NCBI GenBank assembly: GCA_965246895.1
Contig: OZ251993.1
Coordinates: 466,654 to 530,653, forward strand
Direction of reading: 5' to 3'
Source of the DNA: Alphaproteobacteria bacterium
GTDB taxonomy: Bacteria > Pseudomonadota > Alphaproteobacteria > JAIXQD01
Length of the DNA: 64,000 nucleotides
Shown: in pieces, positions 1 through 64,000 of the stretch
How the letters are laid out: each line of letters opens with the position of its first letter
Numbering within the stretch: position 1 is the stretch's first letter
Position numbers and translations under genes: made by a program
Notes under the pieces: model-generated
The model's database searches: none
What the model was told of the DNA's origin: nothing
The model's input: only the letters and a program-made list of their open reading frames with translations

Positions 1-2
1 TG

Positions 3-440
3 CAGATGCTATTCAACGCGCTGCAGCCTTTGGCGACATACGAGAAGTTTCGGAAGCTTGGCGCAGGTGAGTCACAGTGTGACGATCTGTTTATCGCCAT
101 CGAGGATTGGCTAAACGATGGCATTCCTTTGACCGCGCCCACAGCCAAACAATGCCTTGGCGATTTTTACAGCTCGAATGCGACTGTGAATGGTGGTTGG
201 CAGGTCGAGGGTAAAACCATTGATCCCGCAAAAGTACCAACACCGACTCTGGTAATCGCGCCGCAGACTGATCAGCTGGTTCCGTATCAGAGTGCGGCGA
301 TGCTGGCGGAGGCTCTGCCAAACGCAAAGCTGCTGTCACCGCCGCTGGGCCATATCGGCATGGTCGTCGGACGGCAGGCGGAAATGCTGGTGTGGCGCGA
401 GCTCGACAGGTGGATTGAACAAACCGGGCGCGGCGCTTAA
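3..440 (+). CDS. phaC: PHA synthase (alpha/beta hydrolase), C-terminal fragment; 5' end outside window
   Basis: [11 protein letters not shown]-x-L-V-P catalytic Asp region and GHIGMVVG catalytic His motif; directly upstream of phaA. Confidence 0.75.
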
Positions 441-462
441 CTTAAGGTTGAAGGAGTTCCAA

Positions 463-1662
463 ATGACTTACGCAGATACAGATATCGTCATTGCCAGCGC
501 GGCCCGCACGGCAATCGGCAACCTGAGCGGCGGCCTTGCCAGCCTAAGTGCCGTCGAGCTTGGCACGGTTGCGGTGCAAGCGGCGCTGGTGCGGGCAAAT
601 GTGCCGGCCGCCGATGTATCGGAAGTCATTCTGGGACAAGTGCTGACAGCGGGCGCGGGGCAGAATCCCGCCCGGCAGACGGCGATTGCCGCCGGCATTC
701 CCGCCGAACGCACGGCGATCACGATTAATCAGGTCTGCGGGTCGGGCCTGCGGGCTGTGGCCTTGGGCGCACAAGCCATTCGTGGAGGCGATGCTGCGAT
801 CATCGTGGCAGGTGGGCAGGAAAGCATGACGAATGCGCCCCACGTAGCCAATTTGCGCGCAGGCGTAAAGTTCGGCGATGCCAAATTGACCGACAGCATG
901 ATCAAGGACGGGTTGTGGGATGCCTTCAACGATTACCATATGGGTATCACCGCCGAAAACGTTGCCACGCAATGCGGCGTAACGCGGGAGGCGCAGGATG
1001 CTTATGCCGCGCAATCGCAGCAGCGGGCGGTGGCGGCGATCGAAAGCGGCGCCTTCAAGGATGAGATCGCACCGGTGACGATCAAAAGCCGCAAGGGCGA
1101 TACAATCTTCGATACCGACGAATTCCCCCGCGCGGGCACGACCGCGGAAACGTTGTCTAAACTGAAGCCAGCCTTCAATCCCAGCGGTACGGTGACGGCC
1201 GGGAATGCCAGCGGGCTCAACGATGGGGCGGCGGCGCTGGTGCTGATGACGGGCAAGGAAGCGGCGCGCCGCGGCATCACGCCTTTGGCGCGGATCGTCA
1301 GCTTTGCGACCGTAGGTGTCGAGCCATCGGTCATGGGGCTAGGCCCTGTACCGGCCGCAAAGGCTGCGCTGGCCAAGGCGGGCTGGGAATTGGGCGAGGT
1401 CGATCTGATCGAGGCGAACGAGGCCTTTGCCGCGCAGGTACTGGCCGTAGGGAAAGAGCTTGCGATTGACCAGTCCAAGCTGAACGTCAATGGCGGAGCG
1501 ATCGCGCTTGGCCACCCGATCGGTGCTAGTGGCGCACGCGTGCTGACGACGTTGCTTTACGCGATGCAGAAGCGGGATGTACAGAAGGGATTGGCCGCCC
1601 TTTGTATCGGCGGTGGGATGGGCGTTGCGATGTGTGTGGAGCGAGCATTAAAATCTGAATGA
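463..1662 (+). CDS. phaA: Acetyl-CoA acetyltransferase (beta-ketothiolase)
   Basis: [22 protein letters not shown] and CIGGGMG thiolase motifs; AAGGAG RBS before ATG 463. Confidence 0.95.
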
Positions 1663-2184
1663 CATGGTCAGGTCATTGGCCGTGGTCGTGCAGATAGTTG
1701 CTGCTTGTGCCGGAGTAATCGTTGAGACAAGCGGAAGATAGCCTGTGCCGGTATAGGCGGCATTTGATTGCCACAGAGAGTTTGTGGCTACGCTATTGCC
1801 ATACATGCTGACGAGCAGGCGGATACACGCTTGTGCCGGGATAGTGCCCAGCACCACATAAAAATTAACCCCACCTAAAAAGTTCAGGGTTGTCCGGCCG
1901 CCATAGATATTTGTAAAGCCAACGCCATCCCCTGGCATGTCCGATGGAAAAATCTGTAGGATTTGCAACTGCGCATAACTAGGCGTGGTTATCGCAGAGG
2001 CGCGGTTATCGCTGTAAATCGTGCGTACATTGTTAACGATCGTAAGAACCTGCTTCTGTAATTTCTCCTGTTTAAAATTCTCATTCACAGCACTAGCTGC
2101 AATATAAATCCCGCCGATGACGAGTCCGATTACAGCCAATACAATGGCGATCTCGATTAAGTTGAAGCCGGATTTGGATTTCAT
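1648..2184 (-). CDS. Type IV pilin-like / pseudopilin protein
   Basis: Prepilin cleavage motif KSG|[19 protein letters not shown]; two C-terminal cysteines; start taken at MKSKS. Confidence 0.85.
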
Positions 2185-2287
2185 GGCCGCATCATATTGA
2201 CGTTGCACCGCACAGTCACCCCCTTAACCATAAAGCTTAGCTCTGCTATCAAGGCCGCTCGCACGGATTCAGCAGGAGTATAATCGT

Positions 2288-3010
2288 ATGAGCAAGCTAG
2301 CCCTTGTTACAGGCGGCACGCGCGGCATTGGCGCGGCCACGGCAATTGCGCTGAAAGCAGCGGGCCACAAGGTTGTCGTAAATTTCATCGGCAATATCGA
2401 GCGGGCCGAAGCGTTTAGTGCCGAGCATCAAATTCCTGCCGTGCAGTTCGACGTCGCTGATTTCGCTGCCGTGCAGGAAGGCGTCAAACGCATTGTGGAT
2501 GCGCACGGGCATATCGATATTCTCGTCAATAATGCTGGCATCAGCCGCGATGCGCCGCTGCACAAAATGACCTACGAGCAATGGGACAGTGTAATCAGAA
2601 CCGATCTGACGTCCTGCTTTAATCTGGCGCGGGCGGTGATCGACGGCATGCGCGCGCGGGGCTTCGGGCGGATCATCAATATCGGCTCGATCAACGGGGA
2701 GTCAGGGGAATTCGCGCTCACTAATTATTCGGCGGCAAAAGCGGGCATCCATGGCTTCACCATGGCGCTGGCCCGTGAAGGCGCAATTAAGGGCATCACC
2801 GTTAACACTATCGCGCCCGGTTATGTGGATACGGATCTGCTGGCAGGATTATCACCCGACGTGATGGAAAGAATTATCTCTAAGATTCCGATGGGCCGCC
2901 TGGGCCGGGCCGAGGAAATCGCCCGCGCCGTCGTGTTTCTGGCGGGCGAGGATGCGGGATATATCACTGGCTCATGCCTGTCGATCAACGGCGGTCAGCA
3001 TATGAATTAA
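2288..3010 (+). CDS. phaB: Acetoacetyl-CoA reductase (SDR)
   Basis: TGGTRGIG, NNAG, YSAAK and INGGQHM motifs; AGGAG RBS; PHA locus context. Confidence 0.93.
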   Translation: MSKLALVTGGTRGIGAATAIALKAAGHKVVVNFIGNIERAEAFSAEHQIPAVQFDVADFAAVQEGVKRIVDAHGHIDILVNNAGISRDAPLHKMTYEQWDSVIRTDLTSCFNLARAVIDGMRARGFGRIINIGSINGESGEFALTNYSAAKAGIHGFTMALAREGAIKGITVNTIAPGYVDTDLLAGLSPDVMERIISKIPMGRLGRAEEIARAVVFLAGEDAGYITGSCLSINGGQHMN

Positions 3011-3046
3011 TACTGAATTAGGTTAAGAAAAATTAATTTAATCGAC

Positions 3047-3118
3047 TGGCGCAAAAGAAATGAATGATTAGGGCTTTTCACTTGGCGCAAAAGAAATGAA
3101 TGATTAGGGCTTTTCACT
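3047..3118. repeat. Perfect tandem duplication of a 36-bp unit
   Basis: TGGCGCAAAAGAAATGAATGATTAGGGCTTTTCACT at 3047-3082 and 3083-3118. Confidence 0.95.
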
Positions 3119-3153
3119 ATATTATAAATTGAAATTGATTTGAGGTGTTTTTC

Positions 3154-3528
3154 ATGTTCAATATTTGGCTAGATAAAAATCAAGATTATCAAACGCAACA
3201 TGCTGCTGTGAAAAGAGGCAGGGTTCCTATCTACAAGGGGATACGCCGATCCCTAATTGGGACACGGATTGTGGTTTTCGGACAAGCAGGTGAAGGCATT
3301 GATACAATGGCTTGGCCTGATGTCAAATTATCAGAAAAGAAAGCCAAAAAGCTAATTGATAATGCCGATGCTATTGGTGCTGCGTATGAAGGGTTTAGAC
3401 ACACGGAACGTTACAACGGCATAAATTTAAATTTGCTTGAAAGATTAACTGAAGACGATAAAATTTTAGCTCGTCAGGCGCTGGAAAAATTGGCTGCTCT
3501 AAAAAAGTCCAAAGGTTTGCAACGATAG
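3154..3528 (+). CDS. Hypothetical protein
   Basis: AT-rich ORF with GAGGT RBS before ATG 3154, followed by a terminator. Confidence 0.55.
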   Translation: MFNIWLDKNQDYQTQHAAVKRGRVPIYKGIRRSLIGTRIVVFGQAGEGIDTMAWPDVKLSEKKAKKLIDNADAIGAAYEGFRHTERYNGINLNLLERLTEDDKILARQALEKLAALKKSKGLQR

Positions 3529-3530
3529 GG

Positions 3531-3562
3531 TAAGAAAGGGCTGCATTTGCAGCCCTTTCTTT
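3531..3562. terminator. Bidirectional intrinsic terminator
   Basis: TAAGAAAGGGCTGCA-TT-TGCAGCCCTTTCTTA inverted repeat between convergent genes. Confidence 0.85.
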
Positions 3563-3567
3563 AACCA

Positions 3568-5361
3568 TTAAGCAGTTTTGCTTTCAGCCGTTTCATCATC
3601 ATCCACTCCGAGCGCGGCATTCGTTTCCGCCAATGCCTGTTCGGCTTTAAACAAGCTGCCGGCGCGGGCTTTTTGCTGAAGCGCGGCGCGGCGCGTAGCG
3701 CGTGAGGCAGCGCCTGGGCTTTGCGCCACTGTTTGCTTTACGGCGGGTGTTACCGCAGTAGGTTCGGCGGGCAGTTCACCCGATAGGTCAACGGACGCGG
3801 CTGACGCATTTTTGCTTTTGCGGGGTTGGGCAGGCGCGGTCGCAGGTGCCACTTCTGTTTCAACATGCGCGGCCGGCGTCTCAGGCGGAGTGGAAGCTTT
3901 CGGCATGGCCATGGGCTGGCCATCGTCGTCGCCGTTATCAGCGTCCGCTTCACTGATTTCAAAGCGACCGATGCGCTTTAAAGCGATCTTGGTTGCTGAT
4001 GAAACGGATGCCGGTGCCTGAGACAAAGCATGCTGGGGTAATGGCGATGACCGCCGTTCTGATCTTTGGGCGATCTGGCTGGCATGCCTCTGCTCGGCCG
4101 CATCTTCGGTCGGGTAATAAGGCTCGCCCGTATGCTCGACCTCAGCCAGACCTTCCAGCGTGATCTCGATATAGCCGCAGAGCCGCACCAGCGCGCGCGA
4201 GACAGAGGCGGGCGTCGTGAGATCGATTTCCGCGCCATAGGATACGCCGCGATTGGTGGCGCCATAGTCGGCCATTTGCCCATAGATCGAGGCGACTTGG
4301 CGGGCCAATACGGCGCCCAACAAACCAATCTGTTCAGCATGAGCTTGATAGATATAAGTGCGAAGGCGTGGCCAGGTCGGCGTGCCGCCGTTGGTGATGA
4401 GCGCGGCGCGTGCCTCGCAAATATCGCGAGCAGCGGCCAGTTCACCCGTTAATGCCGCGGCAAGGATTTGGCGATCGCTGTGGATGTCGAGCTCATGCGT
4501 CAGGCGCGCGCGCCGCGTGTGGCGGTGGTCGAGCAACATCAGCATGCCGAACAAGAGGCCCAGGAGGCCCAAGGCTTCGAGCCAGGCCGTAAAAGCAAAA
4601 TTGCCGTTGTCGGTAGATTTGTTGCTAGGACTAATGTCCTGCGACGATGCTGGGCCTCCCGTAAGACTAATCACGGGCGTCGGAGCAGTAGCAGATACGG
4701 GTGTGGCCGTAGAGGCTGGCGTTGCAGCTTTTAAAGGTGCGGTTGCAGCGACGGGTGCAGCGCCAGCTGTCGTCGCCGGCACCTGTGCCCATAGTCCATT
4801 ACGGCGCATTTGCGCGGTTTCCTCGGCGGCGCGATAGCGTACCGCCAAATCGTTATCAATCGTGCCATTGCGGCTGAAGAGCGCGGTGCCGGTGAACAGC
4901 ATAGCTTCCGACAGATCGCGGCCGCCGCCGAAGCTGCAGCTCATGACTAAACTACCGTCGCGGTCGCGGTCTTTACGCGCGCAGTCGAGCGTTTGATTGC
5001 GAAGAATGGTGTCGAGCGCAACACGGGCGCTGGCGCCTTCCGGCGTTGTGAGGGGTGGGGCAACGACACCGATCAAGCGGGCGGTAACATCGCGTGCGCT
5101 GTCATGAATACGGATGGTCGCGCCATCAATCGCCTGCGCGGTGCCCATCATGGTGGCGGGCGCTTCGTTGGAGACACCGACCTTCTCGCGATCAACTGAC
5201 GTACGCGGCGCGCGTGATGGAGCCGGCATAATATCGCTTTTCGGCTGCGGATTGGTTTGTGCGTAAAGCTGCGAATAAGTCAGCGTATTGGGCTGGGCCT
5301 GCGCCATAGTAATAGTGAGAGCGAAGAGCAGCGCCGAAAGCGGCAAGGAAAATTTATGCAT
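3568..5361 (-). CDS. Exported thermonuclease (SNase-like) domain membrane protein with low-complexity regions
   Basis: Signal peptide MHKFSLPLSALLFALTITMAQA; AIDGATI..RLIGVVAP..DRDRDG..AQMRRNGLW SNase-like pattern; a TM helix; Ala/Pro/Thr-rich linkers. Confidence 0.75.
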   Translation of the reverse strand: MHKFSLPLSALLFALTITMAQAQPNTLTYSQLYAQTNPQPKSDIMPAPSRAPRTSVDREKVGVSNEAPATMMGTAQAIDGATIRIHDSARDVTARLIGVVAPPLTTPEGASARVALDTILRNQTLDCARKDRDRDGSLVMSCSFGGGRDLSEAMLFTGTALFSRNGTIDNDLAVRYRAAEETAQMRRNGLWAQVPATTAGAAPVAATAPLKAATPASTATPVSATAPTPVISLTGGPASSQDISPSNKSTDNGNFAFTAWLEALGLLGLLFGMLMLLDHRHTRRARLTHELDIHSDRQILAAALTGELAAARDICEARAALITNGGTPTWPRLRTYIYQAHAEQIGLLGAVLARQVASIYGQMADYGATNRGVSYGAEIDLTTPASVSRALVRLCGYIEITLEGLAEVEHTGEPYYPTEDAAEQRHASQIAQRSERRSSPLPQHALSQAPASVSSATKIALKRIGRFEISEADADNGDDDGQPMAMPKASTPPETPAAHVETEVAPATAPAQPRKSKNASAASVDLSGELPAEPTAVTPAVKQTVAQSPGAASRATRRAALQQKARAGSLFKAEQALAETNAALGVDDDETAESKTA

Positions 5362-5514
5362 GCGCGTATCATTACGTGCGTTGCAAAAATTATGAAGATA
5401 AATCTTGCAATGGAATTGCATTTGTTGTGGACGATTGTGCGCGGTTGTGCAGGTAGATATGTTGGGCCGTGGCGATAGATTGTGGGTAAAGCGACGGCTG
5501 CCACAGATTGTTTG

Positions 5515-5543
5515 TTGACAGCCTCTGTGCGGTTGTCTAAACA
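5515..5543 (+). promoter_or_regulatory. Putative rrn promoter P1
   Basis: TTGACA-17 nt-TAAACA upstream of the rRNA leader. Confidence 0.55.
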
Positions 5544-5645
5544 CTGCCTCCGCACCGAGGGTCAGGGCTTAAAAGCTTTGGTTTCGGAGCGGATGTGGGG
5601 CTAGAAAAAAGTTAAGAAAAAAGTGAAGAAAGTGTAAAATAGTTC

Positions 5646-5674
5646 TTTACAGATTTCTTACTTTCGACTATCTT
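5646..5674 (+). promoter_or_regulatory. Putative rrn promoter P2
   Basis: TTTACA-17 nt-TATCTT preceded by an A-rich UP-like tract. Confidence 0.5.
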
Positions 5675-6101
5675 CCACTTCGTCGCTGATTCGAGCCACT
5701 AGGCATCGGGTTGGGGGCAATCAGGCAAACAAGAAAAACACATCGCCGGAACGGTTAACGCTGCTTCTGGAAGGTGGGTTTTTTGCGCCCTAACAGGCAG
5801 TTTGTGCTGGCGTGATCTTTGACATCGTGGTGATGAAACAGAAGGGATACACAGGCGGCGGCCCGTGTCTTCGCAAGAAGACATGCGCATCGTTATTGGC
5901 GCTATCGACTGTCCAGCAATGGATGGTCAAACAAAACAGTAGGGTCGCTTGAATATGTATCTCTAAGCCAAAAATTCGTTACAACATTCGGTCATAGGTT
6001 CGCCTGTGGTCGATGAGTAAAGGAAAACTCCGTTTAGAGGTCATTGTCTTATTTCACGTAAGACTAAAAATGACCCGGGCCATGTCTAGAACATGGCAAT
6101 T

Positions 6102-7608
<1,507 letters not shown>

Positions 7609-7713
7609 AAAGCCTGTAACGGTTCTTGCAGTTTTCGAACTGCATTATGTCGCCGTCTTTGTATCCCTTCGTTGTTTGAAATCTGCGTGCGCAGTAATGC
7701 GCGTGGCATGATC

Positions 7714-7790
7714 GGGCTTGTAGCTCAGCTGGTTAGAGCGCGCGCTTGATAAGCGTGAGGTCGCAAGTTCAAATCTTGCCAGGCCCACCA
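7714..7790 (+). tRNA. tRNA-Ile(GAT)
   Basis: Cloverleaf, anticodon GAT, CCA end, in the ITS. Confidence 0.97.
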
Positions 7791-7798
7791 CTTTAACT

Positions 7799-7874
7799 GG
7801 GGCTATAGCTCAGCTGGTAGAGCGCCTGCTTTGCAAGCAGGATGTCGTCGGTTCGAATCCGTCTAGCTCCACCA
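7799..7874 (+). tRNA. tRNA-Ala(TGC)
   Basis: Cloverleaf, anticodon TGC, CCA end. Confidence 0.97.
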
Positions 7875-8158
7875 GTTCTTCAAATTCAAACAACAGGATT
7901 TCTGTTTCGTCCACTGTCATGGATCGAATGCAGCGCTGCAGTAATGCGCGCTCGTCGTCTTTGTCATCGTTAAAAATGTGAATGTGAATATACAACACAA
8001 TAGTCACGCGCGCGTCCCTTTGCCGAGGGACAAGAGCAAACCGCCTCATAGAGGTCTTTCTGTCATTCAGCCCGGGAAATAGGGTTGGAGAGGGTGGTTT
8101 TGTTTCTGCGCGTAGACGCAAAAAGTTTCCGGCTTCGGCCGGTAACACTGAGAATTAG

Positions 8159-10897
<2,739 letters not shown>

Positions 10898-10987
10898 TTT
10901 ATGATCAGGTGTTTACGCGCAGTAACAAGCCCATCTTTGGTTTGCTATTGCTGCTGACTATTCGTTGTATATTTGCGATTATCGATC

Positions 10988-11105
10988 GACCTGGTGATTT
11001 TAGCGGGGGATCTGCACCCGATCCCATCCCGAACTCGGCCGTGAAAGCCCCCAGCGCCAATGGTACTATGACTTAAGTCATGGGAGAGTAGGTCATTGCC
11101 AGGTC
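10988..11105 (+). rRNA. rrf: 5S rRNA
   Basis: GACCTGG...CCAGGTC terminal helix; CCCATCCCGAAC and GGGAGAGTAGG motifs. Confidence 0.96.
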
Positions 11106-11230
11106 TATCGATCATCGCACTTAGCACATTCACATTTTTAACGCTGGCACAGATTACCGGCCGCCTGTTACAGGTCAGGCCGGTTTTGTTTTTCTGGTAG
11201 GGCATTCATTGCTGCTGCCACTTGGTTTAT

Positions 11231-11307
<77 letters not shown>

Positions 11308-11380
11308 AATTTGTCAAATATATCAAACATTTAAAAAGCAGCTAATCGCCCTATTGGGATGCTTTTAGTGGCTTTTTCTT

Positions 11381-11408
11381 TTTACGGACGCATACTGGAC
11401 GCACGAGG
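11381..11408 (+). repeat. Putative integrase arm-type site, left copy
   Basis: TTTACGGACGCATACTGGACGCACGAGG, identical to 61582-61609. Confidence 0.8.
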
Positions 11409-11529
11409 GAGAAAACCGCAGTTTGTTATGGCAAACTGTTAGTGGCTTTTCGCCGAACAATTCTCTACATGTATTTGTGAACTCACATTAGGTTGTATTC
11501 TAAATTCATATTTGTCTTGGAGTGTTTTG

Positions 11530-13899
11530 ATGCCAACGGCACCTGAGAGTATTTTTGTTGTAGATGATGAATCCGCTTCGATGTACGGCAGCGTTCTGAA
11601 GAACATCTTTCCGCAATCGCCGATTTTAGCTTTCAGAGACGTTGAGGAAGCCATTGAAGCTATGGCAAGCGGTAGCCGTCCAGACTTGCTCTTCCTAGAT
11701 GCGACAGAGCATGGCTGGCATCCCGAATGGGGTGCTGACAATGCTTACAGCATTCTCGACTGGCTCAAAGTCAACGCACCTGAACAGCCTTTGCCTCACA
11801 TTGTCTTTCAGTCAAATGACGAAGAATTATCGGCCAAATCAAAAAGCCTCTTAAAGCGTCAGCTTTATGGTGAAAATATAGAGATTACATTTGATGTCAT
11901 CGATACTGAAAAGAGCGAACTGCAGGTAATTCAGGATATTGTAGGTTTTGAAGAGGGTGGCACACACATCACTCGCATAGGGCGTAACTTTACCAAGCTG
12001 CGAGAATTTCTTAACAGCCGTTACGATTACAATCTGCCAACTACACAAGAGGATATAGACGAACTGGCTTTATCTAAAGGCTCAACAGATCCCCAGGCTA
12101 TTCTACGTTTGGTCGAAAAAGGTAAGATGTCTCGCGATGATGCGCTTAGTAAGATTGCACCCAAATTAGAATCTCAAATCGTTTACGAATACAGCTCGCA
12201 AGTTGAAGCTTATGGCGAGGATTACGATACCAATAGAGCGATGTCGCTCCATTTTCAGCGCGGTACAGAACAGCCGGTCACTGGGCCTGCGGCCTTTAGC
12301 CATGCTGATATTGTGGCATTGGCGGGTAAAGGCAGTAAGCCGATCTTGATTACTGAAGATGTAACCCCAGAAATTATACAGCTTTTTGGTAGCATCGCCG
12401 GTCTGGTAGTTTTATCTCAAAAAGCCAGCGGGCATGTGGAAATGCTGGCACAGGCACATCGTATTCCAGCCTTGCTTGGCAGAACCAATATTCATCGGGA
12501 TGCGGGCAAACCACGCGTAAAACTGCATGCATCCAGCGCTGCGCCTTACTTGACGTTGCAGACTTCAGTCAATCTTCTGAATGGCACTGTGAAGGCTGAT
12601 ACTCTTATCAGACGCGGCGTTGAGGAAATTAAATTAATCGCGCCACATAAGCAGGCAACACCAAAAGATGAAGACGGCTATGGTAATGAGCGGGTAACGC
12701 ACCGAATTAAAATGACTATCCGTGCCGGTGATCAAATCACAATCGATCCGCCCTATACTTTATATGCCGTCTATTTGCCTATTAATGAGCGTGAAAATCG
12801 CTCTAATTCCTGGCTGCCCGAAGCAAGGACGCTAGTCTGCGACTGGCATGAAGATAACAATTTTGTGCGCCTAAAATTCAAACAAAACATTGATGATATG
12901 GGCCAATTATATTCGGGTAATAGTAACGACGGGATCGGCCTCGTGCGAACCGAGCATTTGGTTATTTCATCCGGCCGGACGCTTCAGGCATTCCGCGATT
13001 TTGTATTGCGCGGGGATGAGAGAGCCCTGGAAGATTTTGAGAGCAGGCAGCAAAATGATTTCATCAACCTGATGGACGTTATTTGCCGTGCTGACGACTA
13101 CCCGCTTCGTATCCGGCTCATCGATGCGCCGCCCAGCGAATTCTTTGACGAGCAAGGGTTAAGCGATATAGAGACAAGATACGGTGATCGCTCTATTCGT
13201 GGCGTGCAATTGGCCGTCAAAGCTCCCGAACTTTACGATGCTCAGTTAAGAGCTATTTTTAGCAGCTATAAGGAACTTAAAGACAAAGGTCAGGATAGTG
13301 ATTTCTACGAGGCTCCTAAGTCACCAGTTGAAATCATGGTGCCAACTGTACGTACCGTAGATGAGCTGATGTTTGTGAAGGCGCGGGCAGAAGTAATGGC
13401 GGCTGACCATGGCCTGACCAGAGATGATTATAGATTTGGCTCTATGCTCGAAACAATCGATGCCTGCGATAACATAGCTGCCATAGCGCCGCTTTGCGAT
13501 TTCATCAGCATTGGCTCGAATGATCTGACTTCGGAAATCCTCAACTGTGGTCGGGATGACTGGGCGCGCCGCCGTAAGCTGACTGTTGAGAGTGGCAAGG
13601 GCGCAGATCCATTTATTACGATGCATGCGGATGTCGTCGCCAAGCTCGTAGAAACAATTGAGCAAGCCTATGCATCTAACCCTACGCTTCAAGTTGATTT
13701 GTGCGGGGCGCATGCGGCTGATTTGCCATCCTTAAATGCCTTGCGTCCCCTTGAGCTTAACGGTGTATCTGCTCCGCCTTCGCCGCAAAATCAGGACGGC
13801 TTATCACTGCTGTATATGATGGACACTTTTAAGCTTCATCCGGCAAAACCTATAGGGAAGCGAAAAAAGAAAAACCGAAGTCCAAAGCCTTCGGTTTAG
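11530..13899 (+). CDS. Receiver-like domain fused to PPDK-like phospho-His and PEP-binding TIM-barrel domains
   Basis: N-terminal IFVVDDE...PDLLFLD...IVFQS; central SGHVEMLAQAHRIPALLG; C-terminal GIGLVRTEH, EIMVP, GSMLE, FISIGSNDLT, LCGAH; no ATP-grasp domain. Confidence 0.8.
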   Translation: MPTAPESIFVVDDESASMYGSVLKNIFPQSPILAFRDVEEAIEAMASGSRPDLLFLDATEHGWHPEWGADNAYSILDWLKVNAPEQPLPHIVFQSNDEELSAKSKSLLKRQLYGENIEITFDVIDTEKSELQVIQDIVGFEEGGTHITRIGRNFTKLREFLNSRYDYNLPTTQEDIDELALSKGSTDPQAILRLVEKGKMSRDDALSKIAPKLESQIVYEYSSQVEAYGEDYDTNRAMSLHFQRGTEQPVTGPAAFSHADIVALAGKGSKPILITEDVTPEIIQLFGSIAGLVVLSQKASGHVEMLAQAHRIPALLGRTNIHRDAGKPRVKLHASSAAPYLTLQTSVNLLNGTVKADTLIRRGVEEIKLIAPHKQATPKDEDGYGNERVTHRIKMTIRAGDQITIDPPYTLYAVYLPINERENRSNSWLPEARTLVCDWHEDNNFVRLKFKQNIDDMGQLYSGNSNDGIGLVRTEHLVISSGRTLQAFRDFVLRGDERALEDFESRQQNDFINLMDVICRADDYPLRIRLIDAPPSEFFDEQGLSDIETRYGDRSIRGVQLAVKAPELYDAQLRAIFSSYKELKDKGQDSDFYEAPKSPVEIMVPTVRTVDELMFVKARAEVMAADHGLTRDDYRFGSMLETIDACDNIAAIAPLCDFISIGSNDLTSEILNCGRDDWARRRKLTVESGKGADPFITMHADVVAKLVETIEQAYASNPTLQVDLCGAHAADLPSLNALRPLELNGVSAPPSPQNQDGLSLLYMMDTFKLHPAKPIGKRKKKNRSPKPSV

Positions 13900-13913
13900 G
13901 TAGTGAATATAAT

Positions 13914-13990
13914 TGGTTGCGGGAACAGGATTTGAACCTGTGACCTTTAGGTTATGAGCCTAACGAGCTACCGGGCTGCTCCACCCCGCG
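13914..13990 (-). tRNA. Prophage-encoded initiator tRNA-fMet(CAT)
   Basis: Reverse complement CGCGGGGTGGAGCAGCCCGGTAGCTCGTTAGGCTCATAACCTAAAGGTCACAGGTTCAAATCCTGTTCCCGCAACCA folds as a full cloverleaf. Confidence 0.95.
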
Positions 13991-14068
13991 TCAACAATCG
14001 AACTAACAAGAAACCAAAAACCATCTCTTAATGCAAGCCATTTCGCTCCAGCTTGCCAAATGCTTCTA

Positions 14069-14605
14069 TTAGGCAACAGCGGCGACATCAGCTGCATCAG
14101 CTTGACGCATGTAAACAACCATGGGTGGGCGTTGCGGCGAATGCAATGTTGCGACCGGAAATGAATCTATCCGATGACGCACTTTTATCTGTTTCACATT
14201 CATATGATGGATTGTGCCAATGACAGGCTGTTCGGGGTGCAAAGATGCAACGTGCAGCAGCATATCCCCCATAGCACCATTGCCTCGCGCATTAGGCAGC
14301 ACCATGCCTTGGCTAGTGTAAACGCCTTCACCTAGATCTACTGGTAAATCGGTTACATCAGGGAAGCGGCAACGCAGAATGTTGGTAACATCCCCTTCTT
14401 GAAACGTTACAGCCCCCAGCAGCGCATTATCAGCGAAATAGCCAACCACACGGCCTTCAGCCAAGGCAGTTGCGCGGTCACTTTGCGCCTGTATGTAGAG
14501 GAATTCCTGTGTGCTGCTTGCCTGCAAGTCGGTAGCCACGGCACTCACCAAGGTTTCGAGTGCGGCTTTGTCAGTTGCACGGAGAACGCGGACTTCTTTA
14601 TTCAT
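14069..14605 (-). CDS. GNAT-like acetyltransferase
   Basis: MVLPNARGNGAM resembles acetyl-CoA motif A; GAGGGG RBS; start overlaps the upstream stop. Confidence 0.6.
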   Translation of the reverse strand: MNKEVRVLRATDKAALETLVSAVATDLQASSTQEFLYIQAQSDRATALAEGRVVGYFADNALLGAVTFQEGDVTNILRCRFPDVTDLPVDLGEGVYTSQGMVLPNARGNGAMGDMLLHVASLHPEQPVIGTIHHMNVKQIKVRHRIDSFPVATLHSPQRPPMVVYMRQADAADVAAVA

Positions 14606-15260
14606 TATTCCCCTCCTCGCGCAACGGCCTTGCGTTTTGCCATAGAACGTCGAACTGCCGTCGGTAAGAATTTGCAACCTCGGCATCTTCGATTACATAA
14701 ATATGGACGTCAGGCCTGTGAACAATGTGGGCAAGCTTATTGCCGTAGACATAGAATGTGCTGGCAGGGAATTGTTCATCAGGAATGCCTCTATACTTAG
14801 TGTATGGGGCAACAAGCGAACTGACATGGGACAGTGGACGCAACGCTCTCATTTTGAAGCTCGGCAGTGCGGCCATACGGTCAGTATGCATTTTGAAATG
14901 GTCTGCGCCTTGAGCAGTGATGAAGCCGTCCCGCACTCCGCCGCAAGAGAGAAATTCGCGAGTGTCGTTTAAGGCTACCGCATAGCGGTCGTCGCTAAAT
15001 TGCTTCCAGCCTTCGACGCCATCATAATAAGCCATGAAGGGCTGGCGCGGTCGCACTCCACCGCCTGGCAGCAATTCAACCCCCAGCGCGGCTAGTTTGT
15101 CTGTGATGCGGCGCAGGGTCTCGTCGCTGGGATGGGACTTGCCAGTCAGGATGCCACTTAGCGTCGCTCTTCGCATATCAGATGCGTCAGCAAACTCCGT
15201 ATCCATCAGCCCAGTGAGGGCGATAGCTGCTTTTATTTGCTTGCGATCAAAAATAATCAT
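14598..15260 (-). CDS. XRE-family HTH regulator with C-terminal sensor-like domain
   Basis: QIKAAIALTG..RATLSGILTGKSHP HTH; C-terminal YVYGNKLA..IEDAEVANSYRRQFDVLW, TrmB-like. Confidence 0.8.
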   Translation of the reverse strand: MIIFDRKQIKAAIALTGLMDTEFADASDMRRATLSGILTGKSHPSDETLRRITDKLAALGVELLPGGGVRPRQPFMAYYDGVEGWKQFSDDRYAVALNDTREFLSCGGVRDGFITAQGADHFKMHTDRMAALPSFKMRALRPLSHVSSLVAPYTKYRGIPDEQFPASTFYVYGNKLAHIVHRPDVHIYVIEDAEVANSYRRQFDVLWQNARPLREEGNNE

Positions 15261-15471
15261 GCGGCCTCATTCGATACAAAAACAATCGTTGCACGATATA
15301 TTTCGTATCGTTCGATGTGTTCTTAATCTCTTATAGCGTATTCTATGTACCGTGACAAGGTAAATAGGATGCGGTAAGTAACTATTATTTAACTTATTTA
15401 AGGCATAACTGTTCTCAAGGCAGGGCACAAACCAGCCAAAACGTTGAGAAACTTAGATTTTGGAGATAGAC

Positions 15472-15834
15472 ATGAAAAACGATACTCAAAGCCATATCCT
15501 GAAGATCGCTAATAAGCTTGGTGGGGCTTTCAGCCCAGCTATGGCCCAGAAGGCCGTAAACTACATGATGGCCCGCCAGAGCGTTTACAGCCGGATTGAA
15601 GAGCTTAAGAAGCTGGCTGCCAATGACAACGGCGCAAAAATCAGCCGCCATCTGCTGGAACAGCTCGCCGACATTATGGGCTTCATGGCTAACAAGAAAA
15701 AGATCGATGTCACGGTTATGGCCATGCTGCTGGCCAACCGCTTCGATGTGACCAAACTCTCGGATCTGCGTGATGAACAGTTTCAAGAAGCCCTAGATTG
15801 CGTCCTGACCTGGAAAACCGAATACGCCATGTAA
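15472..15834 (+). CDS. Hypothetical protein, ORF6C-like C-terminus
   Basis: GGAG RBS; ends RFDVTKLSDLRDEQFQEALDCVLTW. Confidence 0.6.
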   Translation: MKNDTQSHILKIANKLGGAFSPAMAQKAVNYMMARQSVYSRIEELKKLAANDNGAKISRHLLEQLADIMGFMANKKKIDVTVMAMLLANRFDVTKLSDLRDEQFQEALDCVLTWKTEYAM

Positions 15835-15861
15835 TCCCACATACTAGAAGGAATATAAATT

Positions 15862-16233
15862 ATGCCACAGGCCAGATCATACGAAAGCGATATTAGAGCG
15901 GCAGCAGACGAAGTCATGGGTGAATGCCCGCATGCCTTGCCGCCAGTTTCAGAATTGATGAGCAAGTTCTCGGACATAGACCAGCACCGTGACCAGCTAC
16001 TTAAAATGATGCATGCCAGTAGCCGTTATATGCAGAACATGATTACACCGCTGCAACACAGGTTGCTTTTGGAATTTACCGCTGTCCAAGCTGCCAAATC
16101 AGGCATTGAGCATGAAGAGATACTCGATGAAATCTGTGTGCGGTACATGCTTATGGACGCGCAAGAATTAAAAATCCGCGACTTCTGGGAAGCTCTTAAT
16201 TTTTCTTGGCACTACGCCGAGGGGAAGCTTTAG
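15862..16233 (+). CDS. Hypothetical protein, ORF6C-like C-terminus
   Basis: AAGGA RBS; ends RYMLMDAQELKIRDFWEALNFSW. Confidence 0.55.
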   Translation: MPQARSYESDIRAAADEVMGECPHALPPVSELMSKFSDIDQHRDQLLKMMHASSRYMQNMITPLQHRLLLEFTAVQAAKSGIEHEEILDEICVRYMLMDAQELKIRDFWEALNFSWHYAEGKL

Positions 16234-16669
16234 CGCCGGTCTTTGCTGACTTCGAAGAGAGATTCTGATCTTGGATACTTTCGAACAGATAACGCGTAAT
16301 GCGAACGGCTTCGGTCTTGTCGTTGATGCGGTCACTCAGCATCCGGCTGTATTGGCGCATCAGCTGCTCGACGATCTGTTCGTGACTAAGGAAAGCCAAA
16401 GCATCTGTATTCTGCATCACCCAAAGCATGCAGGCGCCCATGACCTCAAGATTTGGTGTAGGAGTCGAGCTATCTCCGAGCAGACGGCCAACTGGTACGC
16501 CGAGCGCCTTAGCCAGGAGGCTGAGGCTGGCAACTGTGGGGGAGCTGCTTTTGCCGTTAATAATGTCACGGACAAAGGTTTCACCCTTACCAGCCTTAAG
16601 GGACAACTCCCTCATGGTCAGATTGCGCTCTTTCATGAGCTTCGTAAGACTATGACTCAAAACATCCAT
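16196..16669 (-). CDS. XRE-family transcriptional repressor
   Basis: LMKERNLTMRELSLKAG..VRDIINGKSSSPTVASLSLLAKALGV HTH; no peptidase domain. Confidence 0.85.
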   Translation of the reverse strand: MDVLSHSLTKLMKERNLTMRELSLKAGKGETFVRDIINGKSSSPTVASLSLLAKALGVPVGRLLGDSSTPTPNLEVMGACMLWVMQNTDALAFLSHEQIVEQLMRQYSRMLSDRINDKTEAVRITRYLFESIQDQNLSSKSAKTGAKASPRRSAKKN

Positions 16670-16707
16670 AATTATGCATCCTGCAGTTTTTTTATTTGCC
16701 ATGCACG

Positions 16708-16722
16708 GGGGATATATCCCTT
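16708..16722. promoter_or_regulatory. Palindromic operator candidate, copy 1
   Basis: GGGGATATATCCCTT in the divergent promoter region; recurs inverted at 18695-18709. Confidence 0.65.
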
Positions 16723-16764
16723 GCATTTGGTTTTATCCCCTGTTATAACCATAGCGTAATAACC

Positions 16765-17154
16765 ATGTGCAAACAATTAACGAACCGAGAAACGACTGTG
16801 ACAAACGATCAGGATAATACGGAAGAGCCACCATTCAGCCTGCAGCCTGCCAATGACCGCGTTTCAGAACGGCTTGGTCTGGCACTCAAGGGAGTGAGGT
16901 TCTACCAGCAGCATAGCGGCGATGGTCGCGACAAGCTGGAGATCATTGTTGACCTCATGCGCGGGGAAAAAGGTGCAACCGTTGCCGATGTCATCGAGAT
17001 CACTGGCTGGCCGGTTGAGATTGTTAGTTCGACCTTGGCGACGTTAGCCGGTCTCGTTGATGGTGGCGAAGTCCACACTTTAGTCAATGAAACCGGAACA
17101 CATCACACCTACCGCATTAAGGGATGGGACGAGGACGAGCCATCAGAGATTTAG
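16765..17154 (+). CDS. DUF3489-like winged-helix protein
   Basis: KLEIIVDLMRGEKGATVADVIEITGW; similar to the gene at 26198-26521; start uncertain. Confidence 0.65.
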   Translation: MCKQLTNRETTVTNDQDNTEEPPFSLQPANDRVSERLGLALKGVRFYQQHSGDGRDKLEIIVDLMRGEKGATVADVIEITGWPVEIVSSTLATLAGLVDGGEVHTLVNETGTHHTYRIKGWDEDEPSEI

Positions 17155-17225
17155 CTTTTATGCAGGTCTATTGCCGGGCCTGCATGATTGGGAAAACCGG
17201 CAAGAAACCATCACAGGAGGATTTA

Positions 17226-17585
17226 ATGGAACACTTAAGCCAAATAGAGAAAGACATGTTCCGCGAAGTCGCGGCTGTCATGTCGAAATACCAAGATCAA
17301 ACTCGTGAATTTGGCATGTGCCTGGTGCATGAGCATTTTGGCGTGGCTAACGACGAGATTATGCATGAGACCAACGATCCGATCAGCCGTATCCTGATCA
17401 CGAAGCCGGTCAAGATTGCTGAAATGCCTGCAGGTTCACACCCAACGCAATGGAAGATTATCCAAGGCGGAAAAGCCGAACCGACGCAGTGGTGCTGCAA
17501 CGATATCCAGGCCACGCAGTGGTGCTGTGATGATGACATTAAAGCTATTCAATGGTGCTGCGATGACATTAAAGCCGCAGCTTGA
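17226..17585 (+). CDS. Small protein with three C-terminal QWCC repeats
   Basis: AGGAGG RBS; FGMCLVHEHF motif; tail TQWCCNDIQA-TQWCCDDDIKA-IQWCCDDIKAAA. Confidence 0.85.
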   Translation: MEHLSQIEKDMFREVAAVMSKYQDQTREFGMCLVHEHFGVANDEIMHETNDPISRILITKPVKIAEMPAGSHPTQWKIIQGGKAEPTQWCCNDIQATQWCCDDDIKAIQWCCDDIKAAA

Positions 17586-17640
17586 TAGACTGGCGGTGCG
17601 GGCGGCAGGACTTGCCGCCCCATACCAGACGGAGATAGAT

Positions 17641-18630
17641 ATGAAACAACGCATATTATCGGGCGTACAGCCGACCGGCGACCTACATATCGGTAATTAC
17701 ATTGGTGCCTTGTCGGTTTGGACTGAAATGCAGGAGCAGTTCGATAGCCTATTCTGCGTGGTCGACCTGCATGCGATCACTATACCGGAAAGCATCAAAC
17801 CGCAGGAGCTAAAAAGCAAAATGCGGGATGTGGCGGCGCTCTATATTGCCTGCGGCATCGATCCCGATAAGGCAACCATCTTTATCCAGTCGCATGTGCA
17901 GGAACATGCTGAGTTAGCTTGGGTGCTGAATTGCACTACCCCGGTCGGCTGGCTGGAACGCATGACGCAGTTCAAGTCAAAATCCGAAAAGGCCAATAGC
18001 GTCGGGATGGGTCTGTTTGATTATCCAGTGCTTATGGCAGCGGATATCTTGCTCTATGATACGGATGTGGTACCAGTTGGGGATGACCAAAAGCAGCATA
18101 TCGAGCTAACGCGCGATATCGCCCAGCGGTTCAATAACCTCTATGGTGTTGAAGTGCTAAAGGTGCCGCAACCTTTTATCCGCGCAGAGGGTGCCCGCAT
18201 AATGGGGCTAAACGATCCAACGCAGAAGATGAGCAAGAGCGATACCAATCCGAATCACGCCATCAAGCTGCTGGATACGCCGGATGTTATCAAAGGCAAG
18301 TATGCGCGGGCGGTTACTGATAGCAAGTCAGCCTTCGATCCTGAAGATATGGCACCGGGTGTTGCTAACCTCGTCAGCATCATCAAGGTGATGGCAGGTA
18401 GTGCTGGGGAAACCATAGTTGCTGACCTGGTCGGGAAAGGTTACGGATCGCTGAAGAAAGCGGCAACCGATGCCACTGTCGAAAGACTGGAGCCAATCCA
18501 ATCCCGCTTTGCCGAGTTACAGCAACAGCCGGATGAACTGGAGGCGATCCTGCAGCGCGGGGCTGAACGAGCGAGAAGCATTGCACGGCCTAAAATGCAG
18601 CAGGTCAAAGCTGCAGTCGGCCTGGGATAA
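17641..18630 (+). CDS. trpS: Tryptophan--tRNA ligase (prophage-borne copy)
   Basis: SGVQPTG, HIGN, YPVLMAADIL, VPVGDDQKQH and KMSKS; GGAG RBS. Confidence 0.97.
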   Translation: MKQRILSGVQPTGDLHIGNYIGALSVWTEMQEQFDSLFCVVDLHAITIPESIKPQELKSKMRDVAALYIACGIDPDKATIFIQSHVQEHAELAWVLNCTTPVGWLERMTQFKSKSEKANSVGMGLFDYPVLMAADILLYDTDVVPVGDDQKQHIELTRDIAQRFNNLYGVEVLKVPQPFIRAEGARIMGLNDPTQKMSKSDTNPNHAIKLLDTPDVIKGKYARAVTDSKSAFDPEDMAPGVANLVSIIKVMAGSAGETIVADLVGKGYGSLKKAATDATVERLEPIQSRFAELQQQPDELEAILQRGAERARSIARPKMQQVKAAVGLG

Positions 18631-18694
18631 ACAAAGCGAACAGTAACTAGAACTGGTCGAGTTAATCCGGCCAGCCATTAAACACGCCTAGACA

Positions 18695-18709
18695 AAGGGA
18701 TATATCCCC
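18695..18709. promoter_or_regulatory. Palindromic operator candidate, copy 2
   Basis: AAGGGATATATCCCC immediately before the RBS of the GNAT gene. Confidence 0.65.
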
Positions 18710-18721
18710 TAAGGAGACATT

Positions 18722-19288
18722 ATGAGCAAAGATATTCAGGAAAAGTTCAAAGCCAACATACAGGTTATGCGGCTCTGGCCGAGTGACGGAGCTGCCTATG
18801 GTGAGATCCGGAAAATGTCACTGGAGGAGTCACCCAACTCCTTTGCTTATTTAGCAGTAGATGAGGCGCATATGACTGCAGAAGATCATGGCCGCTATAT
18901 CGACAGCGCTGTAGTGCTCGGTGCTAAATACAAAGGCTTTGCCAGCGAACCGCTGATCGGCATTGTGTCGCTCTGTACCTTACCAGGTCGTCTTAAGCAT
19001 ATGTGTGAACTGACGCGCCTCTATGTGCATCCTGATTTCCGTGGCCAGGGTGTATCGAACGCTCTTATGGAGCGCTTTTACAGCGAAGCCAGAACGCATT
19101 GGATGGATGGCTGCAAGCTATCAGTCGCTGAAACTAACGCTGCCGCTTATAGATTTTACCAGCGACACGGGTTTGAGGTTTACGGTAGGCTCGAAGATGA
19201 ATTCAATTCGACTGAAGGCCGTGTTGCAGGCGTGCACATGATTAAGCGGCTGACGTCGCTTAAGTGTGGAAGCCCTGCAAATGTATGA
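18722..19288 (+). CDS. GNAT family N-acetyltransferase
   Basis: RLYVHPDFRGQGVS and NAAAYRFYQRHGF motifs. Confidence 0.92.
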   Translation: MSKDIQEKFKANIQVMRLWPSDGAAYGEIRKMSLEESPNSFAYLAVDEAHMTAEDHGRYIDSAVVLGAKYKGFASEPLIGIVSLCTLPGRLKHMCELTRLYVHPDFRGQGVSNALMERFYSEARTHWMDGCKLSVAETNAAAYRFYQRHGFEVYGRLEDEFNSTEGRVAGVHMIKRLTSLKCGSPANV

Positions 19289-20021
19289 AGTCATAAATCC
19301 TGAGTCTAAAGCATCTGTTGTTTTGCTAGTTGAGCATGCGGGGGCGACAATTCCGGCTGAGCTGGATAACCTCGGCTTACCTGCTGGCCAATTCAATGAA
19401 GATCCGCAGATGTTTTACGACCCAGGATCGCGTGATATGGCTATGCGGATCGGTCAGGCGCTTGGCCTGTCGATCTATTTTGGCCAACTATCCCGCCTAG
19501 TTGTTGATCTCAATCGCGAGGACGACCACACAGATTTAATTAAAGCCAAGTTTCATGGCCGAGACATTCCAGGTAATCAGAACTTGTCAGATAGCGAGCG
19601 CCGGACTCGATTGGAAAAGTATTATAAGCCATTCCATACGGCGCTTCGATCTGATCTAGCAAAACGCCAAGAGGCAGGTGTGTCTACCAAGCTAATCAGC
19701 ATTCATTCGTTTAACGCCGATGTAGCCTTTGCAACTTTTCCTGATCTCCAGCGTGAGCCAGTAGACATAGCGATTCTGTACGATGAAGAGTCTCAGCTAG
19801 TTAGAGATTTTCGGGCGACCATCAAACCAGGCAACTACGCTATTAAAGAAAATTATCCTTACGATCTCAGTGTTATGCAAACGGGTAGCATCTTGCAAAA
19901 CAAAAAGTTGTTTAAATTAGATGCTATAGGCATCGAGATTAATTCAGCACGACTAACCAATGCGGCTGACTTTACGGCTATCCAATCTACGCTACTTCAA
20001 GCTATCAAATTGGTAGTTTAA
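19281..20021 (+). CDS. N-formylglutamate amidohydrolase family protein
   Basis: EHAG, YDPG, SRLVVDLNR, IPGN, YYKPFH, SIHSF, NYPY and IEI motifs. Confidence 0.88.
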   Translation: MYEVINPESKASVVLLVEHAGATIPAELDNLGLPAGQFNEDPQMFYDPGSRDMAMRIGQALGLSIYFGQLSRLVVDLNREDDHTDLIKAKFHGRDIPGNQNLSDSERRTRLEKYYKPFHTALRSDLAKRQEAGVSTKLISIHSFNADVAFATFPDLQREPVDIAILYDEESQLVRDFRATIKPGNYAIKENYPYDLSVMQTGSILQNKKLFKLDAIGIEINSARLTNAADFTAIQSTLLQAIKLVV

Positions 20022-20560
20022 ATCAGCCTGGTGACGCTATTGGTAACCACACCCAAGATCTCGAACTCATCGTTTGCCTTGATCTCAATCGGCTTATACT
20101 TAGCATTTTCCGGCATTAGGTAGGTTTTACCCTTGTGTCTTTTAAGTCGCTTGACGGTGGTTTCGCCATTAACAGAGGCTACCACGATCTTACCGCTCCG
20201 AACTTCAAGAGTGCGATCAACAACTAATGTGTCGCCATCCTGAATACGCGCACCGATCATTGAGTCGCCCTTTACTGGAATTAGAAATGTTTCCTGCGGG
20301 CTTTTAACAAGCCAAGCTGGCAGATCAACCATCTCTTCAATGTATGACTCGGAATGTATCGGCGTACCTGCCGGAACTTTTGCTGCATACAGTGGGATGC
20401 TATAGCCACGCGACGAAATAAATTCACTAACTTTTGAGTGCATACTATTAGGCACACGCATCGGGCTTGTGCGTTCACCAAAGCGACCTGTACCACGCTT
20501 GCGACCCGCGCCAGGACGATTGCCTCCACGCACAACTGAATTTTCCAACGTTCTTTTCAT
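20018..20560 (-). CDS. umuD: UmuD/LexA-like S24 peptidase with N-terminal RGGxRPGAGRK motif
   Basis: VPAG cleavage site, GDSM catalytic Ser, TVKRL catalytic Lys; no umuC in the window. Confidence 0.85.
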   Translation of the reverse strand: MKRTLENSVVRGGNRPGAGRKRGTGRFGERTSPMRVPNSMHSKVSEFISSRGYSIPLYAAKVPAGTPIHSESYIEEMVDLPAWLVKSPQETFLIPVKGDSMIGARIQDGDTLVVDRTLEVRSGKIVVASVNGETTVKRLKRHKGKTYLMPENAKYKPIEIKANDEFEILGVVTNSVTRLI

Positions 20561-20617
20561 CACAACCTCGATTAGCAATTGACGAAACAAGTTTGATTTG
20601 TGTAACACTAATCAAAA

Positions 20618-20632
20618 GAACAAAGCAAGAAC
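20618..20632 (-). promoter_or_regulatory. Alphaproteobacterial LexA (SOS) box
   Basis: GAAC-AAAGCAA-GAAC (GTTC-N7-GTTC on the minus strand) upstream of the umuD-like gene. Confidence 0.8.
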
Positions 20633-20668
20633 AATTAAATCAGGCTTTATCATAGCTGTGGGGCAGAC

Positions 20669-21274
20669 TTGGCATTACCAGAGAAAGACTTTTATAGCTT
20701 AAGCGAGATCGCAATCCGATGGGGTGCGACGGCTAATGATATACGCTACTACGCGGAGCATGGCTTATTGGAAGTCCAAGTCTGGCTTAATGAACGCATC
20801 TACCATTTCTATTCGCGGCAGCACACGCCGGATACAAAGGAAAGAATGGTCATAGGTGCCAAAAGTTTCCGAGGTTATGTCGCAGTTGATCCTGACGAAG
20901 TGAAGCAAATATTCAACAATGGCGAAGACGGAGTTGCCCGCTGCCCCATACTGCCTGAAGCGTTGCGCGTTACACGATTAGAGCGTGATCGCTTCGAGTT
21001 AGAATACAGCGTCGTCCCCTATGTCACGGATACACCCGGTGCCAAATCATTTAGCGGTCGACCAAGTACAATGCATCGCATAAGTGCCCACATGCGTGAG
21101 CGATTTGCACGAGGTGAACTGCGGCCTACCCTGAACGATGAGGCACGGGTGCTTTATGAATGGGCTAAGTCCAGCATCACCGATGTGCAGATCCCTACGG
21201 TCAAAACCATTATTGAAGGCCAGCGCGGGGTTTACCGTGAACTGTCCGCTCAGCGGGAAGCTAGCCACATTTAG
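20669..21274 (+). CDS. Hypothetical phage protein with HTH-like N-terminus
   Basis: FYSLSEIAIRWG..DIRYYAEHG; TTG start. Confidence 0.65.
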   Translation: MALPEKDFYSLSEIAIRWGATANDIRYYAEHGLLEVQVWLNERIYHFYSRQHTPDTKERMVIGAKSFRGYVAVDPDEVKQIFNNGEDGVARCPILPEALRVTRLERDRFELEYSVVPYVTDTPGAKSFSGRPSTMHRISAHMRERFARGELRPTLNDEARVLYEWAKSSITDVQIPTVKTIIEGQRGVYRELSAQREASHI

Positions 21275-21275
21275 T

Positions 21276-21445
21276 CACCGAGAATTAAATTGTTTCCGGT
21301 GATTTCCGGTATCTATTTCTAAGCTTGTTTTTTAAACAAACGCGGCAATCGAAAGTCTTTGTTTTGCCTTTAGCCACCAAAATCCATTAAACGTCTCACC
21401 GGAAATTAAATGCTTTCCGGTATTTTCCGGCATCTATTTCCGGTG
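21276..21445. repeat. Two imperfect ~44-bp direct repeats rich in TTCCGG
   Basis: CACCG..AATTAAAT..TTTCCGGT..TTTCCGG.ATCTATTTC at 21276-21319 and 21397-21440. Confidence 0.8.
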
Positions 21446-21489
21446 CATCGGTACAACCGATAAATGCCTCGTCACAACACGAGGTAACC

Positions 21490-21753
21490 ATGACAAACAT
21501 TGAAAACAAAATCCCGGCTCCAGAAGCCCCATCACAACACCTAAATCAGTATCAGCTTTCCAAGCGCTGGAACGTATCGCAGAGCACTCTTGAGCGCTGG
21601 CGCTTCCTGCGCCGTGGCCCGAAGTTCCTGAAGATTGGCGCAAGGGTCGTTTATCGGCTTAGCGATATCGAGGCCTACGAGGCCGACAATATCCGCGAAG
21701 GCACCAATGCCTCCGAAATCTGCCAGAGCGGCCCACAGCGCCAACCACGGTAG
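21490..21753 (+). CDS. AlpA/excisionase-like HTH protein
   Basis: LNQYQLSKRWNVSQSTLERWR..GPKFLKIGARVVY. Confidence 0.88.
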   Translation: MTNIENKIPAPEAPSQHLNQYQLSKRWNVSQSTLERWRFLRRGPKFLKIGARVVYRLSDIEAYEADNIREGTNASEICQSGPQRQPR

Positions 21754-21769
21754 TCAGAGGGGCACTACC

Positions 21770-23008
21770 ATGTCAGCACCGCTGCCACCGCTCACAGCGC
21801 CCTTTGTAGAGGCGCTGGAGGCCGAAACCATACCCAAGCGCCGCCGTATCCTTGGTTGGTCGTTGATCCGCCAGCAGGTCAGCCTGCTGATCGCGCCACC
21901 CGGCATTGGCAAGTCTACGCTTGGTATCGCGCAGGCCATCGCCATCTGCACAGGCAACCGGCTCACCGGCCAGGAAGTTGTCGAGCAAGGCAATGTCTGG
22001 ATCTACAACAATGAGGATGGCCGCGACGAGCTTGAGCGCCGGGTGGCTGCCCTGCTGCAGTTCCATGAATTGTCGCCAGATGACATTGCCGGGCGGCTGG
22101 CGCTTTCCAGCGGTTCTGAACGGGCCTTGCTGGTAGCGCGGAGCGACAAGCGCGGGGGTGTGCTGCGCCTGCCTGATGTAGATGCCTGCATTGAGCTAAT
22201 CAAACGGCAGAATATCATTGCCTTGATCGTCGACCCGTTTACCGAAACCCACGAGGTACAGGAAAACAGTAACGAGCAGATCAAGCAGGTCGCGCAGTTC
22301 TATCGCGATATCGCCTGGCGCGGGGATTGCGCTGTGCTGCTCGTCCACCATACGGCTAAGCCGCCGCAAGGCAGCAGCGAAGGCCATGCGGGCAATATGC
22401 ACAGCGCACGTGGGGCCAGCACCCTCGCTGGTGTTGCTAGGGTCGTGCAGACCATCTTTTCCATGAGTAGCAAGGACGCCGCGCAGTTGGGTGTCCCAGA
22501 GACCGAGAAGCACCTCTACGTGCGCCTGGACGATGCCAAGGCCAATCTGTCGCTCGTCACCAGTCATGCCCTCTGGTTCAAGCGTGTAGGCATTACCATC
22601 GGCAACGGCGATGAGGTCGGCATCTTGCAGCCGGTCAATCTTCGGAAGCCATCGCCAGATGACACCGAGATCACGCTGCTGTACCGGGCCATCATGGACG
22701 CGCTGGTCGAGCGCATTAGGGAAGATCGCATCAGCGTGAACGCTGCCGCCAAGCAGTTGGCTTGGAGCGACGACCCGCAGTTCTACAAATACCGCGAGAC
22801 GGATAGCCGCAACAACAAGCGAGCCAGACGGATATTCCGCGAAGCCATTACCGACACTTGCCGCGCAGGCATCAGCGTCGAAACCGAAGGCTGCGTCCGC
22901 ACCTTTGTCGTGGTTGAGGGATCTAAGCCGATGCGCCTACAGCGGGTGCAGACGGTGCAACCATCCGAAGCCTTACCCGGAGAGGATTGTGATGCGGAGA
23001 GTGAATAG
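21770..23008 (+). CDS. RepA-like AAA_25 helicase
   Basis: Walker A APPGIGKS, NNED, LIVDP, LVHHTAK and ARGAS motifs. Confidence 0.88.
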   Translation: MSAPLPPLTAPFVEALEAETIPKRRRILGWSLIRQQVSLLIAPPGIGKSTLGIAQAIAICTGNRLTGQEVVEQGNVWIYNNEDGRDELERRVAALLQFHELSPDDIAGRLALSSGSERALLVARSDKRGGVLRLPDVDACIELIKRQNIIALIVDPFTETHEVQENSNEQIKQVAQFYRDIAWRGDCAVLLVHHTAKPPQGSSEGHAGNMHSARGASTLAGVARVVQTIFSMSSKDAAQLGVPETEKHLYVRLDDAKANLSLVTSHALWFKRVGITIGNGDEVGILQPVNLRKPSPDDTEITLLYRAIMDALVERIREDRISVNAAAKQLAWSDDPQFYKYRETDSRNNKRARRIFREAITDTCRAGISVETEGCVRTFVVVEGSKPMRLQRVQTVQPSEALPGEDCDAESE

Positions 23009-23252
23009 GCATCCGGGGGTGGCGCGTGTGGTGAGGCCTGGCCACATAAGACAAACCGCGCATGTGGCGAGTGGCCGAACAAGATGCCGCCACACTGGAA
23101 TCTACCCAAGTGAATCTGCCGATGTGGCCGTGTGGTGGGTGTGGCCTCCCCTAAGGGGGAGGTGGCGGCGCGCCCATCACGCTGGCCGACATCCTCCTCC
23201 CTTAGGGAGGCCCTGCACGAACTTTCTAACAACCAGGCCAACAGAGGAGTGA

Positions 23253-23687
23253 ATGATGATATCAAGAACATGGACAGGCAGAGAGGTGGCTGACCGCTTC
23301 GAAGAAGCGATCTACACCATGCGGCGGCTACCACCGGTTCGCATGCAGGGTTATCAGACTGTGTGGCCATCCGTGGTTTACACGGAGGCAGAGATCATGC
23401 AGCAAGCAAAGCTGCCGATGCGTCTTGGCCCACCATCAGCGGCATCGATTGATCGGCTCGAAGAAGTGTTTACGTGGGTTTCGTGGTTGTCGGTCGATGT
23501 TCGCAAATTGGTATGGATGCGGGCGGCTAATATGCCTTGGCGGGTAATCGGATCTAAGATCGGCTACTCGCATACGACCGCGCAGCGGGAGTGGCTTGCA
23601 GCCATGGTTTTGCTAGCAAAGCGTCTCAATGCATCCACTTTGGCAAGCGATGGCAAGTCTTTCAAAGTGACAAATCGGGCGTTTTAA
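23253..23687 (+). CDS. DUF6362-like phage protein (possible late regulator)
   Basis: VADRFEEA..RRLPPVRMQGY..WL..RKLVWMRA..PW pattern. Confidence 0.75.
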   Translation: MMISRTWTGREVADRFEEAIYTMRRLPPVRMQGYQTVWPSVVYTEAEIMQQAKLPMRLGPPSAASIDRLEEVFTWVSWLSVDVRKLVWMRAANMPWRVIGSKIGYSHTTAQREWLAAMVLLAKRLNASTLASDGKSFKVTNRAF

Positions 23688-23949
23688 ACGATCTTCTGAG
23701 GTATGCTCACGCAAGATTTGATTGCAGGGCGGGCTAGTTACAACGCAGTTACATGCTGCCGAACGGCCCGCCCTTAGCGGGGCAAAAACTAAGGTAAGCC
23801 TTTGAATTCTTTGGGTCCTCCCTGGCCAAAAACCTAAGCGGGCGGGCAAGGCGCGAAATCGAAATAGCGACAGGTTTTTAAACGGGTTACAGGCCCGGTT
23901 ACAGGGTTACAGCCCAGCCAAAGTCGCGGTTACACACCAGCGAGAACAC

Positions 23950-25176
23950 ATGACGAAATTCCAAACTGCAATGGCGCAGCGCATCGAGCTGTGGCCGGTC
24001 GACAGACTTGTGCCCTACGACAAAAACCCGCGCACCCATTCCGAAGAACAACTCGAACAGATTGCTGCCAGCATCAGCGAGTTTGGGTTCCTGAACCCAA
24101 TACTTGTCGACACATCGGCTGGCATCATAGCCGGTCACGGGCGGCTGCAGGCGGCAAAAAGGATTGGCCTGACAGACGTGCCCGTGGTCGTGCTAGACCA
24201 TTTGACCGAAGCTCAGAAACGCGCCTACGTCATTGCGGATAACAAGCTCGCGCTCAACGCAGGCTGGGATGAAGAACTGCTCCGCGCCGAAATCATGGCC
24301 TTGTCGGAGGAAAACTTCGACCTGCCGCTCATGGGATTTAGCGATGATGAACTTGCGGACATTCTTGCTGAGCCGGAAAAAGAAAATGGCGAGACGGACG
24401 ACGATGCAGTGCCTGAGGCGCCTATTGAACCTACCACCAAGCGTGGGGATCTTTGGCGCTTAGGCAACCATAACCTGCTCTGCGGCGATAGCACGGTGCT
24501 GACGGACGTCGAACGGGTGCTCGAAGGAGCGCTGGCCGACATGGTCTTTACCGATCCGCCCTATAACGTCGACTATGGCAATTCGGCTAAAGACAAGATG
24601 CGCGGCAAGGATCGCCGCATCCTGAATGACAATCTCGGCAGCGAGTTTGAGAAGTTTCTTTACGACGTTAGCGTCAATCTACTGACCGTTTGCAAGGGTG
24701 CGCTTTACATGTGCATGTCCTCATCGGAACTGCACACGCTGCAGAAAGCCTTTACCGACGCTGGCGGCAAATGGTCAACCTTCATCATCTGGGCCAAACA
24801 TATGTTCACGATGGGTCGCGCCGATTACCAGCGGCAATACGAGCCGATCCTATACGGCTGGAAACAAGGTGCGGATCATTACTGGTGCGGTGCCCGCGAC
24901 CAAGGCGACGTCTGGCATATCAAAAAGCCGATGAAGAACGATTTGCATCCAACGATGAAACCGGTTGAATTGTGTGAGCGAGCGGTTCGGAACAGCAGCA
25001 AGAGCCGTGACATTGTTCTGGATGTATTTGGCGGTTCCGGCTCGACGCTAATCGCCTGCGAGAAGCTGGGTCGGCAGGCGCGGTTGATTGAACTAGATCC
25101 AAAATATTGCGATGTCATCGTCAAGCGGTGGGAGGATTTTACAGGCAACAAAGCCGAGCTGGTAACTGATAACTGA
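23950..25176 (+). CDS. ParB-like domain plus N6/N4 DNA methyltransferase
   Basis: IIAGHGRL and IADNKLA (ParB-N); DPPY, HPTMKP and DVFGGSGST (MTase). Confidence 0.93.
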   Translation: MTKFQTAMAQRIELWPVDRLVPYDKNPRTHSEEQLEQIAASISEFGFLNPILVDTSAGIIAGHGRLQAAKRIGLTDVPVVVLDHLTEAQKRAYVIADNKLALNAGWDEELLRAEIMALSEENFDLPLMGFSDDELADILAEPEKENGETDDDAVPEAPIEPTTKRGDLWRLGNHNLLCGDSTVLTDVERVLEGALADMVFTDPPYNVDYGNSAKDKMRGKDRRILNDNLGSEFEKFLYDVSVNLLTVCKGALYMCMSSSELHTLQKAFTDAGGKWSTFIIWAKHMFTMGRADYQRQYEPILYGWKQGADHYWCGARDQGDVWHIKKPMKNDLHPTMKPVELCERAVRNSSKSRDIVLDVFGGSGSTLIACEKLGRQARLIELDPKYCDVIVKRWEDFTGNKAELVTDN

Positions 25177-25238
25177 TCTTTAGAAGAAATGCATGAAAAC
25201 ACGAATTACTTTCACGATTTTATGGTAAATTCCACTGA

Positions 25239-25841
25239 ATGGAAAATGTCTCAACAAAAGAATTGCTGGATTTAGGCCTAGCAGCACAAGCGGATGGAAA
25301 CTTTGGACAGGCAGTCAGCCATTGGCAGGCTGCAGCCAAGCGTGGCAGCGTTGATGGTTTCTACAATATTGGCCTGCTTTACAGCAAACTTGCCTTTGCA
25401 ACAGCAGACCCTGATCGTCAGACAGCTTATCTAGCTTCTGCTGTCAGCGCCTTCAAGCCGATTGCCGGGCCAGAATTCGATTTGCCTAAGGCCTCCTTTA
25501 GCCTGGGCATGATTGCAGAAGAACTGGCAAAGCGCTCTTTAAATGCGCCTGATCTGACGCAGGAACAGCAATTAACAGCAGCGAACGAGGGATTTGTTAA
25601 AGCGGCTGGTTACTTTAAGCAGGCTTCGGCTATGCCCGACAGCATGGTCGATGGAACCCCTGCCGAGGCTACGTTGAAATTAGCGAGCTTTCAGATGCTT
25701 GGCATTGGTGGTTACGAAAAGAATGAAGCTGCCGCGATTGAAATGGTTGAAGAAGCAAAACGCTTGTGCCCTAAACTCTTCGATAATGGGCCAGCAAGGC
25801 CGAGAGCAGCTGGCGTGGCTCCATCAAAGCTAACATCCTAA
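25239..25841 (+). CDS. Sel1/TPR-like repeat hypothetical protein
   Basis: AVSHWQAAAKRGSVDGFYNIGLLY and GIGGYEKNEAAA Sel1-like segments. Confidence 0.6.
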   Translation: MENVSTKELLDLGLAAQADGNFGQAVSHWQAAAKRGSVDGFYNIGLLYSKLAFATADPDRQTAYLASAVSAFKPIAGPEFDLPKASFSLGMIAEELAKRSLNAPDLTQEQQLTAANEGFVKAAGYFKQASAMPDSMVDGTPAEATLKLASFQMLGIGGYEKNEAAAIEMVEEAKRLCPKLFDNGPARPRAAGVAPSKLTS

Positions 25842-25845
25842 TACA

Positions 25846-26067
25846 TTAATCCCTTGGGCTATTGCGGTGCATCGTAACTGCTGCGGTGTAGAGCGCGTTC
25901 GCTTCTGGCAGTAGTTTTTCAAGATCGAGGGCGGTGCCGATGGCTAGGTTTTGCTTGCCGCCACGCATGGCTTCTGCGGCTTCTGCTGCTTGGGTAGCGG
26001 CCTTTTGCAGGCTTTCTGCAAGCGCTGCCAGCGTGGCTTCGATGGCGGTTTCAGTTACTGTTTTCAT
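25846..26067 (-). CDS. Small hypothetical protein
   Basis: AAGGAGG RBS; 73-aa helical ORF. Confidence 0.7.
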   Translation of the reverse strand: MKTVTETAIEATLAALAESLQKAATQAAEAAEAMRGGKQNLAIGTALDLEKLLPEANALYTAAVTMHRNSPRD

Positions 26068-26197
26068 GGTTGCCTCCTTGTTGTGACAACCATGAACGCT
26101 CTTCTTGGCGAGACAATCAACTCATATACGCTTTGAATGATTGCGAATGACTTTGACGAACTGTCATTAAATGACAATCAAATTCAGCTTCGCCATT

Positions 26198-26521
26198 TCA
26201 TTGCTTGGTACCGTCAATCTTGTACACAGTTGCTTCACCTTTGATGCGCTCGGACACGATTTGATAACCACGCTTCTTACGGAGCGCGTCGGTTATCGCG
26301 GCACGAACTGAGTGGCTCTTCCATTCTGTTGCCGCCATCATGTCTTCGATGGTTGCGCCTTTCGGACGCTTGACCATTTCGAGCAGGATACCGAGCTTGC
26401 CGCCGACTTCGCCATTTGCCTTTTCCGGCTTTGGTTTAGGTGCTTTGACTTTCGCAGCCGCAGGTTTGGCGGCTTTCTTTTTAATGGTGATCTTCTTGGG
26501 TGCTTTCGGTTTGCTGGACAT
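26198..26521 (-). CDS. DUF3489 family protein
   Basis: KRPKGATIEDMMAATEWKSHSVRAAI; AGGAGG RBS. Confidence 0.85.
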   Translation of the reverse strand: MSSKPKAPKKITIKKKAAKPAAAKVKAPKPKPEKANGEVGGKLGILLEMVKRPKGATIEDMMAATEWKSHSVRAAITDALRKKRGYQIVSERIKGEATVYKIDGTKQ

Positions 26522-26636
26522 GATTGTCCTCCTTTCGGATGGCATGAACGCGTACATGCCGGGCGACAATCCACTCAATTGTGAGCAATTAAATGGCTTT
26601 CAGAACCATGCGCAGGTCGCGAGATGATTAGGTCAA

Positions 26637-27155
26637 ATGAGCGTATTATCAGTCAGCGCCTATGCACGGCATCGCGGGGTCAGCCATGTGGCAGTCCTCA
26701 AGGCGATCAAAACCGGCAGGATCGTCCGTGATGCAGACGGCACAATCGATGTCGCCAAAGCAGACGCTGCATGGCGCAACAACACCAATATGGCGCAGCA
26801 GCGCAAACCTGAAGCCGAGATCGAGCCGCAGGTAGAAGCAGCAGTGCCGCAGCCGGTCGCGGGCGGGCCGAGTTATGCCCAGAGCCGCGCCGTGCGGGAG
26901 GCCTACAATGCCCGGCTGGCAAAGCTCGATTACGAAGAACGCACCAAGGCAATGGTGCGGATCGATACGGTCAAGGTCGCCTGGTTTAGCATTCTGCGGG
27001 TGCTGCGGGACCGGGTGATGAACCTGCCAGACCGGCTTGGGCCGGTACTAGCATCCGAAACCGACCAGAAGATCGTGCGGGATCTGCTTGAGGCCGAGCT
27101 GCGACAGATCCTCGACGATGCCGCTGATGCAACCCTAACCATAAACACGAACTGA
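26637..27155 (+). CDS. Terminase small subunit-like protein
   Basis: LSVSAYARHRGVSHVAVLKAI HTH; lies immediately before terL. Confidence 0.8.
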   Translation: MSVLSVSAYARHRGVSHVAVLKAIKTGRIVRDADGTIDVAKADAAWRNNTNMAQQRKPEAEIEPQVEAAVPQPVAGGPSYAQSRAVREAYNARLAKLDYEERTKAMVRIDTVKVAWFSILRVLRDRVMNLPDRLGPVLASETDQKIVRDLLEAELRQILDDAADATLTINTN

Positions 27156-27157
27156 CC

Positions 27158-29041
27158 TTGCAAGCTTTACAAGAATGCCTGACGCATGCTGCCCTCGCGC
27201 TGCGTCCCGACCGCCTGTTGTCGGTATCTGGCTGGGCGGACGCAAACAGGTTCCTTTCGCAGACGGCTTCGGGTGAACCGGGGCCGTGGCGAACGGAGCG
27301 GACGCCGTATTTACGCGAGATCATGGACTGCCTGTCACCGAGCAGCCCTGTCGAAAAGGTCGTGTTTATGAAGGGTGCCCAGATCGGCGGTACCGAAGCA
27401 GGCAATAACTGGATCGGCTATGTCATTCACCATGCGCCGGGGCCGATGCTGGCCGTGCAGCCGACCGTCGATATGGCGAAGCGCTGGTCGAAGCAGCGTG
27501 TGTCCAGCCTGATCGAGACAACACCGGCTCTGCGTGACCGCGTGAAGGAAGCGCGGTCGCGGGATAGCGGCAATACAATTCAGAGCAAGGAGTTTCCAGG
27601 CGGCATCTTGGTAATGACGGGTGCCAATAGCGCGACCGGTCTGCGCTCGATGCCCGTGCGCTTCCTGTTCTTAGACGAAGTTGATGCTTATGAGTTTGAT
27701 GTCGACGGTGAAGGCGATCCGGTTGGTCTTGCCAGTCAGCGGACGATCACATTTGCCAATCGCAAGATCTTCCTGGTCTCGACACCAACGATCCAGGGCT
27801 TCAGCCGGATCGAGCTTGAGTACGAGCAGTCGGATCGGCGGCGCTGGTTCGTGCCATGCCCTGAATGCGACGAGTATCAGGTGCTGGACGAGAAACAGTT
27901 GCGCTGGCCATCGGGCGAGCCGGAAAAGGCGCTCTATTTCTGCATTCATTGCGGTTCGGCCATTCCAAGCCATCGTAAGCAGTGGATGAATGCGCGGGGC
28001 GAATGGCGGGCCGAAGCATCGGGTTTGGGTTTAGCAGCTGGCTTTCATTTGTCAGGCCTGAACAGCCCGTGGCTGTCATGGGCGCAGATCGCGGAACGCA
28101 AGGTTGCCGCTAAAGACGATGCGGCCATGAAGGTTTACGTCAATACCATAGAGGCCCGCACCTGGACTGAGTCAGGTGAAGCACCCGAGTGGCAGCGGCT
28201 ATATGATCGGCGCGAGGATTATAGGATTGGTGAAGTACCTGCGGGCGGTCTCTTCCTGACGGCAGGCGTCGACGTGCAGAAAGATCGCCTTGAGCTTGAG
28301 ATCGTGGCATGGGGCCGTGATCGTGAAAGCTGGTCGATAGACTTCCGGGTATTGCCTGGCGATCCGGCCAAGGCGGAGGTCTGGGCAGCGATGGACAGTT
28401 TGTTGGGCGAGACGTTCACTCACGCTAACGGCAACAGTCTGCCGATTATGAAGCTGGCCATCGACACCGGCTATTCGACGCAGGAGGTTTATGATTGGGT
28501 GCGAAAACAGCAGTCAGACCGCGTACTGGCGGTCAAAGGCGTTGAGCGCCTGAGTGCGGCCATCGGCTCACCCAGCCATATGGATGTGACCAGCAAAGGG
28601 AAACGTAAGCGCCGGGGTTTGCTGGTCTGGCCGGTCGGATCGTCGTTCAGCAAATCCGAGCTATATGGCTGCCTGCGGAAAGACAAACCCACGGATGATG
28701 AAACGGAAGCGGGGAAAAGCTATCCAGCCGGGTACTGCCACTTCCCTAAACATGGCGAAGAATACTTTAAGCAGCTGACCGCCGAGCGGCTAGTGACGGT
28801 CAAAGACCGGCGCGGCTTTCCGCATCGTGAGTGGCGGAAGCTGCGCGAACGTAACGAAGCATTGGACTGCCGGGTTTATGCCCGCGCTGCAGCCTCAGCT
28901 GTTGGGATTGATCGGTTTAACGAGTCCGTGTGGCTAAAACTTGAAGTGGCTTTAGGCAAGTTGCCTGTTGAAGAGCCGCAACAGCAGGTGGCAAGCAGTA
29001 AAGTGTTGCAGCGGCGGACAATTGGCAGCAGCTATATTTAA
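27158..29041 (+). CDS. Terminase large subunit (GpA family)
   Basis: KGAQIGGTE, FLDEVD, STPT, GVDVQ and NEALDC motifs. Confidence 0.96.
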   Translation: MQALQECLTHAALALRPDRLLSVSGWADANRFLSQTASGEPGPWRTERTPYLREIMDCLSPSSPVEKVVFMKGAQIGGTEAGNNWIGYVIHHAPGPMLAVQPTVDMAKRWSKQRVSSLIETTPALRDRVKEARSRDSGNTIQSKEFPGGILVMTGANSATGLRSMPVRFLFLDEVDAYEFDVDGEGDPVGLASQRTITFANRKIFLVSTPTIQGFSRIELEYEQSDRRRWFVPCPECDEYQVLDEKQLRWPSGEPEKALYFCIHCGSAIPSHRKQWMNARGEWRAEASGLGLAAGFHLSGLNSPWLSWAQIAERKVAAKDDAAMKVYVNTIEARTWTESGEAPEWQRLYDRREDYRIGEVPAGGLFLTAGVDVQKDRLELEIVAWGRDRESWSIDFRVLPGDPAKAEVWAAMDSLLGETFTHANGNSLPIMKLAIDTGYSTQEVYDWVRKQQSDRVLAVKGVERLSAAIGSPSHMDVTSKGKRKRRGLLVWPVGSSFSKSELYGCLRKDKPTDDETEAGKSYPAGYCHFPKHGEEYFKQLTAERLVTVKDRRGFPHREWRKLRERNEALDCRVYARAAASAVGIDRFNESVWLKLEVALGKLPVEEPQQQVASSKVLQRRTIGSSYI

Positions 29042-29167
29042 CTAATACAGAGGGTTAAACTTGCAAGAAAGATTAACTTGAAATTAAGGAGGTTAGCTCT
29101 AATATAACTGTTAAGGATTGGGCTTATCCCGGTCGACGAAAGGGCTTTAGACTTTGTCTGGAGCCCT

Positions 29168-29908
29168 TTAGTTTTCTGGAAAATATTTGCGATCCGACGG
29201 TTTCGTTCGGATGATGTCAAAAGCTCTATTATCTTGTTGTGGCCTCAAATATTTTAGAGCTATTGGACGTACAATTAGATCTGCCAACTGTAAACCAACT
29301 GAATTACTCTTTTTGTCGGCGCAGATCAGTTCAAAAGGGATTTCCGTGAAATCGGGTGCTCTATAGCCCCAGCGATTCTGATTGTCGCAAATTCTACGGA
29401 ATTCCAGCTCTAACTCTCTATCTTCTTTAAGGCCACGGCCTTCAATGATGATATGAGTGGTTTTACCCGCTTGGCCTTCGCGCTTTAGAAAGTCTAGCGT
29501 CTTCTCCATGCAAAACCGCATCCCAATCTCATAAGGGCTGAATGGGTTAGCGTAACGCTCTTTCAGCTTATTCTTGTCAATTACAGAAGTGACATGCCTA
29601 AAATCGGCTGATGTCATAACAGCTGTTAAGTCATCTATAAATGAACTTCGCAGAGTCGGGCTGCGGCGCAGTAAGCCAAAGGCACCTTTTTCTTTGCGGA
29701 TCTCATGCTCATGCAGAACAACTTGATCGTGCCCCCAATATTTGATTTTCAAGGCTTGGACTGCGGGAACGATATTGTTCACATAGTCAGATTTCTTAAT
29801 CAGGATAAAGCTCAGCGCAAAGACTGGAAAATCAGGGTCGATTGAGGAAAGACCATGATCGCCGCTTTCATCTACAAATACTAAGTAATCACCAAAATCA
29901 GCTGACAT
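29168..29908 (-). CDS. DUF3800 family protein (RNase H-like fold)
   Basis: VFVDESGDH, LHEHEI and GLQLADL motifs; AT-rich antisense insert. Confidence 0.85.
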   Translation of the reverse strand: MSADFGDYLVFVDESGDHGLSSIDPDFPVFALSFILIKKSDYVNNIVPAVQALKIKYWGHDQVVLHEHEIRKEKGAFGLLRRSPTLRSSFIDDLTAVMTSADFRHVTSVIDKNKLKERYANPFSPYEIGMRFCMEKTLDFLKREGQAGKTTHIIIEGRGLKEDRELELEFRRICDNQNRWGYRAPDFTEIPFELICADKKSNSVGLQLADLIVRPIALKYLRPQQDNRAFDIIRTKPSDRKYFPEN

Positions 29909-30009
29909 TTACGTTAAACCAAAAAGAAGAAAAAGCCCTTGGCCTCAGCCAACGGCAGTGATGGTGAAATATACCATATGCACAGACTACTTAGCAATAA
30001 AGGCCCAAG

Positions 30010-30216
30010 ATGACTTACACGATCTCCCAACGCGACGCCCTGCGCCAAGCTATCGCCAGTGGTGTGCTGCGCCTGTCGTATGACGGCAAGAGCATCGAAT
30101 ACCGGAGCATGGCAGAACTAAAGACCGCGCTGAACGAGGTCGAGGCAGGGCTATCGCGTGACAATGGTAAAGCCCAGACCCGCCGCATCCTGATCGTCGC
30201 CAACAAAGACCTCTAA
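30010..30216 (+). CDS. Head-tail joining protein (gpW-like)
   Basis: AIASGVLRLSYDGKSIEYRSMAEL; between terL and portal. Confidence 0.85.
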   Translation: MTYTISQRDALRQAIASGVLRLSYDGKSIEYRSMAELKTALNEVEAGLSRDNGKAQTRRILIVANKDL

Positions 30217-30229
30217 AACTGGACTCCCC

Positions 30230-31750
30230 ATGAACGTATTTTCACGCCTCGGTCACGCGGCGCGCTTCGCCATGTCCGGACGTTTGTCGGCATCGGCATT
30301 CGGCAGCGGGTTTGAGGGAGCCATGCGGAACCGCCGCCTGGCTGCCTGGCGGGCGACCGAAGAGAATATCAATAGCCTGCTAGTTGCGGACGGCGATACT
30401 CTGCGGGCGCGGGCGCGGCAGACTGTGCGCTCTAATCCTTTTGCATCGAATGCGGCGGGCAGCTTTGTTGCCAACGCCGTTGGGGCGGGGATCAAGCCAT
30501 CCAGCTTGATCCCCGATACCGACCTTAAAGACCAGATCCAGCGGCTCTGGCTGCAGTGGACGGACGAAGCGGATGCCGATGGGTTGACCGACTTCTACGG
30601 TCTGCAGGCATTAGCTGCGCGAGCCATGTTCGAGGCGGGAGAATGTTTTGTGCGGTTCCGGCCGCGATTGCCGCAGGACGGTCTGTCCGTGCCGCTACAG
30701 GTACAGCTGCTTGAATCCGAGCATCTGCCGTTCGGCAAGAATGAAATAGCGTCCGGTGGCAACCAGATCCGCGCGGGGATCGAGTTCGACGCCATTGGTC
30801 GCCGTGTGGCCTATCACTTTTACCGCACCCATCCAGGCGACGGCACTGTGCAGAAAACGCGCGGGGAGATCGTCCGGGTGCCTGCAAGCGAGGTGCTGCA
30901 TCTCTACCGTCCGGATCGGCCTGGCCAGATCCGGGGTGTGCCGTGGATCTCGCCCGCATTGGTGAAGCTCTACCTGCTCGACCAGTACGACGATGCGGAA
31001 CTTGACCGCAAGAAGGTCGCGGCGCTCTTCGCCGGCTTTATTACCAAGACCTCGCCGGAGGATAATCTTTTAGGCGAAGGCATACCTGACCCACTGGGCG
31101 CATCAGTGGCCGGTCTGTCGCCAGGCATGATGCAGGTGCTGCTGCCGGGCGAAGATGTAAAGTTCGCCGAGCCAGCGGATGTTGGCGGCTCATACGAGCT
31201 GTTCCAGTACCGCATGCATCTTGCGGTCGCCGCGGCGCTCGGCATGCCGTACATGAATGTTTCCGGCGATCTTAAAGCCGCCAACTATTCCAGCATCCGG
31301 TCGGGGACGGTGGAATTCCGCCGCCGCCTTGACCAGTTCCAGCACACGACCCTGATCTTCCAGTTCTGCCGCCCCGTGTGGCAGCGCTGGCTGGACACGG
31401 TCGTGCTGGATGGCTCGGTTGCGCTGCCTGACTATCGGAACCAGCGCCGCGATTTCCAGGCGGTCAAATGGATCACGCCGAAATGGGAATGGGTCGATCC
31501 TCTGAAAGACCGGCAGGCCGAAAAGATTGCACAGGAATGCGGCTGGAAAGCGCCGTCCGATATTATCGAGGCTGAAGGCTATGACGTGGACGAGACATTC
31601 AACCGGATTGCCTCAGACCAGCAACGCGCCCGCGACCTTGGCATCAAACTGGGCGATCCCAGCAAGGTCGAGCCTGCAGCAGCTGCATCACCTCAAATGC
31701 CTGAGCCGAATGCTGAAGAAACCGTACCGGCAGAACAGGAGGCCGCATGA
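30230..31750 (+). CDS. Portal protein, lambda family
   Basis: RPGQIRGVPW, ANYSSIR and WVDPLKD motifs. Confidence 0.95.
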   Translation: MNVFSRLGHAARFAMSGRLSASAFGSGFEGAMRNRRLAAWRATEENINSLLVADGDTLRARARQTVRSNPFASNAAGSFVANAVGAGIKPSSLIPDTDLKDQIQRLWLQWTDEADADGLTDFYGLQALAARAMFEAGECFVRFRPRLPQDGLSVPLQVQLLESEHLPFGKNEIASGGNQIRAGIEFDAIGRRVAYHFYRTHPGDGTVQKTRGEIVRVPASEVLHLYRPDRPGQIRGVPWISPALVKLYLLDQYDDAELDRKKVAALFAGFITKTSPEDNLLGEGIPDPLGASVAGLSPGMMQVLLPGEDVKFAEPADVGGSYELFQYRMHLAVAAALGMPYMNVSGDLKAANYSSIRSGTVEFRRRLDQFQHTTLIFQFCRPVWQRWLDTVVLDGSVALPDYRNQRRDFQAVKWITPKWEWVDPLKDRQAEKIAQECGWKAPSDIIEAEGYDVDETFNRIASDQQRARDLGIKLGDPSKVEPAAAASPQMPEPNAEETVPAEQEAA

Positions 31751-33039
31751 TGCTACCCCATATCGCAGGGCGACTGTTCAACACGCCTCTGCTGATCGCC
31801 CGCGCCAAGCTCGATACCCTGCTGACGGTCTTAAAACCCCGTCTAAGCGGGGAGCCTGTGCCGTATTCGGATAAGCCGGAGCGGCGCAGTTTCGATGTGA
31901 CCACGGACGGCATCGCCATCCTGCCGATCCTGGGCACCCTTGTGCGCCGGACGGGCGGGCTTGATGCCTTCAGCGGGCTGACGAGCTACGCCACCATCAG
32001 CGCCCAGCTACAGGACGCTTTAAACGACAATGGCGTGAAGGCCATCCTGCTGGATATCGACAGTCCAGGCGGCGAAGCAGGCGGTGTGTTCGATCTGGCC
32101 GACGAGATTTACGCGGCGCGTAGCATCAAGCTGATCTGGGCGGTCGCTAACGAGGAGGCCTTCTCGGCGGCTTACGCCATTGCAGCGGCGGCGGAGTGCA
32201 TCTACCTGTCGCGCACGGCAGGGGTCGGCTCGATTGGCGTCATCGCCGTGCATCTCGACCAGAGCCAGGCCGAGGCGGATGCGGGCCTGGTCTATACAGC
32301 GATTTTCGCAGGCGACCGCAAGAACGATCTCTCGCCGCACGAGCCACTGGCCGATCCCGCCCGCGTCTCGCTGCAGGCGGAGGTCGACCGCATCTATGAA
32401 CTATTTGCAGGAACGGTAGCGAAGATGCGGTCGCTGTCGGTCGAAGCCGTCAAGGGCACCGAGGCCGATGTCTTCATGAGCGGGAATGCCATCGAGATCG
32501 GCTTGGCCGACCGGCTCGGCACCTTCGACGATGCGCTGGCGGCCCTGCGGGGAAGCCTGCTCACGCCACCGACCCAATTCCGTATCACGTCAACCACACG
32601 AAAGAGAGCCAAACGCATGACTAAGCCAGACCAGCCCTTAAATCCGGAAACCGAGCCGAAAGACCTTCTCGGCGACGATGCTTTGATCGATCCTGCGGAT
32701 ATCGAGGAAGACGAAATGCCGCCCCTCGTTACAGCGTCCTATTCCGCGTTGAGGGCGCAGGCCACGCGGGAAGCGATGGGCTACGTGTCCGAGATTACCG
32801 AACTTTGCATTCTGGCTGGCTTGCCGGACAAGGCGACCGACATGATTGCGCGGGGTGTTCCGGTCGCGGAAGCGCGGAAGGCTCTGCTCGAAGCCAGGGC
32901 CATTACGTCAGAGGCGACCGCGATTGCAGGGCAGATCCCGCAGGCGAAGCCTGAACGAGGTAAAGCGCGGATCGATACCTCCGCCATCTATGCCAAACGC
33001 AACGCCTTCGCAGGCCATAACAAGAAGGAGAGCAACTAA
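31747..33039 (+). CDS. S49 head maturation protease (gpC-like, with scaffold tail)
   Basis: DIDSPGG, AFSAAY and GSIGV motifs. Confidence 0.93.
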   Translation: MMLPHIAGRLFNTPLLIARAKLDTLLTVLKPRLSGEPVPYSDKPERRSFDVTTDGIAILPILGTLVRRTGGLDAFSGLTSYATISAQLQDALNDNGVKAILLDIDSPGGEAGGVFDLADEIYAARSIKLIWAVANEEAFSAAYAIAAAAECIYLSRTAGVGSIGVIAVHLDQSQAEADAGLVYTAIFAGDRKNDLSPHEPLADPARVSLQAEVDRIYELFAGTVAKMRSLSVEAVKGTEADVFMSGNAIEIGLADRLGTFDDALAALRGSLLTPPTQFRITSTTRKRAKRMTKPDQPLNPETEPKDLLGDDALIDPADIEEDEMPPLVTASYSALRAQATREAMGYVSEITELCILAGLPDKATDMIARGVPVAEARKALLEARAITSEATAIAGQIPQAKPERGKARIDTSAIYAKRNAFAGHNKKESN

Positions 33040-33680
33040 TGACGACTGTCTATGAAGGCCAGCATACGGGCGAATTTATCGTCAGTGAAGCGAACGGCAC
33101 GCAATCGCGCGATACGGTGACCATCGCTTCAGGCGAAGTCTTGAAGCCAGGCCATGTGCTGGGCCGCACCAAGGTCGCAACGGCATTAGGCGCGGCGGCG
33201 TCCGGCAATACCGGGAACGGCGCTATTTCCGCCGTCACGGCGGGCGGCGCGGTCAAAGACGGCATTTATCTTGCAGTCTGCGTCGAGCCAGGGTCGAACG
33301 GCGGCATCTTTGAGGTCGAAGGGCCGGACGGGATCGTGGTCGGGTTCGCCACGGTCGGCACGCCGTTCAATACCGAGATCGGCTTCACGATCACCGATGG
33401 CAGCGCCGACTTTATCGCGGGCGACCGCTTCGCCATCACGGTCACGACCACGCTCGATAAATACAAGGCGTACAACCCGGCCAATTCGGACGGCTCGCAG
33501 ACGGCTTACGGCGTGCTGTATGCGGCGGTCGATGCCAGCGGCGGCGATACGGATGGCGTGGCTCTGCTGCGGGATGCCGAGATCAATGCCGGGGAGATCA
33601 TCTGGTTTGCCGGTGCCACCGATCTGCAGAAAGCGGCAGGTCTGCGCCAGCTAAGACGGCAAGGCATTCTCGCCCGCTAA
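33039..33680 (+). CDS. Head decoration protein
   Basis: FIVSEANGTQSRD..PGHVLG..DGSQTAYGVLY; precedes the capsid gene. Confidence 0.85.
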   Translation: MTTVYEGQHTGEFIVSEANGTQSRDTVTIASGEVLKPGHVLGRTKVATALGAAASGNTGNGAISAVTAGGAVKDGIYLAVCVEPGSNGGIFEVEGPDGIVVGFATVGTPFNTEIGFTITDGSADFIAGDRFAITVTTTLDKYKAYNPANSDGSQTAYGVLYAAVDASGGDTDGVALLRDAEINAGEIIWFAGATDLQKAAGLRQLRRQGILAR

Positions 33681-33702
33681 ACGACCATCACAATCACATG
33701 AC

Positions 33703-33725
33703 GGCGGCTTTTGGCCGCCTTTTTT
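33703..33725 (+). terminator. Hairpin plus T-tract between decoration and capsid genes
   Basis: GGCGGC-TTTTG-GCCGCC-TTTTTT. Confidence 0.6.
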
Positions 33726-33740
33726 ATTGGAGAAACGCTC

Positions 33741-34757
33741 ATGCCAGCTTTGGATATCTTTAACAACGATGCCTTCTCGCTCGTCACCCTGACGGACAGC
33801 ATTAACAATATGCCCTTCGTGCCAGGCCGGGTCGGCCAGCTCGGTCTGTTTATCGAGCGCGGGGTGCCGACAACCAGCGTCATGATCGAAGAAAAGGACG
33901 GCGTGCTGTCGCTGATCGAATCGACGCTGCGAGGTGCGCCCGCCAAGCAGAACATCAACAATAAGCGCCGTGCACGCTCCCTAGTGATCCCGCATATCGC
34001 CGAGGAGGATACGATCCTGGCCGACGAGGTGCAGAACGTCCGCGCCTTTGGGAGCGAAGACACGCTCGAAGGTGTCCAGTCGGTGGTCAACGACCGGCTG
34101 GCGACCATGGCCATGAAGCACGACGCGACCCTGGAGCATTTGCGGATCGGTGCCATCAAAGGCCAGATCCTCGATGCTGATGGCACCACCATCCTCTACG
34201 ACCTGTTCGACGAGTTCGGGGTCAGCCAGCAGGCCGAGGTCGATTTCGATCTCGACAATAATGCGCCGACGCCAGGCGCGGTGCGTAAGAAATGTCACGA
34301 TGTCGTCCGCAAGGTCGAGGACGAGCTGGGCGTGGCGCCTTACGATCACATCCACTGCTTCTGCTCGCCGGAATTCTTCGACGATCTGGTCTCGCATCCC
34401 GAAGTGACCGAAGCCTATAACCGCTTTCAGGAAGGCTCGTTCCTGCGGGCGGGGTTTGCGCGGAAGTCCTTTGTCTATGCCGATATCGTCTTCGAGGAAT
34501 ATCGCGGCAAGGTCGGCAGCGTCGACTTTATCGCGGCCAACAAGGCGCACTTTTTTCCGGTCGGCGTGCCGGGCCTGTTCCGGCAGTACAACGCGCCCGC
34601 CGACTTCGTCGAAACGGTCAATACCATCGGCCTGCCGCGCTATGCCAAGCAAGCCGTCGATACCGACTTCGGGCGCTGGGTGAGATTGCACACGCAGTCG
34701 AACCCGCTGCCGGTCTGCATCAAGCCGCGCACGCTGATCAAGGGCAAGCGTACCTGA
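33741..34757 (+). CDS. Major capsid protein (lambda gpE family)
   Basis: DIFNNDAFS, TLEHLRIGAIKG, APAD..ETVNT.G.P.YAK and QSNPL motifs. Confidence 0.95.
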   Translation: MPALDIFNNDAFSLVTLTDSINNMPFVPGRVGQLGLFIERGVPTTSVMIEEKDGVLSLIESTLRGAPAKQNINNKRRARSLVIPHIAEEDTILADEVQNVRAFGSEDTLEGVQSVVNDRLATMAMKHDATLEHLRIGAIKGQILDADGTTILYDLFDEFGVSQQAEVDFDLDNNAPTPGAVRKKCHDVVRKVEDELGVAPYDHIHCFCSPEFFDDLVSHPEVTEAYNRFQEGSFLRAGFARKSFVYADIVFEEYRGKVGSVDFIAANKAHFFPVGVPGLFRQYNAPADFVETVNTIGLPRYAKQAVDTDFGRWVRLHTQSNPLPVCIKPRTLIKGKRT

Positions 34758-34759
34758 TC

Positions 34760-35083
34760 ATGTCCATCAGCTTTATGATCGACCAGCTCTTTGCCGATCC
34801 CGTGATCGGCAAAGATGCCGTCTATACGCTCAAAGACACGAGCGTCGGCTTCCCTGTGCGCGTGACCCTCAACCAGCCGGACGAGATCGTCGGGTTCGGC
34901 GCGGGCCAGTTGCAGGGCGTCTCGACGCTGATCGATGTGCGGGTCAGCGAAGTGGCCTCTCCGCAGGCAGGCGACAGCCTGACCATCGGTTCTGTCAGCT
35001 ATAGCGTACAGGGGGAGCCTCGCGCCGACCGTGAGCGGCTGGTCTGGCGGCTTTCTGCTTATGCGGCAGCCTATGCGACTTAA
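34760..35083 (+). CDS. Head-tail joining protein
   Basis: Position after capsid; PQAGD..DRERLVW pattern. Confidence 0.75.
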   Translation: MSISFMIDQLFADPVIGKDAVYTLKDTSVGFPVRVTLNQPDEIVGFGAGQLQGVSTLIDVRVSEVASPQAGDSLTIGSVSYSVQGEPRADRERLVWRLSAYAAAYAT

Positions 35084-35714
35084 GGCGGCGCTCACAGGCA
35101 GCCTAAAGGCCTATATGGCGGCGGAACTCAAAGCGGCGGAACAGGCGGTCGCGGGCGGGGTCAAAGGCGCGACGGACGGGTTGAAGGACGAATTGCGCGG
35201 CCAGGTCACCAAGGCAGGTCTCGGCGACAAGCTGGCCAAAAGCTGGCGCGGCGAGGTTTACCCGCGCAACGGCCAGAGCATCAATGCGGCGGGCTTCGTC
35301 TATACCAAAGCGCCGCAGATCATCAGCGCCTTTGCTTTCGGCGCGACGATCCGCGGCAAGAGCGGACGCTACCTGGCGATTCCGACCAAGCATGTGCCGC
35401 GCCGCAAGGGTAAGCCGATCTCGCCTGCCGATTTTGCCAGCGGCAATCAGAAGCTGGTGTTCGTGCCGCCACACGGTCGTCGCAAGGTCGCGCTGCTGGT
35501 GCTGGAAAACCAGCGGCTGACATCGAAAGGCCGGGCGCGGGGCGCGTCCGACCGCGCCATCAGCAAAGGCAAGGTCGCCACCGTCATCATGTTCATTCTG
35601 GTGCCGCAGGTGTCGCTGAAGAAGCGCCTCGATATCGACACCGCATCGAACAAATGGATCGGGCGACTGCCGGAACTGGTCAACGCCAGCTGGCCCCAAA
35701 AGACAAACGCGTAA
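35073..35714 (+). CDS. DUF6441-like neck/tail completion protein
   Basis: GLKDELRGQV..YLAIPT..FILVPQV pattern; position. Confidence 0.75.
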   Translation: MRLKAALTGSLKAYMAAELKAAEQAVAGGVKGATDGLKDELRGQVTKAGLGDKLAKSWRGEVYPRNGQSINAAGFVYTKAPQIISAFAFGATIRGKSGRYLAIPTKHVPRRKGKPISPADFASGNQKLVFVPPHGRRKVALLVLENQRLTSKGRARGASDRAISKGKVATVIMFILVPQVSLKKRLDIDTASNKWIGRLPELVNASWPQKTNA

Positions 35715-35735
35715 AACACCTGACAAGGCGGATTC

Positions 35736-36164
35736 ATGAGCCAACGCGAAGCGATCATGCTGGCGTTGTTTGCAACACTGCAGACAATTAGCGGCCCAAA
35801 GGTGCTGCGGAACGAAAGCCTGCCGGAGACGGTACCGCCGGGAGGGTTGCTGATCCTCCGCGACGGCGATGCGGGCGAGCCGGAAGTTATGCTGTCGCCG
35901 CTGTCCTACTATTGGGAGCGCAGGGCTGAGGTCGAGGTGATCGTTACCGCTGCCGCTGCCACCACGCGCGACCAGCTGCTAGACGATCTTATTACGTCCA
36001 TCGGCGCTGCGCTAGCCGTCGACCGCACGCTAGGCGGCAGCTGCGATTACGCAGCGGCCTTTGCGCCGCAGACCAGTGAAGTCACAGGCGACGGCATGCA
36101 GCCGTTCCGCGGCGCAATCGTTCCCATCGATCTGATCTACACCAGCGCCGATGCGCTGGGCTGA
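35736..36164 (+). CDS. Putative tail terminator
   Basis: ILRDGDAGEPEVMLSPL and DRTLGG; position before the tail tube. Confidence 0.7.
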   Translation: MSQREAIMLALFATLQTISGPKVLRNESLPETVPPGGLLILRDGDAGEPEVMLSPLSYYWERRAEVEVIVTAAAATTRDQLLDDLITSIGAALAVDRTLGGSCDYAAAFAPQTSEVTGDGMQPFRGAIVPIDLIYTSADALG

Positions 36165-36198
36165 GAACTAAACAAACCCACTAACAAAGGAGTTATTC

Positions 36199-37143
36199 AT
36201 GGCACGTGCCTATGGCGCGAACGCGCAGCTATTGGGATCGTTCGAAACTATCTATGGCATGCCGCCAGCGGGTGACTTCCTGCAGCTGCCGTTCGTCAGT
36301 TCCGAACTTGACTCCGAGCAGGGGCTGATCGCTTCCGATCTGCTGGGTCAGGGCCGCGACCCGTCACAGCCGATCCGCGACGTGATCAATGTCGAAGGCA
36401 ATATCGTGGTGCCGGTCGACCTGCGGAATATCGGGCATTGGCTGCGGGCGCTATTAGGCGATCCGACCACGGGCGGCGCGGGGAATTACGTCCATACCTT
36501 CGGCTCAGGCGCGGTCGAACTGCCGAGCCTATCTGTCGAAGTCGGCAAGCCAGAGGTGCCGCATTACGCGATGAACTTGGGCGTGAGAGCCAATTCGCTG
36601 CAGCTGACCTTTGCCCGCTCAGGCGCGGCCAATGCCACCATCAGCTGCATCGCGCAGGGTCAGGAGACGGATACGGAGAGTGCGGGCGGCACGCCGACCG
36701 CGATGGTCGTCACCCGTTTCAACCAGTTTCAGGGCTCGATCAAAAAAGACGGCGAGGCGCTCGGCAATGTCACCGGGGCGCAGCTGACCTACAGCAATAA
36801 TATGGAAAAGATCGAGACGATCCGTGCGGACGGCAAGCTGGAGGGTGCCGATCCGGCGGGCGCGACCTTGCAGGGCACCATCGATGTGCGCTTTGCGGAC
36901 ACATCGTTGATCGATGCCGCAACCAATAACACGCCGATCACGCTTGAGTTCGGCTATGTGATCGACGATGCGAAGTCACTGCTCTTCACCGCGCACGAGG
37001 TCTATCTGCCGAAGCCGAAACTGCCCGTCAGCGGGCCGGGCGGCATCCAGGCGAGTTTCAACTGGCAGGCGGCGAAGGCGACTGATTTCCCAAGCCGCAT
37101 GCTGACGGTCATCCTCAAGAACGATGTGGAGGCTTACGCATGA
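36199..37143 (+). CDS. Tail tube protein
   Basis: MARAYGANAQ, LLGQGRDP and GPGGIQASFNWQA; AAGGAG RBS. Confidence 0.88.
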   Translation: MARAYGANAQLLGSFETIYGMPPAGDFLQLPFVSSELDSEQGLIASDLLGQGRDPSQPIRDVINVEGNIVVPVDLRNIGHWLRALLGDPTTGGAGNYVHTFGSGAVELPSLSVEVGKPEVPHYAMNLGVRANSLQLTFARSGAANATISCIAQGQETDTESAGGTPTAMVVTRFNQFQGSIKKDGEALGNVTGAQLTYSNNMEKIETIRADGKLEGADPAGATLQGTIDVRFADTSLIDAATNNTPITLEFGYVIDDAKSLLFTAHEVYLPKPKLPVSGPGGIQASFNWQAAKATDFPSRMLTVILKNDVEAYA

Positions 37144-37472
37144 TCACCCTGAACCTGAAACGTGAGCCTTACTGGTTGGATCTGGTCGATGGCGTGCGGC
37201 TCTTTGTGAAGCCTGCCTCCTCCGCTCTCATCATGGCGGCGCGGATCTCGGCGCTGCTGGTCAGCGGGCCGGAGCGCGGGGCGGAACTGCTGAAGCGACT
37301 GGCCGTGGCCGCCATCCTCGATTGGGAGGGTGTTGGTAACGAGGCGGGCGACAAAGCTGAGCCAACCCCTGAACGGGTAGAAGCCCTACTGGAACTCTAT
37401 CCGGTCGCCGAGGCCTTCGAGCGGCTCTACCTGCTGCCCGCCATGCTACTGGAGACGGAAAAAAACGACTGA
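37140..37472 (+). CDS. Tail assembly chaperone (gpG-like)
   Basis: ILDWEGVG; ends EKND over a slippery site. Confidence 0.8.
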   Translation: MITLNLKREPYWLDLVDGVRLFVKPASSALIMAARISALLVSGPERGAELLKRLAVAAILDWEGVGNEAGDKAEPTPERVEALLELYPVAEAFERLYLLPAMLLETEKND

Positions 37473-37813
37473 CGGCCCGCTGCCGCTGGCATTTTAGCGG
37501 CGGGTCGGATTATTGCGCCGGATGCGGCGAGGCAGGCTTGCCCTGCGCTGACGGTGGCCAGACCGCAGCAGGCGAGCTTTGCCCTTACATAATGCACCAG
37601 CCAGAAACGATGGAAGGCTGGGAGGCCTGGGATCTGGTGCTGAAAGGCAGCGGCCAGATCCGCTTCTGCCATACGGTGCCGACCGGTTTCGATCTGACGG
37701 CGCTGTTCAACCTCGCTACCGCCATCGGTTACGACAATTGCGCCGCCGCCGAACTGCTGCCCGCCTGCGAGACGGGCGTGATCGCCGCCCTGCATGAAAA
37801 ACTGAAAGACTAG
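37460..37813 (+). CDS. Tail chaperone -1 frameshift extension (gpT-like)
   Basis: A AAA AAC at 37460-37466; -1 frame open (RLTARCRWHFSGGSDYCAGC...) to the stop at 37813. Confidence 0.75.
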   Translation, partial: KKRLTARCRWHFSGGSDYCAGCGEAGLPCADGGQTAAGELCPYIMHQPETMEGWEAWDLVLKGSGQIRFCHTVPTGFDLTALFNLATAIGYDNCAAAELLPACETGVIAALHEKLKD

Positions 37814-37814
37814 A

Positions 37815-40364
37815 ATGACCGAACGCAATCTTGCCATTCGTCTGACCGTGCTGGACGGCGGCAAGGTGAAGGCGGAGCTGCGCGAGGTCGGCGAGACCGG
37901 TGAAAAATCACTCAAGCGGATCGAGCTTGCGGGCAATCCGGCATCGCTCGGTCTCAAAGCTGTCAGCGCGGCGGCGAACGATGTGCGCGGAGCCGCTGTC
38001 GGCATGGCCACGCAGCTGGGGCCGGTAGGCGCGGGGCTAGTGGCGTTAGGGCCAGCCGGGATCGCGGCGGCAACGGTTGTGGCAGGACTGACTTATGTGC
38101 TGAAAGAAAGCATCAGCGCCGGGGGCGAGGCCGAACGCGCCTTCAACCGTATCTCCGCCGTGCTGAAGGCGACCGGCAGCGCCTCCGGCCTGACTGCCAA
38201 GGGCCTGGAGGAATTCGCCGAGGGCATCGAACGGGCGACGCTGGCCACATCCGAGCAGGTGCTGGATGCCGCCAGTGTGCTGACCACCTTCCGGTCTGTC
38301 TCCGGCGATACGTTCAAGCGGGCGCTGGGCCTCGCGGAAGATTTGTCGGTCGTATTCGGCACCGACCTTACCAGCGCCAGTAAGCAGCTGGGCAAGGCGC
38401 TGGAAGAGCCGAGTGAAGGCCTATCGGCGTTGCGACGCGTTGGTGTCGTCTTCACTGACAGCCAGAAAGACCTGATCAAATCGCTATCCGATACCGGGCA
38501 GACGGTGGCCGCGCAGAACGTGATCCTCGATGCGCTGCAGGCCAAGATCGGCGGCGCGGCGGCAGGTGAAAAAAAAGGGCTGGTCGGCGCTGCGAACGAT
38601 CTTGGCGATGCCTGGGACAATATGCTGAAAGACCTGGGCCGGACTGAAGACGTGGCTGGGCCGGTCACGATCTTCTTCAAAGGCCTGACTAACATCTTCG
38701 ATTATATCCGCGAGTCGGCGCAGCCGTCGATTGGCGCACAGGTCGAGGATGTCACCAAGCAGCTGCAGGCCGCGCAGGCGGCAGTCGAGAAGCTTAAAGC
38801 GCCCGATGCGGGCGGCACGGTATTTTCCAATAAGCCGCTGATTGATCTGCAGGAAAAGCGCGTCGCCGAACTCCAGACAAGGCTCAATAAAGTCATCAGT
38901 GATGGCCAGCAAGAGTTCGATGCGACCGCCAAAGCCGAAGCCGAGGCGCGAAAGGGTCAGGATGAGGCCGCCGCGCAGGGTCGCCTCGATAAGCTGACCG
39001 AGCAGAAAAAGCAGATCAATGACGCGCTCGATAAGCTGGTTAGCGATCCCGCCACGAAGATCGCCAAGATTAATCAGGAACTGGACGGCACTAAGCTTCG
39101 CCTCAACACCCTGCGTGAAAAAGACGGCAAGACGGATGGCAAGGTCGATGCCGCGATAGCCGATGCCGAGAAGCTTGCAAGGAGCCAGATCGACGCCGTT
39201 CAAAAGCCGATCAACGAGGCGGCGGCAACTGCGGCGGCTTCAAACAGGAAAGTCATCGACGATCTCACGCGGGGGATCACAGGCATTGCCGACAAGCGCC
39301 AGGCCTTTATCGAGCAGGCCGTAAGCCGTCTCAATAAAGATGCCAGCAGCAGCGATAAGGCCGATGCCAAGCGGCTGGCCGGGCAGTTGTTCGACCAGCA
39401 GGCCTATCAGGAAGCCGAGAAGGTCATCGACGACCTGCAGGATAAGCTCAAAGGCGTCACCGACAAGCGCACCACGTTCATTAAGGATACGCTCGATCGC
39501 GTATCGACCAGCGCCTCTCCAGAGATCCGTAAGCGGGTAGAAGATCTGGCGGGTGCGCTCTACGACCAGGGGATAGCCGAGGAAAAACTCAAGAAGCTGA
39601 AGGAAGACGGACAGAAGGTCACCGAGTCGACGCGCGATGCGACGGCTACCTATGCCGCGGAGGTCAAGCGGCTCAAGGAACTGCTCGACGCGGGTGCCAT
39701 CTCGCAGGACACTTACAATCTCGCCATGGCCAATGCGGGCAAGGAGCAGCTGAAAGGCCGCAAGGATGCCGAGGCAGGCGCACAGCGGGCCTTCGCCGCC
39801 TATCAGGAGCAGGCGCAGGACAGCGCCAGCGCCGTCGAGGCCGCTTTCACAAAAGGTATGAAGGCGACCGAGGATGCCATTACCGATGCCGTTACTTCGG
39901 GCGGTGCCAGCCTGAGCAGCCTCGGCGATCTGGCAAATTCGATTGTGGCCGACATCACCCGCATGCTGGTGCAGAAGTCGATCACCGGCCCGCTCTTTAA
40001 TGCTATCAGCGGCAGCATGGGCGAAGGCGGTGCGCTTGAAGGCATCTTGGGCAGCATCTTCCACGAAGGCGGGATCGCAGGCGGGGCTGCGCCGAGCCGC
40101 ATAGTGCATCCAGCCGTGTTTGCCGGAGCACCGCGCTACCATAGCGGCGGGATCGCTGGCCTCAAACCAAATGAAGTGCCTGCCATTCTTGAGCGCGGCG
40201 AGCGGATCATCCCGAATGGTCGCAAAGGCGGCGGCAGGATGGGGTCGTCCGTCAATGTCACGATGAATATCACCACGCCCGATGCCAACAGCTTCCGGTC
40301 AAGCAAGGCACAGGTCACGGCAGAAGCGGCCAAGGCTCTGGATCGCGCGAGACGGAACCTCTAG
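37815..40364 (+). CDS. Tail tape measure protein
   Basis: Long Ala-rich helical ORF; QLGKALEEP; C-terminal FHEGG..PRYHSGG..EVPAILERGE. Confidence 0.93.
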   Translation: MTERNLAIRLTVLDGGKVKAELREVGETGEKSLKRIELAGNPASLGLKAVSAAANDVRGAAVGMATQLGPVGAGLVALGPAGIAAATVVAGLTYVLKESISAGGEAERAFNRISAVLKATGSASGLTAKGLEEFAEGIERATLATSEQVLDAASVLTTFRSVSGDTFKRALGLAEDLSVVFGTDLTSASKQLGKALEEPSEGLSALRRVGVVFTDSQKDLIKSLSDTGQTVAAQNVILDALQAKIGGAAAGEKKGLVGAANDLGDAWDNMLKDLGRTEDVAGPVTIFFKGLTNIFDYIRESAQPSIGAQVEDVTKQLQAAQAAVEKLKAPDAGGTVFSNKPLIDLQEKRVAELQTRLNKVISDGQQEFDATAKAEAEARKGQDEAAAQGRLDKLTEQKKQINDALDKLVSDPATKIAKINQELDGTKLRLNTLREKDGKTDGKVDAAIADAEKLARSQIDAVQKPINEAAATAAASNRKVIDDLTRGITGIADKRQAFIEQAVSRLNKDASSSDKADAKRLAGQLFDQQAYQEAEKVIDDLQDKLKGVTDKRTTFIKDTLDRVSTSASPEIRKRVEDLAGALYDQGIAEEKLKKLKEDGQKVTESTRDATATYAAEVKRLKELLDAGAISQDTYNLAMANAGKEQLKGRKDAEAGAQRAFAAYQEQAQDSASAVEAAFTKGMKATEDAITDAVTSGGASLSSLGDLANSIVADITRMLVQKSITGPLFNAISGSMGEGGALEGILGSIFHEGGIAGGAAPSRIVHPAVFAGAPRYHSGGIAGLKPNEVPAILERGERIIPNGRKGGGRMGSSVNVTMNITTPDANSFRSSKAQVTAEAAKALDRARRNL

Positions 40365-40427
40365 TATTCCTTAAATGTCAGCAAGCTTAAGGTTGCTATG
40401 GTATCATTACGTGCTTATCATCGAGGT

Positions 40428-40751
40428 ATGTCGGTTGTGAAAGCCTGTATAGCTGTGTTAGCGGTTTTTGCCCTGTGTTGGGCGGGCATCTCTGTTGCAC
40501 AAACGGTTCACACGATCTCTAACGCATCCGGACAGCATTTAGAAAAATGCCACGATCATTCTGCTGGTCAGCAGGAAAAGAATACAAAGACCCAATGCTG
40601 TAAGTATGATTGCTGTATCGCCAAAGTCATACCGATGGCATCACCTAAACATTCGCCTTATGCCTATGTTTATAGTTACGCAATAGACGCTAAGCCACCA
40701 CAAATGGTTGGTAATTATGAGCGTCTGGATAAGCCGCCGAAGGCTGGTTGA
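40428..40751 (+). CDS. Small exported Cys/His-containing protein
   Basis: Signal-like N-terminus; CHDH, CCKYDCC and terminal RLDKPPK, typical of metal-locus leader ORFs. Confidence 0.6.
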   Translation: MSVVKACIAVLAVFALCWAGISVAQTVHTISNASGQHLEKCHDHSAGQQEKNTKTQCCKYDCCIAKVIPMASPKHSPYAYVYSYAIDAKPPQMVGNYERLDKPPKAG

Positions 40752-40792
40752 TTTTCATACCTGAAAATTCAACTTACCTTTAAGAGGCACCA

Positions 40793-41227
40793 ATGACCAA
40801 TAAGTCTTATCTCGCGGCAATGCTCGCGTTATCACTAATCGTATCCGCTCCGGCCTTTGCCATGTGCCCTATGCCAGACGGTGACCAGCCTGCTGATCAC
40901 ATGATGGAACATTCGAGCCATGACATGGGGCATGGTAGCGATCACCAAATGCAACATCAGATGAGCGCCAAAAAAGATATCTATGCTTCGGCGATGGATA
41001 AGATGATGGCCAACATGCCGGAGGCGGTTGGCGATGCTGATGCCGATTACATGCGCGGTATGATTGTCCACCATCAGGCAGCAGTTGATATGTCAAACAC
41101 TGCTCTACAAAAGGCGCAAAACCCGCAGCTAAGGGCGCTGGCCGATACGATTATCACGGCTCAAAAAAGTGAGATCGCCTATATGAGGGAATGGCTCCGG
41201 ATGCATGATTTTTCGCAGCCGAAGTAA
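40793..41227 (+). CDS. DUF305/CopM-like periplasmic copper-binding protein
   Basis: Signal peptide; His/Met-rich stretch; MIVHHQAAVDMS..AQKSEIAYM. Confidence 0.88.
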   Translation: MTNKSYLAAMLALSLIVSAPAFAMCPMPDGDQPADHMMEHSSHDMGHGSDHQMQHQMSAKKDIYASAMDKMMANMPEAVGDADADYMRGMIVHHQAAVDMSNTALQKAQNPQLRALADTIITAQKSEIAYMREWLRMHDFSQPK

Positions 41228-41239
41228 ATTAGAGGAGAG

Positions 41240-41266
41240 GCCTCGCATCAATGCGGGGCTTTTCTT
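41240..41266 (+). terminator. Intrinsic terminator
   Basis: GCCTCGCAT-CA-ATGCGGGGC followed by TTTTCTTT. Confidence 0.65.
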
Positions 41267-41275
41267 TGCTTGTCG

Positions 41276-41294
41276 TATACCCCTTAGGGGTATA
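41276..41294. promoter_or_regulatory. CsoR/RcnR-type operator
   Basis: TATACCCC-TTA-GGGGTATA palindrome upstream of the operon ending in a CsoR-like gene. Confidence 0.8.
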
Positions 41295-41305
41295 TTAACT
41301 CGGCT

Positions 41306-41947
41306 ATGTTTAAGATTGCGTTCGTGAAAATTGCCCTTGCTGCACTGATTGCCCTGATGCCAATAGCCGCCGTAGCCAAGCCGGTTTCCTATGTAGGTGG
41401 TACTATGGTCATGCAGGAGAACGACGAGACGGGGCAGACGCTAAATCTCGACTATACCTTTGACCCGCACTTTTCTGCTGGCCTCTATGCCAAGCATGAA
41501 ATTGAAGGCAAGGAATATACAACTGTTGGCCCGCAGTTAAATTCCCTCATCAAGCGCTGGAACCTACCGGGCGCTCAAGGCAACATTTTTAATTCCAGTG
41601 GCCTTGGCGCTTCCCGCTATCAAGGGGATAATGAGTTCACGGCTTGGACAGGCTTTTTGGGGGATTACGAGACCCGCCGTATCTTCACTTCGTATGAAGC
41701 GCGAGTCATGCATGTCGATAATGTCGAGAACTACTTCTGGCAGAAAGCCCGCATTGGTGTCGCGCCGTACATTACGAATTATGATGGGCTACATACGTGG
41801 CTGATGCTGCAAGTGGACGACCATCCGGCCAAAAATGACACTTGGGTCGTCACGCCGCTGGTGCGTTTCTTTTATCACACCACACTGGTCGAGGCTGGGT
41901 ACAGCAGCAACGATCACCTCATGTTTAATTGGGTCTTACAGTTCTAA
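41306..41947 (+). CDS. Exported, probable outer-membrane beta-barrel protein
   Basis: Signal peptide; alternating beta pattern; terminal Phe (FNWVLQF). Confidence 0.7.
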   Translation: MFKIAFVKIALAALIALMPIAAVAKPVSYVGGTMVMQENDETGQTLNLDYTFDPHFSAGLYAKHEIEGKEYTTVGPQLNSLIKRWNLPGAQGNIFNSSGLGASRYQGDNEFTAWTGFLGDYETRRIFTSYEARVMHVDNVENYFWQKARIGVAPYITNYDGLHTWLMLQVDDHPAKNDTWVVTPLVRFFYHTTLVEAGYSSNDHLMFNWVLQF

Positions 41948-41960
41948 CCAAGGAGTATTT

Positions 41961-42248
41961 ATGCGTAAAACAATCTTAGCTACCAGCCTGTTCATTCTCG
42001 CGGCTTCAACGGCTCAGGCCGATACCATCCGGGCATCGGTTGATGGCCTTGTCTGCTCATTCTGTGCAACAGGTATCGAAAAGAGCTTCCAAGCTAATCC
42101 CGATGTCAGCAACATCAAGGTCGATCTTGACCAGAAGCTGGTTACAATCACCACAGAAGGCCATAATGACCTGTCAGATGCCTCGGTAACCAAGACTATT
42201 ACGGACGCTGGCTATAAGGTCACCAATATCTCGCGGGAAGCCTCGTGA
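41961..42248 (+). CDS. Periplasmic heavy-metal-associated (HMA, MerP/CopZ-like) protein
   Basis: Signal peptide; GLVCSFCA; ITDAGYKV. Confidence 0.9.
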   Translation: MRKTILATSLFILAASTAQADTIRASVDGLVCSFCATGIEKSFQANPDVSNIKVDLDQKLVTITTEGHNDLSDASVTKTITDAGYKVTNISREAS

Positions 42249-42622
42249 GCGTTAAAGCTGCCACCCTTCACACCCTAACCCTGTTCGGCTCGGCCAGCAC
42301 GCTTATCTGCTGTGCCTTGCCTGCCTTGTTTGTATCGCTTGGGGCTGGGGCAGCCTTAATAGGGCTGACAACGGCTATCCCGCAGCTTGTGTGGCTGTCT
42401 GAACATAAGATTGGGCTATTCGCCTTTGCAGCGGTGATGCTTACGACTTCGGGCATAATGCAATGGCGCAATCGCTATGCAGCTTGCCCGATTGACCCGG
42501 AAGCAGCGCGGGCTTGCCTAAGGTTGCGTAAGATCAGCGTTTCAATCTTCTTCTTCTCGGTAACGCTTTTCATCGTTGGCTTCTTTTTTGCCTTTGTCGC
42601 TGCCAACCTTATGAGGATGTAA
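42245..42622 (+). CDS. MerT-like metal transporter
   Basis: STLICCALP, three TM helices, ACPID..AC loop. Confidence 0.8.
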   Translation: MSVKAATLHTLTLFGSASTLICCALPALFVSLGAGAALIGLTTAIPQLVWLSEHKIGLFAFAAVMLTTSGIMQWRNRYAACPIDPEAARACLRLRKISVSIFFFSVTLFIVGFFFAFVAANLMRM

Positions 42623-42924
42623 TGACCAAGGAGAAATCTAAAGATTGCTGTCCTGTCTATCCTTCGCACGAAAGCCAAGTGGGGCGCTTAAACCGTGCCA
42701 TCGGCCAGTTGGAAGGCTCCAAGAAGATGATTGACGAGCGCAGATACTGCCCGGAGATTATCGCCGTATTGCGCGGGGCTAGAGCCGCCATTAAAGCGGT
42801 AGAAGCAAATATACTCGAAACCTACCTTGGCTCCTGCGTCACTGAAACATTTAGTTCGGGCAGTAAGGAAGACAGGGCGCAAAAACTTGCTGAACTAAAA
42901 GACCTGTTTAAAAAACTAGGCTGA
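42622..42924 (+). CDS. csoR: CsoR/RcnR family metal-sensing repressor
   Basis: RLNRAIGQLEG..RYCPEI..ETYLGSCV; the usual His ligand reads Tyr. Confidence 0.85.
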   Translation: MTKEKSKDCCPVYPSHESQVGRLNRAIGQLEGSKKMIDERRYCPEIIAVLRGARAAIKAVEANILETYLGSCVTETFSSGSKEDRAQKLAELKDLFKKLG

Positions 42925-43059
42925 ATGAAACATATCTCTGCGTGAACGCTCGAATAGCTTCCTCCTAACAAGAGATGTCGCGCAGCTACCTGGTAGCCTC
43001 GCACACATTATTTCGATTTGAACTGCCTTCAGCTTTCTGAGGTTGCGGAGTCTTTACGC

Positions 43060-43662
43060 ATGCCAGCATTTCACGAAGTCCGATTTCCGGAGAATATTGC
43101 CTATGGGGTGAGCGGCGGACCGGAGTATGCCACGACCATTGTTGTGACAGCGTCTGGCTATGAGACGCGCAATATCAACTGGTCGGCGGCGCGAGGTAAA
43201 TGGGATGCGGCATCCGGTCTCAAGAACCAGACGCAGCTTGACGCGCTGATCGCCTTCTTTCGCGCACGTAAAGGCCGCGCCTATGGGTTCCGGTTCAAGG
43301 ACTGGACGGATTTCAAGGCGACAGCACAGCCGCTGGGTGTCGGCAACGGCAGCCTCAAGCTTTTTCAACTGACCAAAACCTATAGCTCTGGCGGTTATGA
43401 CGAAAAGCGGATCATCACCAAGCCCGTCGCAGGCACGGTCAAACTCTATCTGAACGGGGTGCTGCAGGGCGCAGGCTGGACGGTCAATACCACGACTGGC
43501 CTCGTTACCTTCGGCGTCGCACCGGGGAATAGTGTGCTTGTCACCGCCGACTTTGAATTCGATGTGCCCGTGCGTTTCGATACCGACAAGCTCGATGCCA
43601 CCATCGAGCAATACAATATCAATCAATGGTCGGGCATCCCGATTGTCGAGATCAGGATTTAA
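43060..43662 (+). CDS. Distal tail protein (DUF2460)
   Basis: FHEVRFP, FFRARKGRAYGFRFKDW and FEFDVPVRFD. Confidence 0.92.
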   Translation: MPAFHEVRFPENIAYGVSGGPEYATTIVVTASGYETRNINWSAARGKWDAASGLKNQTQLDALIAFFRARKGRAYGFRFKDWTDFKATAQPLGVGNGSLKLFQLTKTYSSGGYDEKRIITKPVAGTVKLYLNGVLQGAGWTVNTTTGLVTFGVAPGNSVLVTADFEFDVPVRFDTDKLDATIEQYNINQWSGIPIVEIRI

Positions 43663-43664
43663 GC

Positions 43665-44507
43665 ATGAAAACAGCCTCTGCCGGACTTGCCACGCATATC
43701 GCGGGCGAGGTCACCACGCTTGCGACCTGCTGGAAGGTGATCCGCTCGGACGCAGCCGTGTATGGCTTCACCGATCACGATACCGATCTTATCGTCAGCG
43801 GCGTGACCTATGTAGCGGCGACCGGCTATACGCGCTCGGCCATTCACGCGATAGCCAATCTTGCGGTCGATAACCTCGACATCGAGAGCGCGCTCGATAG
43901 CGAGATGCTGACCGCCGCCGATCTGCGGGCGGGCGTTTGGGACGGGGCGGAGATCCAGATCTTCCTTGTTAATTGGGCTGATCTCACACAAGGCCGGATC
44001 ATGCTGAAACGTGGGCGCATCGGTGAGGTCGAACTTAAAAGCCCGCTGTTCCGTGCCGAGTTGCGCGGGCTGTCACAGGCCTTGAGCCAGCAGATCGTAG
44101 AACTCTATACGCCGGACTGCCGCGCCGAGCTTGGTGACAGCCGTTGCGGGGTCAATCTAGCCGCGCTGACGGTTACAGGCGCGGTAACGGTCAGCGCGGG
44201 GCGCTACGGCTTTACCGACAGCACTAGGCTGGAGGCGGCAGACTTTTGGGTGGGCGGGTTGGTCACTTGGCTGACGGGTGCGAATGCCAGCCGCTCGATG
44301 GAAGTCAAAACCTTTAGCGTCGGTGCGGTCGGCCTGTTCCTGCCGATGCCAAATGCCATTGCGGTCGGCGATACCTATAGCCTGCGACCCGGCTGCGATA
44401 AGAGCCTGGCTACTTGCAAGGCGCGTTACAGCAACGTCGTCAACTTTCGGGGTGAGCCGCATGTGCCCGGCTCCGATCAAGTGTTGAGTTATCCCGATGC
44501 CAAATAA
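43665..44507 (+). CDS. Baseplate hub protein (DUF2163)
   Basis: GFTDHD, CRAELGD..CGV, GCDK..TC..NFRGEPH. Confidence 0.92.
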   Translation: MKTASAGLATHIAGEVTTLATCWKVIRSDAAVYGFTDHDTDLIVSGVTYVAATGYTRSAIHAIANLAVDNLDIESALDSEMLTAADLRAGVWDGAEIQIFLVNWADLTQGRIMLKRGRIGEVELKSPLFRAELRGLSQALSQQIVELYTPDCRAELGDSRCGVNLAALTVTGAVTVSAGRYGFTDSTRLEAADFWVGGLVTWLTGANASRSMEVKTFSVGAVGLFLPMPNAIAVGDTYSLRPGCDKSLATCKARYSNVVNFRGEPHVPGSDQVLSYPDAK

Positions 44508-44946
44508 GATCACCCGCGCCGATGTGGTAGCCGAGGCCCGCAGTTGGCTCGATACGCCTTTCCAGCATCAGGGCTGCCTCAAAGGCGTTGCCTGCGACTG
44601 CATCGGCCTGATCAAGGGTGTGGGGTTGGTGCTGGGTGTTCTCGATTACGACCCAACCTCGCCGGAAGCGCAGCCATACCTAGCCTATAGCCGCCTGCCA
44701 GATTCTAAGATGATGCGGAAGGCGCTTGCGACCTTCTTCACACCCATCGCGGTGACCGAGGCGCTGCCAGGCGATTTCTATTACATGGCCTGGGTGCGTG
44801 AGCCGCAGCATGTCGCGCTGCTGACCGACCGAGGCATCATCCATGGTTACGAGGGCGGGCCGCGCAAGGTTGTAGAGCACAGCCTCGATGACCGCTGGCA
44901 GCGCCGGATCGTCGGCGCGTATCGCTACCAATATTTCACGGAGTAA
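44497..44946 (+). CDS. NlpC/P60 tail peptidase
   Basis: ARSWLDTPFQHQG, CDCIGLI and HVAL motifs. Confidence 0.9.
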   Translation: MPNKITRADVVAEARSWLDTPFQHQGCLKGVACDCIGLIKGVGLVLGVLDYDPTSPEAQPYLAYSRLPDSKMMRKALATFFTPIAVTEALPGDFYYMAWVREPQHVALLTDRGIIHGYEGGPRKVVEHSLDDRWQRRIVGAYRYQYFTE

Positions 44947-44948
44947 GC

Positions 44949-47900
44949 ATGGCAATTCTGGCAATCGGGCTGGCTGGCGCGGGGTTAGGCTCCGCGATCG
45001 GCATCGGCGCGAGCCTTGGCTGGATGGGTGCCGTCATGGCTGGCAATATGCTTCTCGGCGGCAAAGGCCAGACCATCGAAGGGCCGCGGCTCGACGATCT
45101 CTCGGTGCAAAGCTCGGCTTACGGCTCGCCGATTCCGCTGGTCTATGGCTCGATGCGGATTGCCGGAAACATCATTTGGGCCAACCCGATCAAAGAGAAG
45201 CGCAAGAAAAAGAAGGCGGGTGGCAAAGGCGGCGGAGGGCCGACGCAGGTCAGCTACAGCTATTCCGCTTCCTTCGCGGTGGGGCTTTGCGCGGGGCCAA
45301 TCGAAACCGTGCTGCGGATCTGGGCGGATACCAAGCTGGTCTATGATGCGACCGCCGCCAACGATAAGGCCGTCTCAAAATATCCCAGCGTGATCCGTAT
45401 CCATACAGGTACCGAAAGCCAGCTGCCGGACAGCACCATCGAAATGGCGCTCGGCGCGGGCAATGTGCCTGCCTATCGCGGTCTGGCCTATCTGGTCTTT
45501 AGCGATTTGCCGCTGGCCGACTTCGCCAATCGGATTCCCAACATCAGCGTCGAGGTGGTTGGCTCCGGCGATCCGACGATCAGCGGCGTGCTGCTGCCCG
45601 TCGCGACCAGCATGAGCCGCGACGGCGGCTATATCGATCAGGCGCGGGGCACGCTGGTCGGCATGGGCAACGGCAAGATTCACAAATACGACCTGATCAA
45701 TAACCGGCTGCTAAACGAAGCGGTGGTCGAGAGCCGTTACGGGCCGCTCGGTGGGATCGACAGCAACGGCTATTTCTATCATATGGCCGACGAGAGCTAT
45801 ACCAACGTGCGGCTCGTCAAGCGCCACCCAGATACGCTGGCGGTAGTGCAACAGACCGCCCGCAACCAGCCCTATAGTATTTCGGGTGAAGTCAGGGACG
45901 ATAAGATTTACGCCTGGACGACCCGCCGGGTCTATAATACCGATCTGGAGCTGATCGCCGACCTGTCGGGCGTGTTCCCGTCCAGCAGCGTTCCCATGTG
46001 CCAGGACGGCGACGGCAATTACTGGCAGGTCAGCGCCAATAATATCCGCAAGCTGAAAGTGTCCGGCTTCGCCACCGACGATAGCGTGGCCGGTCTTCTG
46101 ACTACCGCCAGTGTCACGGCCTGGACGGCGGGCCAGGTGCCGCGCACGATGTTCTATGACGACACGACCGGCCACATCTTTTTTACGCTGAGCGGCGGGC
46201 GACTCGTCAAATGGCATCCGGAGGACGGGTTCGTCGCTTCGCTCGACGGCATGCCGGTGCCGTCCGGCTACGGCTTGCAGGGTGACGCCAACCTGCCGAT
46301 CAAAGGCTGGCTCTGGGCGGGCGACAGTTTCAACGTGGCGCTGGTCGATTTGGTGTCGATGCATATCGAACGCACGCTCAATATCGCGCTGTCACCCGTA
46401 ACGACCGCCACGCGCTTCGCAGGATGCTATGAAAAATTCACGCATTCGATGGTGATCATGACCGATGCCGGGCAGGCCAAGTACCCGCTCGACCGCTACA
46501 CCGGTGAAGGCGTGCCGCTGTCGGGGATCATCGGCGATCTGACGAAGAAGGCTGGCCTCGTACCTGCTGACATCGATACGGCCACGCTGACGCAGTCGGT
46601 GCGCGGCTTCACGGTCGGCAACCGGATGGCGGCGCGTGATGCGCTTGAGCCGCTGCTGGGGGCGATGTTTGTCGATGCGGTCGAGAGCGACGGGGTGCTG
46701 CGCTTTATCCAGCGTCAGACCGCTTCAGCCTTGGCGGTGGCGGAAGACGATCTGGGCGCGGATGATAGTGGCAAGGATGTACTCCGCATTACTGAGACCC
46801 GCACCCAGAATGTGGAACTGCCGCAGCGGATCGATGTCGTCTATCTCGATCCGTCGCGCGACTACCAGACCAATACCCAGCATGCGACTCGTATCGCCGC
46901 GCTGGGCACGGCTGAAAAACGCACGGTGCAGCTGGCGCAGGTCTTGAGCGCCGACGAGGCCAAGCTGATCGCCGAGCGCATGCTGCATGAGGCCTGGATC
47001 GGGCGCACGGCCTATGCCTTTACCCTGCCGCCCAAATTTATGCGGATCGATCCGGCGGACGTGGTGACTGTCACGCTGGGTACGACGACCTTCAAAGTAC
47101 GCCTGCAGCAGGCCGATCTCGGCGGCAACAATGCGATTGCCTGTCAGGGCATGGCGGCGGATGAAGTGGCTTATAGCTTTCCGGCTTCGGGCACCTCGGC
47201 TGTGATCGACGTGCAGGAGATCCTGCTGGTCGGCCCGCTGGTGCTGGCGCTGATGGATCTGCCGATGCTGCGGCTGGAAGACGACAGCCCCGGCCTGATG
47301 TACGGCTTCGGCATGAAGGACGGTACGGCTTCGCTGTACCGAGCGCCCGATGAGGTATCCTGGGATCTGCTCGGCACCGGTGAGGAGCTGCCGCATTTCG
47401 GCGCGGCGACGACCGTGTTGCCAGTGCCGCTTTCGCCCTGGTCGTGGGATGAGACATCCAACGTCACAGTCAGCATGCGCGAGGGAGAGTTGGCCAGCGC
47501 CCCTATGCTCGATGTGCTGAACGGAGCCAATGCGGCCTTGCTGGGCGACGAGATCATCCAGTTCCGCACTGCTACCATGCTCTCTGGCGGTGTGTACAGG
47601 CTGACCGGCCTGCTGCGGGGACGACGGGGAACTGAATGGGCTTGTGGCAGCCACAGCAACGGCGACCGCTTTATCCTGCTGGAAGCGGGCACGGTGCAGC
47701 GGCTGAGCCTGCCGCTTTCGGATGTCGCCAAGGACTATGCCTACAAAGGCGTGATGTCGGGCGCTGACTGGGACGATGCGCCGGTACAGCATTTCACCTT
47801 CAAAGCGCAGAGCCTCAAGTGCCTGTCGCCTGTGCATGTAACAGGCAGCCGCAGCGCGGGAAATCTCACGATCTCTTGGATACGGCGGACGCGCTGGTAT

Positions 47901-48137
47901 GGGGATTGGCTCGACGGCATCGATGTGCCGCTGTTCGAGGCCAGCGAGGCCTATCAGGTCGATATTCTGAACGGGGCAACCGTTGTGCGGACGCTGTCCG
48001 TCACCAGCCCCAGCGCCGTTTATGCAGCCGCCGACCAAGTGACCGACTTCGGGACGGCGCAATCCAGCGTAAGCGTCAAAATCTATCAGATGAACGCCGT
48101 GATCGGTCGCGGCAACCCAGCAACAGCGACGGTGTAA
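44949..48137 (+). CDS. Host-specificity / central tail tip protein
   Basis: EGPRLDDL, PAYRGLAY, LLRGRRGTE and WIRRTR motifs. Confidence 0.9.
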   Translation: MAILAIGLAGAGLGSAIGIGASLGWMGAVMAGNMLLGGKGQTIEGPRLDDLSVQSSAYGSPIPLVYGSMRIAGNIIWANPIKEKRKKKKAGGKGGGGPTQVSYSYSASFAVGLCAGPIETVLRIWADTKLVYDATAANDKAVSKYPSVIRIHTGTESQLPDSTIEMALGAGNVPAYRGLAYLVFSDLPLADFANRIPNISVEVVGSGDPTISGVLLPVATSMSRDGGYIDQARGTLVGMGNGKIHKYDLINNRLLNEAVVESRYGPLGGIDSNGYFYHMADESYTNVRLVKRHPDTLAVVQQTARNQPYSISGEVRDDKIYAWTTRRVYNTDLELIADLSGVFPSSSVPMCQDGDGNYWQVSANNIRKLKVSGFATDDSVAGLLTTASVTAWTAGQVPRTMFYDDTTGHIFFTLSGGRLVKWHPEDGFVASLDGMPVPSGYGLQGDANLPIKGWLWAGDSFNVALVDLVSMHIERTLNIALSPVTTATRFAGCYEKFTHSMVIMTDAGQAKYPLDRYTGEGVPLSGIIGDLTKKAGLVPADIDTATLTQSVRGFTVGNRMAARDALEPLLGAMFVDAVESDGVLRFIQRQTASALAVAEDDLGADDSGKDVLRITETRTQNVELPQRIDVVYLDPSRDYQTNTQHATRIAALGTAEKRTVQLAQVLSADEAKLIAERMLHEAWIGRTAYAFTLPPKFMRIDPADVVTVTLGTTTFKVRLQQADLGGNNAIACQGMAADEVAYSFPASGTSAVIDVQEILLVGPLVLALMDLPMLRLEDDSPGLMYGFGMKDGTASLYRAPDEVSWDLLGTGEELPHFGAATTVLPVPLSPWSWDETSNVTVSMREGELASAPMLDVLNGANAALLGDEIIQFRTATMLSGGVYRLTGLLRGRRGTEWACGSHSNGDRFILLEAGTVQRLSLPLSDVAKDYAYKGVMSGADWDDAPVQHFTFKAQSLKCLSPVHVTGSRSAGNLTISWIRRTRWYGDWLDGIDVPLFEASEAYQVDILNGATVVRTLSVTSPSAVYAAADQVTDFGTAQSSVSVKIYQMNAVIGRGNPATATV

Positions 48138-48138
48138 C

Positions 48139-48864
48139 ATGACGACGAGTCCAAACCTGCAGATCGAGCATATAGCCGCTAGCCAGGCGCAAAAGGAAGT
48201 GACCTGCAATACTGCCTTCGACACGCTGGATCGCTCGCTCTGCGAGGTGCTGTCCAAGGCGATGGCGGATGCTAATCAGACCCTGACAGATGCTGAGGCC
48301 AATAACGCGATCTATATCAAGCTCACAGGGGCGCTCACGGTAGGCCGCACCCTGACGCTGCCTGCCCGCAAGAAGCTGTTCGTCATCGAGAATGCGACCA
48401 CCGGAGCATTTGCGGTCACGGTGAAGTCTGGCGCGGGAGCGACCGTCGCGTTGCCAATGGGGGAGCGCCGGTTTCTCTATAACAACGCGGTCGATGTCAT
48501 GGGGATCACGGCGGGTGGCAGCACCGCGCCTTATGATATCGGCGGCGCTTTGGGCGGTCTGCCGACAGCTTCACAGACGATCCTCCGCTATCCCCTGCCA
48601 CGCGCCGTCAGGTTTTCAGCCGGGTTGCCGTCGAGCCAGGGGCTGTGCGGTACGGCCCCGACGGCAGCCGTGACCTATAGCCTCAAAAAGAACGGCGTCC
48701 AGTTCGCGACTATGCAGTTCGCGGCCAGTGCCACGACCGCCACATTTACGGCAGCTACAGATACGGACTTAGCCGCAGGCGACGTACTGACGCTGACCGC
48801 GCCCGCAACGCCGGACAGCACGCAGGCGGATCTGGCCTTTTCATTCGCAGCCTTACGACTTTAG
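48139..48864 (+). CDS. Tail fibre-associated protein (DUF2793-like N-terminus)
   Basis: SQAQKEVTCNTAFDTLD. Confidence 0.75.
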   Translation: MTTSPNLQIEHIAASQAQKEVTCNTAFDTLDRSLCEVLSKAMADANQTLTDAEANNAIYIKLTGALTVGRTLTLPARKKLFVIENATTGAFAVTVKSGAGATVALPMGERRFLYNNAVDVMGITAGGSTAPYDIGGALGGLPTASQTILRYPLPRAVRFSAGLPSSQGLCGTAPTAAVTYSLKKNGVQFATMQFAASATTATFTAATDTDLAAGDVLTLTAPATPDSTQADLAFSFAALRL

Positions 48865-48873
48865 GAGAAACCC

Positions 48874-49893
48874 ATGGCATTACGGTTTGTAGACGGTTTC
48901 GATCATTACGCAGTTCCGGCCGGAATTCCGGCCAAGTGGAGTTCTTATTACGACACGACGGAATCGAACGGCCTTGCCAGCTATGCAGGGCGGCGGTCAG
49001 GTTCGAACGCCTTGGCGATCCGCGCCTCAGGCGACTTTGTCGGGATCACGCTCGACAGCCAGTCGACCTGGATCGTCGGCTTCGCCATTTATCTCTACGG
49101 CACGGAGACCAACGAACTGATCCGCTTTATCGACGCGGACGGCAATATGCAGCTGCTGATCCAGATCACCAATCAGGGGATCATCCAGCTCTGGCGCGGC
49201 AACTTCAGCACCATGCTGGCGGCCTCGACTTTATCGATGGGCATCACGGCCTGGAATTACATCGAGATCAAATGCACGATTGCCGATAGCGGCGGGCTGT
49301 TCGAAGTACGGATCAATGAAACGGTCTATGTCACCTACACGGGTGACACCAAACAATCCTCGACCCTAAACACTGCCAGCCGCATTCAGTTCATGGGTCG
49401 CAGCAGCGATCTGGCCTTAGACGATCTTTATATCTGCGACGGCACGGGCAGCACGAACAACAACTATCTGGGTGACGTCAGGGTCGATGCCCTGAAGCCG
49501 GTCGGGGCCGGTTTCTATGCGGACTTCAGCCGCTCAACGGGCAGCGCGAATTGGGATAATGTCGATGACGTCACCCCCGATGGCGACGCAACCTACAATT
49601 ACAGCAGCACGGTCGGCAGCAAGGATACCTTCGACTGTGCCAACCTCGTGGCACTGACCGGTTCGATCAAAGGCCTGCAGGCCAACCTCATCGCGCGTAA
49701 GGACGAGGCAGGCGGCAGGGTCTTGAAAGCGGTGCAGCGCATCGGCGGCACGGATTATGAAAGCGCGCCGATTGGTCTTGGCATGTCATATGTCGTGCAG
49801 CGGCAAATCTACGATGTCAGTCCGGCAACTGGCGTGGCCTATACCGAGACCGAGATCAACGCGGCTGAGTTCGGCTACAAGGTTCACAGCTGA
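48874..49893 (+). CDS. Putative virion/receptor-binding protein (lectin-like beta fold)
   Basis: DGFDHY, WNYIEIK and DDLYICDG..YLGD; position in the tail module. Confidence 0.7.
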   Translation: MALRFVDGFDHYAVPAGIPAKWSSYYDTTESNGLASYAGRRSGSNALAIRASGDFVGITLDSQSTWIVGFAIYLYGTETNELIRFIDADGNMQLLIQITNQGIIQLWRGNFSTMLAASTLSMGITAWNYIEIKCTIADSGGLFEVRINETVYVTYTGDTKQSSTLNTASRIQFMGRSSDLALDDLYICDGTGSTNNNYLGDVRVDALKPVGAGFYADFSRSTGSANWDNVDDVTPDGDATYNYSSTVGSKDTFDCANLVALTGSIKGLQANLIARKDEAGGRVLKAVQRIGGTDYESAPIGLGMSYVVQRQIYDVSPATGVAYTETEINAAEFGYKVHS

Positions 49894-50723
49894 TGACAAG
49901 GCTTTACCTCTCAAGGAACGGCCCGACCTACACGCCGCCGACCATACGCGGTGCTTGGGAAGGTACCAGCACCCTCACCCGTGCGCTGCAAACCAAGCCG
50001 GACGAAGCCAGCCAGGGCGAATCTATTGCGGCCTCGAACTACGAAGTCACGACGCTCACCGCCTTCGATGTGATGGTGATCAAGGGCGTGACGGCACCGT
50101 TGGCAGCCGATTATACCTTCGGCGGCACCCTTAACCTCATGATGGCTGTGCAGCAGTCATTCTCTAACTCGTCTAATTCCTACTATCTTCACGCCTATGT
50201 GACGGTCGGGGCCAGCGATGTCGTGCGCGGCACGCTGCTGGCTAATTACTTCGACAGTTCCACCAACGACTGGACGACCACAGCGGCGGCGCGGCCTCTG
50301 CAGACGGCGCAGGCACTGACAGCTGTCGCGGCTCTGGCGGGCGACCGGATTGTCGTCGAGCTGGGTTTCCGCGCCAAGAACGGGTTCAGCTCGCAGCAGT
50401 TCGGTTACATCTATTATAGCGGCGGCGGCGCTGATCTTGTCGCTGGCGGTGCGCCGTCCAGTGGGGTCGGCTATATCGACTTCTCGGACAATTTCACGCT
50501 TGCAGAAAATCAGGTCGTCCGCGTCACCCAGCTTGTCACAGAAGTCGTCCGGCGACCGACGAATACTGCGGCAAGGCTATCGCAGCTGGCGCTGGAAGTC
50601 GTACGGCGGCCTGCGGCACCGCCAGCCCGTATCAGCCAAATGGTCATCGAAGTCGTCAGAAAGAACGGTGTTGCACCGGTAATAACAACCAAGAAAGTGG
50701 CCATGCTTGTCATTGCCACATGA
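49893..50723 (+). CDS. Putative virion protein with three C-terminal repeats
   Basis: AGDRIVVELG; R-x-[TS]-Q-x3-EVVR three times; TGATG coupling. Confidence 0.7.
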   Translation: MTRLYLSRNGPTYTPPTIRGAWEGTSTLTRALQTKPDEASQGESIAASNYEVTTLTAFDVMVIKGVTAPLAADYTFGGTLNLMMAVQQSFSNSSNSYYLHAYVTVGASDVVRGTLLANYFDSSTNDWTTTAAARPLQTAQALTAVAALAGDRIVVELGFRAKNGFSSQQFGYIYYSGGGADLVAGGAPSSGVGYIDFSDNFTLAENQVVRVTQLVTEVVRRPTNTAARLSQLALEVVRRPAAPPARISQMVIEVVRKNGVAPVITTKKVAMLVIAT

Positions 50724-50734
50724 AAGGAGGGATC

Positions 50735-50947
50735 ATGCCCGATCTTGAACGAAGCGTCTGGCGGCTGGAGGCGCAGGTCGAAAACTTAGCCGCCGTGATC
50801 GTCGAACTCAAAACCAAGCTGGAGACCGTCGAAGAGAAGCTGACCGTGCTCGACCGCTGGAAAGGCGGCATGGCGGCGCTGCTAATCGCCAGCGCAGCGG
50901 TCGGCTTCATGATCGATAAGGTCATCGCGCTCTTCGCTAACAAGTAA
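50735..50947 (+). CDS. Small coiled-coil/TM protein, possible holin
   Basis: AGGAGG RBS; coiled coil plus a single TM helix; precedes the endolysin. Confidence 0.55.
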   Translation: MPDLERSVWRLEAQVENLAAVIVELKTKLETVEEKLTVLDRWKGGMAALLIASAAVGFMIDKVIALFANK

Positions 50948-51014
50948 CCCAAATCAACCCTCAAACCCCATCACCGGCCTCGCGCCGGTTTTTTTGTGCC
51001 TGAAAGGAAGTTCA

Positions 51015-51686
51015 ATGACCGTATCTATCACCACCTCAACGCCACGCGGCATCCGTAACAACAATCCCGGCAACCTGCGGAAGACGAACGACCCATGGCA
51101 GGGGTTGAGCCAGCATCAGAACGACGCCGCCTTTTTCCAGTTCGACAATGCCATCTACGGCATCCGGGCTTTGGCGCGGGTGCTGATCAACTATCAGGAT
51201 AAGCACGGCCTGCGCTCGGTTACGCAGATCATCAGCCGCTGGGCACCACCCTCTGAAAACCAGACGGGCGACTATATCAATGCCGTCTGCCAGCGCACCG
51301 GCTTTGCGGCCAACACCCAGCTGGATCTGCATACCGAGGCCAATCTACTGCCGCTGGTCGAAGCCATCATCCGGCATGAGAATGGCCAGCAGCCATACAG
51401 CAAGGCGCAACTGACCAAGGCGCTGGTGCTGGCGGGCGTGGAGCCGCTGGAGCCTGACCTGAAGCAGACCCGCACAGTAAAGGGCGGCAAGGCTGCTGTG
51501 GTCGCTACGGTGGGTGTCGGGGCTATCGAGATCGTCCAGCAGTCGCTCGACCCTGCCAGGGAGGCGCTGGTGGCCATTGCGCCTTACGTCGCGAGCGTTA
51601 AATGGGTGCTGCTGGCGCTGACTCTGATCGGCATCGGTATCATGGTCTGGGCGCGGATCGACGACCGCCGCAAAGGCCTGCGCTGA
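51015..51686 (+). CDS. Putative endolysin (lysozyme-like) with C-terminal membrane segments
   Basis: RGIRNNNPGNLR, RWAPPSEN and IIRHENG; hydrophobic C-terminus. Confidence 0.85.
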   Translation: MTVSITTSTPRGIRNNNPGNLRKTNDPWQGLSQHQNDAAFFQFDNAIYGIRALARVLINYQDKHGLRSVTQIISRWAPPSENQTGDYINAVCQRTGFAANTQLDLHTEANLLPLVEAIIRHENGQQPYSKAQLTKALVLAGVEPLEPDLKQTRTVKGGKAAVVATVGVGAIEIVQQSLDPAREALVAIAPYVASVKWVLLALTLIGIGIMVWARIDDRRKGLR

Positions 51687-51925
51687 TGCTGGCCGTGATC
51701 AAAAGCTGGATCATGGGGAATGCCGTGCGGCTGCTGGGTTATGCCCTGGCAGCCGCTTCGGTCACCGCCGTGATCGTCGGCATTCGTCAGTCGGGCAAAA
51801 ACGCCGTCCGGCTGGATATCCTTAAAAACACATTGGAGGTGAAACATGAGCAACTTCGGGCTGCGGCCAATGCGCCTCGTACTCGCGCTGAGCTTGTTAA
51901 GCGGCTGCAGGACGGTAAGTTCTAG
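51686..51925 (+). CDS. Putative i-spanin (Rz-like)
   Basis: N-terminal TM helix, ends RLQDGKF; TGATG coupling. Confidence 0.7.
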   Translation: MLAVIKSWIMGNAVRLLGYALAAASVTAVIVGIRQSGKNAVRLDILKNTLEVKHEQLRAAANAPRTRAELVKRLQDGKF

Positions 51926-52079
51926 CGCGGGGTCGGACTGTCCGCCTTTGCGAGATTATGACCAGGCTTTCCTGAACCAGCTGGCTGATGAGATCGAGGC
52001 CGCGCCGGTCGATGCGGCTTATCCGATAGCTGTACAGGATTATGCTGGCTTACGAGAGCAGATATGGGCTTGTAAGTGA
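51870..52079 (+). CDS. Putative o-spanin lipoprotein (Rz1-like)
   Basis: MRLVLALSLLSG|C lipobox; overlaps the i-spanin in another frame. Confidence 0.75.
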   Translation: MRLVLALSLLSGCRTVSSSAGSDCPPLRDYDQAFLNQLADEIEAAPVDAAYPIAVQDYAGLREQIWACK

Positions 52080-52133
52080 TTTGATATGCCTTCTGCTTGT
52101 GCTAATTTTTGATGGAAACTCGGAGGCTATTGA

Positions 52134-52943
52134 ATGATACCGCATGTTGACCAGGCAAGAGATTATCTCATACAGCACCTCGCCAATTTACCTGCAGCGC
52201 GAGGGAATTATCATAATAACAATCAGGTAAGAACGCATGGTTGCGATATCTGGATTCCAAATGTCGTGGCTGACTATTATCAGATGACGCAACAAATGCG
52301 TATCTTGGATAACTGGGAAGAGGAAAGATATATACCATTCTATGATGCGGCATGGGAACTATCTCGCATAGGTGTCCTTCGTCCCGCGAGTGTCGCTGCG
52401 TTGGGTATGGGCATGGGCAGCGGTTTTCATGGTGACGGTTATTCGCTAACCGAGTTTGGCAAGACATGGGTGAAGGCAGCCAAAGATAATCTACCACCTC
52501 CAACTGATCCCAGCCGTTACATGGCCCTCTTATCTGGTTTTGAAAACAAGTTGGGACAGGCATTCAAGCAACGGGCGGCAGAAGCCGCACATTGTCACAC
52601 GACGACTAATTATCTGGCCTGCTGTGTAATGGCCGGTGCTGCAGCTGAATCAATCCTACTTGCAGCGGCTATCACCAAGACCAATGATGAATCGAAAGTT
52701 CTAAGCGAATATCGGGGCGCATCGGGTCGTACCCGCGTAACAAATATGTTGATAGGTGCTGCGCCGAAAGGTATCGCCGATCCACTTAAAGCAGGATTGA
52801 ATTTGCTAAGTTACTGGCGCGATGAAGCTGGTCACGGGCAGGCCAGCACGATTAATGAGATTGAAGCGTTTTCTGCTCTTACCCAATTATTGAGGCTGGC
52901 TCAATTCACAGTAGATAATTGGGATACAATAACAGCGCCTTAA
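52134..52943 (+). CDS. Hypothetical protein with C-terminal HEPN-like domain
   Basis: YLACCVMAGAAAE helix and RDEAGH (Rx4H); GGAGG RBS. Confidence 0.65.
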   Translation: MIPHVDQARDYLIQHLANLPAARGNYHNNNQVRTHGCDIWIPNVVADYYQMTQQMRILDNWEEERYIPFYDAAWELSRIGVLRPASVAALGMGMGSGFHGDGYSLTEFGKTWVKAAKDNLPPPTDPSRYMALLSGFENKLGQAFKQRAAEAAHCHTTTNYLACCVMAGAAAESILLAAAITKTNDESKVLSEYRGASGRTRVTNMLIGAAPKGIADPLKAGLNLLSYWRDEAGHGQASTINEIEAFSALTQLLRLAQFTVDNWDTITAP

Positions 52944-53198
52944 CGCTAGCTATCAGCAAATGCAAAAATATGAGACCAGAGCAATCAGGCTCTAATTCCA
53001 CTTTGTCTATAAACTCTCACTATAATTTAGCTGCGATCTAAATAGCTTTTTGGAGCGGCATTAACTGGTTAATTCGCTTAATATACATATTGTTGATAAA
53101 TAATGCTTTTTTGTCTGAATATTAACTAGAAAAGCAAATTTTATTGTTGCAACAAGCTGCCCATAACCGTAAACGATATTATATCGAAACGGATTATT

Positions 53199-55745
53199 AT
53201 GCGGCCTTGTGACCTGCCATCAATATTAGAACTTCCATTTCAACAACGCCGAAAGGCGATTGCGGAGCTATTTCTCAATAGCAATCTAAATTTCGATCAA
53301 GCGATTGAACAAATTGATCTTCTTAGATCCTTAGTAGCTGCAGAAAAACCAAGCGAGTTAGAAAATTTTGAAGACCAAGTTTTGCTGGTTCTTTCATTTA
53401 TGGAGAAAGGATCTGCAAACCAGCGAATTGATTTAAGCACCCCAGAACATGAACTGCTATGGGGGATTAGTCTGGCTGCTGCATTTACCGATGAAAAAAT
53501 TTCTGCTGTCTGGCCTGAAGAAGCAAAAAACCAACCGTTTAGATTGCTGCCAATTGGTAGTCAGTTGTTAGGTACAGATCTATATTCACGTGAGCTGGGT
53601 ATTGCGCAGCTTGAAGCGGCTAGTCTCATCAAAGCTAGAGTTCAGATTAACTGGGCCATACCTCATGAAGGTTATCCAGGACTTGCCTACGCTTACAATT
53701 CTCATCTAGACCGTATTCATCTCGACCCTGTCTGGCACTTAATCATAGGTAGTGAAAACGCTATTGGCGCTGTTGCTCACGAAATTGCCCATGGCATTGG
53801 CACAAGGTCATTCACACCTAAGTTGCAAAAGCTGCATGATCAGCTTGAAGTGATGCAGAAAAAACCACGTAAGGATTGGGGTGAAGACGATTATATTGCA
53901 TTTACCCGAGTCAATGCTGAGTGGTACGTCCGGTTTTTGATATTTGACGAAGCTGAAAATAATTATGCAAATCGCTTTGCGGCAAATCGCACAAGCATGA
54001 TGGCTACAAACTATTCAACAGCTTTAAATTACATCGAGTCGTTGCTTGTAAGCTCGGAGCATGAGCCACCACCAGTTTACGAAATTGATGAAGCTGACAA
54101 ACCTAAGGAAGAAGTTAAAGCAGAAGTTCCTCCGGAATATGCTAAGTACCTTCGCAATATTAAGCGCGTCATCCGCTACAACTTCTTTAAGAATAACGGT
54201 CTAATCGAAGATACGGAAGTCGGTTGGAAATCTGTCAACGTCGATATCGATTTCCTGTATTCCGGTCGTTCAGAGAAGACTGAAGTTTTTGGTAGTGGTG
54301 AAGCTATTCTAGAGAACGTACTTCACACCTGTCACGAATTAGAAAAGACGCAGCCTCAACAACGCGAGAGACTTTTCCTCAGCCCTGAAGCTATGCAGCA
54401 ACGGGCAGATGAATGCTCTGAGGCAAGAAACATTATTATTGATGAATTATTTGACCGTCATCTAAGTCATATTCTTTCTGAACTTGATCGTGATGCTGAG
54501 AATGAAGCAAAAGAATTGCTCGAGCGGGCTGCAGCCGAAGGCATAAACATCGCAGAAACCCAGCCGTCTATTTTTATTCCTGGACTTGGGCGCATCTCTG
54601 TATGTGATCTCCCTCCTGAAAAGCCTGAAGATCTTCGTGTACCTAGTGATGGTATGGGCGAAGAATGCGAGGGCGAGGGGTATGATGGCAAAGCAGAGTC
54701 AAATATTGATCCTGAAATCTGGAAAGAAGATAAGCCGAGCTTTGGTGGCGGTGGCCGAGGGCCAGGTGGCGGTTACTCTGATGCAACGCCAAAACTGCGT
54801 GAATCAACAGGTGATGGTTCTTGGTACAATGCCGTTGTGGCGAAGTATAGCGGGGCGGCTACTGAGGTTGCACGTATGCTACGAGCTATCGAAGAGCGAG
54901 TAATCATTCTTCAAGATGATGAGGTTGATCGCTATAGCCTCTATCCGGAAGACGGCAATCCTAGCCGCATCGATACAGGTACGATCTATAATCGAATGAT
55001 CAAACTCCAGACAGGCCAACCTATAGATGAAAATACGATTTCTCATTTTAAGATTGATCTTCCCGTGAGCCCGGCTTGTCCTCCATCTGATATTGTCATA
55101 GCGGTCGACGGTTCAGGCAGCATGCGCGGGGAGCCGGTTGAAACTGCTATGTCAGCCGGATGTATAGTTCACGCCGGAGCACAGATGCGTGATCGCCGTG
55201 TAAATCTTATTATGATGGGTGAGCCAAAACCTTTGGAAGTTGCTAAGCCAGGTGACTCACCTAGCGAAATTGCGCGACGCATCGAAGCCCTTAAAAAGGG
55301 CGACGGCGGTTCGCGTGACTTTTTATCGCCAGTGGTTAAGTTGGCGCTCGAATTTACGATTAACCAGCGCCGCATAACGAATGAATTGCAAGGCAAAACA
55401 AGTCTGTTTTGTATAAGTGATGGTGGATTTAGTGATGGCCAGCGTGCCTTGCAATCCATGACAGAAATTGCAAAATTATGCCCTGGCTTTAGTTTGGATT
55501 TCATTTTTATCGTAAAAAACTACGAGCCTACTGGTGTGATTAAGCATATTCACGCTTTAAACAGGTCGCCAAGTAAAACGAAAATTGGGTATGTGACTGC
55601 AAAAAAACTATCAGACATACCAGGAGCATTAGTAAAGCTTCTCGATAGTCGCTTGAAAGCTAGTGGGGAAAGTGAAGCGCAGCCTTACTCCCTCAAACGC
55701 AGTCAGTTTATGAGAGCTCATAGTAGAATGAATTGGAGTTTTTGA
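53199..55745 (+). CDS. HExxH metallopeptidase-like domain, acidic/Gly linker and vWA domain
   Basis: AHEIAHG plus downstream DEAENNYAN; MIDAS VDGSGSM and ISDG. Confidence 0.85.
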   Translation: MRPCDLPSILELPFQQRRKAIAELFLNSNLNFDQAIEQIDLLRSLVAAEKPSELENFEDQVLLVLSFMEKGSANQRIDLSTPEHELLWGISLAAAFTDEKISAVWPEEAKNQPFRLLPIGSQLLGTDLYSRELGIAQLEAASLIKARVQINWAIPHEGYPGLAYAYNSHLDRIHLDPVWHLIIGSENAIGAVAHEIAHGIGTRSFTPKLQKLHDQLEVMQKKPRKDWGEDDYIAFTRVNAEWYVRFLIFDEAENNYANRFAANRTSMMATNYSTALNYIESLLVSSEHEPPPVYEIDEADKPKEEVKAEVPPEYAKYLRNIKRVIRYNFFKNNGLIEDTEVGWKSVNVDIDFLYSGRSEKTEVFGSGEAILENVLHTCHELEKTQPQQRERLFLSPEAMQQRADECSEARNIIIDELFDRHLSHILSELDRDAENEAKELLERAAAEGINIAETQPSIFIPGLGRISVCDLPPEKPEDLRVPSDGMGEECEGEGYDGKAESNIDPEIWKEDKPSFGGGGRGPGGGYSDATPKLRESTGDGSWYNAVVAKYSGAATEVARMLRAIEERVIILQDDEVDRYSLYPEDGNPSRIDTGTIYNRMIKLQTGQPIDENTISHFKIDLPVSPACPPSDIVIAVDGSGSMRGEPVETAMSAGCIVHAGAQMRDRRVNLIMMGEPKPLEVAKPGDSPSEIARRIEALKKGDGGSRDFLSPVVKLALEFTINQRRITNELQGKTSLFCISDGGFSDGQRALQSMTEIAKLCPGFSLDFIFIVKNYEPTGVIKHIHALNRSPSKTKIGYVTAKKLSDIPGALVKLLDSRLKASGESEAQPYSLKRSQFMRAHSRMNWSF

Positions 55746-58423
55746 TGATAAATAAGACCATTAAGTTCGGCGGCCCTGCAACGCCAATTCCTACTTATGA
55801 TCCTAAGACAGGTCATGTTGGCGCTCTATGTAGCTATAGAAGTGAGATCAATTTTGTCACTTTTCGAGACGATATTAGTCGCAGCGGCTCTATGCAAATC
55901 CAAGGCGATGATGACCGTATTACGGCTAATGAAGCGCTGTATGCCGATCTCATTCGCAATTTGCCTTCCCGGCAAATGCTGCCGCACCTTATCCATGAAC
56001 TGACTGAGCGCGATCCGACTCGTACAGATTGGAATAAAAGAAGCATGGTCTGCCGATACGAAGGGCCGCCTTCCATTGGTAAAAGTTTTCTTATCAAAGC
56101 CCTCGGCAAGCTAACTCACCCTAAGGGTGTTTTGTATCTAAATTGTAAAGACGTCGATATGGGCGTTCTTTTCTGTGAAACTGTGTTCGACACAAGCGCA
56201 GCCAATACAGAGAAAGCAGCTATTGATGCCCGCGTATTGCAAGGTAATGCTGGCAGTGAAGGTGGCCTAAAGCCTGAAAGTCGTATCCTACTCAAACAGA
56301 TTTTGGGCTCTGCATATATTGAAGACGAGCTAGGCGACTCGGTGTTGACCTCGATTGACTGGAACGGAATTCAGGTCAAAGGCAATAGTATTGAAGAGCA
56401 AGCCTATCAAGAGCAGGTTGTGCGTGAGGCTATCAAACAGGTTTGCGAGTTAGAAGGCATTCGAACAAACTCAGGTTTGAGCCAAATCGGCATTACGACA
56501 CGGGACGGCATGGCTGTTCGTGCAGCTGATCCGACTTCAGCAGACTATTGCAGGCCAATTCTTTTAGACGAGTTAATGCGGTGCAAGCATGGCACTGACC
56601 AGAAGCTATTTGAGTGGGTTGCCATGCTGTCAGATCCACTAGTGGACTATGTTGAAGTGATAGCCGGTAAGAACCGGCATGTGCGTCTTTATCGCCGTGA
56701 TCTACCAGCGACCTACCGTGTCAACATTACGGATAATCCTAATGTGCGCGGTATGGGCAGTGCAAGCATGAGCAAGCCACTTAAATCGCGCTTGGGATTT
56801 GAACTTGATGACAGGATTGTGCCAGATCCTGGCTTGCCAGATTATGCAGATCGTATCGCCCAATTCCTAACTGGCTTCGGTGCGTTACAAGTTTATTATG
56901 CAGGGAAGGAGTTTTTTGATGCCCATCCCAGCAGCTTGCGTCAGTTAGCTACAAATTATTTGCGAGCTGGAAAAACAGACGCTGCAATCAGCCGCATTTC
57001 CAATGAAGATCTTACCAATATTGAAAATATCGAGTCTGTCATTGAGCTTAGTGAACAGCTGGGCCGCTTCTTTGCCGACCTAAAACCCATGTTCAATCCA
57101 AATTCCACATTTCATCAGCAGCAGGGGACATCGGTAAGTCACGCTTACGAAGATTATCTTAGCAGCGTCGAGATTGATTTGCGGCTCGTTACAAAGTTAT
57201 TAGAAAAAGCGCTAACTGATGCACCAATACCTTCAAGTCCAGCCAAAGCGAATTTTTCTTCGGCTTTTCAGTTCGGCATTGATTCCGGTAAGTCTGCTAA
57301 GGCAGAGCCAGCACCAAATCGCGGCTTAAGACTTGAAAATTATATTGTTGGATGGCTTGAGCGTGTATTTGTACCAGCGGATGCTGATTTGCGTGGCATC
57401 AATAAAGACGAGTGCAAGAAGCTTCTAGATATTGCCTTAAAAGCGGCAGCCAACTGCGGCATTGGTGATCCAGAGCTACGTGAAGCCGACAAAGGCGATG
57501 TAAAAAGAATTTGCGATCTTTACGATTTCAACCCTTACGCGGGACCGATGGGAACACTGCTTGTTGTTAGAGACATCGTCGTTGGCAAGGTGCGTGAACA
57601 GTACGCCGAATTGCAGGAGGCGAATGACCAGCTTCCCAATTTGCCGGAAGATAACGAGAAAATACTCTCTACTTTGGAGCTAGAGCAGGCATTAGACCAT
57701 GTTGCCCGTTTGGAGAATATTTCACGGGCAAACCAGCCTTCGTCCATCGTACTTCCAAACTTTAATCCCGACGACTTTATGGCTTCGCCCTTTAGCGCAT
57801 GTATTGTCAACGATACAGCGCAAGCTGGCGCAGGTATGACTGATACGCCGATAGATAAGGATGCTTTATTAATCGGCCTGGCTCACCCTAAACTGCGAGA
57901 TCAGTCTGTAGCAGCTTTATTTAGCAAAACACTCGTGAGCCGTGCAGACCTAGCGCAGTCAGATCCTGCAATCCAAGTTAGTGCTAAACAGTCGGATACT
58001 GGTTTCGGTCTAACCAGCTGCAAAGTTCTGAACGGGGATACTGAAGAAACGCTTCATCTATTTTCTGCGAAAGATGGAGCGCTGTTAGTCGTTGGTGGCC
58101 AGATTAATGAAATGACCGCTAATTTGCTAAGAGCTTGCCGCGTTACTTATGCTGAGCGTGGGAGCGCCAATGCCGAGAGAGTTATTGATGGTTGGGCTGA
58201 GGGAGCCTTCAAACAACAGGACGTTCTTTCAAGCCGTGCGGAAACCGATGCTCTATTGAAGCGTGCTTTCATCTTGCGTAACGGCAATGCCGGTGACGAA
58301 GAGGCGCTGCTTGCTTTACCCCTTCCTGAACTTGTTTTTAATGAAAAATCCGTGCCTATCCGCCCCGTAGTGGTAATTCACCAGAATGCCAACCGGGCAT
58401 TAGCAGCAATGAGTAGAGGTTGA
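55745..58423 (+). CDS. Large MoxR/dynein-like AAA+ ATPase
   Basis: Walker A GPPSIGKS, Walker B ILLDE, TDNP sensor, MSKPLKSR Arg finger; TGATG coupling. Confidence 0.82.
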   Translation: MINKTIKFGGPATPIPTYDPKTGHVGALCSYRSEINFVTFRDDISRSGSMQIQGDDDRITANEALYADLIRNLPSRQMLPHLIHELTERDPTRTDWNKRSMVCRYEGPPSIGKSFLIKALGKLTHPKGVLYLNCKDVDMGVLFCETVFDTSAANTEKAAIDARVLQGNAGSEGGLKPESRILLKQILGSAYIEDELGDSVLTSIDWNGIQVKGNSIEEQAYQEQVVREAIKQVCELEGIRTNSGLSQIGITTRDGMAVRAADPTSADYCRPILLDELMRCKHGTDQKLFEWVAMLSDPLVDYVEVIAGKNRHVRLYRRDLPATYRVNITDNPNVRGMGSASMSKPLKSRLGFELDDRIVPDPGLPDYADRIAQFLTGFGALQVYYAGKEFFDAHPSSLRQLATNYLRAGKTDAAISRISNEDLTNIENIESVIELSEQLGRFFADLKPMFNPNSTFHQQQGTSVSHAYEDYLSSVEIDLRLVTKLLEKALTDAPIPSSPAKANFSSAFQFGIDSGKSAKAEPAPNRGLRLENYIVGWLERVFVPADADLRGINKDECKKLLDIALKAAANCGIGDPELREADKGDVKRICDLYDFNPYAGPMGTLLVVRDIVVGKVREQYAELQEANDQLPNLPEDNEKILSTLELEQALDHVARLENISRANQPSSIVLPNFNPDDFMASPFSACIVNDTAQAGAGMTDTPIDKDALLIGLAHPKLRDQSVAALFSKTLVSRADLAQSDPAIQVSAKQSDTGFGLTSCKVLNGDTEETLHLFSAKDGALLVVGGQINEMTANLLRACRVTYAERGSANAERVIDGWAEGAFKQQDVLSSRAETDALLKRAFILRNGNAGDEEALLALPLPELVFNEKSVPIRPVVVIHQNANRALAAMSRG

Positions 58424-58424
58424 T

Positions 58425-58700
58425 ATGCAAGATGTAATCTCATCCTTACTTGATTTGGCCATAAATCAAAGCGCCGATGCTTTAGAAGGTTCAGATGGGC
58501 GCGTAAGATTTGTGGCTGGATGGCGAGCCGCATTGTTACGGAGTAAATGCCAGGTTGCGACAACACTCGGAGGGTTTGAGCAAGCCTTAGAAGAGGGCGC
58601 TAAAGAAATATTTGTGCCTGTCCGTGCTTTCGGAATAACGGCTATTCGAAGAATTATGGATCGCGTTCAAAGTGACGCAATTATTTACGTGGAGCAATAA
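58425..58700 (+). CDS. Small hypothetical protein
   Basis: GAGG RBS; fits exactly between its neighbours. Confidence 0.75.
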   Translation: MQDVISSLLDLAINQSADALEGSDGRVRFVAGWRAALLRSKCQVATTLGGFEQALEEGAKEIFVPVRAFGITAIRRIMDRVQSDAIIYVEQ

Positions 58701-60182
58701 ATGTCTTTGAGTCCAGCCAAAAAAAGCATTTTGAACATAAACGCTAATGGGCAAATGGATGCCATCATTACTTGTGCGAAGCGCAAAAAGCCCTTGAGAG
58801 GTATTACGGCTCAGCTGAATGGTATTGGCCAGCCTCTTTCACTAGGTGATTTTGCAACAGCAAATGGCCCTTTAGGCCAGCTGATGTTTAAGCGTGGTCA
58901 AAAGCAGGATTCTGCTATCGATATCATCGATCAGATCCTTACTGAGCTTGCGGAAATAGACGAACTGCCATCTTTTCACGATTGGGTGAGCACCAGAAAT
59001 TCTGAGTATTCCTTGATGGAGTGGGCGACGAAACGTAAGGTGCTGGCTAAAATATTTCAACCACAGTTCTGGGCCGGACGTACTGATCAGATGAATTTAC
59101 TCTGGAATCAAATACCAGAACGCGGGCAGCAGCAAGTTAAAGACTTTTTTCGGCATGTTGCAGAAGCCGAAGGGTTGGGAGATAAGTCTGGCCAACAGAA
59201 AGTAAATGTATCACCTTCAGGACTCTTCGTGCCGAATAATGAAGGTGCAATTCCAGCTGATGATATTCGTGTTTGGCGAAATCTTCAGGACGTAATCGAC
59301 GATGCACCTGTAATTGTGGAAAGCCCAATCATAACCCATGACCATATGGTTCGCCGGGGCAGAGTTCGGGCTAGTTATATAGAATTGGCTTATGCAGCAG
59401 GCGCCTTGCCTGTAGTTCAAAAGTATCTACGTGAGCACGACAGGCCTTTGACTAGAGGCAGCATCGCGCAGGCCGGAATGGGGCATGTTCTAAAAGAAAT
59501 AGATACGGCCTTTATAAATTACTGTCGTCTAGGCAACACTGGAGCTGTTAGTAATTTAATCGAAGCAAAAATTGTTGATTTTGGAGCCATAACTGATCGA
59601 GAAACGCAGCCTGCACCTATTGCTGCTGCTACAGCGGGCCATGCTGAAGTCTTAGATCTATGCTATAGTAATGGTGCTGATCCTGATCTTACATGTGCTG
59701 GTAAGGGGACGCTTACTGCGCTTTGGCAAGCCGCGAGACACAACCGCCCTGCCGCCGTTAGCTCTATTGTACGTGCCCTTAAGGAGAAGCATGCCAATGA
59801 TCCGGTAGCTTATTTGGATTCGCTCCATGCTACTCATGACTCATTAACGCCTCTTGGGGCTGCGAAGAAGCATTCAAATGCAGATACCACGGCAGCGCTG
59901 TCAGATACCTTAATAAAGGCTGCCGAGGCCGTGGCTACATTACCAATAGAGAAGCTTCTGGAAGGACATGAGCAATCTCAAGGCGCTCTTTTTGCTTTGA
60001 AGCGACTTAAAATGCTTCCAGATTTGTTTAGGCCCGGTCTTTGGGTTGGTAATGTACAGGCTATGCAAAATATTGCTGAGATTGTTACTCCGGCTGAAGT
60101 CGACTCACAATTGATTGCAGCTGGTAGGCCATCATTTGGAACTTTAATGACAATCGTTAACGCTCAAACGTTGAAGCGGTGA
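58701..60182 (+). CDS. Ankyrin-repeat-like protein
   Basis: AAATAGHAEVL..GADPD, TALWQAARHN and TPLGAA motifs. Confidence 0.75.
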   Translation: MSLSPAKKSILNINANGQMDAIITCAKRKKPLRGITAQLNGIGQPLSLGDFATANGPLGQLMFKRGQKQDSAIDIIDQILTELAEIDELPSFHDWVSTRNSEYSLMEWATKRKVLAKIFQPQFWAGRTDQMNLLWNQIPERGQQQVKDFFRHVAEAEGLGDKSGQQKVNVSPSGLFVPNNEGAIPADDIRVWRNLQDVIDDAPVIVESPIITHDHMVRRGRVRASYIELAYAAGALPVVQKYLREHDRPLTRGSIAQAGMGHVLKEIDTAFINYCRLGNTGAVSNLIEAKIVDFGAITDRETQPAPIAAATAGHAEVLDLCYSNGADPDLTCAGKGTLTALWQAARHNRPAAVSSIVRALKEKHANDPVAYLDSLHATHDSLTPLGAAKKHSNADTTAALSDTLIKAAEAVATLPIEKLLEGHEQSQGALFALKRLKMLPDLFRPGLWVGNVQAMQNIAEIVTPAEVDSQLIAAGRPSFGTLMTIVNAQTLKR

Positions 60183-61562
60183 ATTTACAAAATCCTCTAA
60201 AGCAGCTTTTGCATATCTGATTCTGCTTCCAACTTTTGTATAGGTAGGCCCAACACCTCTCCAGCGCCAATTATCCAGCAGTCGTCGAGTAACCCCTAGA
60301 TGTTTAGCTGCCTGTTCTGGCGTAACATGAAAGAGGCGAGTATTGTTCTGATCTGTAAGCTCGGAGATTATTTCGACGTATTCGGTTTTGTCACTGTTGC
60401 TCGCGATTTGAAGAAATTGCCCCATCTCGTCATTCACTTTGGTAGCAGCTTCGACTGCAGGGTGAATTGCAAGGTGAGCATATCGGGCCGTGGTCTGGGT
60501 TTGCGAATGGCCTAGGATTTTACCAATAATAGGTAGGCTCAGCCCCATATTTACTGCGCTAGATGCAAAGGTGTGTCTAAGGTCATGCAAACGAACATCA
60601 TTTAATTTTGCCCAACTACGAACATGACGCCACGCTTTCTGCATGTTGACGTAGGCCGATCCAATCGTGAGGTTTGAACATATTACATGTGGGTTGCCTT
60701 CAGTGCGGGGTAGATCCTGCAATATTGAAACAGCTGTTCTACCGAGAGGGATGACTTTAGCGCCTGTTTTAGAGTCAGGCAGACGTATAAGAGCCTTATC
60801 AAGTTCAACCCATTCCCATTTGCAGTATTGGATTTCCCCTAAACGTGCGCCGGTTAATACCAGAAGCCGTATGCAAGCGATTGCATAGATTGAGAGAAGC
60901 TGCTTGTCTTCTGCATTATTTAAAGCCTCGCCTAAACGGCGTAGCTCGTCCGGGGTAAGGTACCGCTCACGCTTGTTTTCTTTAAATTTTTTGAGATGCC
61001 TACATGGATTTGTGCCATCGGGTCGCCAGCCCCAGAGTTCAGCCAGATTGAACATTTTCGAGCATACCTCAATAATTCTGTTCGCATTGATTTTGCGGGC
61101 AGAGTTAGCCTGCTGAATGTTGGCTATATCGCTTTTCGTGACCTCCGCCACTTTCAAATGACTCATGGCGGGCAGAATAAACGCATTTAAGATGCGCTTA
61201 TAATTAACCATCGTCTTAGGTTTTACATGATGGGCACAATGTTCATCCAAGTATCGGTCACTAAGCTCCTTTACAGTCGGGGCGGCTCGGTGGGCTAGTT
61301 TGTCACCTGCAGGGTCTTCACCATTGCGAGCGGCAGCTAACAATGTGGCAGCCTTGAGCCGTGCATCTTCCGCTGTAAAATGGGTGTAGTGGCCAATCGT
61401 ATATCGGCGGGTTTTGGCTCCGTGCCGATATTGAATGAAATAGATTTTACGACCCGTGGGAAACACTCTAACCCCAAAGCCAGGGATCTCTGAATCCACA
61501 ATCTGGTACTCTTTCTCTTTGGGCTGTAAAGCTTCAACCGTTCGTTTTGTAAGTTTAGGCAC
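60144..61562 (-). CDS. int: Tyrosine integrase with N-terminal arm-binding domain and extra C-terminal excisionase-like HTH
   Basis: GFGVRV arm domain; TGARLGE, HDLRH, LGH and TTARY catalytic motifs. Confidence 0.95.
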   Translation of the reverse strand: MPKLTKRTVEALQPKEKEYQIVDSEIPGFGVRVFPTGRKIYFIQYRHGAKTRRYTIGHYTHFTAEDARLKAATLLAAARNGEDPAGDKLAHRAAPTVKELSDRYLDEHCAHHVKPKTMVNYKRILNAFILPAMSHLKVAEVTKSDIANIQQANSARKINANRIIEVCSKMFNLAELWGWRPDGTNPCRHLKKFKENKRERYLTPDELRRLGEALNNAEDKQLLSIYAIACIRLLVLTGARLGEIQYCKWEWVELDKALIRLPDSKTGAKVIPLGRTAVSILQDLPRTEGNPHVICSNLTIGSAYVNMQKAWRHVRSWAKLNDVRLHDLRHTFASSAVNMGLSLPIIGKILGHSQTQTTARYAHLAIHPAVEAATKVNDEMGQFLQIASNSDKTEYVEIISELTDQNNTRLFHVTPEQAAKHLGVTRRLLDNWRWRGVGPTYTKVGSRIRYAKAALEDFVNSPLQRLSVNDCH

Positions 61563-61581
61563 TGCTTCCTTCCAATTCCTG

Positions 61582-61609
61582 TTTACGGACGCATACTGGA
61601 CGCACGAGG
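61582..61609 (+). repeat. Putative integrase arm-type site, right copy
   Basis: 28-bp identity with 11381-11408. Confidence 0.8.
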
Positions 61610-61734
61610 AAGCAAACCAGTGGCAAAACAGGCTAATTAGACGATTGCTTCACGGTGCAGTGAAGTCAACTAAACTATTGAAATATAAAAGAGAATGGGG
61701 TCGTGTATTGCTGTTGAGGGTTCCACTAGACCTA

Positions 61735-61780
61735 GCTCATAACCTGAAGGCCGCAGGTTCAAATCCTGCCCCCGCAACCA
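61735..61780 (+). repeat. attR core (displaced 3' half of tRNA-fMet)
   Basis: GCTCATAACCTGAAGGCCGCAGGTTCAAATCCTGCCCCCGCAACCA with no tRNA 5' half upstream. Confidence 0.92.
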
Positions 61781-61783
61781 GTT

Positions 61784-61808
61784 AGCCCGCTTTTTAGCGG
61801 GCTTTTTT
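61784..61808 (+). terminator. Intrinsic terminator, probably the displaced rrn operon terminator
   Basis: AGCCCGCT-TTTT-AGCGGGCT-TTTTT directly after attR. Confidence 0.85.
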
Positions 61809-61908
61809 GTGCCTAGTGTATTATTCAATAAAACATATCATATTATTCACGGTAACGTAACGATAATACCCTATCGTTGGCTTGGAACAGCTAACCTTTG
61901 GGATTTAG

Positions 61909-64000
61909 ATGACTTTTTTTGCGCGCCTTATAGTTGCTGCCTATTTTGTCTGCTGTGCACCAGCCTTTGCCTCAAACCTGATTGGTACTGGCAAGCTGGC
62001 GCGCACGCCGATTGTGACTATTAGCGAGATTGTTGTAAGCGACGATAGCGTCGCGCCGGGTGATAAGCTGACCTTGAGCCTTACCCTTACGTCTGACCAG
62101 ACTACACGCCCTGGCATCATCGCATTTCTAATCATGAATGAAAAAGATCGTGTGGTTAATCAAGCTTTAGTGGCTTTTAGTAAGCTCGAGGCCGGTAAGC
62201 CGTTCACGGCTACGCAGCAGATGGTTATCGGTAAAGACTATCCTGACGGCAGCTATGCAATCAGGGTTAGTAGTGCGGGCAGTAATTTTAGCTTCTGGAA
62301 ACTTAAACAAAACGCGTTTCGGGTTTCGCGCATTGTTGAATCTGCTTGTGGCAAAAGTCACAATGGCTCTTTTGTCGCCGCGCCTGCAACTGATCTGTGT
62401 GCTGCAGGTCAAGCCAGCGGCGTTAGCTTGCAGGGTGCTGATTTCATATGGTCTTGTACAAATGCAATCGGCCTTTCTGTCAATTGCAAAGCCAGCAAGT
62501 TAGTACCGGTTGATAGTGTTTGCGGCGCCGCGAATGGCACATTACGTACGACAAGACCAAGCGATAATGAGCTTTGCGCCGTTGGTAACACCTCGCCTCT
62601 AACACTTGATGCTGGAGGTAATTTTCACTGGTCTTGCTTTGGGCTGAACGGCGGTACGGATCATGACTGTGCGGCTGCGATACAGCCGCCCGTGACCTAT
62701 GGGTGGGCAGTTGGAGCCTATGGTGAATATAGTAGTTGTAGCGGTGGCAAACAGGCCCGTACACGTAGCGTACAATGCATGGGATCTGATCAAAAGGTGG
62801 CTGCTGACAGCAAGTGCGGCGGTGAACGGCCGATTGCCGAAGACACGCGCGCTTGCGCAACCCCGATCGACGGTCAATGCGGGCCTAGCAATACTGTTTC
62901 TGACACCATTGGCACGCCATCTAGCAGCCCCTACACTTGCTTATCCGGCCAAATCGCTAACCTTAAAGTGGGAACAGATATCGCGACCTGGACCTGTTTA
63001 GGCCAGAACGGGGGGGCTGATACAGCGTGCAAGGCCAAAGTTGCTGCGGGTATTGATATTGCAAGTCTATTAGGGCCGATGAGCATCCCCCCTTCGAATG
63101 TGCCTGATGTGGTGGGCGCTTTCCGGTTCTTGTGCGGGCCAGGTCAAGTGTTGCCTGACGATCCGATTGTTTATCCAGGCCAACCTGGCAGAGCGCATTT
63201 GCATCAATTCTTCGGCAATCTAGGCGCCAATGCTAATTCTACATACGAAAGCCTTCGTGCTAGTGGTGATAGCACCTGCATGAACGAGCTCAATCGCTCG
63301 GCATACTGGATGCCAGCGATGCTGGATGGTAGGGGCAATGTCGTGCGGCCTGATAACGTATCGGTCTACTATAAACGCCGCCCCAAATCAGATCCATTCT
63401 GCACAACAGCTGCGGACGGCTGCGTCGATATTCCCCGTGGGCTACGCCTGATCTTCGGGTGGGATCAAACGCAACCAACTGTACCACAGCCAGAGAACGT
63501 GTCGCATTTCAACTTTAAATGCGTTGCTAATTTCCATCCAACCACAGCGGCTTTCGCTAATATGGTTGAACCGCTAAAAGATTGCAAAGTGGGGCAACAA
63601 TTGGTCGGCGTGATTCAAACGCCGGTATGCTGGGATGGCCATAATCTTGACAGCCCGGATCACCGCAGTCATGTCGTTGATATGATCCGCGACGGAACGA
63701 CAAATTGGCAGTCTCAATGCCCTGCCACCCATCCAAAGCTGCTGCCGCAATTCACGATGGGCGTGCAATGGACAATTGGTGCTGAGGACGACCCAACTAA
63801 ATGGACGCTTTCCAGCGATCACATGAAGCCTGGCGCGCTTCCTGGCGAGACCTTCCATTCCGACTATTTTGAAGGATGGGAGGAAAGCATCCGAGCACGC
63901 TGGCATGCTGGGTGTATTGACCATCTGCTAAACTGTTCGGACGGTGACCTGGGTGACGGACAAATCATGACGCGTGGTAAATTCTATCCATCTGGCCCGG
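61909..64000 (+). CDS. Secreted protein with Cys-rich repeats, TSP1-like module and DUF1996 domain; runs off the window
   Basis: Translated by hand (absent from the ORF track): signal MTFFARLIVAAYFVCCAPAFA; DDPIVYPGQPGRAHLHQFFGN, NRSAYW, CWDGHNLDSPDHRSH, FHSDYFEGW. Confidence 0.88.
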   Translation, partial: MTFFARLIVAAYFVCCAPAFASNLIGTGKLARTPIVTISEIVVSDDSVAPGDKLTLSLTLTSDQTTRPGIIAFLIMNEKDRVVNQALVAFSKLEAGKPFTATQQMVIGKDYPDGSYAIRVSSAGSNFSFWKLKQNAFRVSRIVESACGKSHNGSFVAAPATDLCAAGQASGVSLQGADFIWSCTNAIGLSVNCKASKLVPVDSVCGAANGTLRTTRPSDNELCAVGNTSPLTLDAGGNFHWSCFGLNGGTDHDCAAAIQPPVTYGWAVGAYGEYSSCSGGKQARTRSVQCMGSDQKVAADSKCGGERPIAEDTRACATPIDGQCGPSNTVSDTIGTPSSSPYTCLSGQIANLKVGTDIATWTCLGQNGGADTACKAKVAAGIDIASLLGPMSIPPSNVPDVVGAFRFLCGPGQVLPDDPIVYPGQPGRAHLHQFFGNLGANANSTYESLRASGDSTCMNELNRSAYWMPAMLDGRGNVVRPDNVSVYYKRRPKSDPFCTTAADGCVDIPRGLRLIFGWDQTQPTVPQPENVSHFNFKCVANFHPTTAAFANMVEPLKDCKVGQQLVGVIQTPVCWDGHNLDSPDHRSHVVDMIRDGTTNWQSQCPATHPKLLPQFTMGVQWTIGAEDDPTKWTLSSDHMKPGALPGETFHSDYFEGWEESIRARWHAGCIDHLLNCSDGDLGDGQIMTRGKFYPSGP

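Follow-up and report, generated by a model that had tools for sequence, protein, structure and literature searches.

The 64,000-nucleotide stretch of DNA analyzed here (the window) contains a gene whose product, the 789-aa protein P0001, belongs to an undescribed PPDK-derived family in which a receiver domain and a short helical connector take the place of the ATP-grasp domain. The open reading frame spans positions 11512-13899(+), with the chosen ATG at 11530 (Table 1). The motifs quoted in the initial annotation, i.e., VVDDE (residues 10 to 14), LFLD (54 to 57), the beta4 Ser (within IVFQS, 91 to 95), SGH (300 to 302), and LCGAH (724 to 728), are every one present in the translation, the codons of which were checked. 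The full-length AF2 model has a pLDDT of 90.0 and a pTM of 0.87, with lower confidence in a variable insertion of the swivel domain (approximately residues 325 to 398). The last stretch of the C-terminal tail is read from the strand complementary to the hairpin and T-run (13872-13897) that lie behind a convergent tRNA gene, and the tail is not conserved and was modeled at a pLDDT of 50 to 56; its interpretation as a nuclear-localization or secretion signal was dropped on these grounds. Contigs from two DNA runs of one study cover this stretch and show no differences; no RNA run containing it was listed.

Table 1. Features of the P0001 gene and of the surrounding element (positions are those of the window)
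Feature	Position	Strand	Remarks
tRNA-Met (CAT), end of rRNA operon	11231..11307	+	3' 46 nt (11262-11307) are the attL core
Shine-Dalgarno-like GGAG	11519..11522	+	7 nt 5' of ATG
Gene for P0001 (789 aa)	11530..13899	+	Stop TAG 13897-13899
Receiver-like (beta-alpha)5 domain, residues 1-140	11530..11949	+	D12/D13 acidic pair; D57 putative phospho-acceptor (codon 11698-11700); S95 at beta4 end; K128 past beta5
Helical connector, residues 141-234	11950..12231	+	
Phospho-histidine swivel domain, residues 235-425	12232..12804	+	His302 codon 12433-12435
Second linker helix, residues 426-445	12805..12864	+	
PEP/pyruvate-binding TIM barrel, residues 446-760	12865..13809	+	R473, R529, E641, N664/D665; Cys725 proton donor (codon 13702-13704)
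Lys-rich C-terminal tail, residues 761-789, low confidence	13810..13896	+	
Second tRNA-Met (CAT), complete, inverted, inside element	13914..13990	-	91% complementary to first
Tyrosine integrase of element	60144..61562	-	
attR, partial tRNA-Met 3' half	61735..61780	+	93% identical to 11262-11307

An hhalign comparison of the family profile (20 members) with 18 canonical PPDKs aligned residues 181 to 739 with PPDK columns 355 to 863 (probability, 100%; E = 4.9e-60), a span that takes in the linker helix, the His loop, and the barrel; His302 is aligned with the T-S-H histidine of PPDK. The Pfam model PEP-utilizers_C matched residues 453 to 750 (E = 2e-29; 103.1 bits, cutoff 22.8), and the Pfam swivel model scored 20.7 bits, under its cutoff of 23.1. 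Retention of the PPDK linker helix, the SGH swivel domain, and the LCGAH barrel, as originally read from the letters, is thus borne out. Among PEP-utilizing enzymes, PPDK (5jvl, 1vbg/1vbh, and 1dik/1kbl) scores best for P0001: the best PDB match of the full AF2 model in Foldseek was PPDK 5jvl_C (E = 2.2e-30; 616 columns), and the NCBIfam model for PPDK (TIGR01828; 3.2e-40) outranked those for PEP synthase (4.9e-13) and Enzyme I (5.1e-10). P0001 shares with PPDK the linker helix, the swivel phospho-His domain, the TIM barrel, and the Arg/Arg/Glu/Asn-Asp/Cys residues.

The differences from PPDK lie in an insertion of approximately 70 residues in the swivel domain and in the N-terminal part, where P0001 has the receiver-like domain and approximately 40 family-specific helical residues instead of the ATP-grasp domain. 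The connector carries a family-specific motif (L-R-x-F-L-N ... L-P-x-T-x-E-E) and retains the PPDK linker helix from residue 181 (nt 12070). The nucleotide-binding domain is absent, as had been proposed: PPDK_N (ATP-grasp) had no Pfam match in P0001 or in the 45 relatives scanned, and hhalign gave no alignment to PPDK upstream of residue 181, where the alignment begins at PPDK column 355. Since P0001 lacks this domain, ATP cannot be made from AMP and PPi. Set against the definition of PPDK (EC 2.7.9.1), the protein has the swivel His and the barrel residues but no ATP-grasp domain, and its TIGR01828 score (137.9 bits) is under the equivalog cutoff of 843.45.

Residues 1 to 140 are a receiver-type domain in place of the ATP-grasp domain. 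AF2 modeled this region as a (beta-alpha)5 fold (pLDDT, 91.5) extending from beta1 (residues 8 to 11) to alpha5 (128 to 138). In a structure search of 48,161 PDB chains, made independently of Foldseek, the best matches were receiver domains, led by ETR1 (1dcf; Z = 10.7; rmsd 2.8; 112 residues) and including GacS D1 with BeF3 (Z = 10.1); receivers of hybrid kinases are among them (1dcf; 7qz2, Z = 10.1 to 10.2; 8phn, Z = 9.6). Foldseek, VIA, and a wide VIA search agree that receiver domains are the closest matches. At the sequence level, Pfam Response_reg (PF00072) gave no match to P0001 at E ≤ 1, whereas a profile of residues 2 to 140 (19 sequences) listed 32 PDB sequences at E ≤ 10, of which 23 have receivers, with RcpA (1k68; E = 0.0012) at the top. 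An hhalign comparison with 24 REC domains encoded in this genome gave a probability of 97.0% (E = 9.6e-11) over 82 columns, which cover beta1 to beta4 only; the DD pair, D57, and S95 of P0001 align there with the DD, D, and T of the REC domains. The reading of the N terminus as REC-like with an acidic pocket therefore stands on the profile, hhalign, and AF2 evidence, and the domain has the CheY-like fold and the DD/Asp/Ser-Thr pattern of PF00072 at a score below the Pfam gathering threshold. Pseudo-receivers usually lose residues of the acidic pocket. The alpha4-beta5-alpha5 segment is divergent. K128 follows beta5, which is outside the hhalign span, and its column holds Lys in 12 and Arg in 6 of 68 relatives; the conserved residue near this column is an acidic one, E130 (Glu in 51/68, Asp in 7/68).

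The initial annotation handled the gene as a one-off, a view that did not hold, because an exhaustive search returned 85 cluster representatives at E ≤ 1e-30. The census rests on this search alone; word-index searches with the single protein and with an alignment picked up canonical PPDKs alone and none of the family. Its members are approximately 700 to 800 aa long, are so far confined to uncultured Alphaproteobacteria and other Proteobacteria, and are unnamed or labeled "hypothetical protein" or "PEP-utilizing enzyme"; full-text literature searches returned no paper on them. The family is small, very divergent (22 to 35% identity to P0001 in the 68 aligned relatives), and unannotated. The inferred domains and key residues are nevertheless kept family-wide, which places the architecture beyond chance. 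Among 68 aligned relatives, H302, R473, R529, E641, and D665 are invariant, and C725 and N664 are kept in 67 and 65, respectively. In the receiver, D57 is present in 64 relatives, S95 in 64 (plus 2 with Thr), D12 in 58, and D13 in 44. In a phylogenetic tree, 67 family rows were split from the 18 PPDKs and P0259 (SH-aLRT, 100); the tree is unrooted, and the groups were fixed after the first FastTree had been viewed.

Two relatives, P0128 and P0133, carry an extra receiver in front, which ties the family to two-component signaling. That of P0128 matched Pfam Response_reg (3.6e-10), the sole match in a scan of 45 relatives. Two genomes (G401 and G402) each encode two family paralogs plus a normal PPDK frame of approximately 900 aa, and a third (G404) has partial canonical-type frames; this co-occurrence led us to drop the idea of a substitute for PPDK. 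The neighborhoods of six relatives had no recurring neighbor gene. The 80 loci kept from a metagenome scan are of the PPDK type and match in the C-terminal part alone, and a search of the ESM Atlas with the homolog P0126 gave no usable match.

The gene was brought in by a prophage-like element, as AT-rich cargo at its attL end. This 50-kb element is integrated at tRNA-Met and bounded by attL and attR, with the integrase beside attR. Going inward from attL, the P0001 gene comes first, in accordance with its original placement at a prophage end. It was also correctly described as AT richer and as lone: its GC content is 47.6%, compared with 54.9% (standard deviation [SD], 3.0) in 2.37-kb windows of the genome (2.3rd percentile), its GC3 is 0.461 compared with 0.621 (SD, 0.074; 3.2nd percentile), and it has a tRNA gene on either side. 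In the 95.5%-complete genome, P0001 is the sole match to PEP-utilizers_C, and PPDK_N, PTS-HPr, and PTS_EIIA_2 were not found. Pyruvate kinase is present, and the possibility that P0001 provides the only PEP-to-pyruvate route was dropped for this reason.

PEP-driven phospho-His chemistry is known in PPDK, PEP synthase, and the PTS, and the known phosphate donors of receiver domains are histidine kinases, Hpt proteins, and small donors (e.g., acetyl phosphate). The best reading of P0001 appears to be phosphotransfer from PEP to His302 and on to Asp57 within one protein, a tentative proposal to which we give somewhat less than an even chance. PEP would bind the C-terminal TIM barrel and phosphorylate His302 of the swivel domain, pyruvate being released and Cys725 protonating the enolate as in PPDK. 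The swivel domain would then turn toward the site held by the nucleotide domain in PPDK, and His302 would pass the phosphoryl group to Asp57 in a Mg2+-binding acidic pocket (D12, D13, and S95). The level of phospho-Asp would track the PEP:pyruvate ratio without ATP, and the next step might be a conformational output via the receiver, hydrolysis, or passage of the phosphoryl group to another protein of the receiver or Hpt type. Such a relay, if true, would amount to PTS-independent sensing of that ratio.

The anatomy on which this proposal rests is kept across the whole family, which makes a PEP-His-Asp relay reasonable as a mechanism. The receiver occupies the position of the second docking site of the swivel domain in PPDK, N-terminal of the retained linker helix. 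The AF2 model fits PPDK states in which the swivel domain is near the PEP barrel (1vbh, rmsd 5.0; 5jvl, rmsd 5.1 to 5.3) and superposes more poorly on 1dik/1kbl (rmsd 11.4 to 11.5); thus, no model places His302 at Asp57. A crude, underpowered covariation scan (mutual information with APC) gave, among the top 100 pairs between the receiver and other parts, 67 with the barrel, 18 with the swivel domain, 11 with the helices, and 4 with the linker, compared with column shares of 306, 123, 76, and 18 of 523, respectively, i.e., no receiver-swivel excess in an alignment of only 68 sequences. Of the one-protein relay put forward in the initial annotation, the anatomy has proved right in every part, and the mechanism keeps its conditional standing; the canonical receiver Lys seems not to be conserved.

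Somewhat unlikely, in our estimate, is the main alternative, in which the receiver is a regulatory input that is phosphorylated by a separate histidine kinase or binds a ligand or metal, and gates an Enzyme I-like, PEP-dependent phospho-His donor. By analogy with the GAF domain ahead of EI-Ntr, the acceptor would then be another protein or a small molecule that is not encoded nearby. EI-Ntr (PtsP) carries an N-terminal GAF sensor domain, and the order of sensor, swivel domain, and barrel in P0001 would match its layout. Like Enzyme I and EI-Ntr, P0001 is predicted to autophosphorylate from PEP, independently of ATP, using a swivel-domain His adjacent to a homologous barrel (Foldseek match of the P0001 model to EI 2hwg, E = 3.8e-16). 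The Lys or Arg at the receiver Lys column in only 18 of 68 relatives and the divergence of alpha4-beta5-alpha5 would also suit a regulatory input, as would the extra receivers of P0128 and P0133, which look as though they integrate kinase signals, and the AF2 model, in which the swivel domain lies near the PEP barrel. Kinases are also available, judging from 27 Response_reg and 2 Hpt matches in the genome.

The same comparison also reveals what such a donor would lack. P0001 has no evident acceptor-binding domain, and the HPr-binding helical subdomain at the N terminus of EI had no Pfam match in it. The barrel is nearer to that of PPDK than to that of EI (NCBIfam PTS_I_fam, 38.4; cutoff, 341.7), and the N-terminal domain is a receiver, whereas that of EI-Ntr is a GAF domain. 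The genome yielded neither HPr nor EIIA, which led us to reject the idea that P0001 stands in for Enzyme I in a PTS-Ntr, and no neighbor common to the six relatives suggests itself as an acceptor. Furthermore, the receiver takes the exact place of the domain that is the partner of the swivel His in PPDK, an arrangement that speaks for the relay from His302 to Asp57.

If the relay operates, a single polypeptide combining PEP-dependent phospho-His chemistry with a receiver would open a new way into two-component signaling. The family might then be an ATP-independent, PEP-powered counterpart of hybrid histidine kinases, with the phosphoryl group entering two-component phosphorelays (Hpt proteins and orphan receivers). 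We consider this extension rather unlikely; it would wire the PEP:pyruvate ratio straight into the two-component signaling of bacteria without a PTS. P0001 resembles hybrid histidine kinases (compare the receivers of ETR1, GacS, SLN1, and RpfC) in that one chain bears both a receiver Asp and a phospho-His module. The two differ in the proposed donor, which is PEP via a PPDK-type swivel His in P0001 and ATP via a DHp/CA core in the kinases, and in the receiver Lys, which seems not to be conserved in the P0001 family. Galperin et al. (2018; PMC5847659) recorded REC + PPDK fusions in Bacteroides and Heimdallarchaeota; as in P0001, a receiver is joined there to part of a dikinase.

The initial annotation also offered a PEP-draining toxin or defense effector, for which the searches gave no backing. 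In this scheme, P0001 would act as a net PEP phosphatase, passing the phosphoryl group from PEP via His and Asp to water, and would serve either as a metabolic valve or as PEP-draining phage cargo, a toxin, or an anti-phage effector. The acyl phosphates of receivers hydrolyze spontaneously, the gene is AT-rich cargo lying immediately next to attL within a prophage-like element, and one relative (L005) adjoins a phage capsid gene. Five of the six relatives examined, however, sit amid housekeeping genes, and the two paralogs beside a normal PPDK in G401 and G402 also count against a drain. PADLOC-DB 2.0 yielded no family for P0001 (E ≤ 0.01) and none for P0121 or P0133, and the match obtained for P0128 was due to its extra receiver only. 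P0001 had no PHROG match, the 14 pattern matches in viral contigs included no gene for a relative, and no record among 16 from the phage collection and 205 from plasmids reached a coverage of at least 80% of P0001; the best TM-score in a BFVD structure search was 0.20. P0001 has no partner resembling an antitoxin or immunity protein, and the pyruvate kinase in the genome means that a PEP-to-pyruvate route already exists. We therefore regard a PEP drain as very unlikely.

Least credible of all, and close to negligible in probability, is a decayed PPDK remnant or pseudo-enzyme without phosphotransfer activity: the missing ATP-grasp domain, the TIGR01828 score far under the PPDK cutoff, and the subthreshold Pfam swivel score would fit such decay, but the frame is intact and has a ribosome-binding site, the whole chain is modeled at a pLDDT of 90, and the catalytic residues are kept in 67 to 68 of 68 relatives as diverse as those described above.

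The initial annotation described P0001, the 789-aa product of the studied gene, as a pyruvate phosphate dikinase (PPDK)-like enzyme in which the ATP-grasp domain is absent and the linker helix, swivel His, and PEP barrel are kept. The Pfam scan of P0001 detected PEP-utilizers_C (2e-29; residues 453 to 750) and, just below the cut-off (20.7 versus 23.1 bits), the phospho-His swivel domain (residues 271 to 322), with no match to PPDK_N. PPDK also ranked first among NCBIfam models (3.2e-40; 137.9 bits versus a cut-off of 843), followed by PEP synthase and Enzyme I, and the closest solved relatives by sequence were PPDKs (5jvn; 1.4e-23). A profile-profile comparison of 20 family members with 18 canonical PPDKs aligned residues 181 to 739 with PPDK columns 355 to 863 (probability, 100%; E, 4.9e-60); this alignment begins at the conserved linker helix (DPQAILRLVEKGKMSRDDAL in P0001) and spans the His loop and the entire barrel, and residues before 181 did not align to PPDK. 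Both parts of the description are borne out. The closest PDB structures to the full-length AF2 model (mean pLDDT, 90.0; pTM, 0.87; 68-sequence alignment) were PPDKs (5jvl_C; E, 2.2e-30; 616 columns), and then Enzyme I and PEP synthase. The model lies near PPDK states with the swivel domain by the PEP barrel (1vbh, rmsd 5.0; 5jvl, rmsd 5.1 to 5.3) and fits 1dik/1kbl more poorly (rmsd 11.4 to 11.5).

The N terminus had been proposed to be a receiver (REC)-like domain. The Pfam Response_reg model does not match P0001, and the segment has a REC fold with three of four REC signature positions. When an N-terminal profile (19 sequences) was searched against PDB sequences, 23 of the 32 listed at an E value of ≤10 were REC domains (best, RcpA; E, 0.0012), and the DD pair and D57 aligned with the REC DD and phospho-acceptor. 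The hhalign comparison with 24 REC domains from the same genome (probability, 97.0%; E, 9.6e-11) covered 82 columns from beta1 to beta4, with S95 opposite the beta4 Thr and alpha4-beta5-alpha5 outside the alignment. In the AF2 model of the isolated domain (pLDDT, 91.5; 66-row alignment), the elements follow the order beta1 (8 to 11), alpha1, beta2 (32 to 35), alpha2, beta3 (53 to 57), alpha3, beta4 (90 to 95), alpha4, beta5 (123 to 127), and alpha5. The best 10 Foldseek rows were all REC domains or a REC-containing fusion (top, GacS D1; E, 8.3e-6), VIA-align placed the ETR1 receiver first (Z, 10.7; rmsd, 2.8; 112 residues) and NtrX second (Z, 10.6), and a Foldseek-independent search of 48,161 representative chains likewise gave REC domains as the best matches. 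These results uphold the assignment of a REC-like fold.

P0001 is a member of a family rather than a one-off. A word-index search returned only PPDKs (~32% identity across 45% of P0001) plus a single-member cluster; an exhaustive HMMER search gave 1815 representatives at an E value of ≤0.001 and 85 at ≤1e-30, about a dozen of which align almost end to end with P0001 (31 to 38% identity). Among 45 relatives scanned with Pfam, PEP-utilizers_C was found in all 45, the swivel domain in 16 (E ≤ 0.01), and PPDK_N in none. Response_reg was found in 1 of the 45 (P0128), where it matches an extra receiver ahead of the family's own. In a second relative, P0133, additional N-terminal sequence aligns with this receiver; both proteins (~1000 aa) have the order REC, REC-like, swivel, and PEP barrel. 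An unrooted tree of the swivel-plus-barrel part (IQ-TREE, quick search) separated 67 family rows from 18 PPDKs plus P0259 (SH-aLRT, 100), the groups being defined after FastTree had put P0259 among the PPDKs. For the 20 representatives looked up, the source name read either "hypothetical protein" or "PEP-utilizing enzyme"; their origins were Alphaproteobacteria or Proteobacteria assembled from metagenomes, or no name was given. REC + PPDK fusions are mentioned for Bacteroides and Heimdallarchaeota (Galperin et al. 2018, PMC5847659); full-text literature searches turned up no publication describing a receiver joined to the swivel-plus-barrel half. The family is rare and unannotated and represents a new domain-architecture variant within PEP-utilizing enzymes. 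Lacking the ATP-grasp domain, P0001 itself is no PPDK; nor is it an Enzyme I, because Pfam detected no HPr-binding subdomain in it and HPr was not found in the 95.5%-complete genome.

P0001 is a PPDK-type PEP half-reaction module with all catalytic residues, and the linker kept from PPDK connects it to a receiver fold; this fold has a conserved acidic pocket and occupies the place of the PPDK nucleotide domain. Across 68 aligned members, H302, R473, R529, E641, and D665 are each invariant, and C725 (67), N664 (65), D57 (64), S95 (Ser in 64, Thr in 2), D12 (58), and D13 (44) are kept in most. A mechanism is plausible in which PEP would phosphorylate His302, the swivel domain would turn, and the phosphoryl group would pass to Asp57; we hold this tentatively, at slightly less than an even chance. 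Against the His302-to-Asp57 transfer, the receiver Lys is not conserved (K128 column: K in 12 of 68, R in 6), the alpha4-beta5-alpha5 part is divergent, the AF2 model fits the swivel-near-barrel PPDK states rather than showing a docked state, and there is no known output. The main rival, in which the PEP-to-His step is kept, the receiver serves as a regulatory input, and the acceptor lies elsewhere, is rather unlikely. The anatomy first described stands, and its interpretation has partial support; a toxin or defense role, like that of a phosphatase or drain, is improbable. That P0001 is a dead remnant is very improbable. Separately, E130 is a conserved Glu after beta5, two residues past K128 (E in 51 of 68, D in 7; 11917 to 11919). 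In a crude MI scan across the 68 sequences, it covaries (z, 4.8) with R158 (12001 to 12003), the conserved Arg of an L-R-x-F-L-N motif specific to the family, and the two may form a salt bridge fixing the receiver to the helical connector.

A one-genome-per-species search gave five near end-to-end loci, titled as Proteobacteria, Alphaproteobacteria, and Pseudobdellovibrionaceae MAGs. Among 37 neighboring ORFs at six loci, no Pfam family was common to two loci; a phage capsid gene adjoins one locus (L005), and the neighbors at the others are housekeeping genes. The family overall has no phage linkage. In the genome's 40 nearest relatives, a match from profile position 1 was found in the window's own genome only, and the remaining 29 matches begin at position 374 or later. 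An even class sample gave matches (E ≤ 1e-70) in 2 of 401 genomes, the window's own and G041, so that the count rests partly on G041, a genome flagged as unpublished whose match covers only positions 181 to 765. Among the genomes carrying the five near end-to-end loci (L001 to L005), G401 and G402 each have two family-sized frames beside a ~900-aa PPDK frame. In the 1.69-Mb genome of the window (95.5% complete), the P0001 gene is the sole PEP-utilizers_C match, Response_reg has 27 matches and Hpt has 2, and a pyruvate kinase is present; searches for PPDK_N, PTS-HPr, and PTS_EIIA_2 gave no match.

Features of the P0001 gene and the surrounding element
Feature	Position	Strand	Remark
16S rRNA	6102-7602		rRNA operon upstream of P0001 gene
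tRNA-Ile, tRNA-Ala			between 16S and 23S, same operon
23S rRNA	8159-10900
5S rRNA	10990-11104
tRNA-Met(CAT)	11231-11307		ends the complete rRNA operon; P0001 gene follows
attL core	11262-11307		3' 46 nt of tRNA-Met
43-nt direct repeat	11375-11417, 61576-61618		both arms; 91% identity
P0001 ORF	11512-13899	+	single open frame; ATG at 11530, 7 nt downstream of GGAG
Hairpin + T-run	13872-13897		terminator-like
Second complete tRNA-Met(CAT)	13914-13990	-	directly after P0001 gene, inside element
Cargo genes	17416-18630, 18722-19288, 19266-20021
Metal-related cassette	40793-42924
Three ORFs	53199-60182		adjoin integrase
Tyrosine integrase	60144-61562	-	adjoins core repeat
Core repeat	61735-61780		93% identity to attL core

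The 50.4-kb element occupies the tRNA-Met that ends an rRNA operon and contains lambda-like head and tail genes, a terminase, an S24 repressor-like gene, and cargo; its 43-nt repeats may hold integrase arm sites. In this genome, the P0001 gene does fit its description as AT-richer, prophage-end cargo, because it is the first gene within attL and has low GC (47.6% versus 54.9%, sd 3.0; 2.3rd percentile) and GC3 (0.461 versus 0.621; 3.2nd percentile). The element's own tRNA-Met runs opposite to the host copy, with which it shares 91% complementarity; its hairpin and T-run overlap the last codons of the P0001 gene and encode the Lys-rich tail. The cargo between attL and the phage genes comprises genes for a class-I Trp/Tyr-type tRNA synthetase, a GNAT acetyltransferase, and an N-formylglutamate amidohydrolase-like protein. 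Because the synthetase counts as the genome's third tRNA-synt_1b match, it is apparently an extra copy. The metal-related cassette (DUF305, an HMA domain protein, and a CsoR-like metal-sensitive repressor) interrupts the tail block, with the tape-measure gene on one side and the distal tail genes on the other. The three ORFs adjoining the integrase, of 848 aa (VWA domain), 896 aa, and 493 aa (ankyrin repeat), had no PHROG match. In metagenome run X1, which contains the P0001 stretch, other contigs are ~87 to 89% identical to 11913-12211 and 12463-13098 at a depth of 2 to 3, versus about 23 for the stretch itself, suggesting that the same sample also contains a relative, at strain or species level, whose copy of the gene has diverged.

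Follow-up and report, generated by a model that had tools for sequence, protein, structure and literature searches.

P0001, a 119-amino-acid protein that carries three Trp-Cys-Cys (WCC) repeats, is a member of a real, widespread and unnamed protein family, and its predicted fold is without a known match. The gene lies in the 64,000-nt stretch of DNA analysed here (the window), where it is accessory cargo in a low-GC part of a prophage. Specifically in the clade of P0001, the C-terminal module of the family has been amplified to give the triplicated WCC tail. Judged from its sequence and modelled structure, P0001 resembles a protein that binds a metal or a reactive compound more than it resembles the raw material for a peptide antibiotic. 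We lean, tentatively, towards an account in which P0001 may be a dimeric protein that binds a metal, metalloid or thiol ligand, works with membrane transporters, and carries extra Cys-pair sites.

A gene with three Trp-Cys-Cys repeats in a prophage

The start of the open reading frame (ORF) for P0001 is supported by the orthologues P0002 and P0003, which begin with the identical residues MEHLSQ. The gene and the parts of its product are as follows.

17216..17221, plus strand: Shine-Dalgarno sequence AGGAGG, read from the sequence, 4 nt ahead of the P0001 ATG
17226..17585, plus strand: ORF of the 119-aa protein P0001, from ATG at 17226 to stop codon TGA at 17583-17585 (included)
17226..17504, plus strand: folded domain, residues 1-93 (AlphaFold2; block pLDDT of 90-96 for residues 1-90)
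17481..17513, plus strand: repeat 1, P86-A96, PTQWCCNDIQA, with TQWC inside the last beta-strand of the modelled domain
17514..17546, plus strand: repeat 2, T97-A107, TQWCCDDDIKA, in a tail modelled at low confidence
17547..17576, plus strand: repeat 3, I108-A117, IQWCCDDIKA, in the same low-confidence tail

The translation (...FGMCLVHEHFGVANDEIMHE...PTQWK...PTQWCCNDIQA TQWCCDDDIKA IQWCCDDIKA AA) exactly matches an earlier note on this DNA, which had reported tandem Trp-Cys-Cys repeats in a small protein at this location. Three QWCC(N/D)D repeats supply three vicinal Cys pairs, and Trp residues occupy positions 76, 89, 99 and 110. In the DNA, the repeats recur at 30 and 33 nt, and over 32 nt the copies share 66-72% identity. 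Chance is ruled out as their origin because, of the 11,984 stop-to-stop frames in the 1.69-Mb genome that span at least 60 aa, that of P0001 alone has three WCC motifs, and because QWCC is expected at just 7e-8 per residue from genome composition.

The same note had argued that the repeated peptide is under selection, given synonymous variation around a fixed QWCC. This observation is correct, since the differences among the QWCC codons of the three copies are all synonymous, but it is based on two sites (TGC/TGT in copy 2 and CAG/CAA in copy 3). Stronger evidence for selection, again at the level of sequence, comes from the two close relatives found among 5.8 billion clusters. Both P0002 (92% identity) and P0003 (73%) keep QWCC in three of three copies despite changes in the flanking residues. 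The Q and W of tail copies 2 and 3 are likewise retained in all three orthologues.

A tailed prophage was recognised in the window with PHROGs, and GC content is 0.48-0.50 across approximately 11.5 to 22 kb compared with about 0.60 further on. The features surrounding the P0001 gene are listed below, and those from the excisionase-like gene onward were assigned with PHROGs.

6102-7602: 16S rRNA of the window's rRNA operon
8159-10900: 23S rRNA of the same operon
10990-11104: 5S rRNA of the same operon
11231-11307: tRNA-Met
13914-13990, minus strand: second tRNA-Met
16196-16726, minus strand: cI-like HTH gene, upstream of the P0001 gene
16696-17154: weak DUF3489 match, upstream of the P0001 gene
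17590..17628, plus strand: GC-rich hairpin in the gap between the ORF and trpS2, with core stem 17600-17607/17613-17620, loop GGACT and no U-run
17631-17634, plus strand: trpS2 ribosome-binding site GGAG
17641..18630, plus strand: auxiliary tryptophan-tRNA ligase gene, trpS2 (PF00579, 2.4e-77; TIGR00233, 361.7 bits against a cut-off of 176.75)
18722..19288, plus strand: GNAT N-acetyltransferase gene (PF13508/PF00583; NCBIfam matches sub-threshold only)
19266..20021, plus strand: N-formylglutamate amidohydrolase-family (FGase) gene (PF05013, 2.4e-26), whose start overlaps the GNAT gene by 23 nt
20018-20608, minus strand: S24 LexA/UmuD-like gene, downstream
21490-21753: excisionase-like gene
21635-23008: primase/helicase-like gene
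23950-25176: ParB-methyltransferase gene
26637-29041: terminase subunits
30230-31750: portal gene
31747-33039: protease gene
33711-34757: major head protein gene
37815-40364: tape measure protein gene
44949-48137: tail protein gene

The P0001 ORF ends 55 nt upstream of trpS2. Together with the GNAT and FGase genes, these two lie on one strand with short gaps or overlap, and the four are probably cotranscribed. The trpS2 product matches tryptophanyl-tRNA synthetases (TrpRS) in the PDB with E-values reaching 2.5e-99. Its best solved relatives are labelled tryptophanyl-tRNA synthetase and, from the entry codes, presumably derive from gamma-proteobacteria and Bacillus. Because the genome carries another intact trpS, which is 38% identical to the prophage copy, the latter is regarded as auxiliary. 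The junction between the P0001 ORF and trpS2 also exists in a second study, as a lichen-metagenome contig of 152 nt is identical over positions 17508-17655. Among the sequencing runs listed with matching sequence, none was an RNA run. RNA spanning 17470-17660 was predicted to fold at -62 kcal/mol (z of -2.29). No terminator-like site was found at the hairpin within it, where alternative pairings were judged by eye. The promoter-like site at 17563-17591 does no more than match the consensus, two such sites being found versus 4.6 expected in shuffled sequences.

Among the ORFs examined around the P0001 gene, no ars, mer, cop or other metal gene was recognised, nor was any known maturase family among the immediate neighbours (HTH, DUF3489, TrpRS, GNAT, FGase and S24).

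The protein family and its modelled structure

When 1.84 billion cluster representatives were searched in full with HMMER, 252 proteins were identified at E<=1e-3, of which 31 reach E<=1e-10 and one reaches E<=1e-30. The family thus comprises at least 252 clusters at 50% identity and is described in no database. Members come from Legionellales, Bacillota, Actinomycetota, and Alpha- and Gammaproteobacteria, and their genes have been encountered on plasmids, beside an integron integrase, and in one prophage. All members named in the sources are called "hypothetical protein". None of 35 aligned members has a significant Pfam or NCBIfam match, P0001 has no match in PHROGs or PADLOC, the ESM Atlas gave no usable match, and a sequence-profile search of the PDB returned a single match at an E-value of 1.3. 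Scanning 21 longer family proteins revealed no informative fused Pfam domain; one of them, P0103, resembles translated repeat DNA. Among the literature matches listed, there was no relevant paper on RiPP precursors with Cys-Cys motifs or MFS transporters, the family being without a name to search by.

The family is rare in representative genomes. In the Tatlockia order, 2 of 203 scored genomes carry it (three more were unscored), as do 2 of 400 genomes of its class (one was unscored), and it was found in none of the 40 searched relatives of the window's genome. With the family profile, one relative was recovered from 14 pattern matches in genome contigs and three from 22 in metagenome contigs. 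In viral contigs, none of 10 pattern matches was a relative with the family profile, and none was found with P0001 alone; a tblastn search of a phage collection also gave no match to P0001.

A typical member is approximately 95 aa long (92-110) and ends in (W/F/Y)CCD, and the alignment of relatives to P0001 stops at residues 92-94, which correspond to the first WCC. Conservation was counted over 116 aligned sequences in P0001 numbering. The best conserved residues are E48 (116/116), H35, H37 and E44 (115/116 each), C90 (114/116), W76 (113/116), F38 (111/116), R55 (109/116) and D51 (97/116), and a Cys occupies the column after C90 in 100 of the 116. Residues past C90 are enriched in Cys (5.3x), Tyr (2.1x), Gly (1.8x), His (1.7x) and Asp (1.3x) in the same set. 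Among 157 family proteins, 56 contain a CC pair, and 149 have at most one. Of 67 CC occurrences, 34 are preceded by W, 10 by F and 8 by Y, D follows directly in 40 of the 67, and the chain ends one residue past CC in 16 of the 56 proteins. Some distant members replace CC with C-x3-C followed by His residues, and others carry modules such as CSKKDH, CKQDKCK or CTKKxH, substitutions that preserve ligand-type residues. A G-x4-H-x-H-x6-E stretch resembles cupin motif 1. However, no cupin appeared in the listed PDB matches, no cupin Pfam match was obtained, and there is no second cupin motif.

The structure of P0001 was modelled with AlphaFold2 from the 116-row alignment. The model consists of a helix (residues 6-20) and four strands (44-51, 56-63, 72-78 and 84-90), with the HxH motif in a long segment (21-43) that is predicted to lack regular structure. 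Residues 96-119, which hold repeats 2 and 3, have pLDDT values below 50. Because the first WCC closes the last strand (84-90), repeat 1 appears to belong to the folded domain. The earlier note had the folded domain ending ahead of the repeats, and this division is contradicted by the model, in which the domain reaches residue 93. The same arrangement is predicted for P0124, a distant relative with seven modules of a different type: its first LQGC module forms the last strand (102-107) of a domain with pLDDT above 90, and the other six modules are of low confidence.

Residues 1-95 of P0001 were also modelled as a homodimer, which reached an ipSAE of 0.84 in three of three runs compared with 0.02 for the best of three controls. 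Of proteins solved as one-chain pairs, 20 of 30 reach a mark of 0.84, as does 1 of 23 proteins solved as single chains, counts that are approximate for the P0001 dimer because a custom alignment was used and because Zn was included, unscored. The runs agreed in at least 97% of contacts, with partner pLDDT of at least 87. The modelled interface has approximately 200 contacts, pairs segment 28-34 with residues 30-34 and 74-76 of the partner, and includes residues 35, 37-40, 72-78, 88 and 90. The domain is therefore probably an intertwined homodimer, which the model supports and does not prove. Structure prediction had been suggested in the earlier note for an HxH metal site. H35 and H37 fall in a confidently modelled domain and at the predicted dimer interface, and no known fold was matched.

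Fold searches with Foldseek against the PDB yielded nothing at E<=1e-3. The highest Z from VIA-align, run against 48,161 chains, was 3.4, and the tied weak rows included a putative Fe-S biosynthesis protein and SufA/IscA. The A-type Fe-S carriers IscA and SufA are small beta-rich proteins with a Cys pair near the C-terminus, and they are among the best matches, all of them far from significant (2d2a, Z 3.1; 1r94, Z 2.8; 1x0g, Z 2.5). In contrast, P0001 has no PF01521 match, and both motifs and topology differ from those of these carriers. The best match in BFVD, a partial one to a Medusavirus "ureidoglycolate hydrolase" (E 0.11, 57 columns, rmsd 2.1, prob 0.99) that bears on the cupin resemblance, is likewise not significant. 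These weak matches are hints at most.

Amplified modules and neighbouring genes

Only 8 of the 157 family proteins contain two or three CC pairs. P0001, P0002 and P0003 have three QWCC each, P0004 has two QYCCTD, P0023, P0034 and P0085 have two CCG(D/E)G each, and P0077 completes this group. Other modules are multiplied elsewhere in the family: P0124 has seven copies of LQ(G/A)CSKKDH, P0128 four of ALQACTKKxH, P0081 three of (A/P)LTGCKQDKCK, and P0132 two of TEALTA. A FastTree phylogeny was built from the N-domain alone with 136 rows, after 21 long, tandem or motif-less rows were omitted, and many of its forks are unresolved. On this tree the proteins with three QWCC form one clade (97% support), and the repeat-bearing state requires at least seven changes. 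From these changes it follows that a strand-plus-Cys module was amplified independently several times. Every repeated unit carries the strand residues (TQW, LQG, LTG or LQA) that, in copy 1, dock into the modelled domain. Repeat number among homologues, to which the earlier note had looked for guidance, does vary, from one copy in most proteins to between two and seven in at least seven groups with different motifs.

Genetic context was read at 12 loci outside the window, with those of P0002, P0003 and P0004 not among them.

L005, Tatlockia MAG: 415-aa polytopic protein directly downstream, 35% identical to that of L006, no Pfam match
L006, metagenome: homologous 401-aa polytopic protein directly downstream
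L007, metagenome: 344-aa protein with 2-3 hydrophobic segments
L008, metagenome: ABC ATPase upstream of a family member with tandem domains
L010, another Legionellales genome: pair of the L005/L006 type, decayed
L013, Genome G470: small ORFs
L015, Planococcus plasmid: MerR-family gene, then P0019, then an MFS_1/MFS_3 transporter
L016, S. meliloti pSymB: SAM-methyltransferase-like and macro-domain-like ORFs, judged by eye
L017, Thiodictyon plasmid: array of hypothetical genes by an integron integrase
L018, Streptomyces plasmid: family gene present as a decayed fragment
L019 and L020, Streptomyces plasmids: polytopic DUF6185 protein adjoining, on which no paper was found

The neighbours of the family are not random. 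A polytopic membrane protein or transporter adjoins the family gene at 8 of these 12 loci, and trpS accompanies it at none. A search of the window's genome with the L006 membrane protein recovered no relative. Maturases were sought by Pfam, record annotation or eye at L005-L008, L013 and L015-L020, in flanks of 1.5-6 kb and covering part of the ORFs, and no radical-SAM, YcaO, LanB/C/M, DUF692, ATP-grasp, P450 or peptidase gene was recognised.

Accounts of P0001 function

In the account that we prefer, P0001 belongs to a family of cytoplasmic proteins about 95 aa in length. The models give each chain a single helix, a long extended stretch and a sheet of four strands, and show two chains intertwined as a homodimer. 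His35/His37, Glu44, Glu48, Asp51, Arg55, Trp76 and Cys90 (usually with Cys91) may together form a ligand site at or near the two-fold axis, into which the C-terminal strand would bring the vicinal Cys pair. The candidate ligand would be a metal, a metalloid or another thiol-reactive compound. WCC copy 1 is presumed to be structural, and copies 2 and 3, on a flexible acidic tail, may serve as extra capture or hand-over sites or could alternatively swap into the position of copy 1. The usual job of the family is probably to hand over its ligand to a membrane transporter, or to sense the ligand for one, as suggested by the polytopic membrane proteins or exporters that adjoin the gene elsewhere. 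The link to trpS2, GNAT and the amidohydrolase would be operonic and not mechanistic.

A binding or catalytic site, as opposed to a leader peptide, is indicated by the near-invariant HxH, two Glu, Asp and one or two Cys residues. The same is suggested by a domain that is confidently folded and probably dimeric, by tails in which Cys, His and Asp are enriched, and by exporter neighbours (once with a MerR-family gene). Metal binding had been offered in the earlier note as an alternative to a RiPP precursor, and we favour it as the better fit to the near-invariant His/Glu/Cys set. Neither sequence nor fold matches any metal-binding family in Pfam, NCBIfam or the PDB. Three further observations sit uneasily with this preference. 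The near-invariant Arg55 and Trp76 are left unexplained, amplification of the module is equally compatible with a multi-core precursor, and conservation of Q and W in the tail copies would be superfluous for simple thiol capture. The last of these would be expected if every copy docks into the domain, as is also predicted if the copies are substrates.

Elements of such a site are familiar from mercuric reductase MerA, which has a C-terminal Cys pair, and from CusF, which has a Trp cap. The nearest functional precedent is ArsD, with three vicinal pairs, Cys12/13, Cys112/113 and Cys119/120 (PMC4562236). Like P0001, ArsD is small and cytoplasmic and has several vicinal Cys-Cys pairs, some of them on a C-terminal tail to which tail copies 2 and 3 might be compared (PMC4562236). 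It is also encoded on mobile elements, works next to an exporter in the membrane and passes on a soft metal(loid) (PMC4562236), features that the P0001 family shares or is proposed to share. In contrast, there is no sequence or fold similarity to ArsD (PF06953) or MerA, and no ars or mer genes were present among the examined neighbours. Unlike ArsD, the P0001 family adds a near-invariant HxH/Glu/Glu/Arg/Trp set and a predicted intertwined dimer.

We consider it unlikely that P0001 is instead a multi-core precursor that processes itself, in which the dimeric His/Glu domain would modify its own C-terminal (W)CC modules in turn and dispense with a separate maturase. The domain would then be a built-in catalyst or recognition platform, and a neighbouring membrane protein would export the released products. 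Multi-core RiPP precursors with large leader domains are known, such as those of the NHLP/Nif11 type and cyanobactin PatE, as are borosin-type proteins in which enzyme and core are fused. P0001 relatives share with multi-core precursors a conserved N-terminal part, C-terminal Cys modules in variable number (from one to seven copies), and exporters nearby. Several results given above would be expected of such precursors: the conserved N-domain beside Cys modules that differ in both motif and number, the multiplied CC pairs in 8 of 157 proteins and the seven, four and three other modules of P0124, P0128 and P0081, and the recurrence of repeated units across lineages, with at least seven state changes on a tree of 136 rows that omits 21 and is weakly resolved. 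The docking residues within every unit, the retained Q and W of copies 2 and 3, and the membrane protein or exporter at 8 of 12 loci could be read in the same way.

Other observations oppose this reading. Neither a maturase nor a peptidase family was recognised in the screened ORFs of the loci examined, there is no cleavage motif or double-Gly type site, and the window's own copy lacks an adjoining exporter. With 16 of 56 CC-bearing proteins ending one residue past CC, a "core" would consist of only a few residues that are themselves part of the fold. The first module appears to be a structural strand (84-90, at pLDDT above 90, and likewise in P0124) of a folded domain modelled as an intertwined dimer, and most members possess one module and end right past it, 149 of 157 having at most one CC. 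The multi-core reading of the earlier note is partly supported: homologues show a conserved domain and variable modules, and no RiPP maturase was recognised among the screened neighbours. Its idea of a fused self-processing enzyme and core gains from the recurring units and is weakened by a first "core" that is a predicted beta-strand with no linked cleavage motif or peptidase.

A more elaborate scheme, which as a whole we regard as quite improbable, would have members of the family act alone as both scaffold and catalyst. The intertwined dimeric metallo-domain would convert its own C-terminal Trp-Cys-Cys modules, the tail copies being fed successively into the site of copy 1, and a small Cys- or Trp-derived product would be exported by the neighbouring membrane protein. 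Within the clade found in this prophage, the spare TrpRS, GNAT and amidohydrolase would have taken the place of the exporter as a self-protection kit, comparable to the immunity genes against aminoacyl-tRNA-synthetase inhibitors such as microcin C. If this scheme were true, the product would target TrpRS.

It is less probable still that P0001 is a partner or regulator of the prophage TrpRS, or that the four genes form a module that shields translation from a TrpRS-directed toxin or inhibitor. The four genes do share one strand with short gaps or overlap, and the island TrpRS is a full-scoring trpS product with only 38% identity to the host copy. Kinase toxins that inhibit TrpS reportedly exist (PMC6581861), which would favour such a module and makes a spare phage TrpRS interesting by itself. 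However, trpS is found alongside the family gene at 0 of 12 other loci, GNAT and FGase have generic family matches only, and a functional tie among these genes would be argued from gene order alone.

The least probable of these alternatives is that ribosomes on the three UGG codons (four with that of W76) couple tRNA-Trp charging to trpS2 expression, in the manner of the leader peptides of trp operons and of certain trpS genes. The shared strand, the 55-nt gap, the stable hairpin, and the recurrence of the junction on the 152-nt lichen-metagenome contig (17508-17655) could all be cited for it, and there is a likeness to trpL-type leaders, the trpS2 attenuator and YtgCR in the placement of Trp codons upstream of a Trp-related gene on a shared strand (PMC1262725, PMC7755916). 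In S. avermitilis, trpS2 is predicted to be preceded by an attenuator (PMC1262725), and a Trp motif (WWW) within full-length Chlamydia YtgCR senses Trp (PMC7755916). In contrast, the tail Trp codons of P0001 are 10-11 codons apart and not sequential as in these precedents, the hairpin lacks a U-run or any terminator-like site, and the 119-codon ORF encodes a member of a conserved family, predicted to be a folded dimer and not a leader peptide. The Trp sensing raised in the earlier note is further weakened because the W of WCC is a family trait, being present at L005, L006 and L007 where trpS is absent and preceding 34 of 67 CC pairs family-wide, and because stalling polarity would cut trpS2 expression exactly when it is needed. 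The remaining probability belongs to functions not considered here.

If the preferred account is right and P0001 acts as a metal or metalloid chaperone, its family would provide MFS and ABC exporters with accessory partners of a new class. If these proteins instead process themselves, they would represent a new route to peptide-derived products. The second TrpRS carried by the prophage is relevant to conflicts between phage and host over translation.

Membrane-protein neighbors of the small-protein family

In Legionellales-type loci, a gene for a polytopic membrane protein always lies immediately 3' of the family gene whose product ends in WCCD. Two such proteins, from a Tatlockia metagenome-assembled genome (L005) and a metagenomic locus (L006), are 35% identical to one another, and neither has a match in a Pfam scan.

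Polytopic membrane proteins directly downstream of WCCD-ending family members
L005:2776-4023, polytopic membrane protein, ~400 aa
L006:6271-7476, polytopic membrane protein, ~400 aa

Another Legionellales genome (L010) carries a decayed copy of the pair formed by the family gene and the polytopic protein. On two Streptomyces plasmids (L019 and L020), family members with C-x3-C...His tails adjoin a polytopic DUF6185 protein of 885 aa; no mention of DUF6185 was found in the literature searched.

The prophage and its low-GC accessory block

A tailed prophage with genes for terminase, portal, protease, major head, tape measure and tail proteins is located immediately 3' of the rRNA operon and a tRNA-Met gene, in the region 11231-51000 of the window. 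Its accessory block (11.5-22 kb) has a low GC content of 0.48-0.50, and the structural genes that follow have a GC content of 0.6.

Features of the low-GC block
11512-13899, 795-aa protein, PEP-utilizing/pyruvate phosphate dikinase-like in its C-terminal half, between the two tRNA-Met genes
13914-13990, minus strand, second tRNA-Met

The C-terminal half of the 795-aa protein matches PF02896 (2e-29), and its N-terminal ~270 aa are without a family match. Contigs of sequencing runs X2 and X4, which come from other samples, connect the 5S rRNA (~11103) to position 13995 on the opposite strand and, within positions 11000-14000 of the window, skip the stretch 11067-11230. Related organisms therefore seem to have a different arrangement of the region between the two tRNA-Met genes.

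Beyond the prophage tail genes, positions 52000-62000 of the window form a second low-GC stretch (GC 0.44-0.47).

Large ORFs in the second low-GC stretch
53199-55745
55733-58423
58701-60182

Enzyme genes of the accessory block

The genes for a GNAT acetyltransferase and an FGase-family amidohydrolase (18722-20021) overlap by 23 nt. The amidohydrolase scores 32 bits, far under the hutG equivalog cut-off of 279. The auxiliary TrpRS of the prophage (17641-18630) shares only 38% identity with the host trpS product (G000:C1:710955-711983). This second synthetase could serve as a bypass of toxins or inhibitors directed at TrpS.

Follow-up and report, generated by a model that had tools for sequence, protein, structure and literature searches.

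The window, a 64,000-nucleotide stretch of an alphaproteobacterial genome that was analysed as a whole, carries four intact open reading frames (ORFs) between positions 17226 and 20021. All lie on the forward strand, just where the original prediction placed them and in the order it gave. They encode a protein with Gln-Trp-Cys-Cys repeats (the QWCC protein, P0002, 119 aa, 17226..17585), a tryptophanyl-tRNA synthetase (TrpRS, P0001, 329 aa, 17641..18630), a GNAT N-acyltransferase (188 aa, 18722..19288) and an amidohydrolase of the N-formylglutamate amidohydrolase (FGase) family, which ends at 20021 and starts at 19281 (246 aa, ATG) or at 19266 (251 aa, GTG). The sequence caggagga precedes the ATG of the QWCC protein. 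Gaps of 55-91 nt separate the first three genes, the GNAT and FGase genes overlap, and a terminator scan called no terminator between any of the four. Since the FGase start overlaps the GNAT stop, translational coupling is suggested for this pair.

Immediately upstream, a DUF3489-like small protein is encoded on the same strand (16696..17154; PF11994 E 1.6e-5, 25.3 bits, which is under the cut-off of 29.5). A CI/Cro-type HTH regulator (16196..16726; HTH_3 E 2.9e-10; PHROG transcriptional repressor and regulator families) lies on the reverse strand, divergent from the operon, and an S24 (LexA/UmuD/CI-like) autopeptidase protein, also on the reverse strand, is convergent with the operon end (20018..20608; Peptidase_S24 E 3.3e-35; PHROG UmuD-like and repressor families). 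In a viral contig collection, the S24 protein had relatives at no more than 39% identity, and the AAA_25 protein of the element had none.

The four genes belong to the early region of a ~50 kb lambda-like temperate prophage integrated at a tRNA-fMet gene. A temperate prophage had been predicted, and the element has the integrase, the att repeats at a tRNA gene and the complete packaging, head and tail module of an integrated lambda-like phage. The tRNA-fMet gene (11231-11307) closes the rRNA operon. Its 3' half is the attL core (11262..11307, forward strand), and a partial copy of this half forms the attR core (61735..61780, forward strand); the two make up a 46-nt direct repeat with 93% identity. 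The 25-nt att core has three matches in the window against none expected (0 chance matches in 100 shuffles). A 43-nt direct repeat, 91% identical, lies beside attL (11375..11417, forward strand) and beside the integrase (61576-61618), and its copies presumably are integrase arm sites. The tyrosine integrase itself (60144..61562, reverse strand) has an Arm-DNA-binding domain (Phage_integrase E 9.9e-23; Arm-DNA-bind_3 E 2e-16). The packaging, head and tail module (26637..51700, forward strand) includes terminase GpA, lambda portal, S49 protease, head decoration protein D (HDPD), capsid E, tape-measure, Phage-tail_3 and Rcc01698_C.

Short reads of run X1, probably the window's own sample, yielded a 6,487 bp contig that corresponds to 16710-23196 without differences and thereby connects the operon with the replication genes of the phage. 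In a variant contig of this run, 13955-15405 is swapped for 2,590 other letters; thus, the left arm of the element varies. A junction from 17976 to 22161 in one X1 contig was set aside, as its shorter side has only 20 letters.

The prophage-encoded TrpRS

The phage TrpRS, which had been predicted to be complete, matches TIGR00233 over model positions 1-328 of 328 (361.7 bits, cut-off 176.75) and PF00579 with an E value of 3.8e-77. It contains the HIGN and KMSKS signatures. In an alignment of 68 TrpRSs, 59 columns are invariant, and the phage enzyme has the consensus residue in every one of them. The closest solved structures are bacterial TrpRSs (E 1e-95 to 1e-99). Judged by its sequence, this protein is an intact, canonical TrpRS and presumably an active enzyme.

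The host has a TrpRS of its own. Its trpS gene (G000:C1:710955-711983) is itself bona fide (TIGR00233 262 bits), and the product is 38% identical to the phage enzyme. In a tree of 51 rows, the window TrpRS forms one clade with P0005-P0010 and P0012 (support 100/100), apart from the clade of nine genomes of the same class (98/94); the host trpS is long-branched and also lies apart from the window TrpRS clade. These data bear out two predictions: the phage gene comes on top of the host trpS, and it is no captured piece of the chromosome. The phylogenetic comparison with the host copy, which had been proposed as a check, places the phage TrpRS in a small clade apart from it. The phage TrpRS is foreign in origin, apparently acquired horizontally, and the host TrpRS is of a very different type. 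Genome, metagenome and viral contig collections contained relatives of the phage enzyme only at 57% identity or less. A phage collection gave 38 records, all below 60% identity, many of them fragments without annotation or bacterial contigs catalogued as phage.

A divergent TrpRS could serve in counter-defence or resistance by replacing or shielding an attacked host enzyme, while the GNAT and the FGase-family protein detoxify an aminoacyl-type inhibitor. The attacker could be an indolmycin- or chuangxinmycin-type TrpRS inhibitor, or a TrpRS-phosphorylating toxin such as the HipT kinase. Auxiliary TrpRS genes are reportedly resistance determinants in Streptomyces (Kitabatake 2002; Vecchione & Sello 2010), and at 38% identity between the phage and host enzymes an agent could hit one and leave the other untouched. 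In the TrpRS of indolmycin producers, the resistance change is His to Asn at the DLHAIT histidine. However, the phage enzyme keeps this His (in the sequence VVDLHAIT), as had been predicted, and differs in this from the self-resistance TrpRSs of indolmycin and chuangxinmycin producers; with the canonical residue in each invariant column, it shows no sign of a resistance-type change. Its neighbours are phage regulators, the GNAT, the FGase-family protein and replication genes, and no inhibitor biosynthetic cluster was found among the ORFs scanned. As for a toxin, HipT of the HipBST system targets TrpRS (PMC10627512), but neither a HipA_C search nor PADLOC found a HipA_C-family kinase in the host genome. 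PADLOC defence models gave zero matches to the four operon proteins, and the neighbouring ORFs contained no DUF1778/RHH antitoxin of the kind that would mark the GNAT as a TacT/AtaT/ItaT-type toxin. We consider a role in counter-defence or resistance decidedly unlikely.

The QWCC protein, the GNAT and the amidohydrolase

The first gene of the operon had been described as coding for a Trp-repeat protein. Q-W-C-C indeed occurs three times within the last 32 residues (88-119), with one TQWK further upstream, but the repeated unit is better described as a Cys-containing C-terminal motif of a wider family. Pfam, NCBIfam and PHROG models gave no match to the protein at the thresholds used, a phage collection gave none either, and the ESM Atlas gave no usable match. 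Searches of genome, metagenome and viral contig collections with the protein or its alignment returned no locus. Two close homologues were found in 5.8e9 proteins, and the family comprises 313 cluster representatives at E<=1e-3. This family is previously undescribed and has no Pfam or NCBIfam model.

Ten residues are conserved in at least 90% of 150 family sequences: F29, G30, H35, H37, F38, E44, E48, R55, W76 and C90. An AF2 model based on the 150-sequence alignment has a pLDDT of about 95 over residues 1-90 and predicts a folded domain whose last strand contains the first QWCC; a model based on three sequences only (pLDDT 41) was unusable. Among 152 tails, 146 contain Cys and 26 have at least three His, and exact repeats are present in eight, e.g., LTGCKQDKCK in P0319. 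The tail is hypervariable, Cys-rich and often His-rich, and its motif is tripled in the window's lineage. From the conserved His-x-His, Glu, Glu, Arg and Cys residues and the Cys/His tail, we read the QWCC protein as a candidate metal- or redox-active protein.

A-type Fe-S carriers (IscA, SufA and HesB-like proteins), which come closest to the QWCC domain in structure, likewise combine a small beta-rich domain with a Cys motif at the C-terminus. The structural match to these does not rise above noise (Z 2.1-3.3; Foldseek E at least 0.5), and because sequence similarity is absent, we do not claim membership. Foldseek with the domain model found no clear fold relative (E at least 0.5), and VIA gave a best Z of 3.3 with no standout. 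With a confident predicted fold that has no clear structural relative, and with hypervariable Cys/His tails, the family is a biochemical target in its own right. A complex prediction for TrpRS and the QWCC protein scored 0.00; run without controls, it carries no weight either way.

Members of the QWCC family occur on plasmids, adjoining an integron integrase (one locus) and in mobile regions. None of the other family loci examined has a TrpRS, and no neighbouring enzyme is shared across phyla. The nearest to a recurrent neighbour was a DUF6185 protein in two Streptomyces plasmids.

The GNAT scores above the cut-offs of Acetyltransf_7 (54 bits versus 27), Acetyltransf_1 (51.4 versus 20.7), Acetyltransf_10 and FeeM (30.7 versus 27), and matches the acetyltransferase family phrog_1249. 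Its FRGQGVS segment fits Q/RxxGxG/A, the CoA-binding pattern of GNATs. The last protein of the operon belongs to PF05013 (93.7 bits, cut-off 28.9), the N-formylglutamate amidohydrolase family; Atu2144 (2odf), of the same family, is its closest solved structure (E 7e-24), and the columns invariant among eight relatives are kept. It is not a HutG equivalog (TIGR02017 32.3 bits, cut-off 278.75) and, unlike HutG, has no hut genes alongside among the ORFs scanned. Its small phage-linked clade shares no more than 40% identity with the other PF05013 members found, and the plasmid relatives of both GNAT and FGase are generic, with only about 30% identity. The arrangement suggests a translationally coupled pair of a putative N-acyltransferase and a putative N-acyl/formyl amidohydrolase, whose substrate, at a guess, would be tryptophan or another amino-acid derivative.

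The original prediction included the idea of a Trp-peptide biosynthesis and immunity module. On this reading, or on a tRNA-dependent variant of it, the QWCC tail would be a ribosomal precursor or scaffold, and the other three genes would modify the tail or another target by way of Trp-tRNA from the dedicated TrpRS. The family does have a RiPP-type pattern, i.e., a conserved N-terminal part followed by a hypervariable, sometimes multi-copy, Cys-containing C-terminal part, and one member, L187, immediately follows a GNAT. In addition, phage Mu Mom is a GNAT that transfers glycine from Gly-tRNA, which shows that a phage GNAT can use charged tRNA (PMC13219725). However, the supposed leader is predicted with confidence to fold into a globular domain, with the first QWCC inside it, and not to be disordered. 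The GNAT next to L187 is unrelated to the window GNAT beyond the superfamily (25% identity, E 0.13), and the window GNAT retains the canonical motif for acyl-CoA and is recognised by models of ordinary acetyltransferases. No maturase or other dedicated RiPP modifying enzyme is shared by the other family loci examined, which lie in unrelated contexts, the integron integrase locus among them. Around the operon, the predicted absence of radical SAM and exporter genes held among the ORFs scanned, which also contained no LanB/PEARL, YcaO or peptidase gene and no other maturase or biosynthetic enzyme. The module idea was not supported, and both the precursor reading and its tRNA-dependent variant seem very improbable.

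Recurrence of the four-gene association

Homologues of the QWCC protein (P0004, 73% identity), the TrpRS (P0005, 88%) and the FGase-family protein (P0127, 51%) each have just one ENA contig listed, 16,768 bp long in all three cases, from which we infer that they share one contig. Elsewhere, the flanks of 161 TrpRS loci (at most 57% identity; 2.26 Mb) showed no association with the other operon genes, and the association was also absent at 29 FGase loci of the same class. Evidence for co-selection thus comes from a narrow lineage, in effect one other contig. The viral contig collection had no match to the FGase-family protein. In the neighbourhood analysis suggested with the original prediction, three of the genes recur, apparently together, and the association was not found outside this lineage.

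These findings bear on the possibility that the genes are unlinked morons in a variable early-region slot, with the TrpRS either neutral or an addictive duplicate of an essential gene that stabilises the element. Base composition is patchy along the left arm of the element (operon genes have a GC content of 0.45-0.53, the structural module 0.589), the segment of this arm that is swapped in the variant X1 contig points the same way, and QWCC-family genes turn up in many mobile settings that are unrelated to one another. Stabilisation by an essential-gene copy has been proposed for plasmid cysS and D6 glnS in the passages of PMC6799933 on these genes. On the other hand, three of the four genes apparently share a second contig although their proteins have diverged by 12-49%, and the overlap, short gaps and terminator-free layout of the operon also argue for linkage. 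With an intact host trpS, the cell is not at present addicted to the phage copy. Overall, we judge it unlikely that the four genes are unlinked cargo.

A full TrpRS in a temperate phage had been called unusual. Full aminoacyl-tRNA synthetases are indeed rare there but have a precedent: as described in the same passages of PMC6799933, all D6-like plasmid prophages carry glnS, which was proposed to be fitness or maintenance cargo. In both cases a complete synthetase is a temperate-phage moron beside the host's own copy, with the benefit unproven. The D6-like case involves GlnRS on a P1/D6 plasmid prophage, whereas here a TrpRS is carried by an integrated lambda-like prophage; also unlike D6 glnS as presented there, the window TrpRS is only 38% identical to the host's, falls in a different clade and is part of an apparent four-gene operon. 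A literature search found no description of a prophage TrpRS, which is not proof of absence.

Tryptophan supply in the host

Searches of the host genome (G000, 95.5% complete) gave no match to trpB (TIGR00263) or trpD (TIGR01245). There was also no match to trpA (TIGR00262) or to the TrpE-family model Chorismate_bind (PF00425) in G000 or in G001, its only family relative. In controls, each of these searches was positive in 14 of 14 genomes. The host is probably a tryptophan auxotroph, with the missing trp genes falling short of proof at 95.5% completeness, and the cell probably depends on scavenged tryptophan.

We tentatively favour the possibility that the four genes are early-region prophage cargo, as opposed to host genes or a biosynthetic cluster, and that the TrpRS secures tRNA-Trp charging in this probable auxotroph. 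Through the foreign enzyme, the phage or lysogen would gain another, independent route to charged tRNA-Trp. It would keep up the supply of Trp-tRNA when tryptophan is scarce or the host TrpRS is impaired, possibly during phage growth or in the lysogen. We infer here a functional link among the four genes, the timing of their expression and the benefit they bring; the auxotrophy argument covers the TrpRS, not the QWCC protein, GNAT or FGase. Counting against this preferred explanation, Trp makes up 1.18% of residues in prophage ORFs versus 1.14% in host ORFs; the phage proteins are not Trp-rich, and the phage has no special tryptophan demand. Temperate phages rarely carry synthetase genes, whose benefit is still to be demonstrated. 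The combination of a foreign TrpRS on a prophage with a host in which no tryptophan pathway was detected ties an auxiliary translation gene to a nutritional weakness of the host in a way that can be put to the test.

Tryptophan starvation might also be sensed within the operon. In Streptomyces coelicolor, trpRS1 encodes an auxiliary, inducible TrpRS and is preceded by an ORF with Trp codons and then a hairpin. The window is similar in that a second TrpRS is present beside a housekeeping one, and an upstream ORF with Trp codons (at 17490, 17520 and 17553) is followed by a hairpin, which could sense Trp-tRNA. This strong GC-rich hairpin (17590..17628, forward strand) starts 5 nt after the QWCC stop codon (17583-17585), before the trpS start, and the 191-nt stretch has a fold z of -2.29. 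Low levels of charged tRNA-Trp would stall ribosomes at the three evenly spaced Trp codons of the QWCC tail; stalling would alter the folding of the hairpin, which may be conserved, and more phage TrpRS would be made in a host unable to make tryptophan. Such a bypass of tryptophan starvation with a built-in sensor, in which the QWCC ORF doubles as an attenuator leader, strikes us as a long shot. Unlike in trpRS1, the upstream ORF codes for a conserved 119-aa protein with a predicted fold and not for a short leader peptide, the gene is phage-borne rather than chromosomal, the hairpin has no U-tract, and the enzyme shows no resistance-type substitution. The terminator scan did not call the hairpin, and an Rfam scan of 11000-22000 found only 5S rRNA and two tRNAs, with no T-box or other leader. 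If the attenuator reading were true, a folded, functional protein would also serve as an attenuator leader. Read in the trpS frame, the hairpin core encodes VRAAGLAAP, and the same peptide is present in the N-terminal extension of the TrpRS homologue P0005.

The operon and its prophage

A tRNA-Met gene lies at the end of an rRNA operon, and a 93%-identical copy of its 3' 46 nt (11262-11307) lies at 61735-61780. On the inner side of each element end is a 43-nt repeat, and the 25-nt att core had no chance matches in 100 shuffles. Between the repeats are genes for a GpA terminase, a lambda-type portal, an S49 protease, decoration protein D, capsid E, and tape-measure and tail proteins; a tyrosine integrase with an arm-binding domain is encoded at 60144-61562. 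The element, about 50.5 kb long, is a lambda-like prophage.

Within its early region is an operon of four ORFs, all on one strand at 17226-20021, exactly as the original prediction described them. The first (17226-17585; ATG preceded by caggagga) encodes the QWCC protein of 119 aa, with the C-terminal end ...PTQWCCNDIQATQWCCDDDIKAIQWCCDDIKAAA. The second (17641-18630) encodes a full-length tryptophanyl-tRNA synthetase (TrpRS; PF00579, E 3.8e-77; TIGR00233, 361.7 bits against a cut-off of 176.75) that contains the HIGN and KMSKS motifs and, as had been noted, retains the His of DLHAIT. The third (18722-19288) is a GNAT exceeding the cut-offs of Acetyltransf_7, _1 and _10, and its stop codon is overlapped by the fourth, an FGase-family ORF that starts at 19266 or 19281 and ends at 20021. 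The FGase-family protein matches PF05013 with 93.7 bits but falls far below the cut-off of the HutG equivalog (32.3 bits vs 278.75). GC content is 0.45 to 0.53 in the operon genes, 0.589 in the structural module and 0.549 in the whole genome.

The operon is flanked on one side by a divergent HTH_3 and DUF3489-like pair (16196-17154) and on the other by a convergent S24 LexA/UmuD/CI-like gene (20018-20608). A 6,487-bp contig from the public short-read run X1, which is probably derived from the same sample as the window, spans 16710-23196 with zero differences; the operon is thus physically joined to phage replication genes. The observed gene group is real and beyond chance.

The prophage TrpRS and the host

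The TrpRS had been proposed to be additional to a host copy, and this was borne out. The host genome (1.69 Mb, 95.5% complete) has another, valid trpS at C1:710955-711983 (TIGR00233, 262 bits), whose product is 38% identical to the prophage TrpRS. The sole genome of the same family, G001, contains the host-type trpS alone (37% identical to the prophage protein). A search of 5.8 billion proteins returned a tight set of six relatives, P0005-P0010, with 73-88% identity and on contigs of 1-19 kb, beyond which identity falls to 61% or less. A maximum-likelihood tree (51 rows) joins the prophage TrpRS, this set and another relative, P0012, in a clade with 100/100 support, apart from the clade of nine genomes of the same class (98/94) and from the very long branch of the host protein. 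Judged by these comparisons, the prophage TrpRS is an extra, foreign copy. At each of 59 columns invariant among 68 TrpRSs it has the consensus residue, and no loss-of-function or resistance-type change is visible at these positions.

Searches for trpB and trpD in the host genome, and for trpA and the TrpE/PabB chorismate-binding family in both this genome and G001, found none of these genes, and each search was positive in 14 of 14 control genomes. From its gene content, therefore, the host lineage, which has a small genome (1.7 Mb), looks tryptophan-auxotrophic. The prophage is not Trp-rich (1.18% Trp in its proteins vs 1.14% in host ORFs).

The best-supported reading, which we hold tentatively, is that the operon is auxiliary cargo, whose TrpRS would secure charging of tRNA-Trp in a Trp-dependent host. 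Aminoacyl-tRNA synthetase cargo on temperate phages is already known: like the prophage TrpRS, glnS is reported as such cargo on D6-like plasmid prophages (PMC6799933), and the operon is a further case. What it adds is a host for which searches turned up no tryptophan pathway. It is unlikely that the phage TrpRS replaces a host TrpRS attacked by an inhibitor or toxin. HipT is reported to target TrpRS (PMC10627512); however, the host genome yielded no HipA-family gene, and neither the operon proteins nor the host genome gave a PADLOC match.

Between the QWCC and TrpRS genes, a GC-rich hairpin (17590-17628) starts 5 nt past the QWCC stop codon, and the 191-nt stretch containing it folds more strongly than shuffles (z -2.29). 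Its core, read in the trpS frame, encodes VRAAGLAAP, and the hairpin is probably conserved, since an identical peptide recurs in the extended N-terminus of P0005. It has no U-tract and was not called by a terminator scan, which placed a promoter-like site at 17563-17591; an Rfam search found no leader element. The layout of QWCC ORF, hairpin and trpS resembles that of Streptomyces coelicolor trpRS1, for which an attenuator has reportedly been described. The Q, the W and both C of every QWCC unit are conserved in the three clade sequences, which shows that selection acts on the QWCC peptide and not on Trp codons alone.

The QWCC protein and its family

The second addition from this operon is a small-protein family that has not been described before. 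Searched with a profile, a set of 1.84 billion cluster representatives yielded 313 proteins at E≤1e-3, including 39 at E≤1e-10; most members are 90-130 aa long, and the aligned part corresponds to residues 3-93. Among 150 aligned sequences, F29, G30, H35, H37, F38, E44, E48, R55, W76 and C90 are at least 90% conserved. No Pfam or NCBIfam model matched more than two of 40 members scanned, and these matches were weak (E 0.13). With the 150-sequence alignment, AF2 modeled residues 1-90 of the QWCC protein as one helix and four strands (pLDDT ~95), placing the first QWCC in the last strand and leaving the later repeats disordered. Comparison of this fold gave no standout match, with several IscA/SufA-like chains at Z 2.1-3.3 only.

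The tails are hypervariable. Cys occurs in the last 40 residues of 146 of 152 sequences counted; 50 contain CC, 39 an aromatic residue followed by CC, 62 CxnC without CC, 26 at least three His, and eight have internal repeats that are exact. Outside the clade, the closest relative is P0211, with the C-terminal end QYCCTDIHPMQYCCTDVHAAA; its tail has QYCC twice.

The family is rare (6/401 genomes of the host's class and 5/401 of a phylum sample; the host genome itself is in both counts), and its contexts are heterogeneous and mobile. Members adjoin a Macro-domain gene and large unknown genes (L180); directly follow an unrelated GNAT, with an Hsp70-TIR fusion and a resolvase near (L187); lie amid transposase and primase genes (L189); sit between an upstream MerR regulator and a downstream MFS transporter on a plasmid of Planococcus; or, on two plasmids from Streptomyces (L192, L224), neighbor a DUF6185 protein. 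On plasmid pTs485 of Candidatus Thiodictyon syntrophicum (L223; NZ_CP020372.1, 83237-83632), a member is a few kilobases from an integron integrase; its surroundings include hypothetical genes and a DarT toxin gene.

We infer that the small QWCC protein is self-sufficient and probably has metal or redox activity; it does not resemble a precursor that depends on a dedicated maturase. The original prediction of a Trp-peptide biosynthesis and immunity module found no positive support. By analogy with Mom, the GNAT of phage Mu, as presented in PMC13219725, the operon might encode precursor modification or a tRNA-dependent pathway, which we regard as improbable.

Linkage of the genes and other prophage contents

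Two proteins, P0003 (92%) and P0004 (73%), are close homologues of the QWCC protein. The FGase has three such homologues (80%, 61% and 51%), with none other above 40%; genes of its family are widespread in the host's class, occurring in 162 of 301 sampled genomes (one of them, G240, unpublished) with at most 38% identity to the prophage protein. Because the sole ENA contig listed for P0004, for the TrpRS relative P0005 (88%) and for the FGase homologue P0127 (51%) has in each case a length of 16,768 bp, we take the three to share one contig. At the loci searched by tblastn, the association is absent outside this narrow lineage: the flanks of 161 TrpRS loci (2.26 Mb) contained no FGase, GNAT or QWCC homologue, and 29 FGase loci no TrpRS, GNAT or QWCC homologue. 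That the four genes are unlinked morons, or the TrpRS an addiction-type duplicate, is rather unlikely, although it ranks next after auxiliary cargo for tRNA-Trp charging.

Several other features of the element were observed. The prophage itself contains a second complete tRNA-Met gene of the initiator type (13914-13990, - strand), whose 3' end matches the att core except at one of 25 nt; the host genome has five tRNA-Met(CAT) genes in total. Between attL and this tRNA, 11512-13899 (+; GC 0.476) encodes a 795-aa protein whose C-terminal half matches the PEP-utilising enzyme family, far under every PPDK, PEP-synthase and PtsI cut-off, and whose N-terminal ~270 residues match no Pfam family. At 14069-15260 (- strand), an XRE-type HTH protein (220 aa) overlaps a 205-aa ORF with no Pfam match and, by eye, a GNAT-like RGNGAMG motif. 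This slot varies among related phages, since a minor X1 contig carries 2,590 other letters in place of 13955-15405.

Also in the early region, 23950-25176 (+) encodes a 408-aa fusion of a ParB N-terminal domain to an N6/N4 DNA methylase, adjoining a DUF6362 protein. A DUF3800 gene (29168-29908, - strand), oriented against the terminase and portal genes on either side of it and lying in a GC trough of 0.427, looks like a moron. The space from the tail genes to the integrase (52134-60182, +) is occupied by a block of large cargo genes with low GC (0.40-0.48); these encode proteins of 848 aa (with a VWA_2 domain), 896 aa (without a family) and 493 aa (weakly similar to ankyrin repeats). The host assembly has a second contig (C2; 41,156 bp, 0.56 GC) with its own tRNA-Met; this contig could be a plasmid or another phage.

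Follow-up and report, generated by a model that had tools for sequence, protein, structure and literature searches.

A prophage-borne MoxR–vWA module linked to a family of ankyrin and leucine-rich repeat proteins

In a window of 64,000 nucleotides (the whole stretch of DNA that was analysed), a prophage carries four abutting genes on the same strand, g1–g4, with its lysis genes on one side of them and its integrase on the other. The module, which may serve in defence, is conserved yet has no name: g1–g3 matched no PADLOC model, and the four-gene module matched nothing in PHROGs or NCBIfam. A sequence-only reading had described these genes as a candidate new conflict system, and its statement that no named defence system is recognisable agrees with the PADLOC result. 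The tight junctions that it gave were also recovered, with a TGATG overlap of g1 and g2 (55743–55747), a 1-bp gap between g2 and g3 and a 0-bp gap between g3 and g4. The ORF listing offers an alternative upstream start for g2, a TTG at 55733. The hydrophobic stretches of each protein reach a KD19 maximum of at most 1.34, and neither a signal peptide nor a membrane segment was found in g1–g4, which are therefore probably cytoplasmic.

The base composition of g1–g4 is foreign to the host genome. The GC content is 0.449, 0.475, 0.457 and 0.466 for g1 to g4 and 0.467 for the integrase, as compared with 0.62 for a tail gene, 0.612 for the endolysin and 0.549 for the whole genome. In 1-kb intervals, it is 0.40–0.49 across 52500–61999 and 0.58–0.64 across 44000–51999. 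Terminase, tape measure, tail and fibre genes lie upstream of the block in the same prophage. With the endolysin on one side and the tyrosine integrase on the other, the block occupies the cargo slot previously proposed, and in this genome the module is the cargo of a temperate phage. The integrase is convergent with g4, overlaps it by 39 nt and has the same GC content as the block. A further ORF (g0) and an AT-rich spacer, both absent from the sequence-only reading, separate the lysis genes from g1; g0 has a weak PADLOC match to HEC-01B (E 7.7e-4). We infer a promoter in the spacer, where a promoter scan returned sites no more numerous than in shuffled sequence.

Table 1. Features of the module and its prophage surroundings, in window coordinates
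Feature	Position	Strand	Remarks
endolysin	50994-51686		upstream of g1
g0	52134-52943		further ORF between lysis genes and g1
spacer 5' of g1	52944..53198	+	AT-rich, 255 bp, GC 0.33; presumed promoter region
g1	53199-55745	+	848 aa ORF
g1 N-terminal domain, aa 1-470	53199..54608	+	AF2 secondary structure
g1 HExxH motif, aa 194-198	53778..53792	+	motif position in g1
g1 disordered acidic Gly/Pro-rich linker, aa 471-540	54609..54818	+	pLDDT <50 over 481-540; composition
g1 vWA domain, Rea1/NorD type, aa 541-848	54819..55742	+	VIA-align, Foldseek, Pfam VWA_2
g1 MIDAS DxSxS, aa 637-641	55107..55121	+	invariant in 16/16 and in 21/21 relatives
g2	55745-58423	+	892 aa, counted from ATG
g2 AAA+ module, aa 65-576	55937..57472	+	includes ~100-aa insert between Walker motifs; VIA-align
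g2 Walker A GPPSIGKS, aa 107-114	56063..56086	+	G107, P109, G112, K113, S114 invariant in 30/30
g2 Walker B LLDE, aa 273-276	56561..56572	+	D275, E276 invariant in 30/30
g2 C-terminal half, aa 600-892	57542..58420	+	alpha/beta (AF2); column conservation 0.34-0.50, less conserved
g3	58425-58700	+	91 aa ORF
g4	58701-60182	+	493 aa ORF
g4 module copy 1, aa 98-148	58992..59144	+	hmmsearch domain E 8.5e-6
g4 ankyrin-like repeats, aa 308-398	59622..59894	+	Pfam Ank_2 E 2.3e-5
g4 module copy 2, C-terminal, aa 420-493	59958..60179	+	hmmsearch domain E 2.3e-17
tyrosine integrase, C-terminal HTH	60144..61562	-	Pfam Phage_integrase E 9.9e-23; phrog_1 E 7.3e-66
att-like right boundary, 46-nt copy of tRNA-Met(CAT) 3' end	61735..61780	+	93% identical to 11262-11307
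terminator-like hairpin after att-like copy	61784-61803		terminator scan

Given that the block sits inside a prophage, its products might serve virion morphogenesis as a chaperone and a protease. The Acidianus two-tailed virus has a MoxR–vWA pair. Group 2.2 jumbo phages combine MoxR with a metallopeptidase–vWA protein, a pair proposed for virion assembly by Iyer et al. 2021 (PMC7824862), and in genome G089 a decayed g1–g2 pair adjoins a terminase gene 79% identical to that of this prophage. However, the block is AT-richer than the structural genes, as had been noticed before (0.45–0.48 against 0.61–0.62 GC), and is placed after the lysis genes, beside the integrase. No relatives of g1 or g2 were found in 50,697 phage records (for g1, even at E<=1) or in IMG/VR, and five proteins of this prophage, compared with 25 related loci, gave a single match, the terminase in L030. 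A morphogenetic role is thus very improbable.

Judged by its motifs and its predicted structure (AF2 model, pLDDT 81), g2 is a MoxR-class AAA+ ATPase whose catalytic motifs are intact. Its best VIA-align matches are CbbQ2 (Z 15.6, rmsd 3.4, 256/267 aligned) and NorQ (Z 15.5, 251/254), while the next AAA+ protein, at Z 12.5, lies about 3 Z below them. The large insert between the Walker motifs, already pointed out from the sequence, is itself conserved (column conservation 0.67–0.68). The long C-terminal half had been called unknown, and indeed gave no Atlas hit. At the sequence level, the g2 of the window matches none of the Pfam AAA families at E<=0.1, and 14 of 30 g2 relatives have weak matches to AAA_5 (dynein-related).

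The fusion of a vWA domain to an HExxH domain, described earlier for g1, is supported by a Pfam VWA_2 match (E 9.2e-7) and by the motif at the position listed in Table 1. The best VIA-align match of the vWA domain is the Rea1 MIDAS domain (Z 19.7, rmsd 2.8, 219 aligned), followed by MDN1 (Z 17.6) and NorD (Z 15.8), whereas no generic vWA domain scores above 14.7; Foldseek also matches it to NorD (1.4e-5). With a CbbQ/NorQ-like fold in g2 and a Rea1/NorD-like vWA domain in g1, the proposed pairing of a MoxR-type AAA+ protein with a vWA protein stands. The sole significant PDB sequence match of g1, and its best, is the CobT vWA domain (E 6.6e-4). Weak CobT_C matches occur in 7/16 g1 relatives, and an Atlas lead at rank 27 (score 0.90) points to a cluster of CobT N-domains, although PF06213, the model of that domain, gave no match at E<=1.

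The N-terminal domain of g1 is mostly helical in the AF2 model, in which a three-stranded sheet precedes the HEIAH-bearing helix. The motif and this order of secondary structure suggest a zincin-like domain; no Pfam peptidase family matched g1 at E<=1. HExxH is present in 17 of 21 g1 relatives and E253 in all 21, whereas the four that have lost the histidines form one clade. The earlier idea of a protease effector is weakened by this clade. The linker that follows differs in length between relatives.

The small protein g3 is a member of a small family following g2. In g4, two copies of a module flank an ankyrin-like region, whose Ank_2 match (25.3 bits) is just under the Pfam cut-off of 27.3, in keeping with its previous designation as ankyrin-like. 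The wider family to which g4 belongs had been missed: its proteins join a common module of ~90 aa to ANK or LRR repeats, and it comprises 378 cluster representatives, with up to four copies of the module per protein. No Pfam model matched this module. A MIDAS ligand within it cannot be named, because none of its acidic residues is invariant. In the genome that carries g4 (G000), the module is found in g4 only.

The four-gene arrangement is not a matter of chance, as it was found again in related loci, and the co-occurrence postulated from the sequence was thus borne out. The g1 gene lies directly beside g2 in 24/25 loci, the 25th being cut inside g2. A g3-like ORF directly follows g2 in 17/25 loci, a count obtained in part with an HMM that had been trained on nine of the same loci, and an ORF with the g4 module occurs in 17/25. 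The g4 paralogues stand in tandem, up to seven in a row (L007), and the tandem LRR/ANK paralogues have diverged from one another. The linkage extends to the genome level: in one class sample of 401 genomes, the g4 module is present in 3/9 g2-positive and 0/392 g2-negative genomes, and G329 has 12 g4-module ORFs on six contigs with a single g1–g2 pair. The module was undetectable in the other 6/9, and three loci (L026, L027, L030) have other ORFs downstream of g2; therefore, either the clients have diverged beyond detection, or clients are not obligatory. Identity to the proteins of the window is 26–48% for g2, 26–33% for g1, 14–24% for g3 and 12–25% for g4, and thus falls from motor to client.

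These comparisons also bear on whether the pair could be a housekeeping assembly or metal-insertion chaperone, similar to NorQD, CbbQO or CobST, for an enzyme encoded elsewhere, with the ANK/LRR genes as mere neighbours. Among solved structures, CbbQ, NorQ and NorD come nearest to it, in sequence the CobT vWA domain matches best, and the copies in MAGs sit among ordinary chromosomal genes. However, g2 is matched in just 9/401 sampled genomes of the class (8/400 excluding the unpublished G041) and in 1/2 genomes of the order. The flanking genes vary between lineages, with no conserved enzyme gene beside the module across them, linkage to the g4 family holds within loci as well as across genomes, and the copy here is prophage-borne with a foreign base composition. 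The patchy distribution, the differing flanks and the cargo position show that the module is accessory, and we consider a housekeeping role improbable.

Our preferred explanation, with a probability of roughly 0.55, is that these genes encode a self-contained MoxR–vWA machine whose dedicated clients would be ANK/LRR proteins of the g4 type, with g3 as an accessory subunit. The core of this reading, the MoxR–vWA machine, is well supported: the analysis shows the folds, catalytic motifs that are intact, and genes that are linked within loci and co-occur across genomes. The binding partners, any proteolysis and the purpose of the module are inferred, and the mechanism put forward here is patterned on NorQ/NorD, CbbQ/CbbO and Rea1. 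A g2 hexamer would hold one g1 through the vWA domain of g1, and a g4-type protein would be held by the MIDAS face of that domain, by the N-terminal HExxH domain, or by both. The vWA domain and the acidic linker would relay ATP hydrolysis to the client and so remodel it; with an intact HExxH, the machine might also cleave the client or one of its binding partners. Specificity for some other protein would come from the ANK/LRR portion of the client, and g3 would be a small conserved accessory subunit. In this genome, a temperate phage would have acquired the module as cargo between its lysis genes and integrase.

As to purpose, a conflict function, in defence or in interaction with another organism, is most likely, rather than housekeeping, and a defence role is plausible. 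An anti-phage system of the MoxR–vWA ternary type, acting by abortive infection or superinfection exclusion, is a special case of the client-dedicated machine that is committed to a role. The ANK/LRR proteins would sense phage proteins and the MoxR–vWA pair would set a threshold, while g1 would act as the effector by means of its HExxH domain, cutting host or phage proteins. The cargo slot, the patchy distribution and the diverged tandem LRR/ANK paralogues fit this version, as does the theme of the ternary conflict systems (PMC7159879), and an OLD/GajA/AriA-like ATPase gene adjoins the module in L028 (E 2.9e-26), besides the weak HEC-01B match of g0. That ATPase is, however, the only defence-type gene among the 19 distinct neighbours examined in related loci; the other neighbours are housekeeping, ankyrin or unmatched genes, such as aminopeptidase N, transglycosylases and a hybrid kinase. 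The lack of PADLOC matches for g1–g3, the lack of relatives in phage records or IMG/VR, and the clade without the HExxH histidines also weigh against it, and we hold this version only tentatively, as a possibility of about one in three at best.

Alternatively, the ANK/LRR proteins could be eukaryote-like effectors or adhesive factors in host or prey interaction, folded, matured or released by the MoxR–vWA–zincin machine, and the set would be a lysogenic-conversion cassette borne by the prophage. The g4 family has no recurrent known domains other than ANK and RNI-type LRR repeats (LRR_6 in 9/27 members in one scan; Ank_2 in 13/98 and LRR_6 in 7/98 in another), and no enzymatic effector domain recurs in it. 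Relatives come from MAGs labelled Micavibrio, Bdellovibrionales and animal-gut Alphaproteobacteria, the nine genomes positive for g2 in the class sample all measure 1.7–2.4 Mb, and further ankyrin genes lie near the module in L005, L006, L007 and L027. On the other hand, g1–g4 show neither a signal peptide nor a membrane segment, a VirB4-type secretion ATPase was not found in G000 (the Caulobacter control was positive), just three ORFs of G000 have Ank_2 matches, and the ten neighbours scanned with Pfam include no secretion gene. This version is rather unlikely, more so than the anti-phage one.

Among known systems, CobS/CobT resembles the pair in the CobT vWA and CobT_C matches, the acidic linker, which is also present in CobT, and the Atlas lead. 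It differs in that no CobN or cobalamin context exists here and PF06213 does not match, and we know of no HExxH motif in CobT. CbbQ/CbbO is a Rubisco activase that shares a large adaptor with a C-terminal vWA domain and, in CbbQ2, provides the best structural match of g2; there is no Rubisco context here, and the size and inserts differ as they do from NorQ. The jumbo-phage pair is likewise phage-borne and couples a MoxR ATPase to a protein in which a metallopeptidase domain, at the N-terminus, is fused to a vWA domain (PMC7824862), but g1 and g2 have no sequence match in the phage records, lie in a cargo rather than a morphogenesis region, and have two further conserved partners.

In the ternary conflict systems, as described by Kaur et al. 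2020 (PMC7159879), the vWA protein often carries a peptidase, and the third protein is conserved in its C-terminal domain but variable elsewhere. The vWA–MoxR–VMAP systems thus resemble our module in the MoxR–vWA couple, a third protein of conserved and variable parts, the peptidase on the vWA protein, the patchy spread, and a third partner that diverges fastest. By that published description, they differ in that no VMAP, iSTAND, FtsH or beta-propeller partner was seen here and the peptidase in g1 is of the HExxH type. VMAP-C is described there as alpha+beta with ~7 strands and 6–7 helices, whereas the g4 module has ~90 aa and is repeated, and the hosts stressed there are multicellular lineages, as opposed to the small-genome Alphaproteobacteria here.

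The Rea1/Midasin (MDN1) ring is dynein-like, as are the weak AAA_5 matches of the g2 relatives, and its MIDAS domains are the best structural matches of the g1 vWA domain. Rea1 pulls its clients through a small conserved domain, their UBL. Unlike our module, Rea1 is eukaryotic and unites six AAA modules in one chain, and the conserved part of the g4 clients, the ~90-aa module without a Pfam match, may not be UBL-like. Finally, NorQ/NorD is a MoxR AAA+ protein with a vWA adaptor, and the pair serves to insert iron into nitric oxide reductase. Their genes adjoin each other, as g1 and g2 do, and the likeness includes the g2 fold and the class of the g1 vWA domain, despite no detectable sequence similarity of g1/g2 to NorQ/NorD. 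NorD has an N-domain, a disordered acidic linker and a vWA domain (PMC9976466; PMC13036017), the layout found in g1, with its C-terminal vWA domain and intact MIDAS. By contrast, g2 is three times longer than NorQ, with its ~100-aa insert and a C-terminal half of ~300 aa, and the N-domain of g1 bears HExxH. The candidate clients here are adjoining repeat proteins rather than an enzyme, and the module is patchy and mobile.

MoxR–vWA pairs are widespread, and the client is known for few of them. In the window, a putative pair of this kind is encoded by the first two of four plus-strand ORFs, g1 to g4, in a prophage. The sequence-only reading had described four such ORFs in an AT-richer block that occupies a cargo slot between lysis genes and integrase, and our analyses bear out this description. 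The coordinates and the overlap of g1 and g2 were confirmed, and GC is 0.40–0.49 across 52.5–62 kb versus 0.58–0.64 across 44–52 kb upstream. By gene, g1–g4 have 0.45–0.48 and the integrase 0.467; the tail gene (0.62) and the endolysin (0.61) are higher, and the genome as a whole has 0.549. The cargo-slot description is right, because phage genes run up to the endolysin upstream, and the integrase and a tRNA-Met fragment lie downstream.

Features of the four-gene block and of its prophage setting (window coordinates)
Feature	Coordinates	Length	Remarks
Terminase large subunit	27158-29041		PHROGs match
Tape measure	37815-40364		PHROGs match
Tail protein	44949-48137		PHROGs match
Fibre	48139-48864		PHROGs match
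Endolysin	50994-51686		PHROGs match
g0	52134-52943	269 aa	upstream of g1, same low-GC block
g1	53199-55745	848 aa	
g2	55745-58423	892 aa	counted from the ATG inside the TGATG overlap
g3	58425-58700	91 aa	
g4	58701-60182	493 aa	
Tyrosine integrase	60144-61562		minus strand; arm-binding, SAM-like and HTH domains
Copy of tRNA-Met 3' end	61735-61780	46 nt	93% identical to 11262-11307; beyond the integrase

By its domain matches, the integrase is a tyrosine recombinase with catalytic, arm-binding and SAM-like N-domains (Pfam Phage_integrase, 9.9e-23; Arm-DNA-bind_3, 2e-16; Phage_int_SAM_3, 3.1e-10; PHROGs phrog_1, 7.3e-66). Its GC is the same as that of the block, which would suit a separate island without relation to the phage, but no second integrase was found in the scanned parts of the prophage (a minority of the ORFs between 20 and 62 kb), and we consider this explanation the less likely one. 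At the right end, a terminator-like hairpin follows the 46-nt tRNA-Met fragment. Scans for promoters and terminators gave no more sites than shuffled sequence. The only direct-repeat partner of the fragment is 11262–11307. The attL site, and hence the left end of the prophage, cannot be placed, because 11.5–20 kb is core chromosome, encoding a PEP-utilising enzyme and a class I W/Y tRNA synthetase whose sole paralogue elsewhere is just 34% identical. The region has two tRNA-Met(CAT) genes (11231–11307 and 13914–13990), 91% identical, in opposite orientation and 2.6 kb apart. A second repeat, of 43 nt and 91% identity, connects 11375–11417, just downstream of the first tRNA, with 61576–61618, which falls between the start of the integrase and this fragment of tRNA-Met. 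Another gene of the prophage (23950–25176) specifies a protein in which a ParB-N domain is joined to an N6/N4 DNA methylase (Pfam E 8.1e-28 and 1.9e-10). A large ORF immediately beyond the element, which runs off the end of the window (61909–63999), has a DUF1996 match (E 1.8e-38), a hydrophobic N-terminus and cysteine-rich repeats.

The ORF ahead of g1, g0, is separated from it by a 255-bp spacer with a GC of 0.33. Pfam, NCBIfam and PHROGs gave no match for it, and PADLOC only a weak one, to the candidate HEC-01B (E 7.7e-4); no relative of it was found in the related loci L001–L015 or L026–L035. In run X1, one low-depth contig (depth 4.2, side 30) joins 51994 to 53163 and skips g0, which suggests, though weakly, that g0 is a cassette of its own.

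The four-gene co-occurrence, proposed as a check on the original idea, was found. Fifteen loci from species genomes all carry g1 immediately ahead of g2, and a g4-family gene follows in 14, in arrays of up to seven (L007). We extended this set to 25 with six more distant loci from a search of the class and four metagenome loci, the longer stretches L025–L031 replacing L017–L024, G041 excepted. In this set, which may hold near-duplicates (the hit coordinates of L034 are those of L007), g1 is beside g2 in 24 loci, and the remaining one breaks off within g2. A g3-like ORF was found in 17 of the 25, nine of which had served to build the g3 model and six of which were found by it, each in the expected position. 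An ORF carrying the g4 module, a conserved repeat described below, is likewise present in 17. On the genome scale, a g2 match occurs in 9 of 401 genomes of the class, evenly drawn and including the window's own (8 of 400 without the unpublished G041), and the module in three of these nine but in no genome of the remaining 392; owing to kinship among the genomes, these are not independent observations. In the window's order, one of two genomes has g2, and all nine positive genomes measure 1.7–2.4 Mb. One genome of 2.3 Mb (G329) combines a single g1–g2 pair with 12 module ORFs, distributed among six contigs (C41, C43, C11, C22, C61 and C45). Module genes therefore occur away from the operon too. 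The genome of the window has the module in g4 alone.

One of the two best-supported facts about the block is that g2 is probably a motor of the MoxR class whose active site is intact, as judged from motifs and modelled structure. The Walker A (GPPSIGKS, 107–114) and Walker B (LLDE, 273–276) motifs have their key residues invariant in all 30 proteins of alignment A1, which holds the window's protein and 29 relatives out of 36 matches, six short or partial ones having been dropped. The 35 relatives share 32–55% identity and none has a protein name; the six with an organism label all come from Alphaproteobacteria MAGs. The window's protein matches no Pfam family at E<=0.1, no PHROG or PADLOC model and nothing meaningful in NCBIfam, and weak AAA_5 matches occur in 14 of the 30 aligned proteins (E 3.7e-4 for the best). 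The AF2 model (pLDDT 81) aligns best with CbbQ2 (Z 15.6, rmsd 3.4, 256 of 267 residues) and NorQ (Z 15.5, 251 of 254), followed among AAA+ structures by ClpB NBD2 (Z 12.5). Foldseek placed HslU first (E 1.3e-4) and also gave NorQ (E 6.3e-3); HslU has a domain inserted between its Walker motifs. Against viral models, Foldseek gave generic AAA+/MoxR-like matches only. In the PDB, the one result for the g2 profile was a designed ATPase, matched through its P-loop (E 0.31), and single-sequence PDB searches with g1 and g2 gave nothing usable.

Two peculiarities attributed to this ATPase in the sequence-only reading, a large insert between the Walker motifs and a long, unassigned C-terminal half, were both confirmed. 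The insert spans roughly residues 150–250, with a conservation of 0.67–0.68. The C-terminal 300 residues are alpha/beta in the AF2 model and less conserved, and this half has had no usable Atlas match and no match of any kind so far. Some relatives (L032 9881–11860; P0018, P0030 and P0033) measure 530–660 aa and end near window residue 596; by their sequences, they may be either forms without the C-terminal half or broken genes.

The other best-supported fact is that the C-terminal vWA domain of g1 appears to belong to the AAA-coupled class. The domain matches Pfam VWA_2 above the cut-off (E 9.2e-7), and its metal site, the MIDAS, is conserved (D637, S639, S641, S740–D741), the DxSxS motif being invariant in 21 of 21 relatives. 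In the AF2 model (pLDDT 77), the vWA aligns best with the MIDAS domains of Rea1 (Z 19.7) and MDN1 (17.6) and with NorD (15.8), the last a weaker match than its Z suggests because the alignment rmsd is 10.4; generic vWA domains score 14.7 or less. The sole significant PDB sequence match of g1 is the CobT vWA (E 6.6e-4).

Between the vWA and a helical N-domain, 470 residues long, runs a disordered, acidic, Gly/Pro-rich linker (pLDDT <50 over 481–540). In the N-domain, HEIAH (194–198) lies within helix 185–201, after a three-stranded sheet (149–152, 164–167 and 172–175). The proposed fusion of a vWA to an HExxH peptidase-like domain holds at the level of domain match and motif. HExxH is kept in 17 of the 21 relatives and lost in one clade (L001, L002, L003 and L005), which has RExxN, RExxY or RExxH. 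E253, in DEAENNYAN 55 residues after H198, is kept in all 21 and is a candidate third zinc ligand only. None of 16 g1 relatives matched a peptidase Pfam family at E<=1. In fold searches with the complete g1 model, the vWA domain took up all the matches. The Atlas gave the N-domain only unnamed clusters and a weak CobT lead, and a word-indexed search with residues 1–480 returned only the query, which is a limitation of the index and no sign of absence. Low-depth contigs of run X1 (depth 5–6 versus about 19–22) with many substitutions cover 54536–55085 and 56077–56137, in g1 and g2, and suggest a second, diverged allele of the four-gene block in that run.

The small g3 family conserves W33, P65 and R80 and has no Pfam, NCBIfam, PHROG or PADLOC match. 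The proteins downstream of g2 in related loci have in common only their C-terminal ~90 residues, the module, which has no Pfam match and is present twice in g4 (residues 98–148 and 420–493). Ank_2 is sub-threshold in g4 (25.3 bits versus a cut-off of 27.3; E 2.3e-5). Outside the module, the family carries LRR_6 in 9 and ankyrin in 2 of the 27 proteins of alignment A3, from which three of the 30 cluster members, cut at locus ends, had been dropped. Removal of two proteins without the module and addition of L028 gave the 26 rows of alignment A5. Run against 1.84 billion proteins, the module profile found 378 cluster representatives at E<=1e-3, of which 177 reach E<=1e-10; a word-indexed search with the module alignment returned only 10 proteins.

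For 147 of the 150 listed representatives, the number of module copies per protein is one in 68, two in 15, three in 59 and four in 5. In 133 of them, no more than 25 residues follow the end of the last copy. Alignment A7 holds 98 of the 150; in Pfam scans of 98 representatives, Ank_2 (13, best E 2.5e-29) and LRR_6 (7) are the sole recurrent families, with no recurrent enzymatic domain. PF27087 is listed for three g4-like proteins. Among the module proteins P0047–P0193, 45 of 147 end in arginine and 33 in proline, and many operon-linked ones end in x-R behind a basic tail; from the sequences, this terminus may be a recognition tag. A complex prediction with full-length g1 and the C-terminal module of g4 gave a score of 0.01 with the outcome 'no answer', and weighs neither way.

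The neighbourhoods lend little support to enrichment in defence islands, another expectation raised at the outset. Ten neighbours scanned with PADLOC comprise one OLD/GajA/AriA-like ATPase, one ankyrin protein and eight blanks. Pfam assigned ten neighbours, one of them common to both sets, to aminopeptidase N, a transglycosylase-domain protein, a cadherin/RTX protein, an SLT transglycosylase, a hybrid histidine kinase, DUF1287, weak DUF2939, weak DUF6161 and an ankyrin protein, one being unmatched. Flanks are conserved within close lineages only. The gene of the OLD/GajA/AriA-like ATPase (L028 3766–5631, minus strand; AriA E 2.9e-26, GajA 8.9e-26, HEC-01A 8.7e-23) lies ~450 bp upstream of a g1 homologue, with an 81-aa ORF between them.

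No g1 or g2 relative was found in 50,697 phage records or in IMG/VR, and five proteins of this prophage gave one match against the 25 loci. In a complete 1.9-Mb genome of the class (G089:C1, ~545000–554000; L030 and L036–L038), a terminase large subunit 79% identical to that of the window adjoins a diverged g1 (25% identity) and a g2 that has lost ~240 residues at its start and Walker A with them. The site also has a portal fragment and one head gene, but no other structural gene of this phage was found within the 79 kb searched. On sequence grounds, it looks like the decayed remains of a related pairing of phage and module.

The combined data suggest a mechanism modelled on better-known machines. 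For NorQD, CbbQO and Rea1, the prevailing view is that the vWA docks on the ring, with a finger of NorD entering the ring pore; the target is held by the MIDAS face and sometimes by the N-domain, and ATP hydrolysis passes through the adaptor so that the target is remodelled (PMC13036017, PMC9976466, PMC7159879). By analogy with these systems, and because module and motor are linked at the level of both loci and genomes, we take the g4-type ANK/LRR proteins as the probable targets of the g2–g1 machine, which would hold them by the conserved module. The g3 protein would be an accessory subunit, and the HExxH domain of g1 a processing peptidase, or a binding domain in the clade without the histidines. 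Binding partners and any cleavage are what we infer.

As to purpose, the mobile, patchy and diversifying character of the block and its cargo position in a prophage point to a conflict function, within which a defence role is possible but unproven. A bolder proposal, which we consider unlikely, is an undescribed immune system: the diversified LRR/ankyrin arrays with the module would be receptors for foreign proteins, read out by a MoxR motor and vWA adaptor, not a STAND/NLR ATPase; the adaptor's zincin would execute the response, and a temperate phage would have captured a copy that protects the lysogen. If the role is defence, an LRR/ANK receptor layer would be coupled to a MoxR motor, in parallel to NLR-type immunity. 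If it is host or prey interaction, the block would define a route by which eukaryote-like repeat proteins mature in small-genome Alphaproteobacteria, which have been little studied. Either role would give context to three families (g2, g3 and the g4 module) that no curated model of Pfam, NCBIfam, PHROG or PADLOC matches. The likely clients are encoded beside the motor and marked by a recognisable module, from one to at least twelve per genome, so that the client of the motor and its contact surface are directly testable with four soluble proteins, none of which has a membrane-like or signal-like hydrophobic stretch. The system is small, and its likely clients can be identified.

The absence of the block from named defence systems was upheld with PADLOC-DB 2.0, in which g1, g2 and g3 have no match and g4 matches only through its ankyrin region (candidate PDC-M72A, E 0.0013); NCBIfam and PHROGs gave nothing for g0–g4. 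We found no description of this four-gene combination in the literature, where supplementary tables may list such loci. VMAP-C, the third-partner domain of the ternary systems of Kaur et al., had no Pfam match in g4, its 27 relatives or the 98 representatives, the library's VMAP-C model being unconfirmed; compared with the description in that paper (PMC7159879), the g4 module is much smaller, and repeated. The MoxR–vWA ternary conflict systems presented there share the theme of the block, including the MoxR and vWA couple, and the jumbo-phage pair of a MoxR protein and a metallopeptidase-vWA has a two-gene core like g1–g2 (PMC7824862). Both differ from the block in their partners and hosts and in the sequence families involved. 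The four genes form a genuine and conserved module, a MoxR–vWA machine with a variable third partner, which represents a new form of a known general kind.
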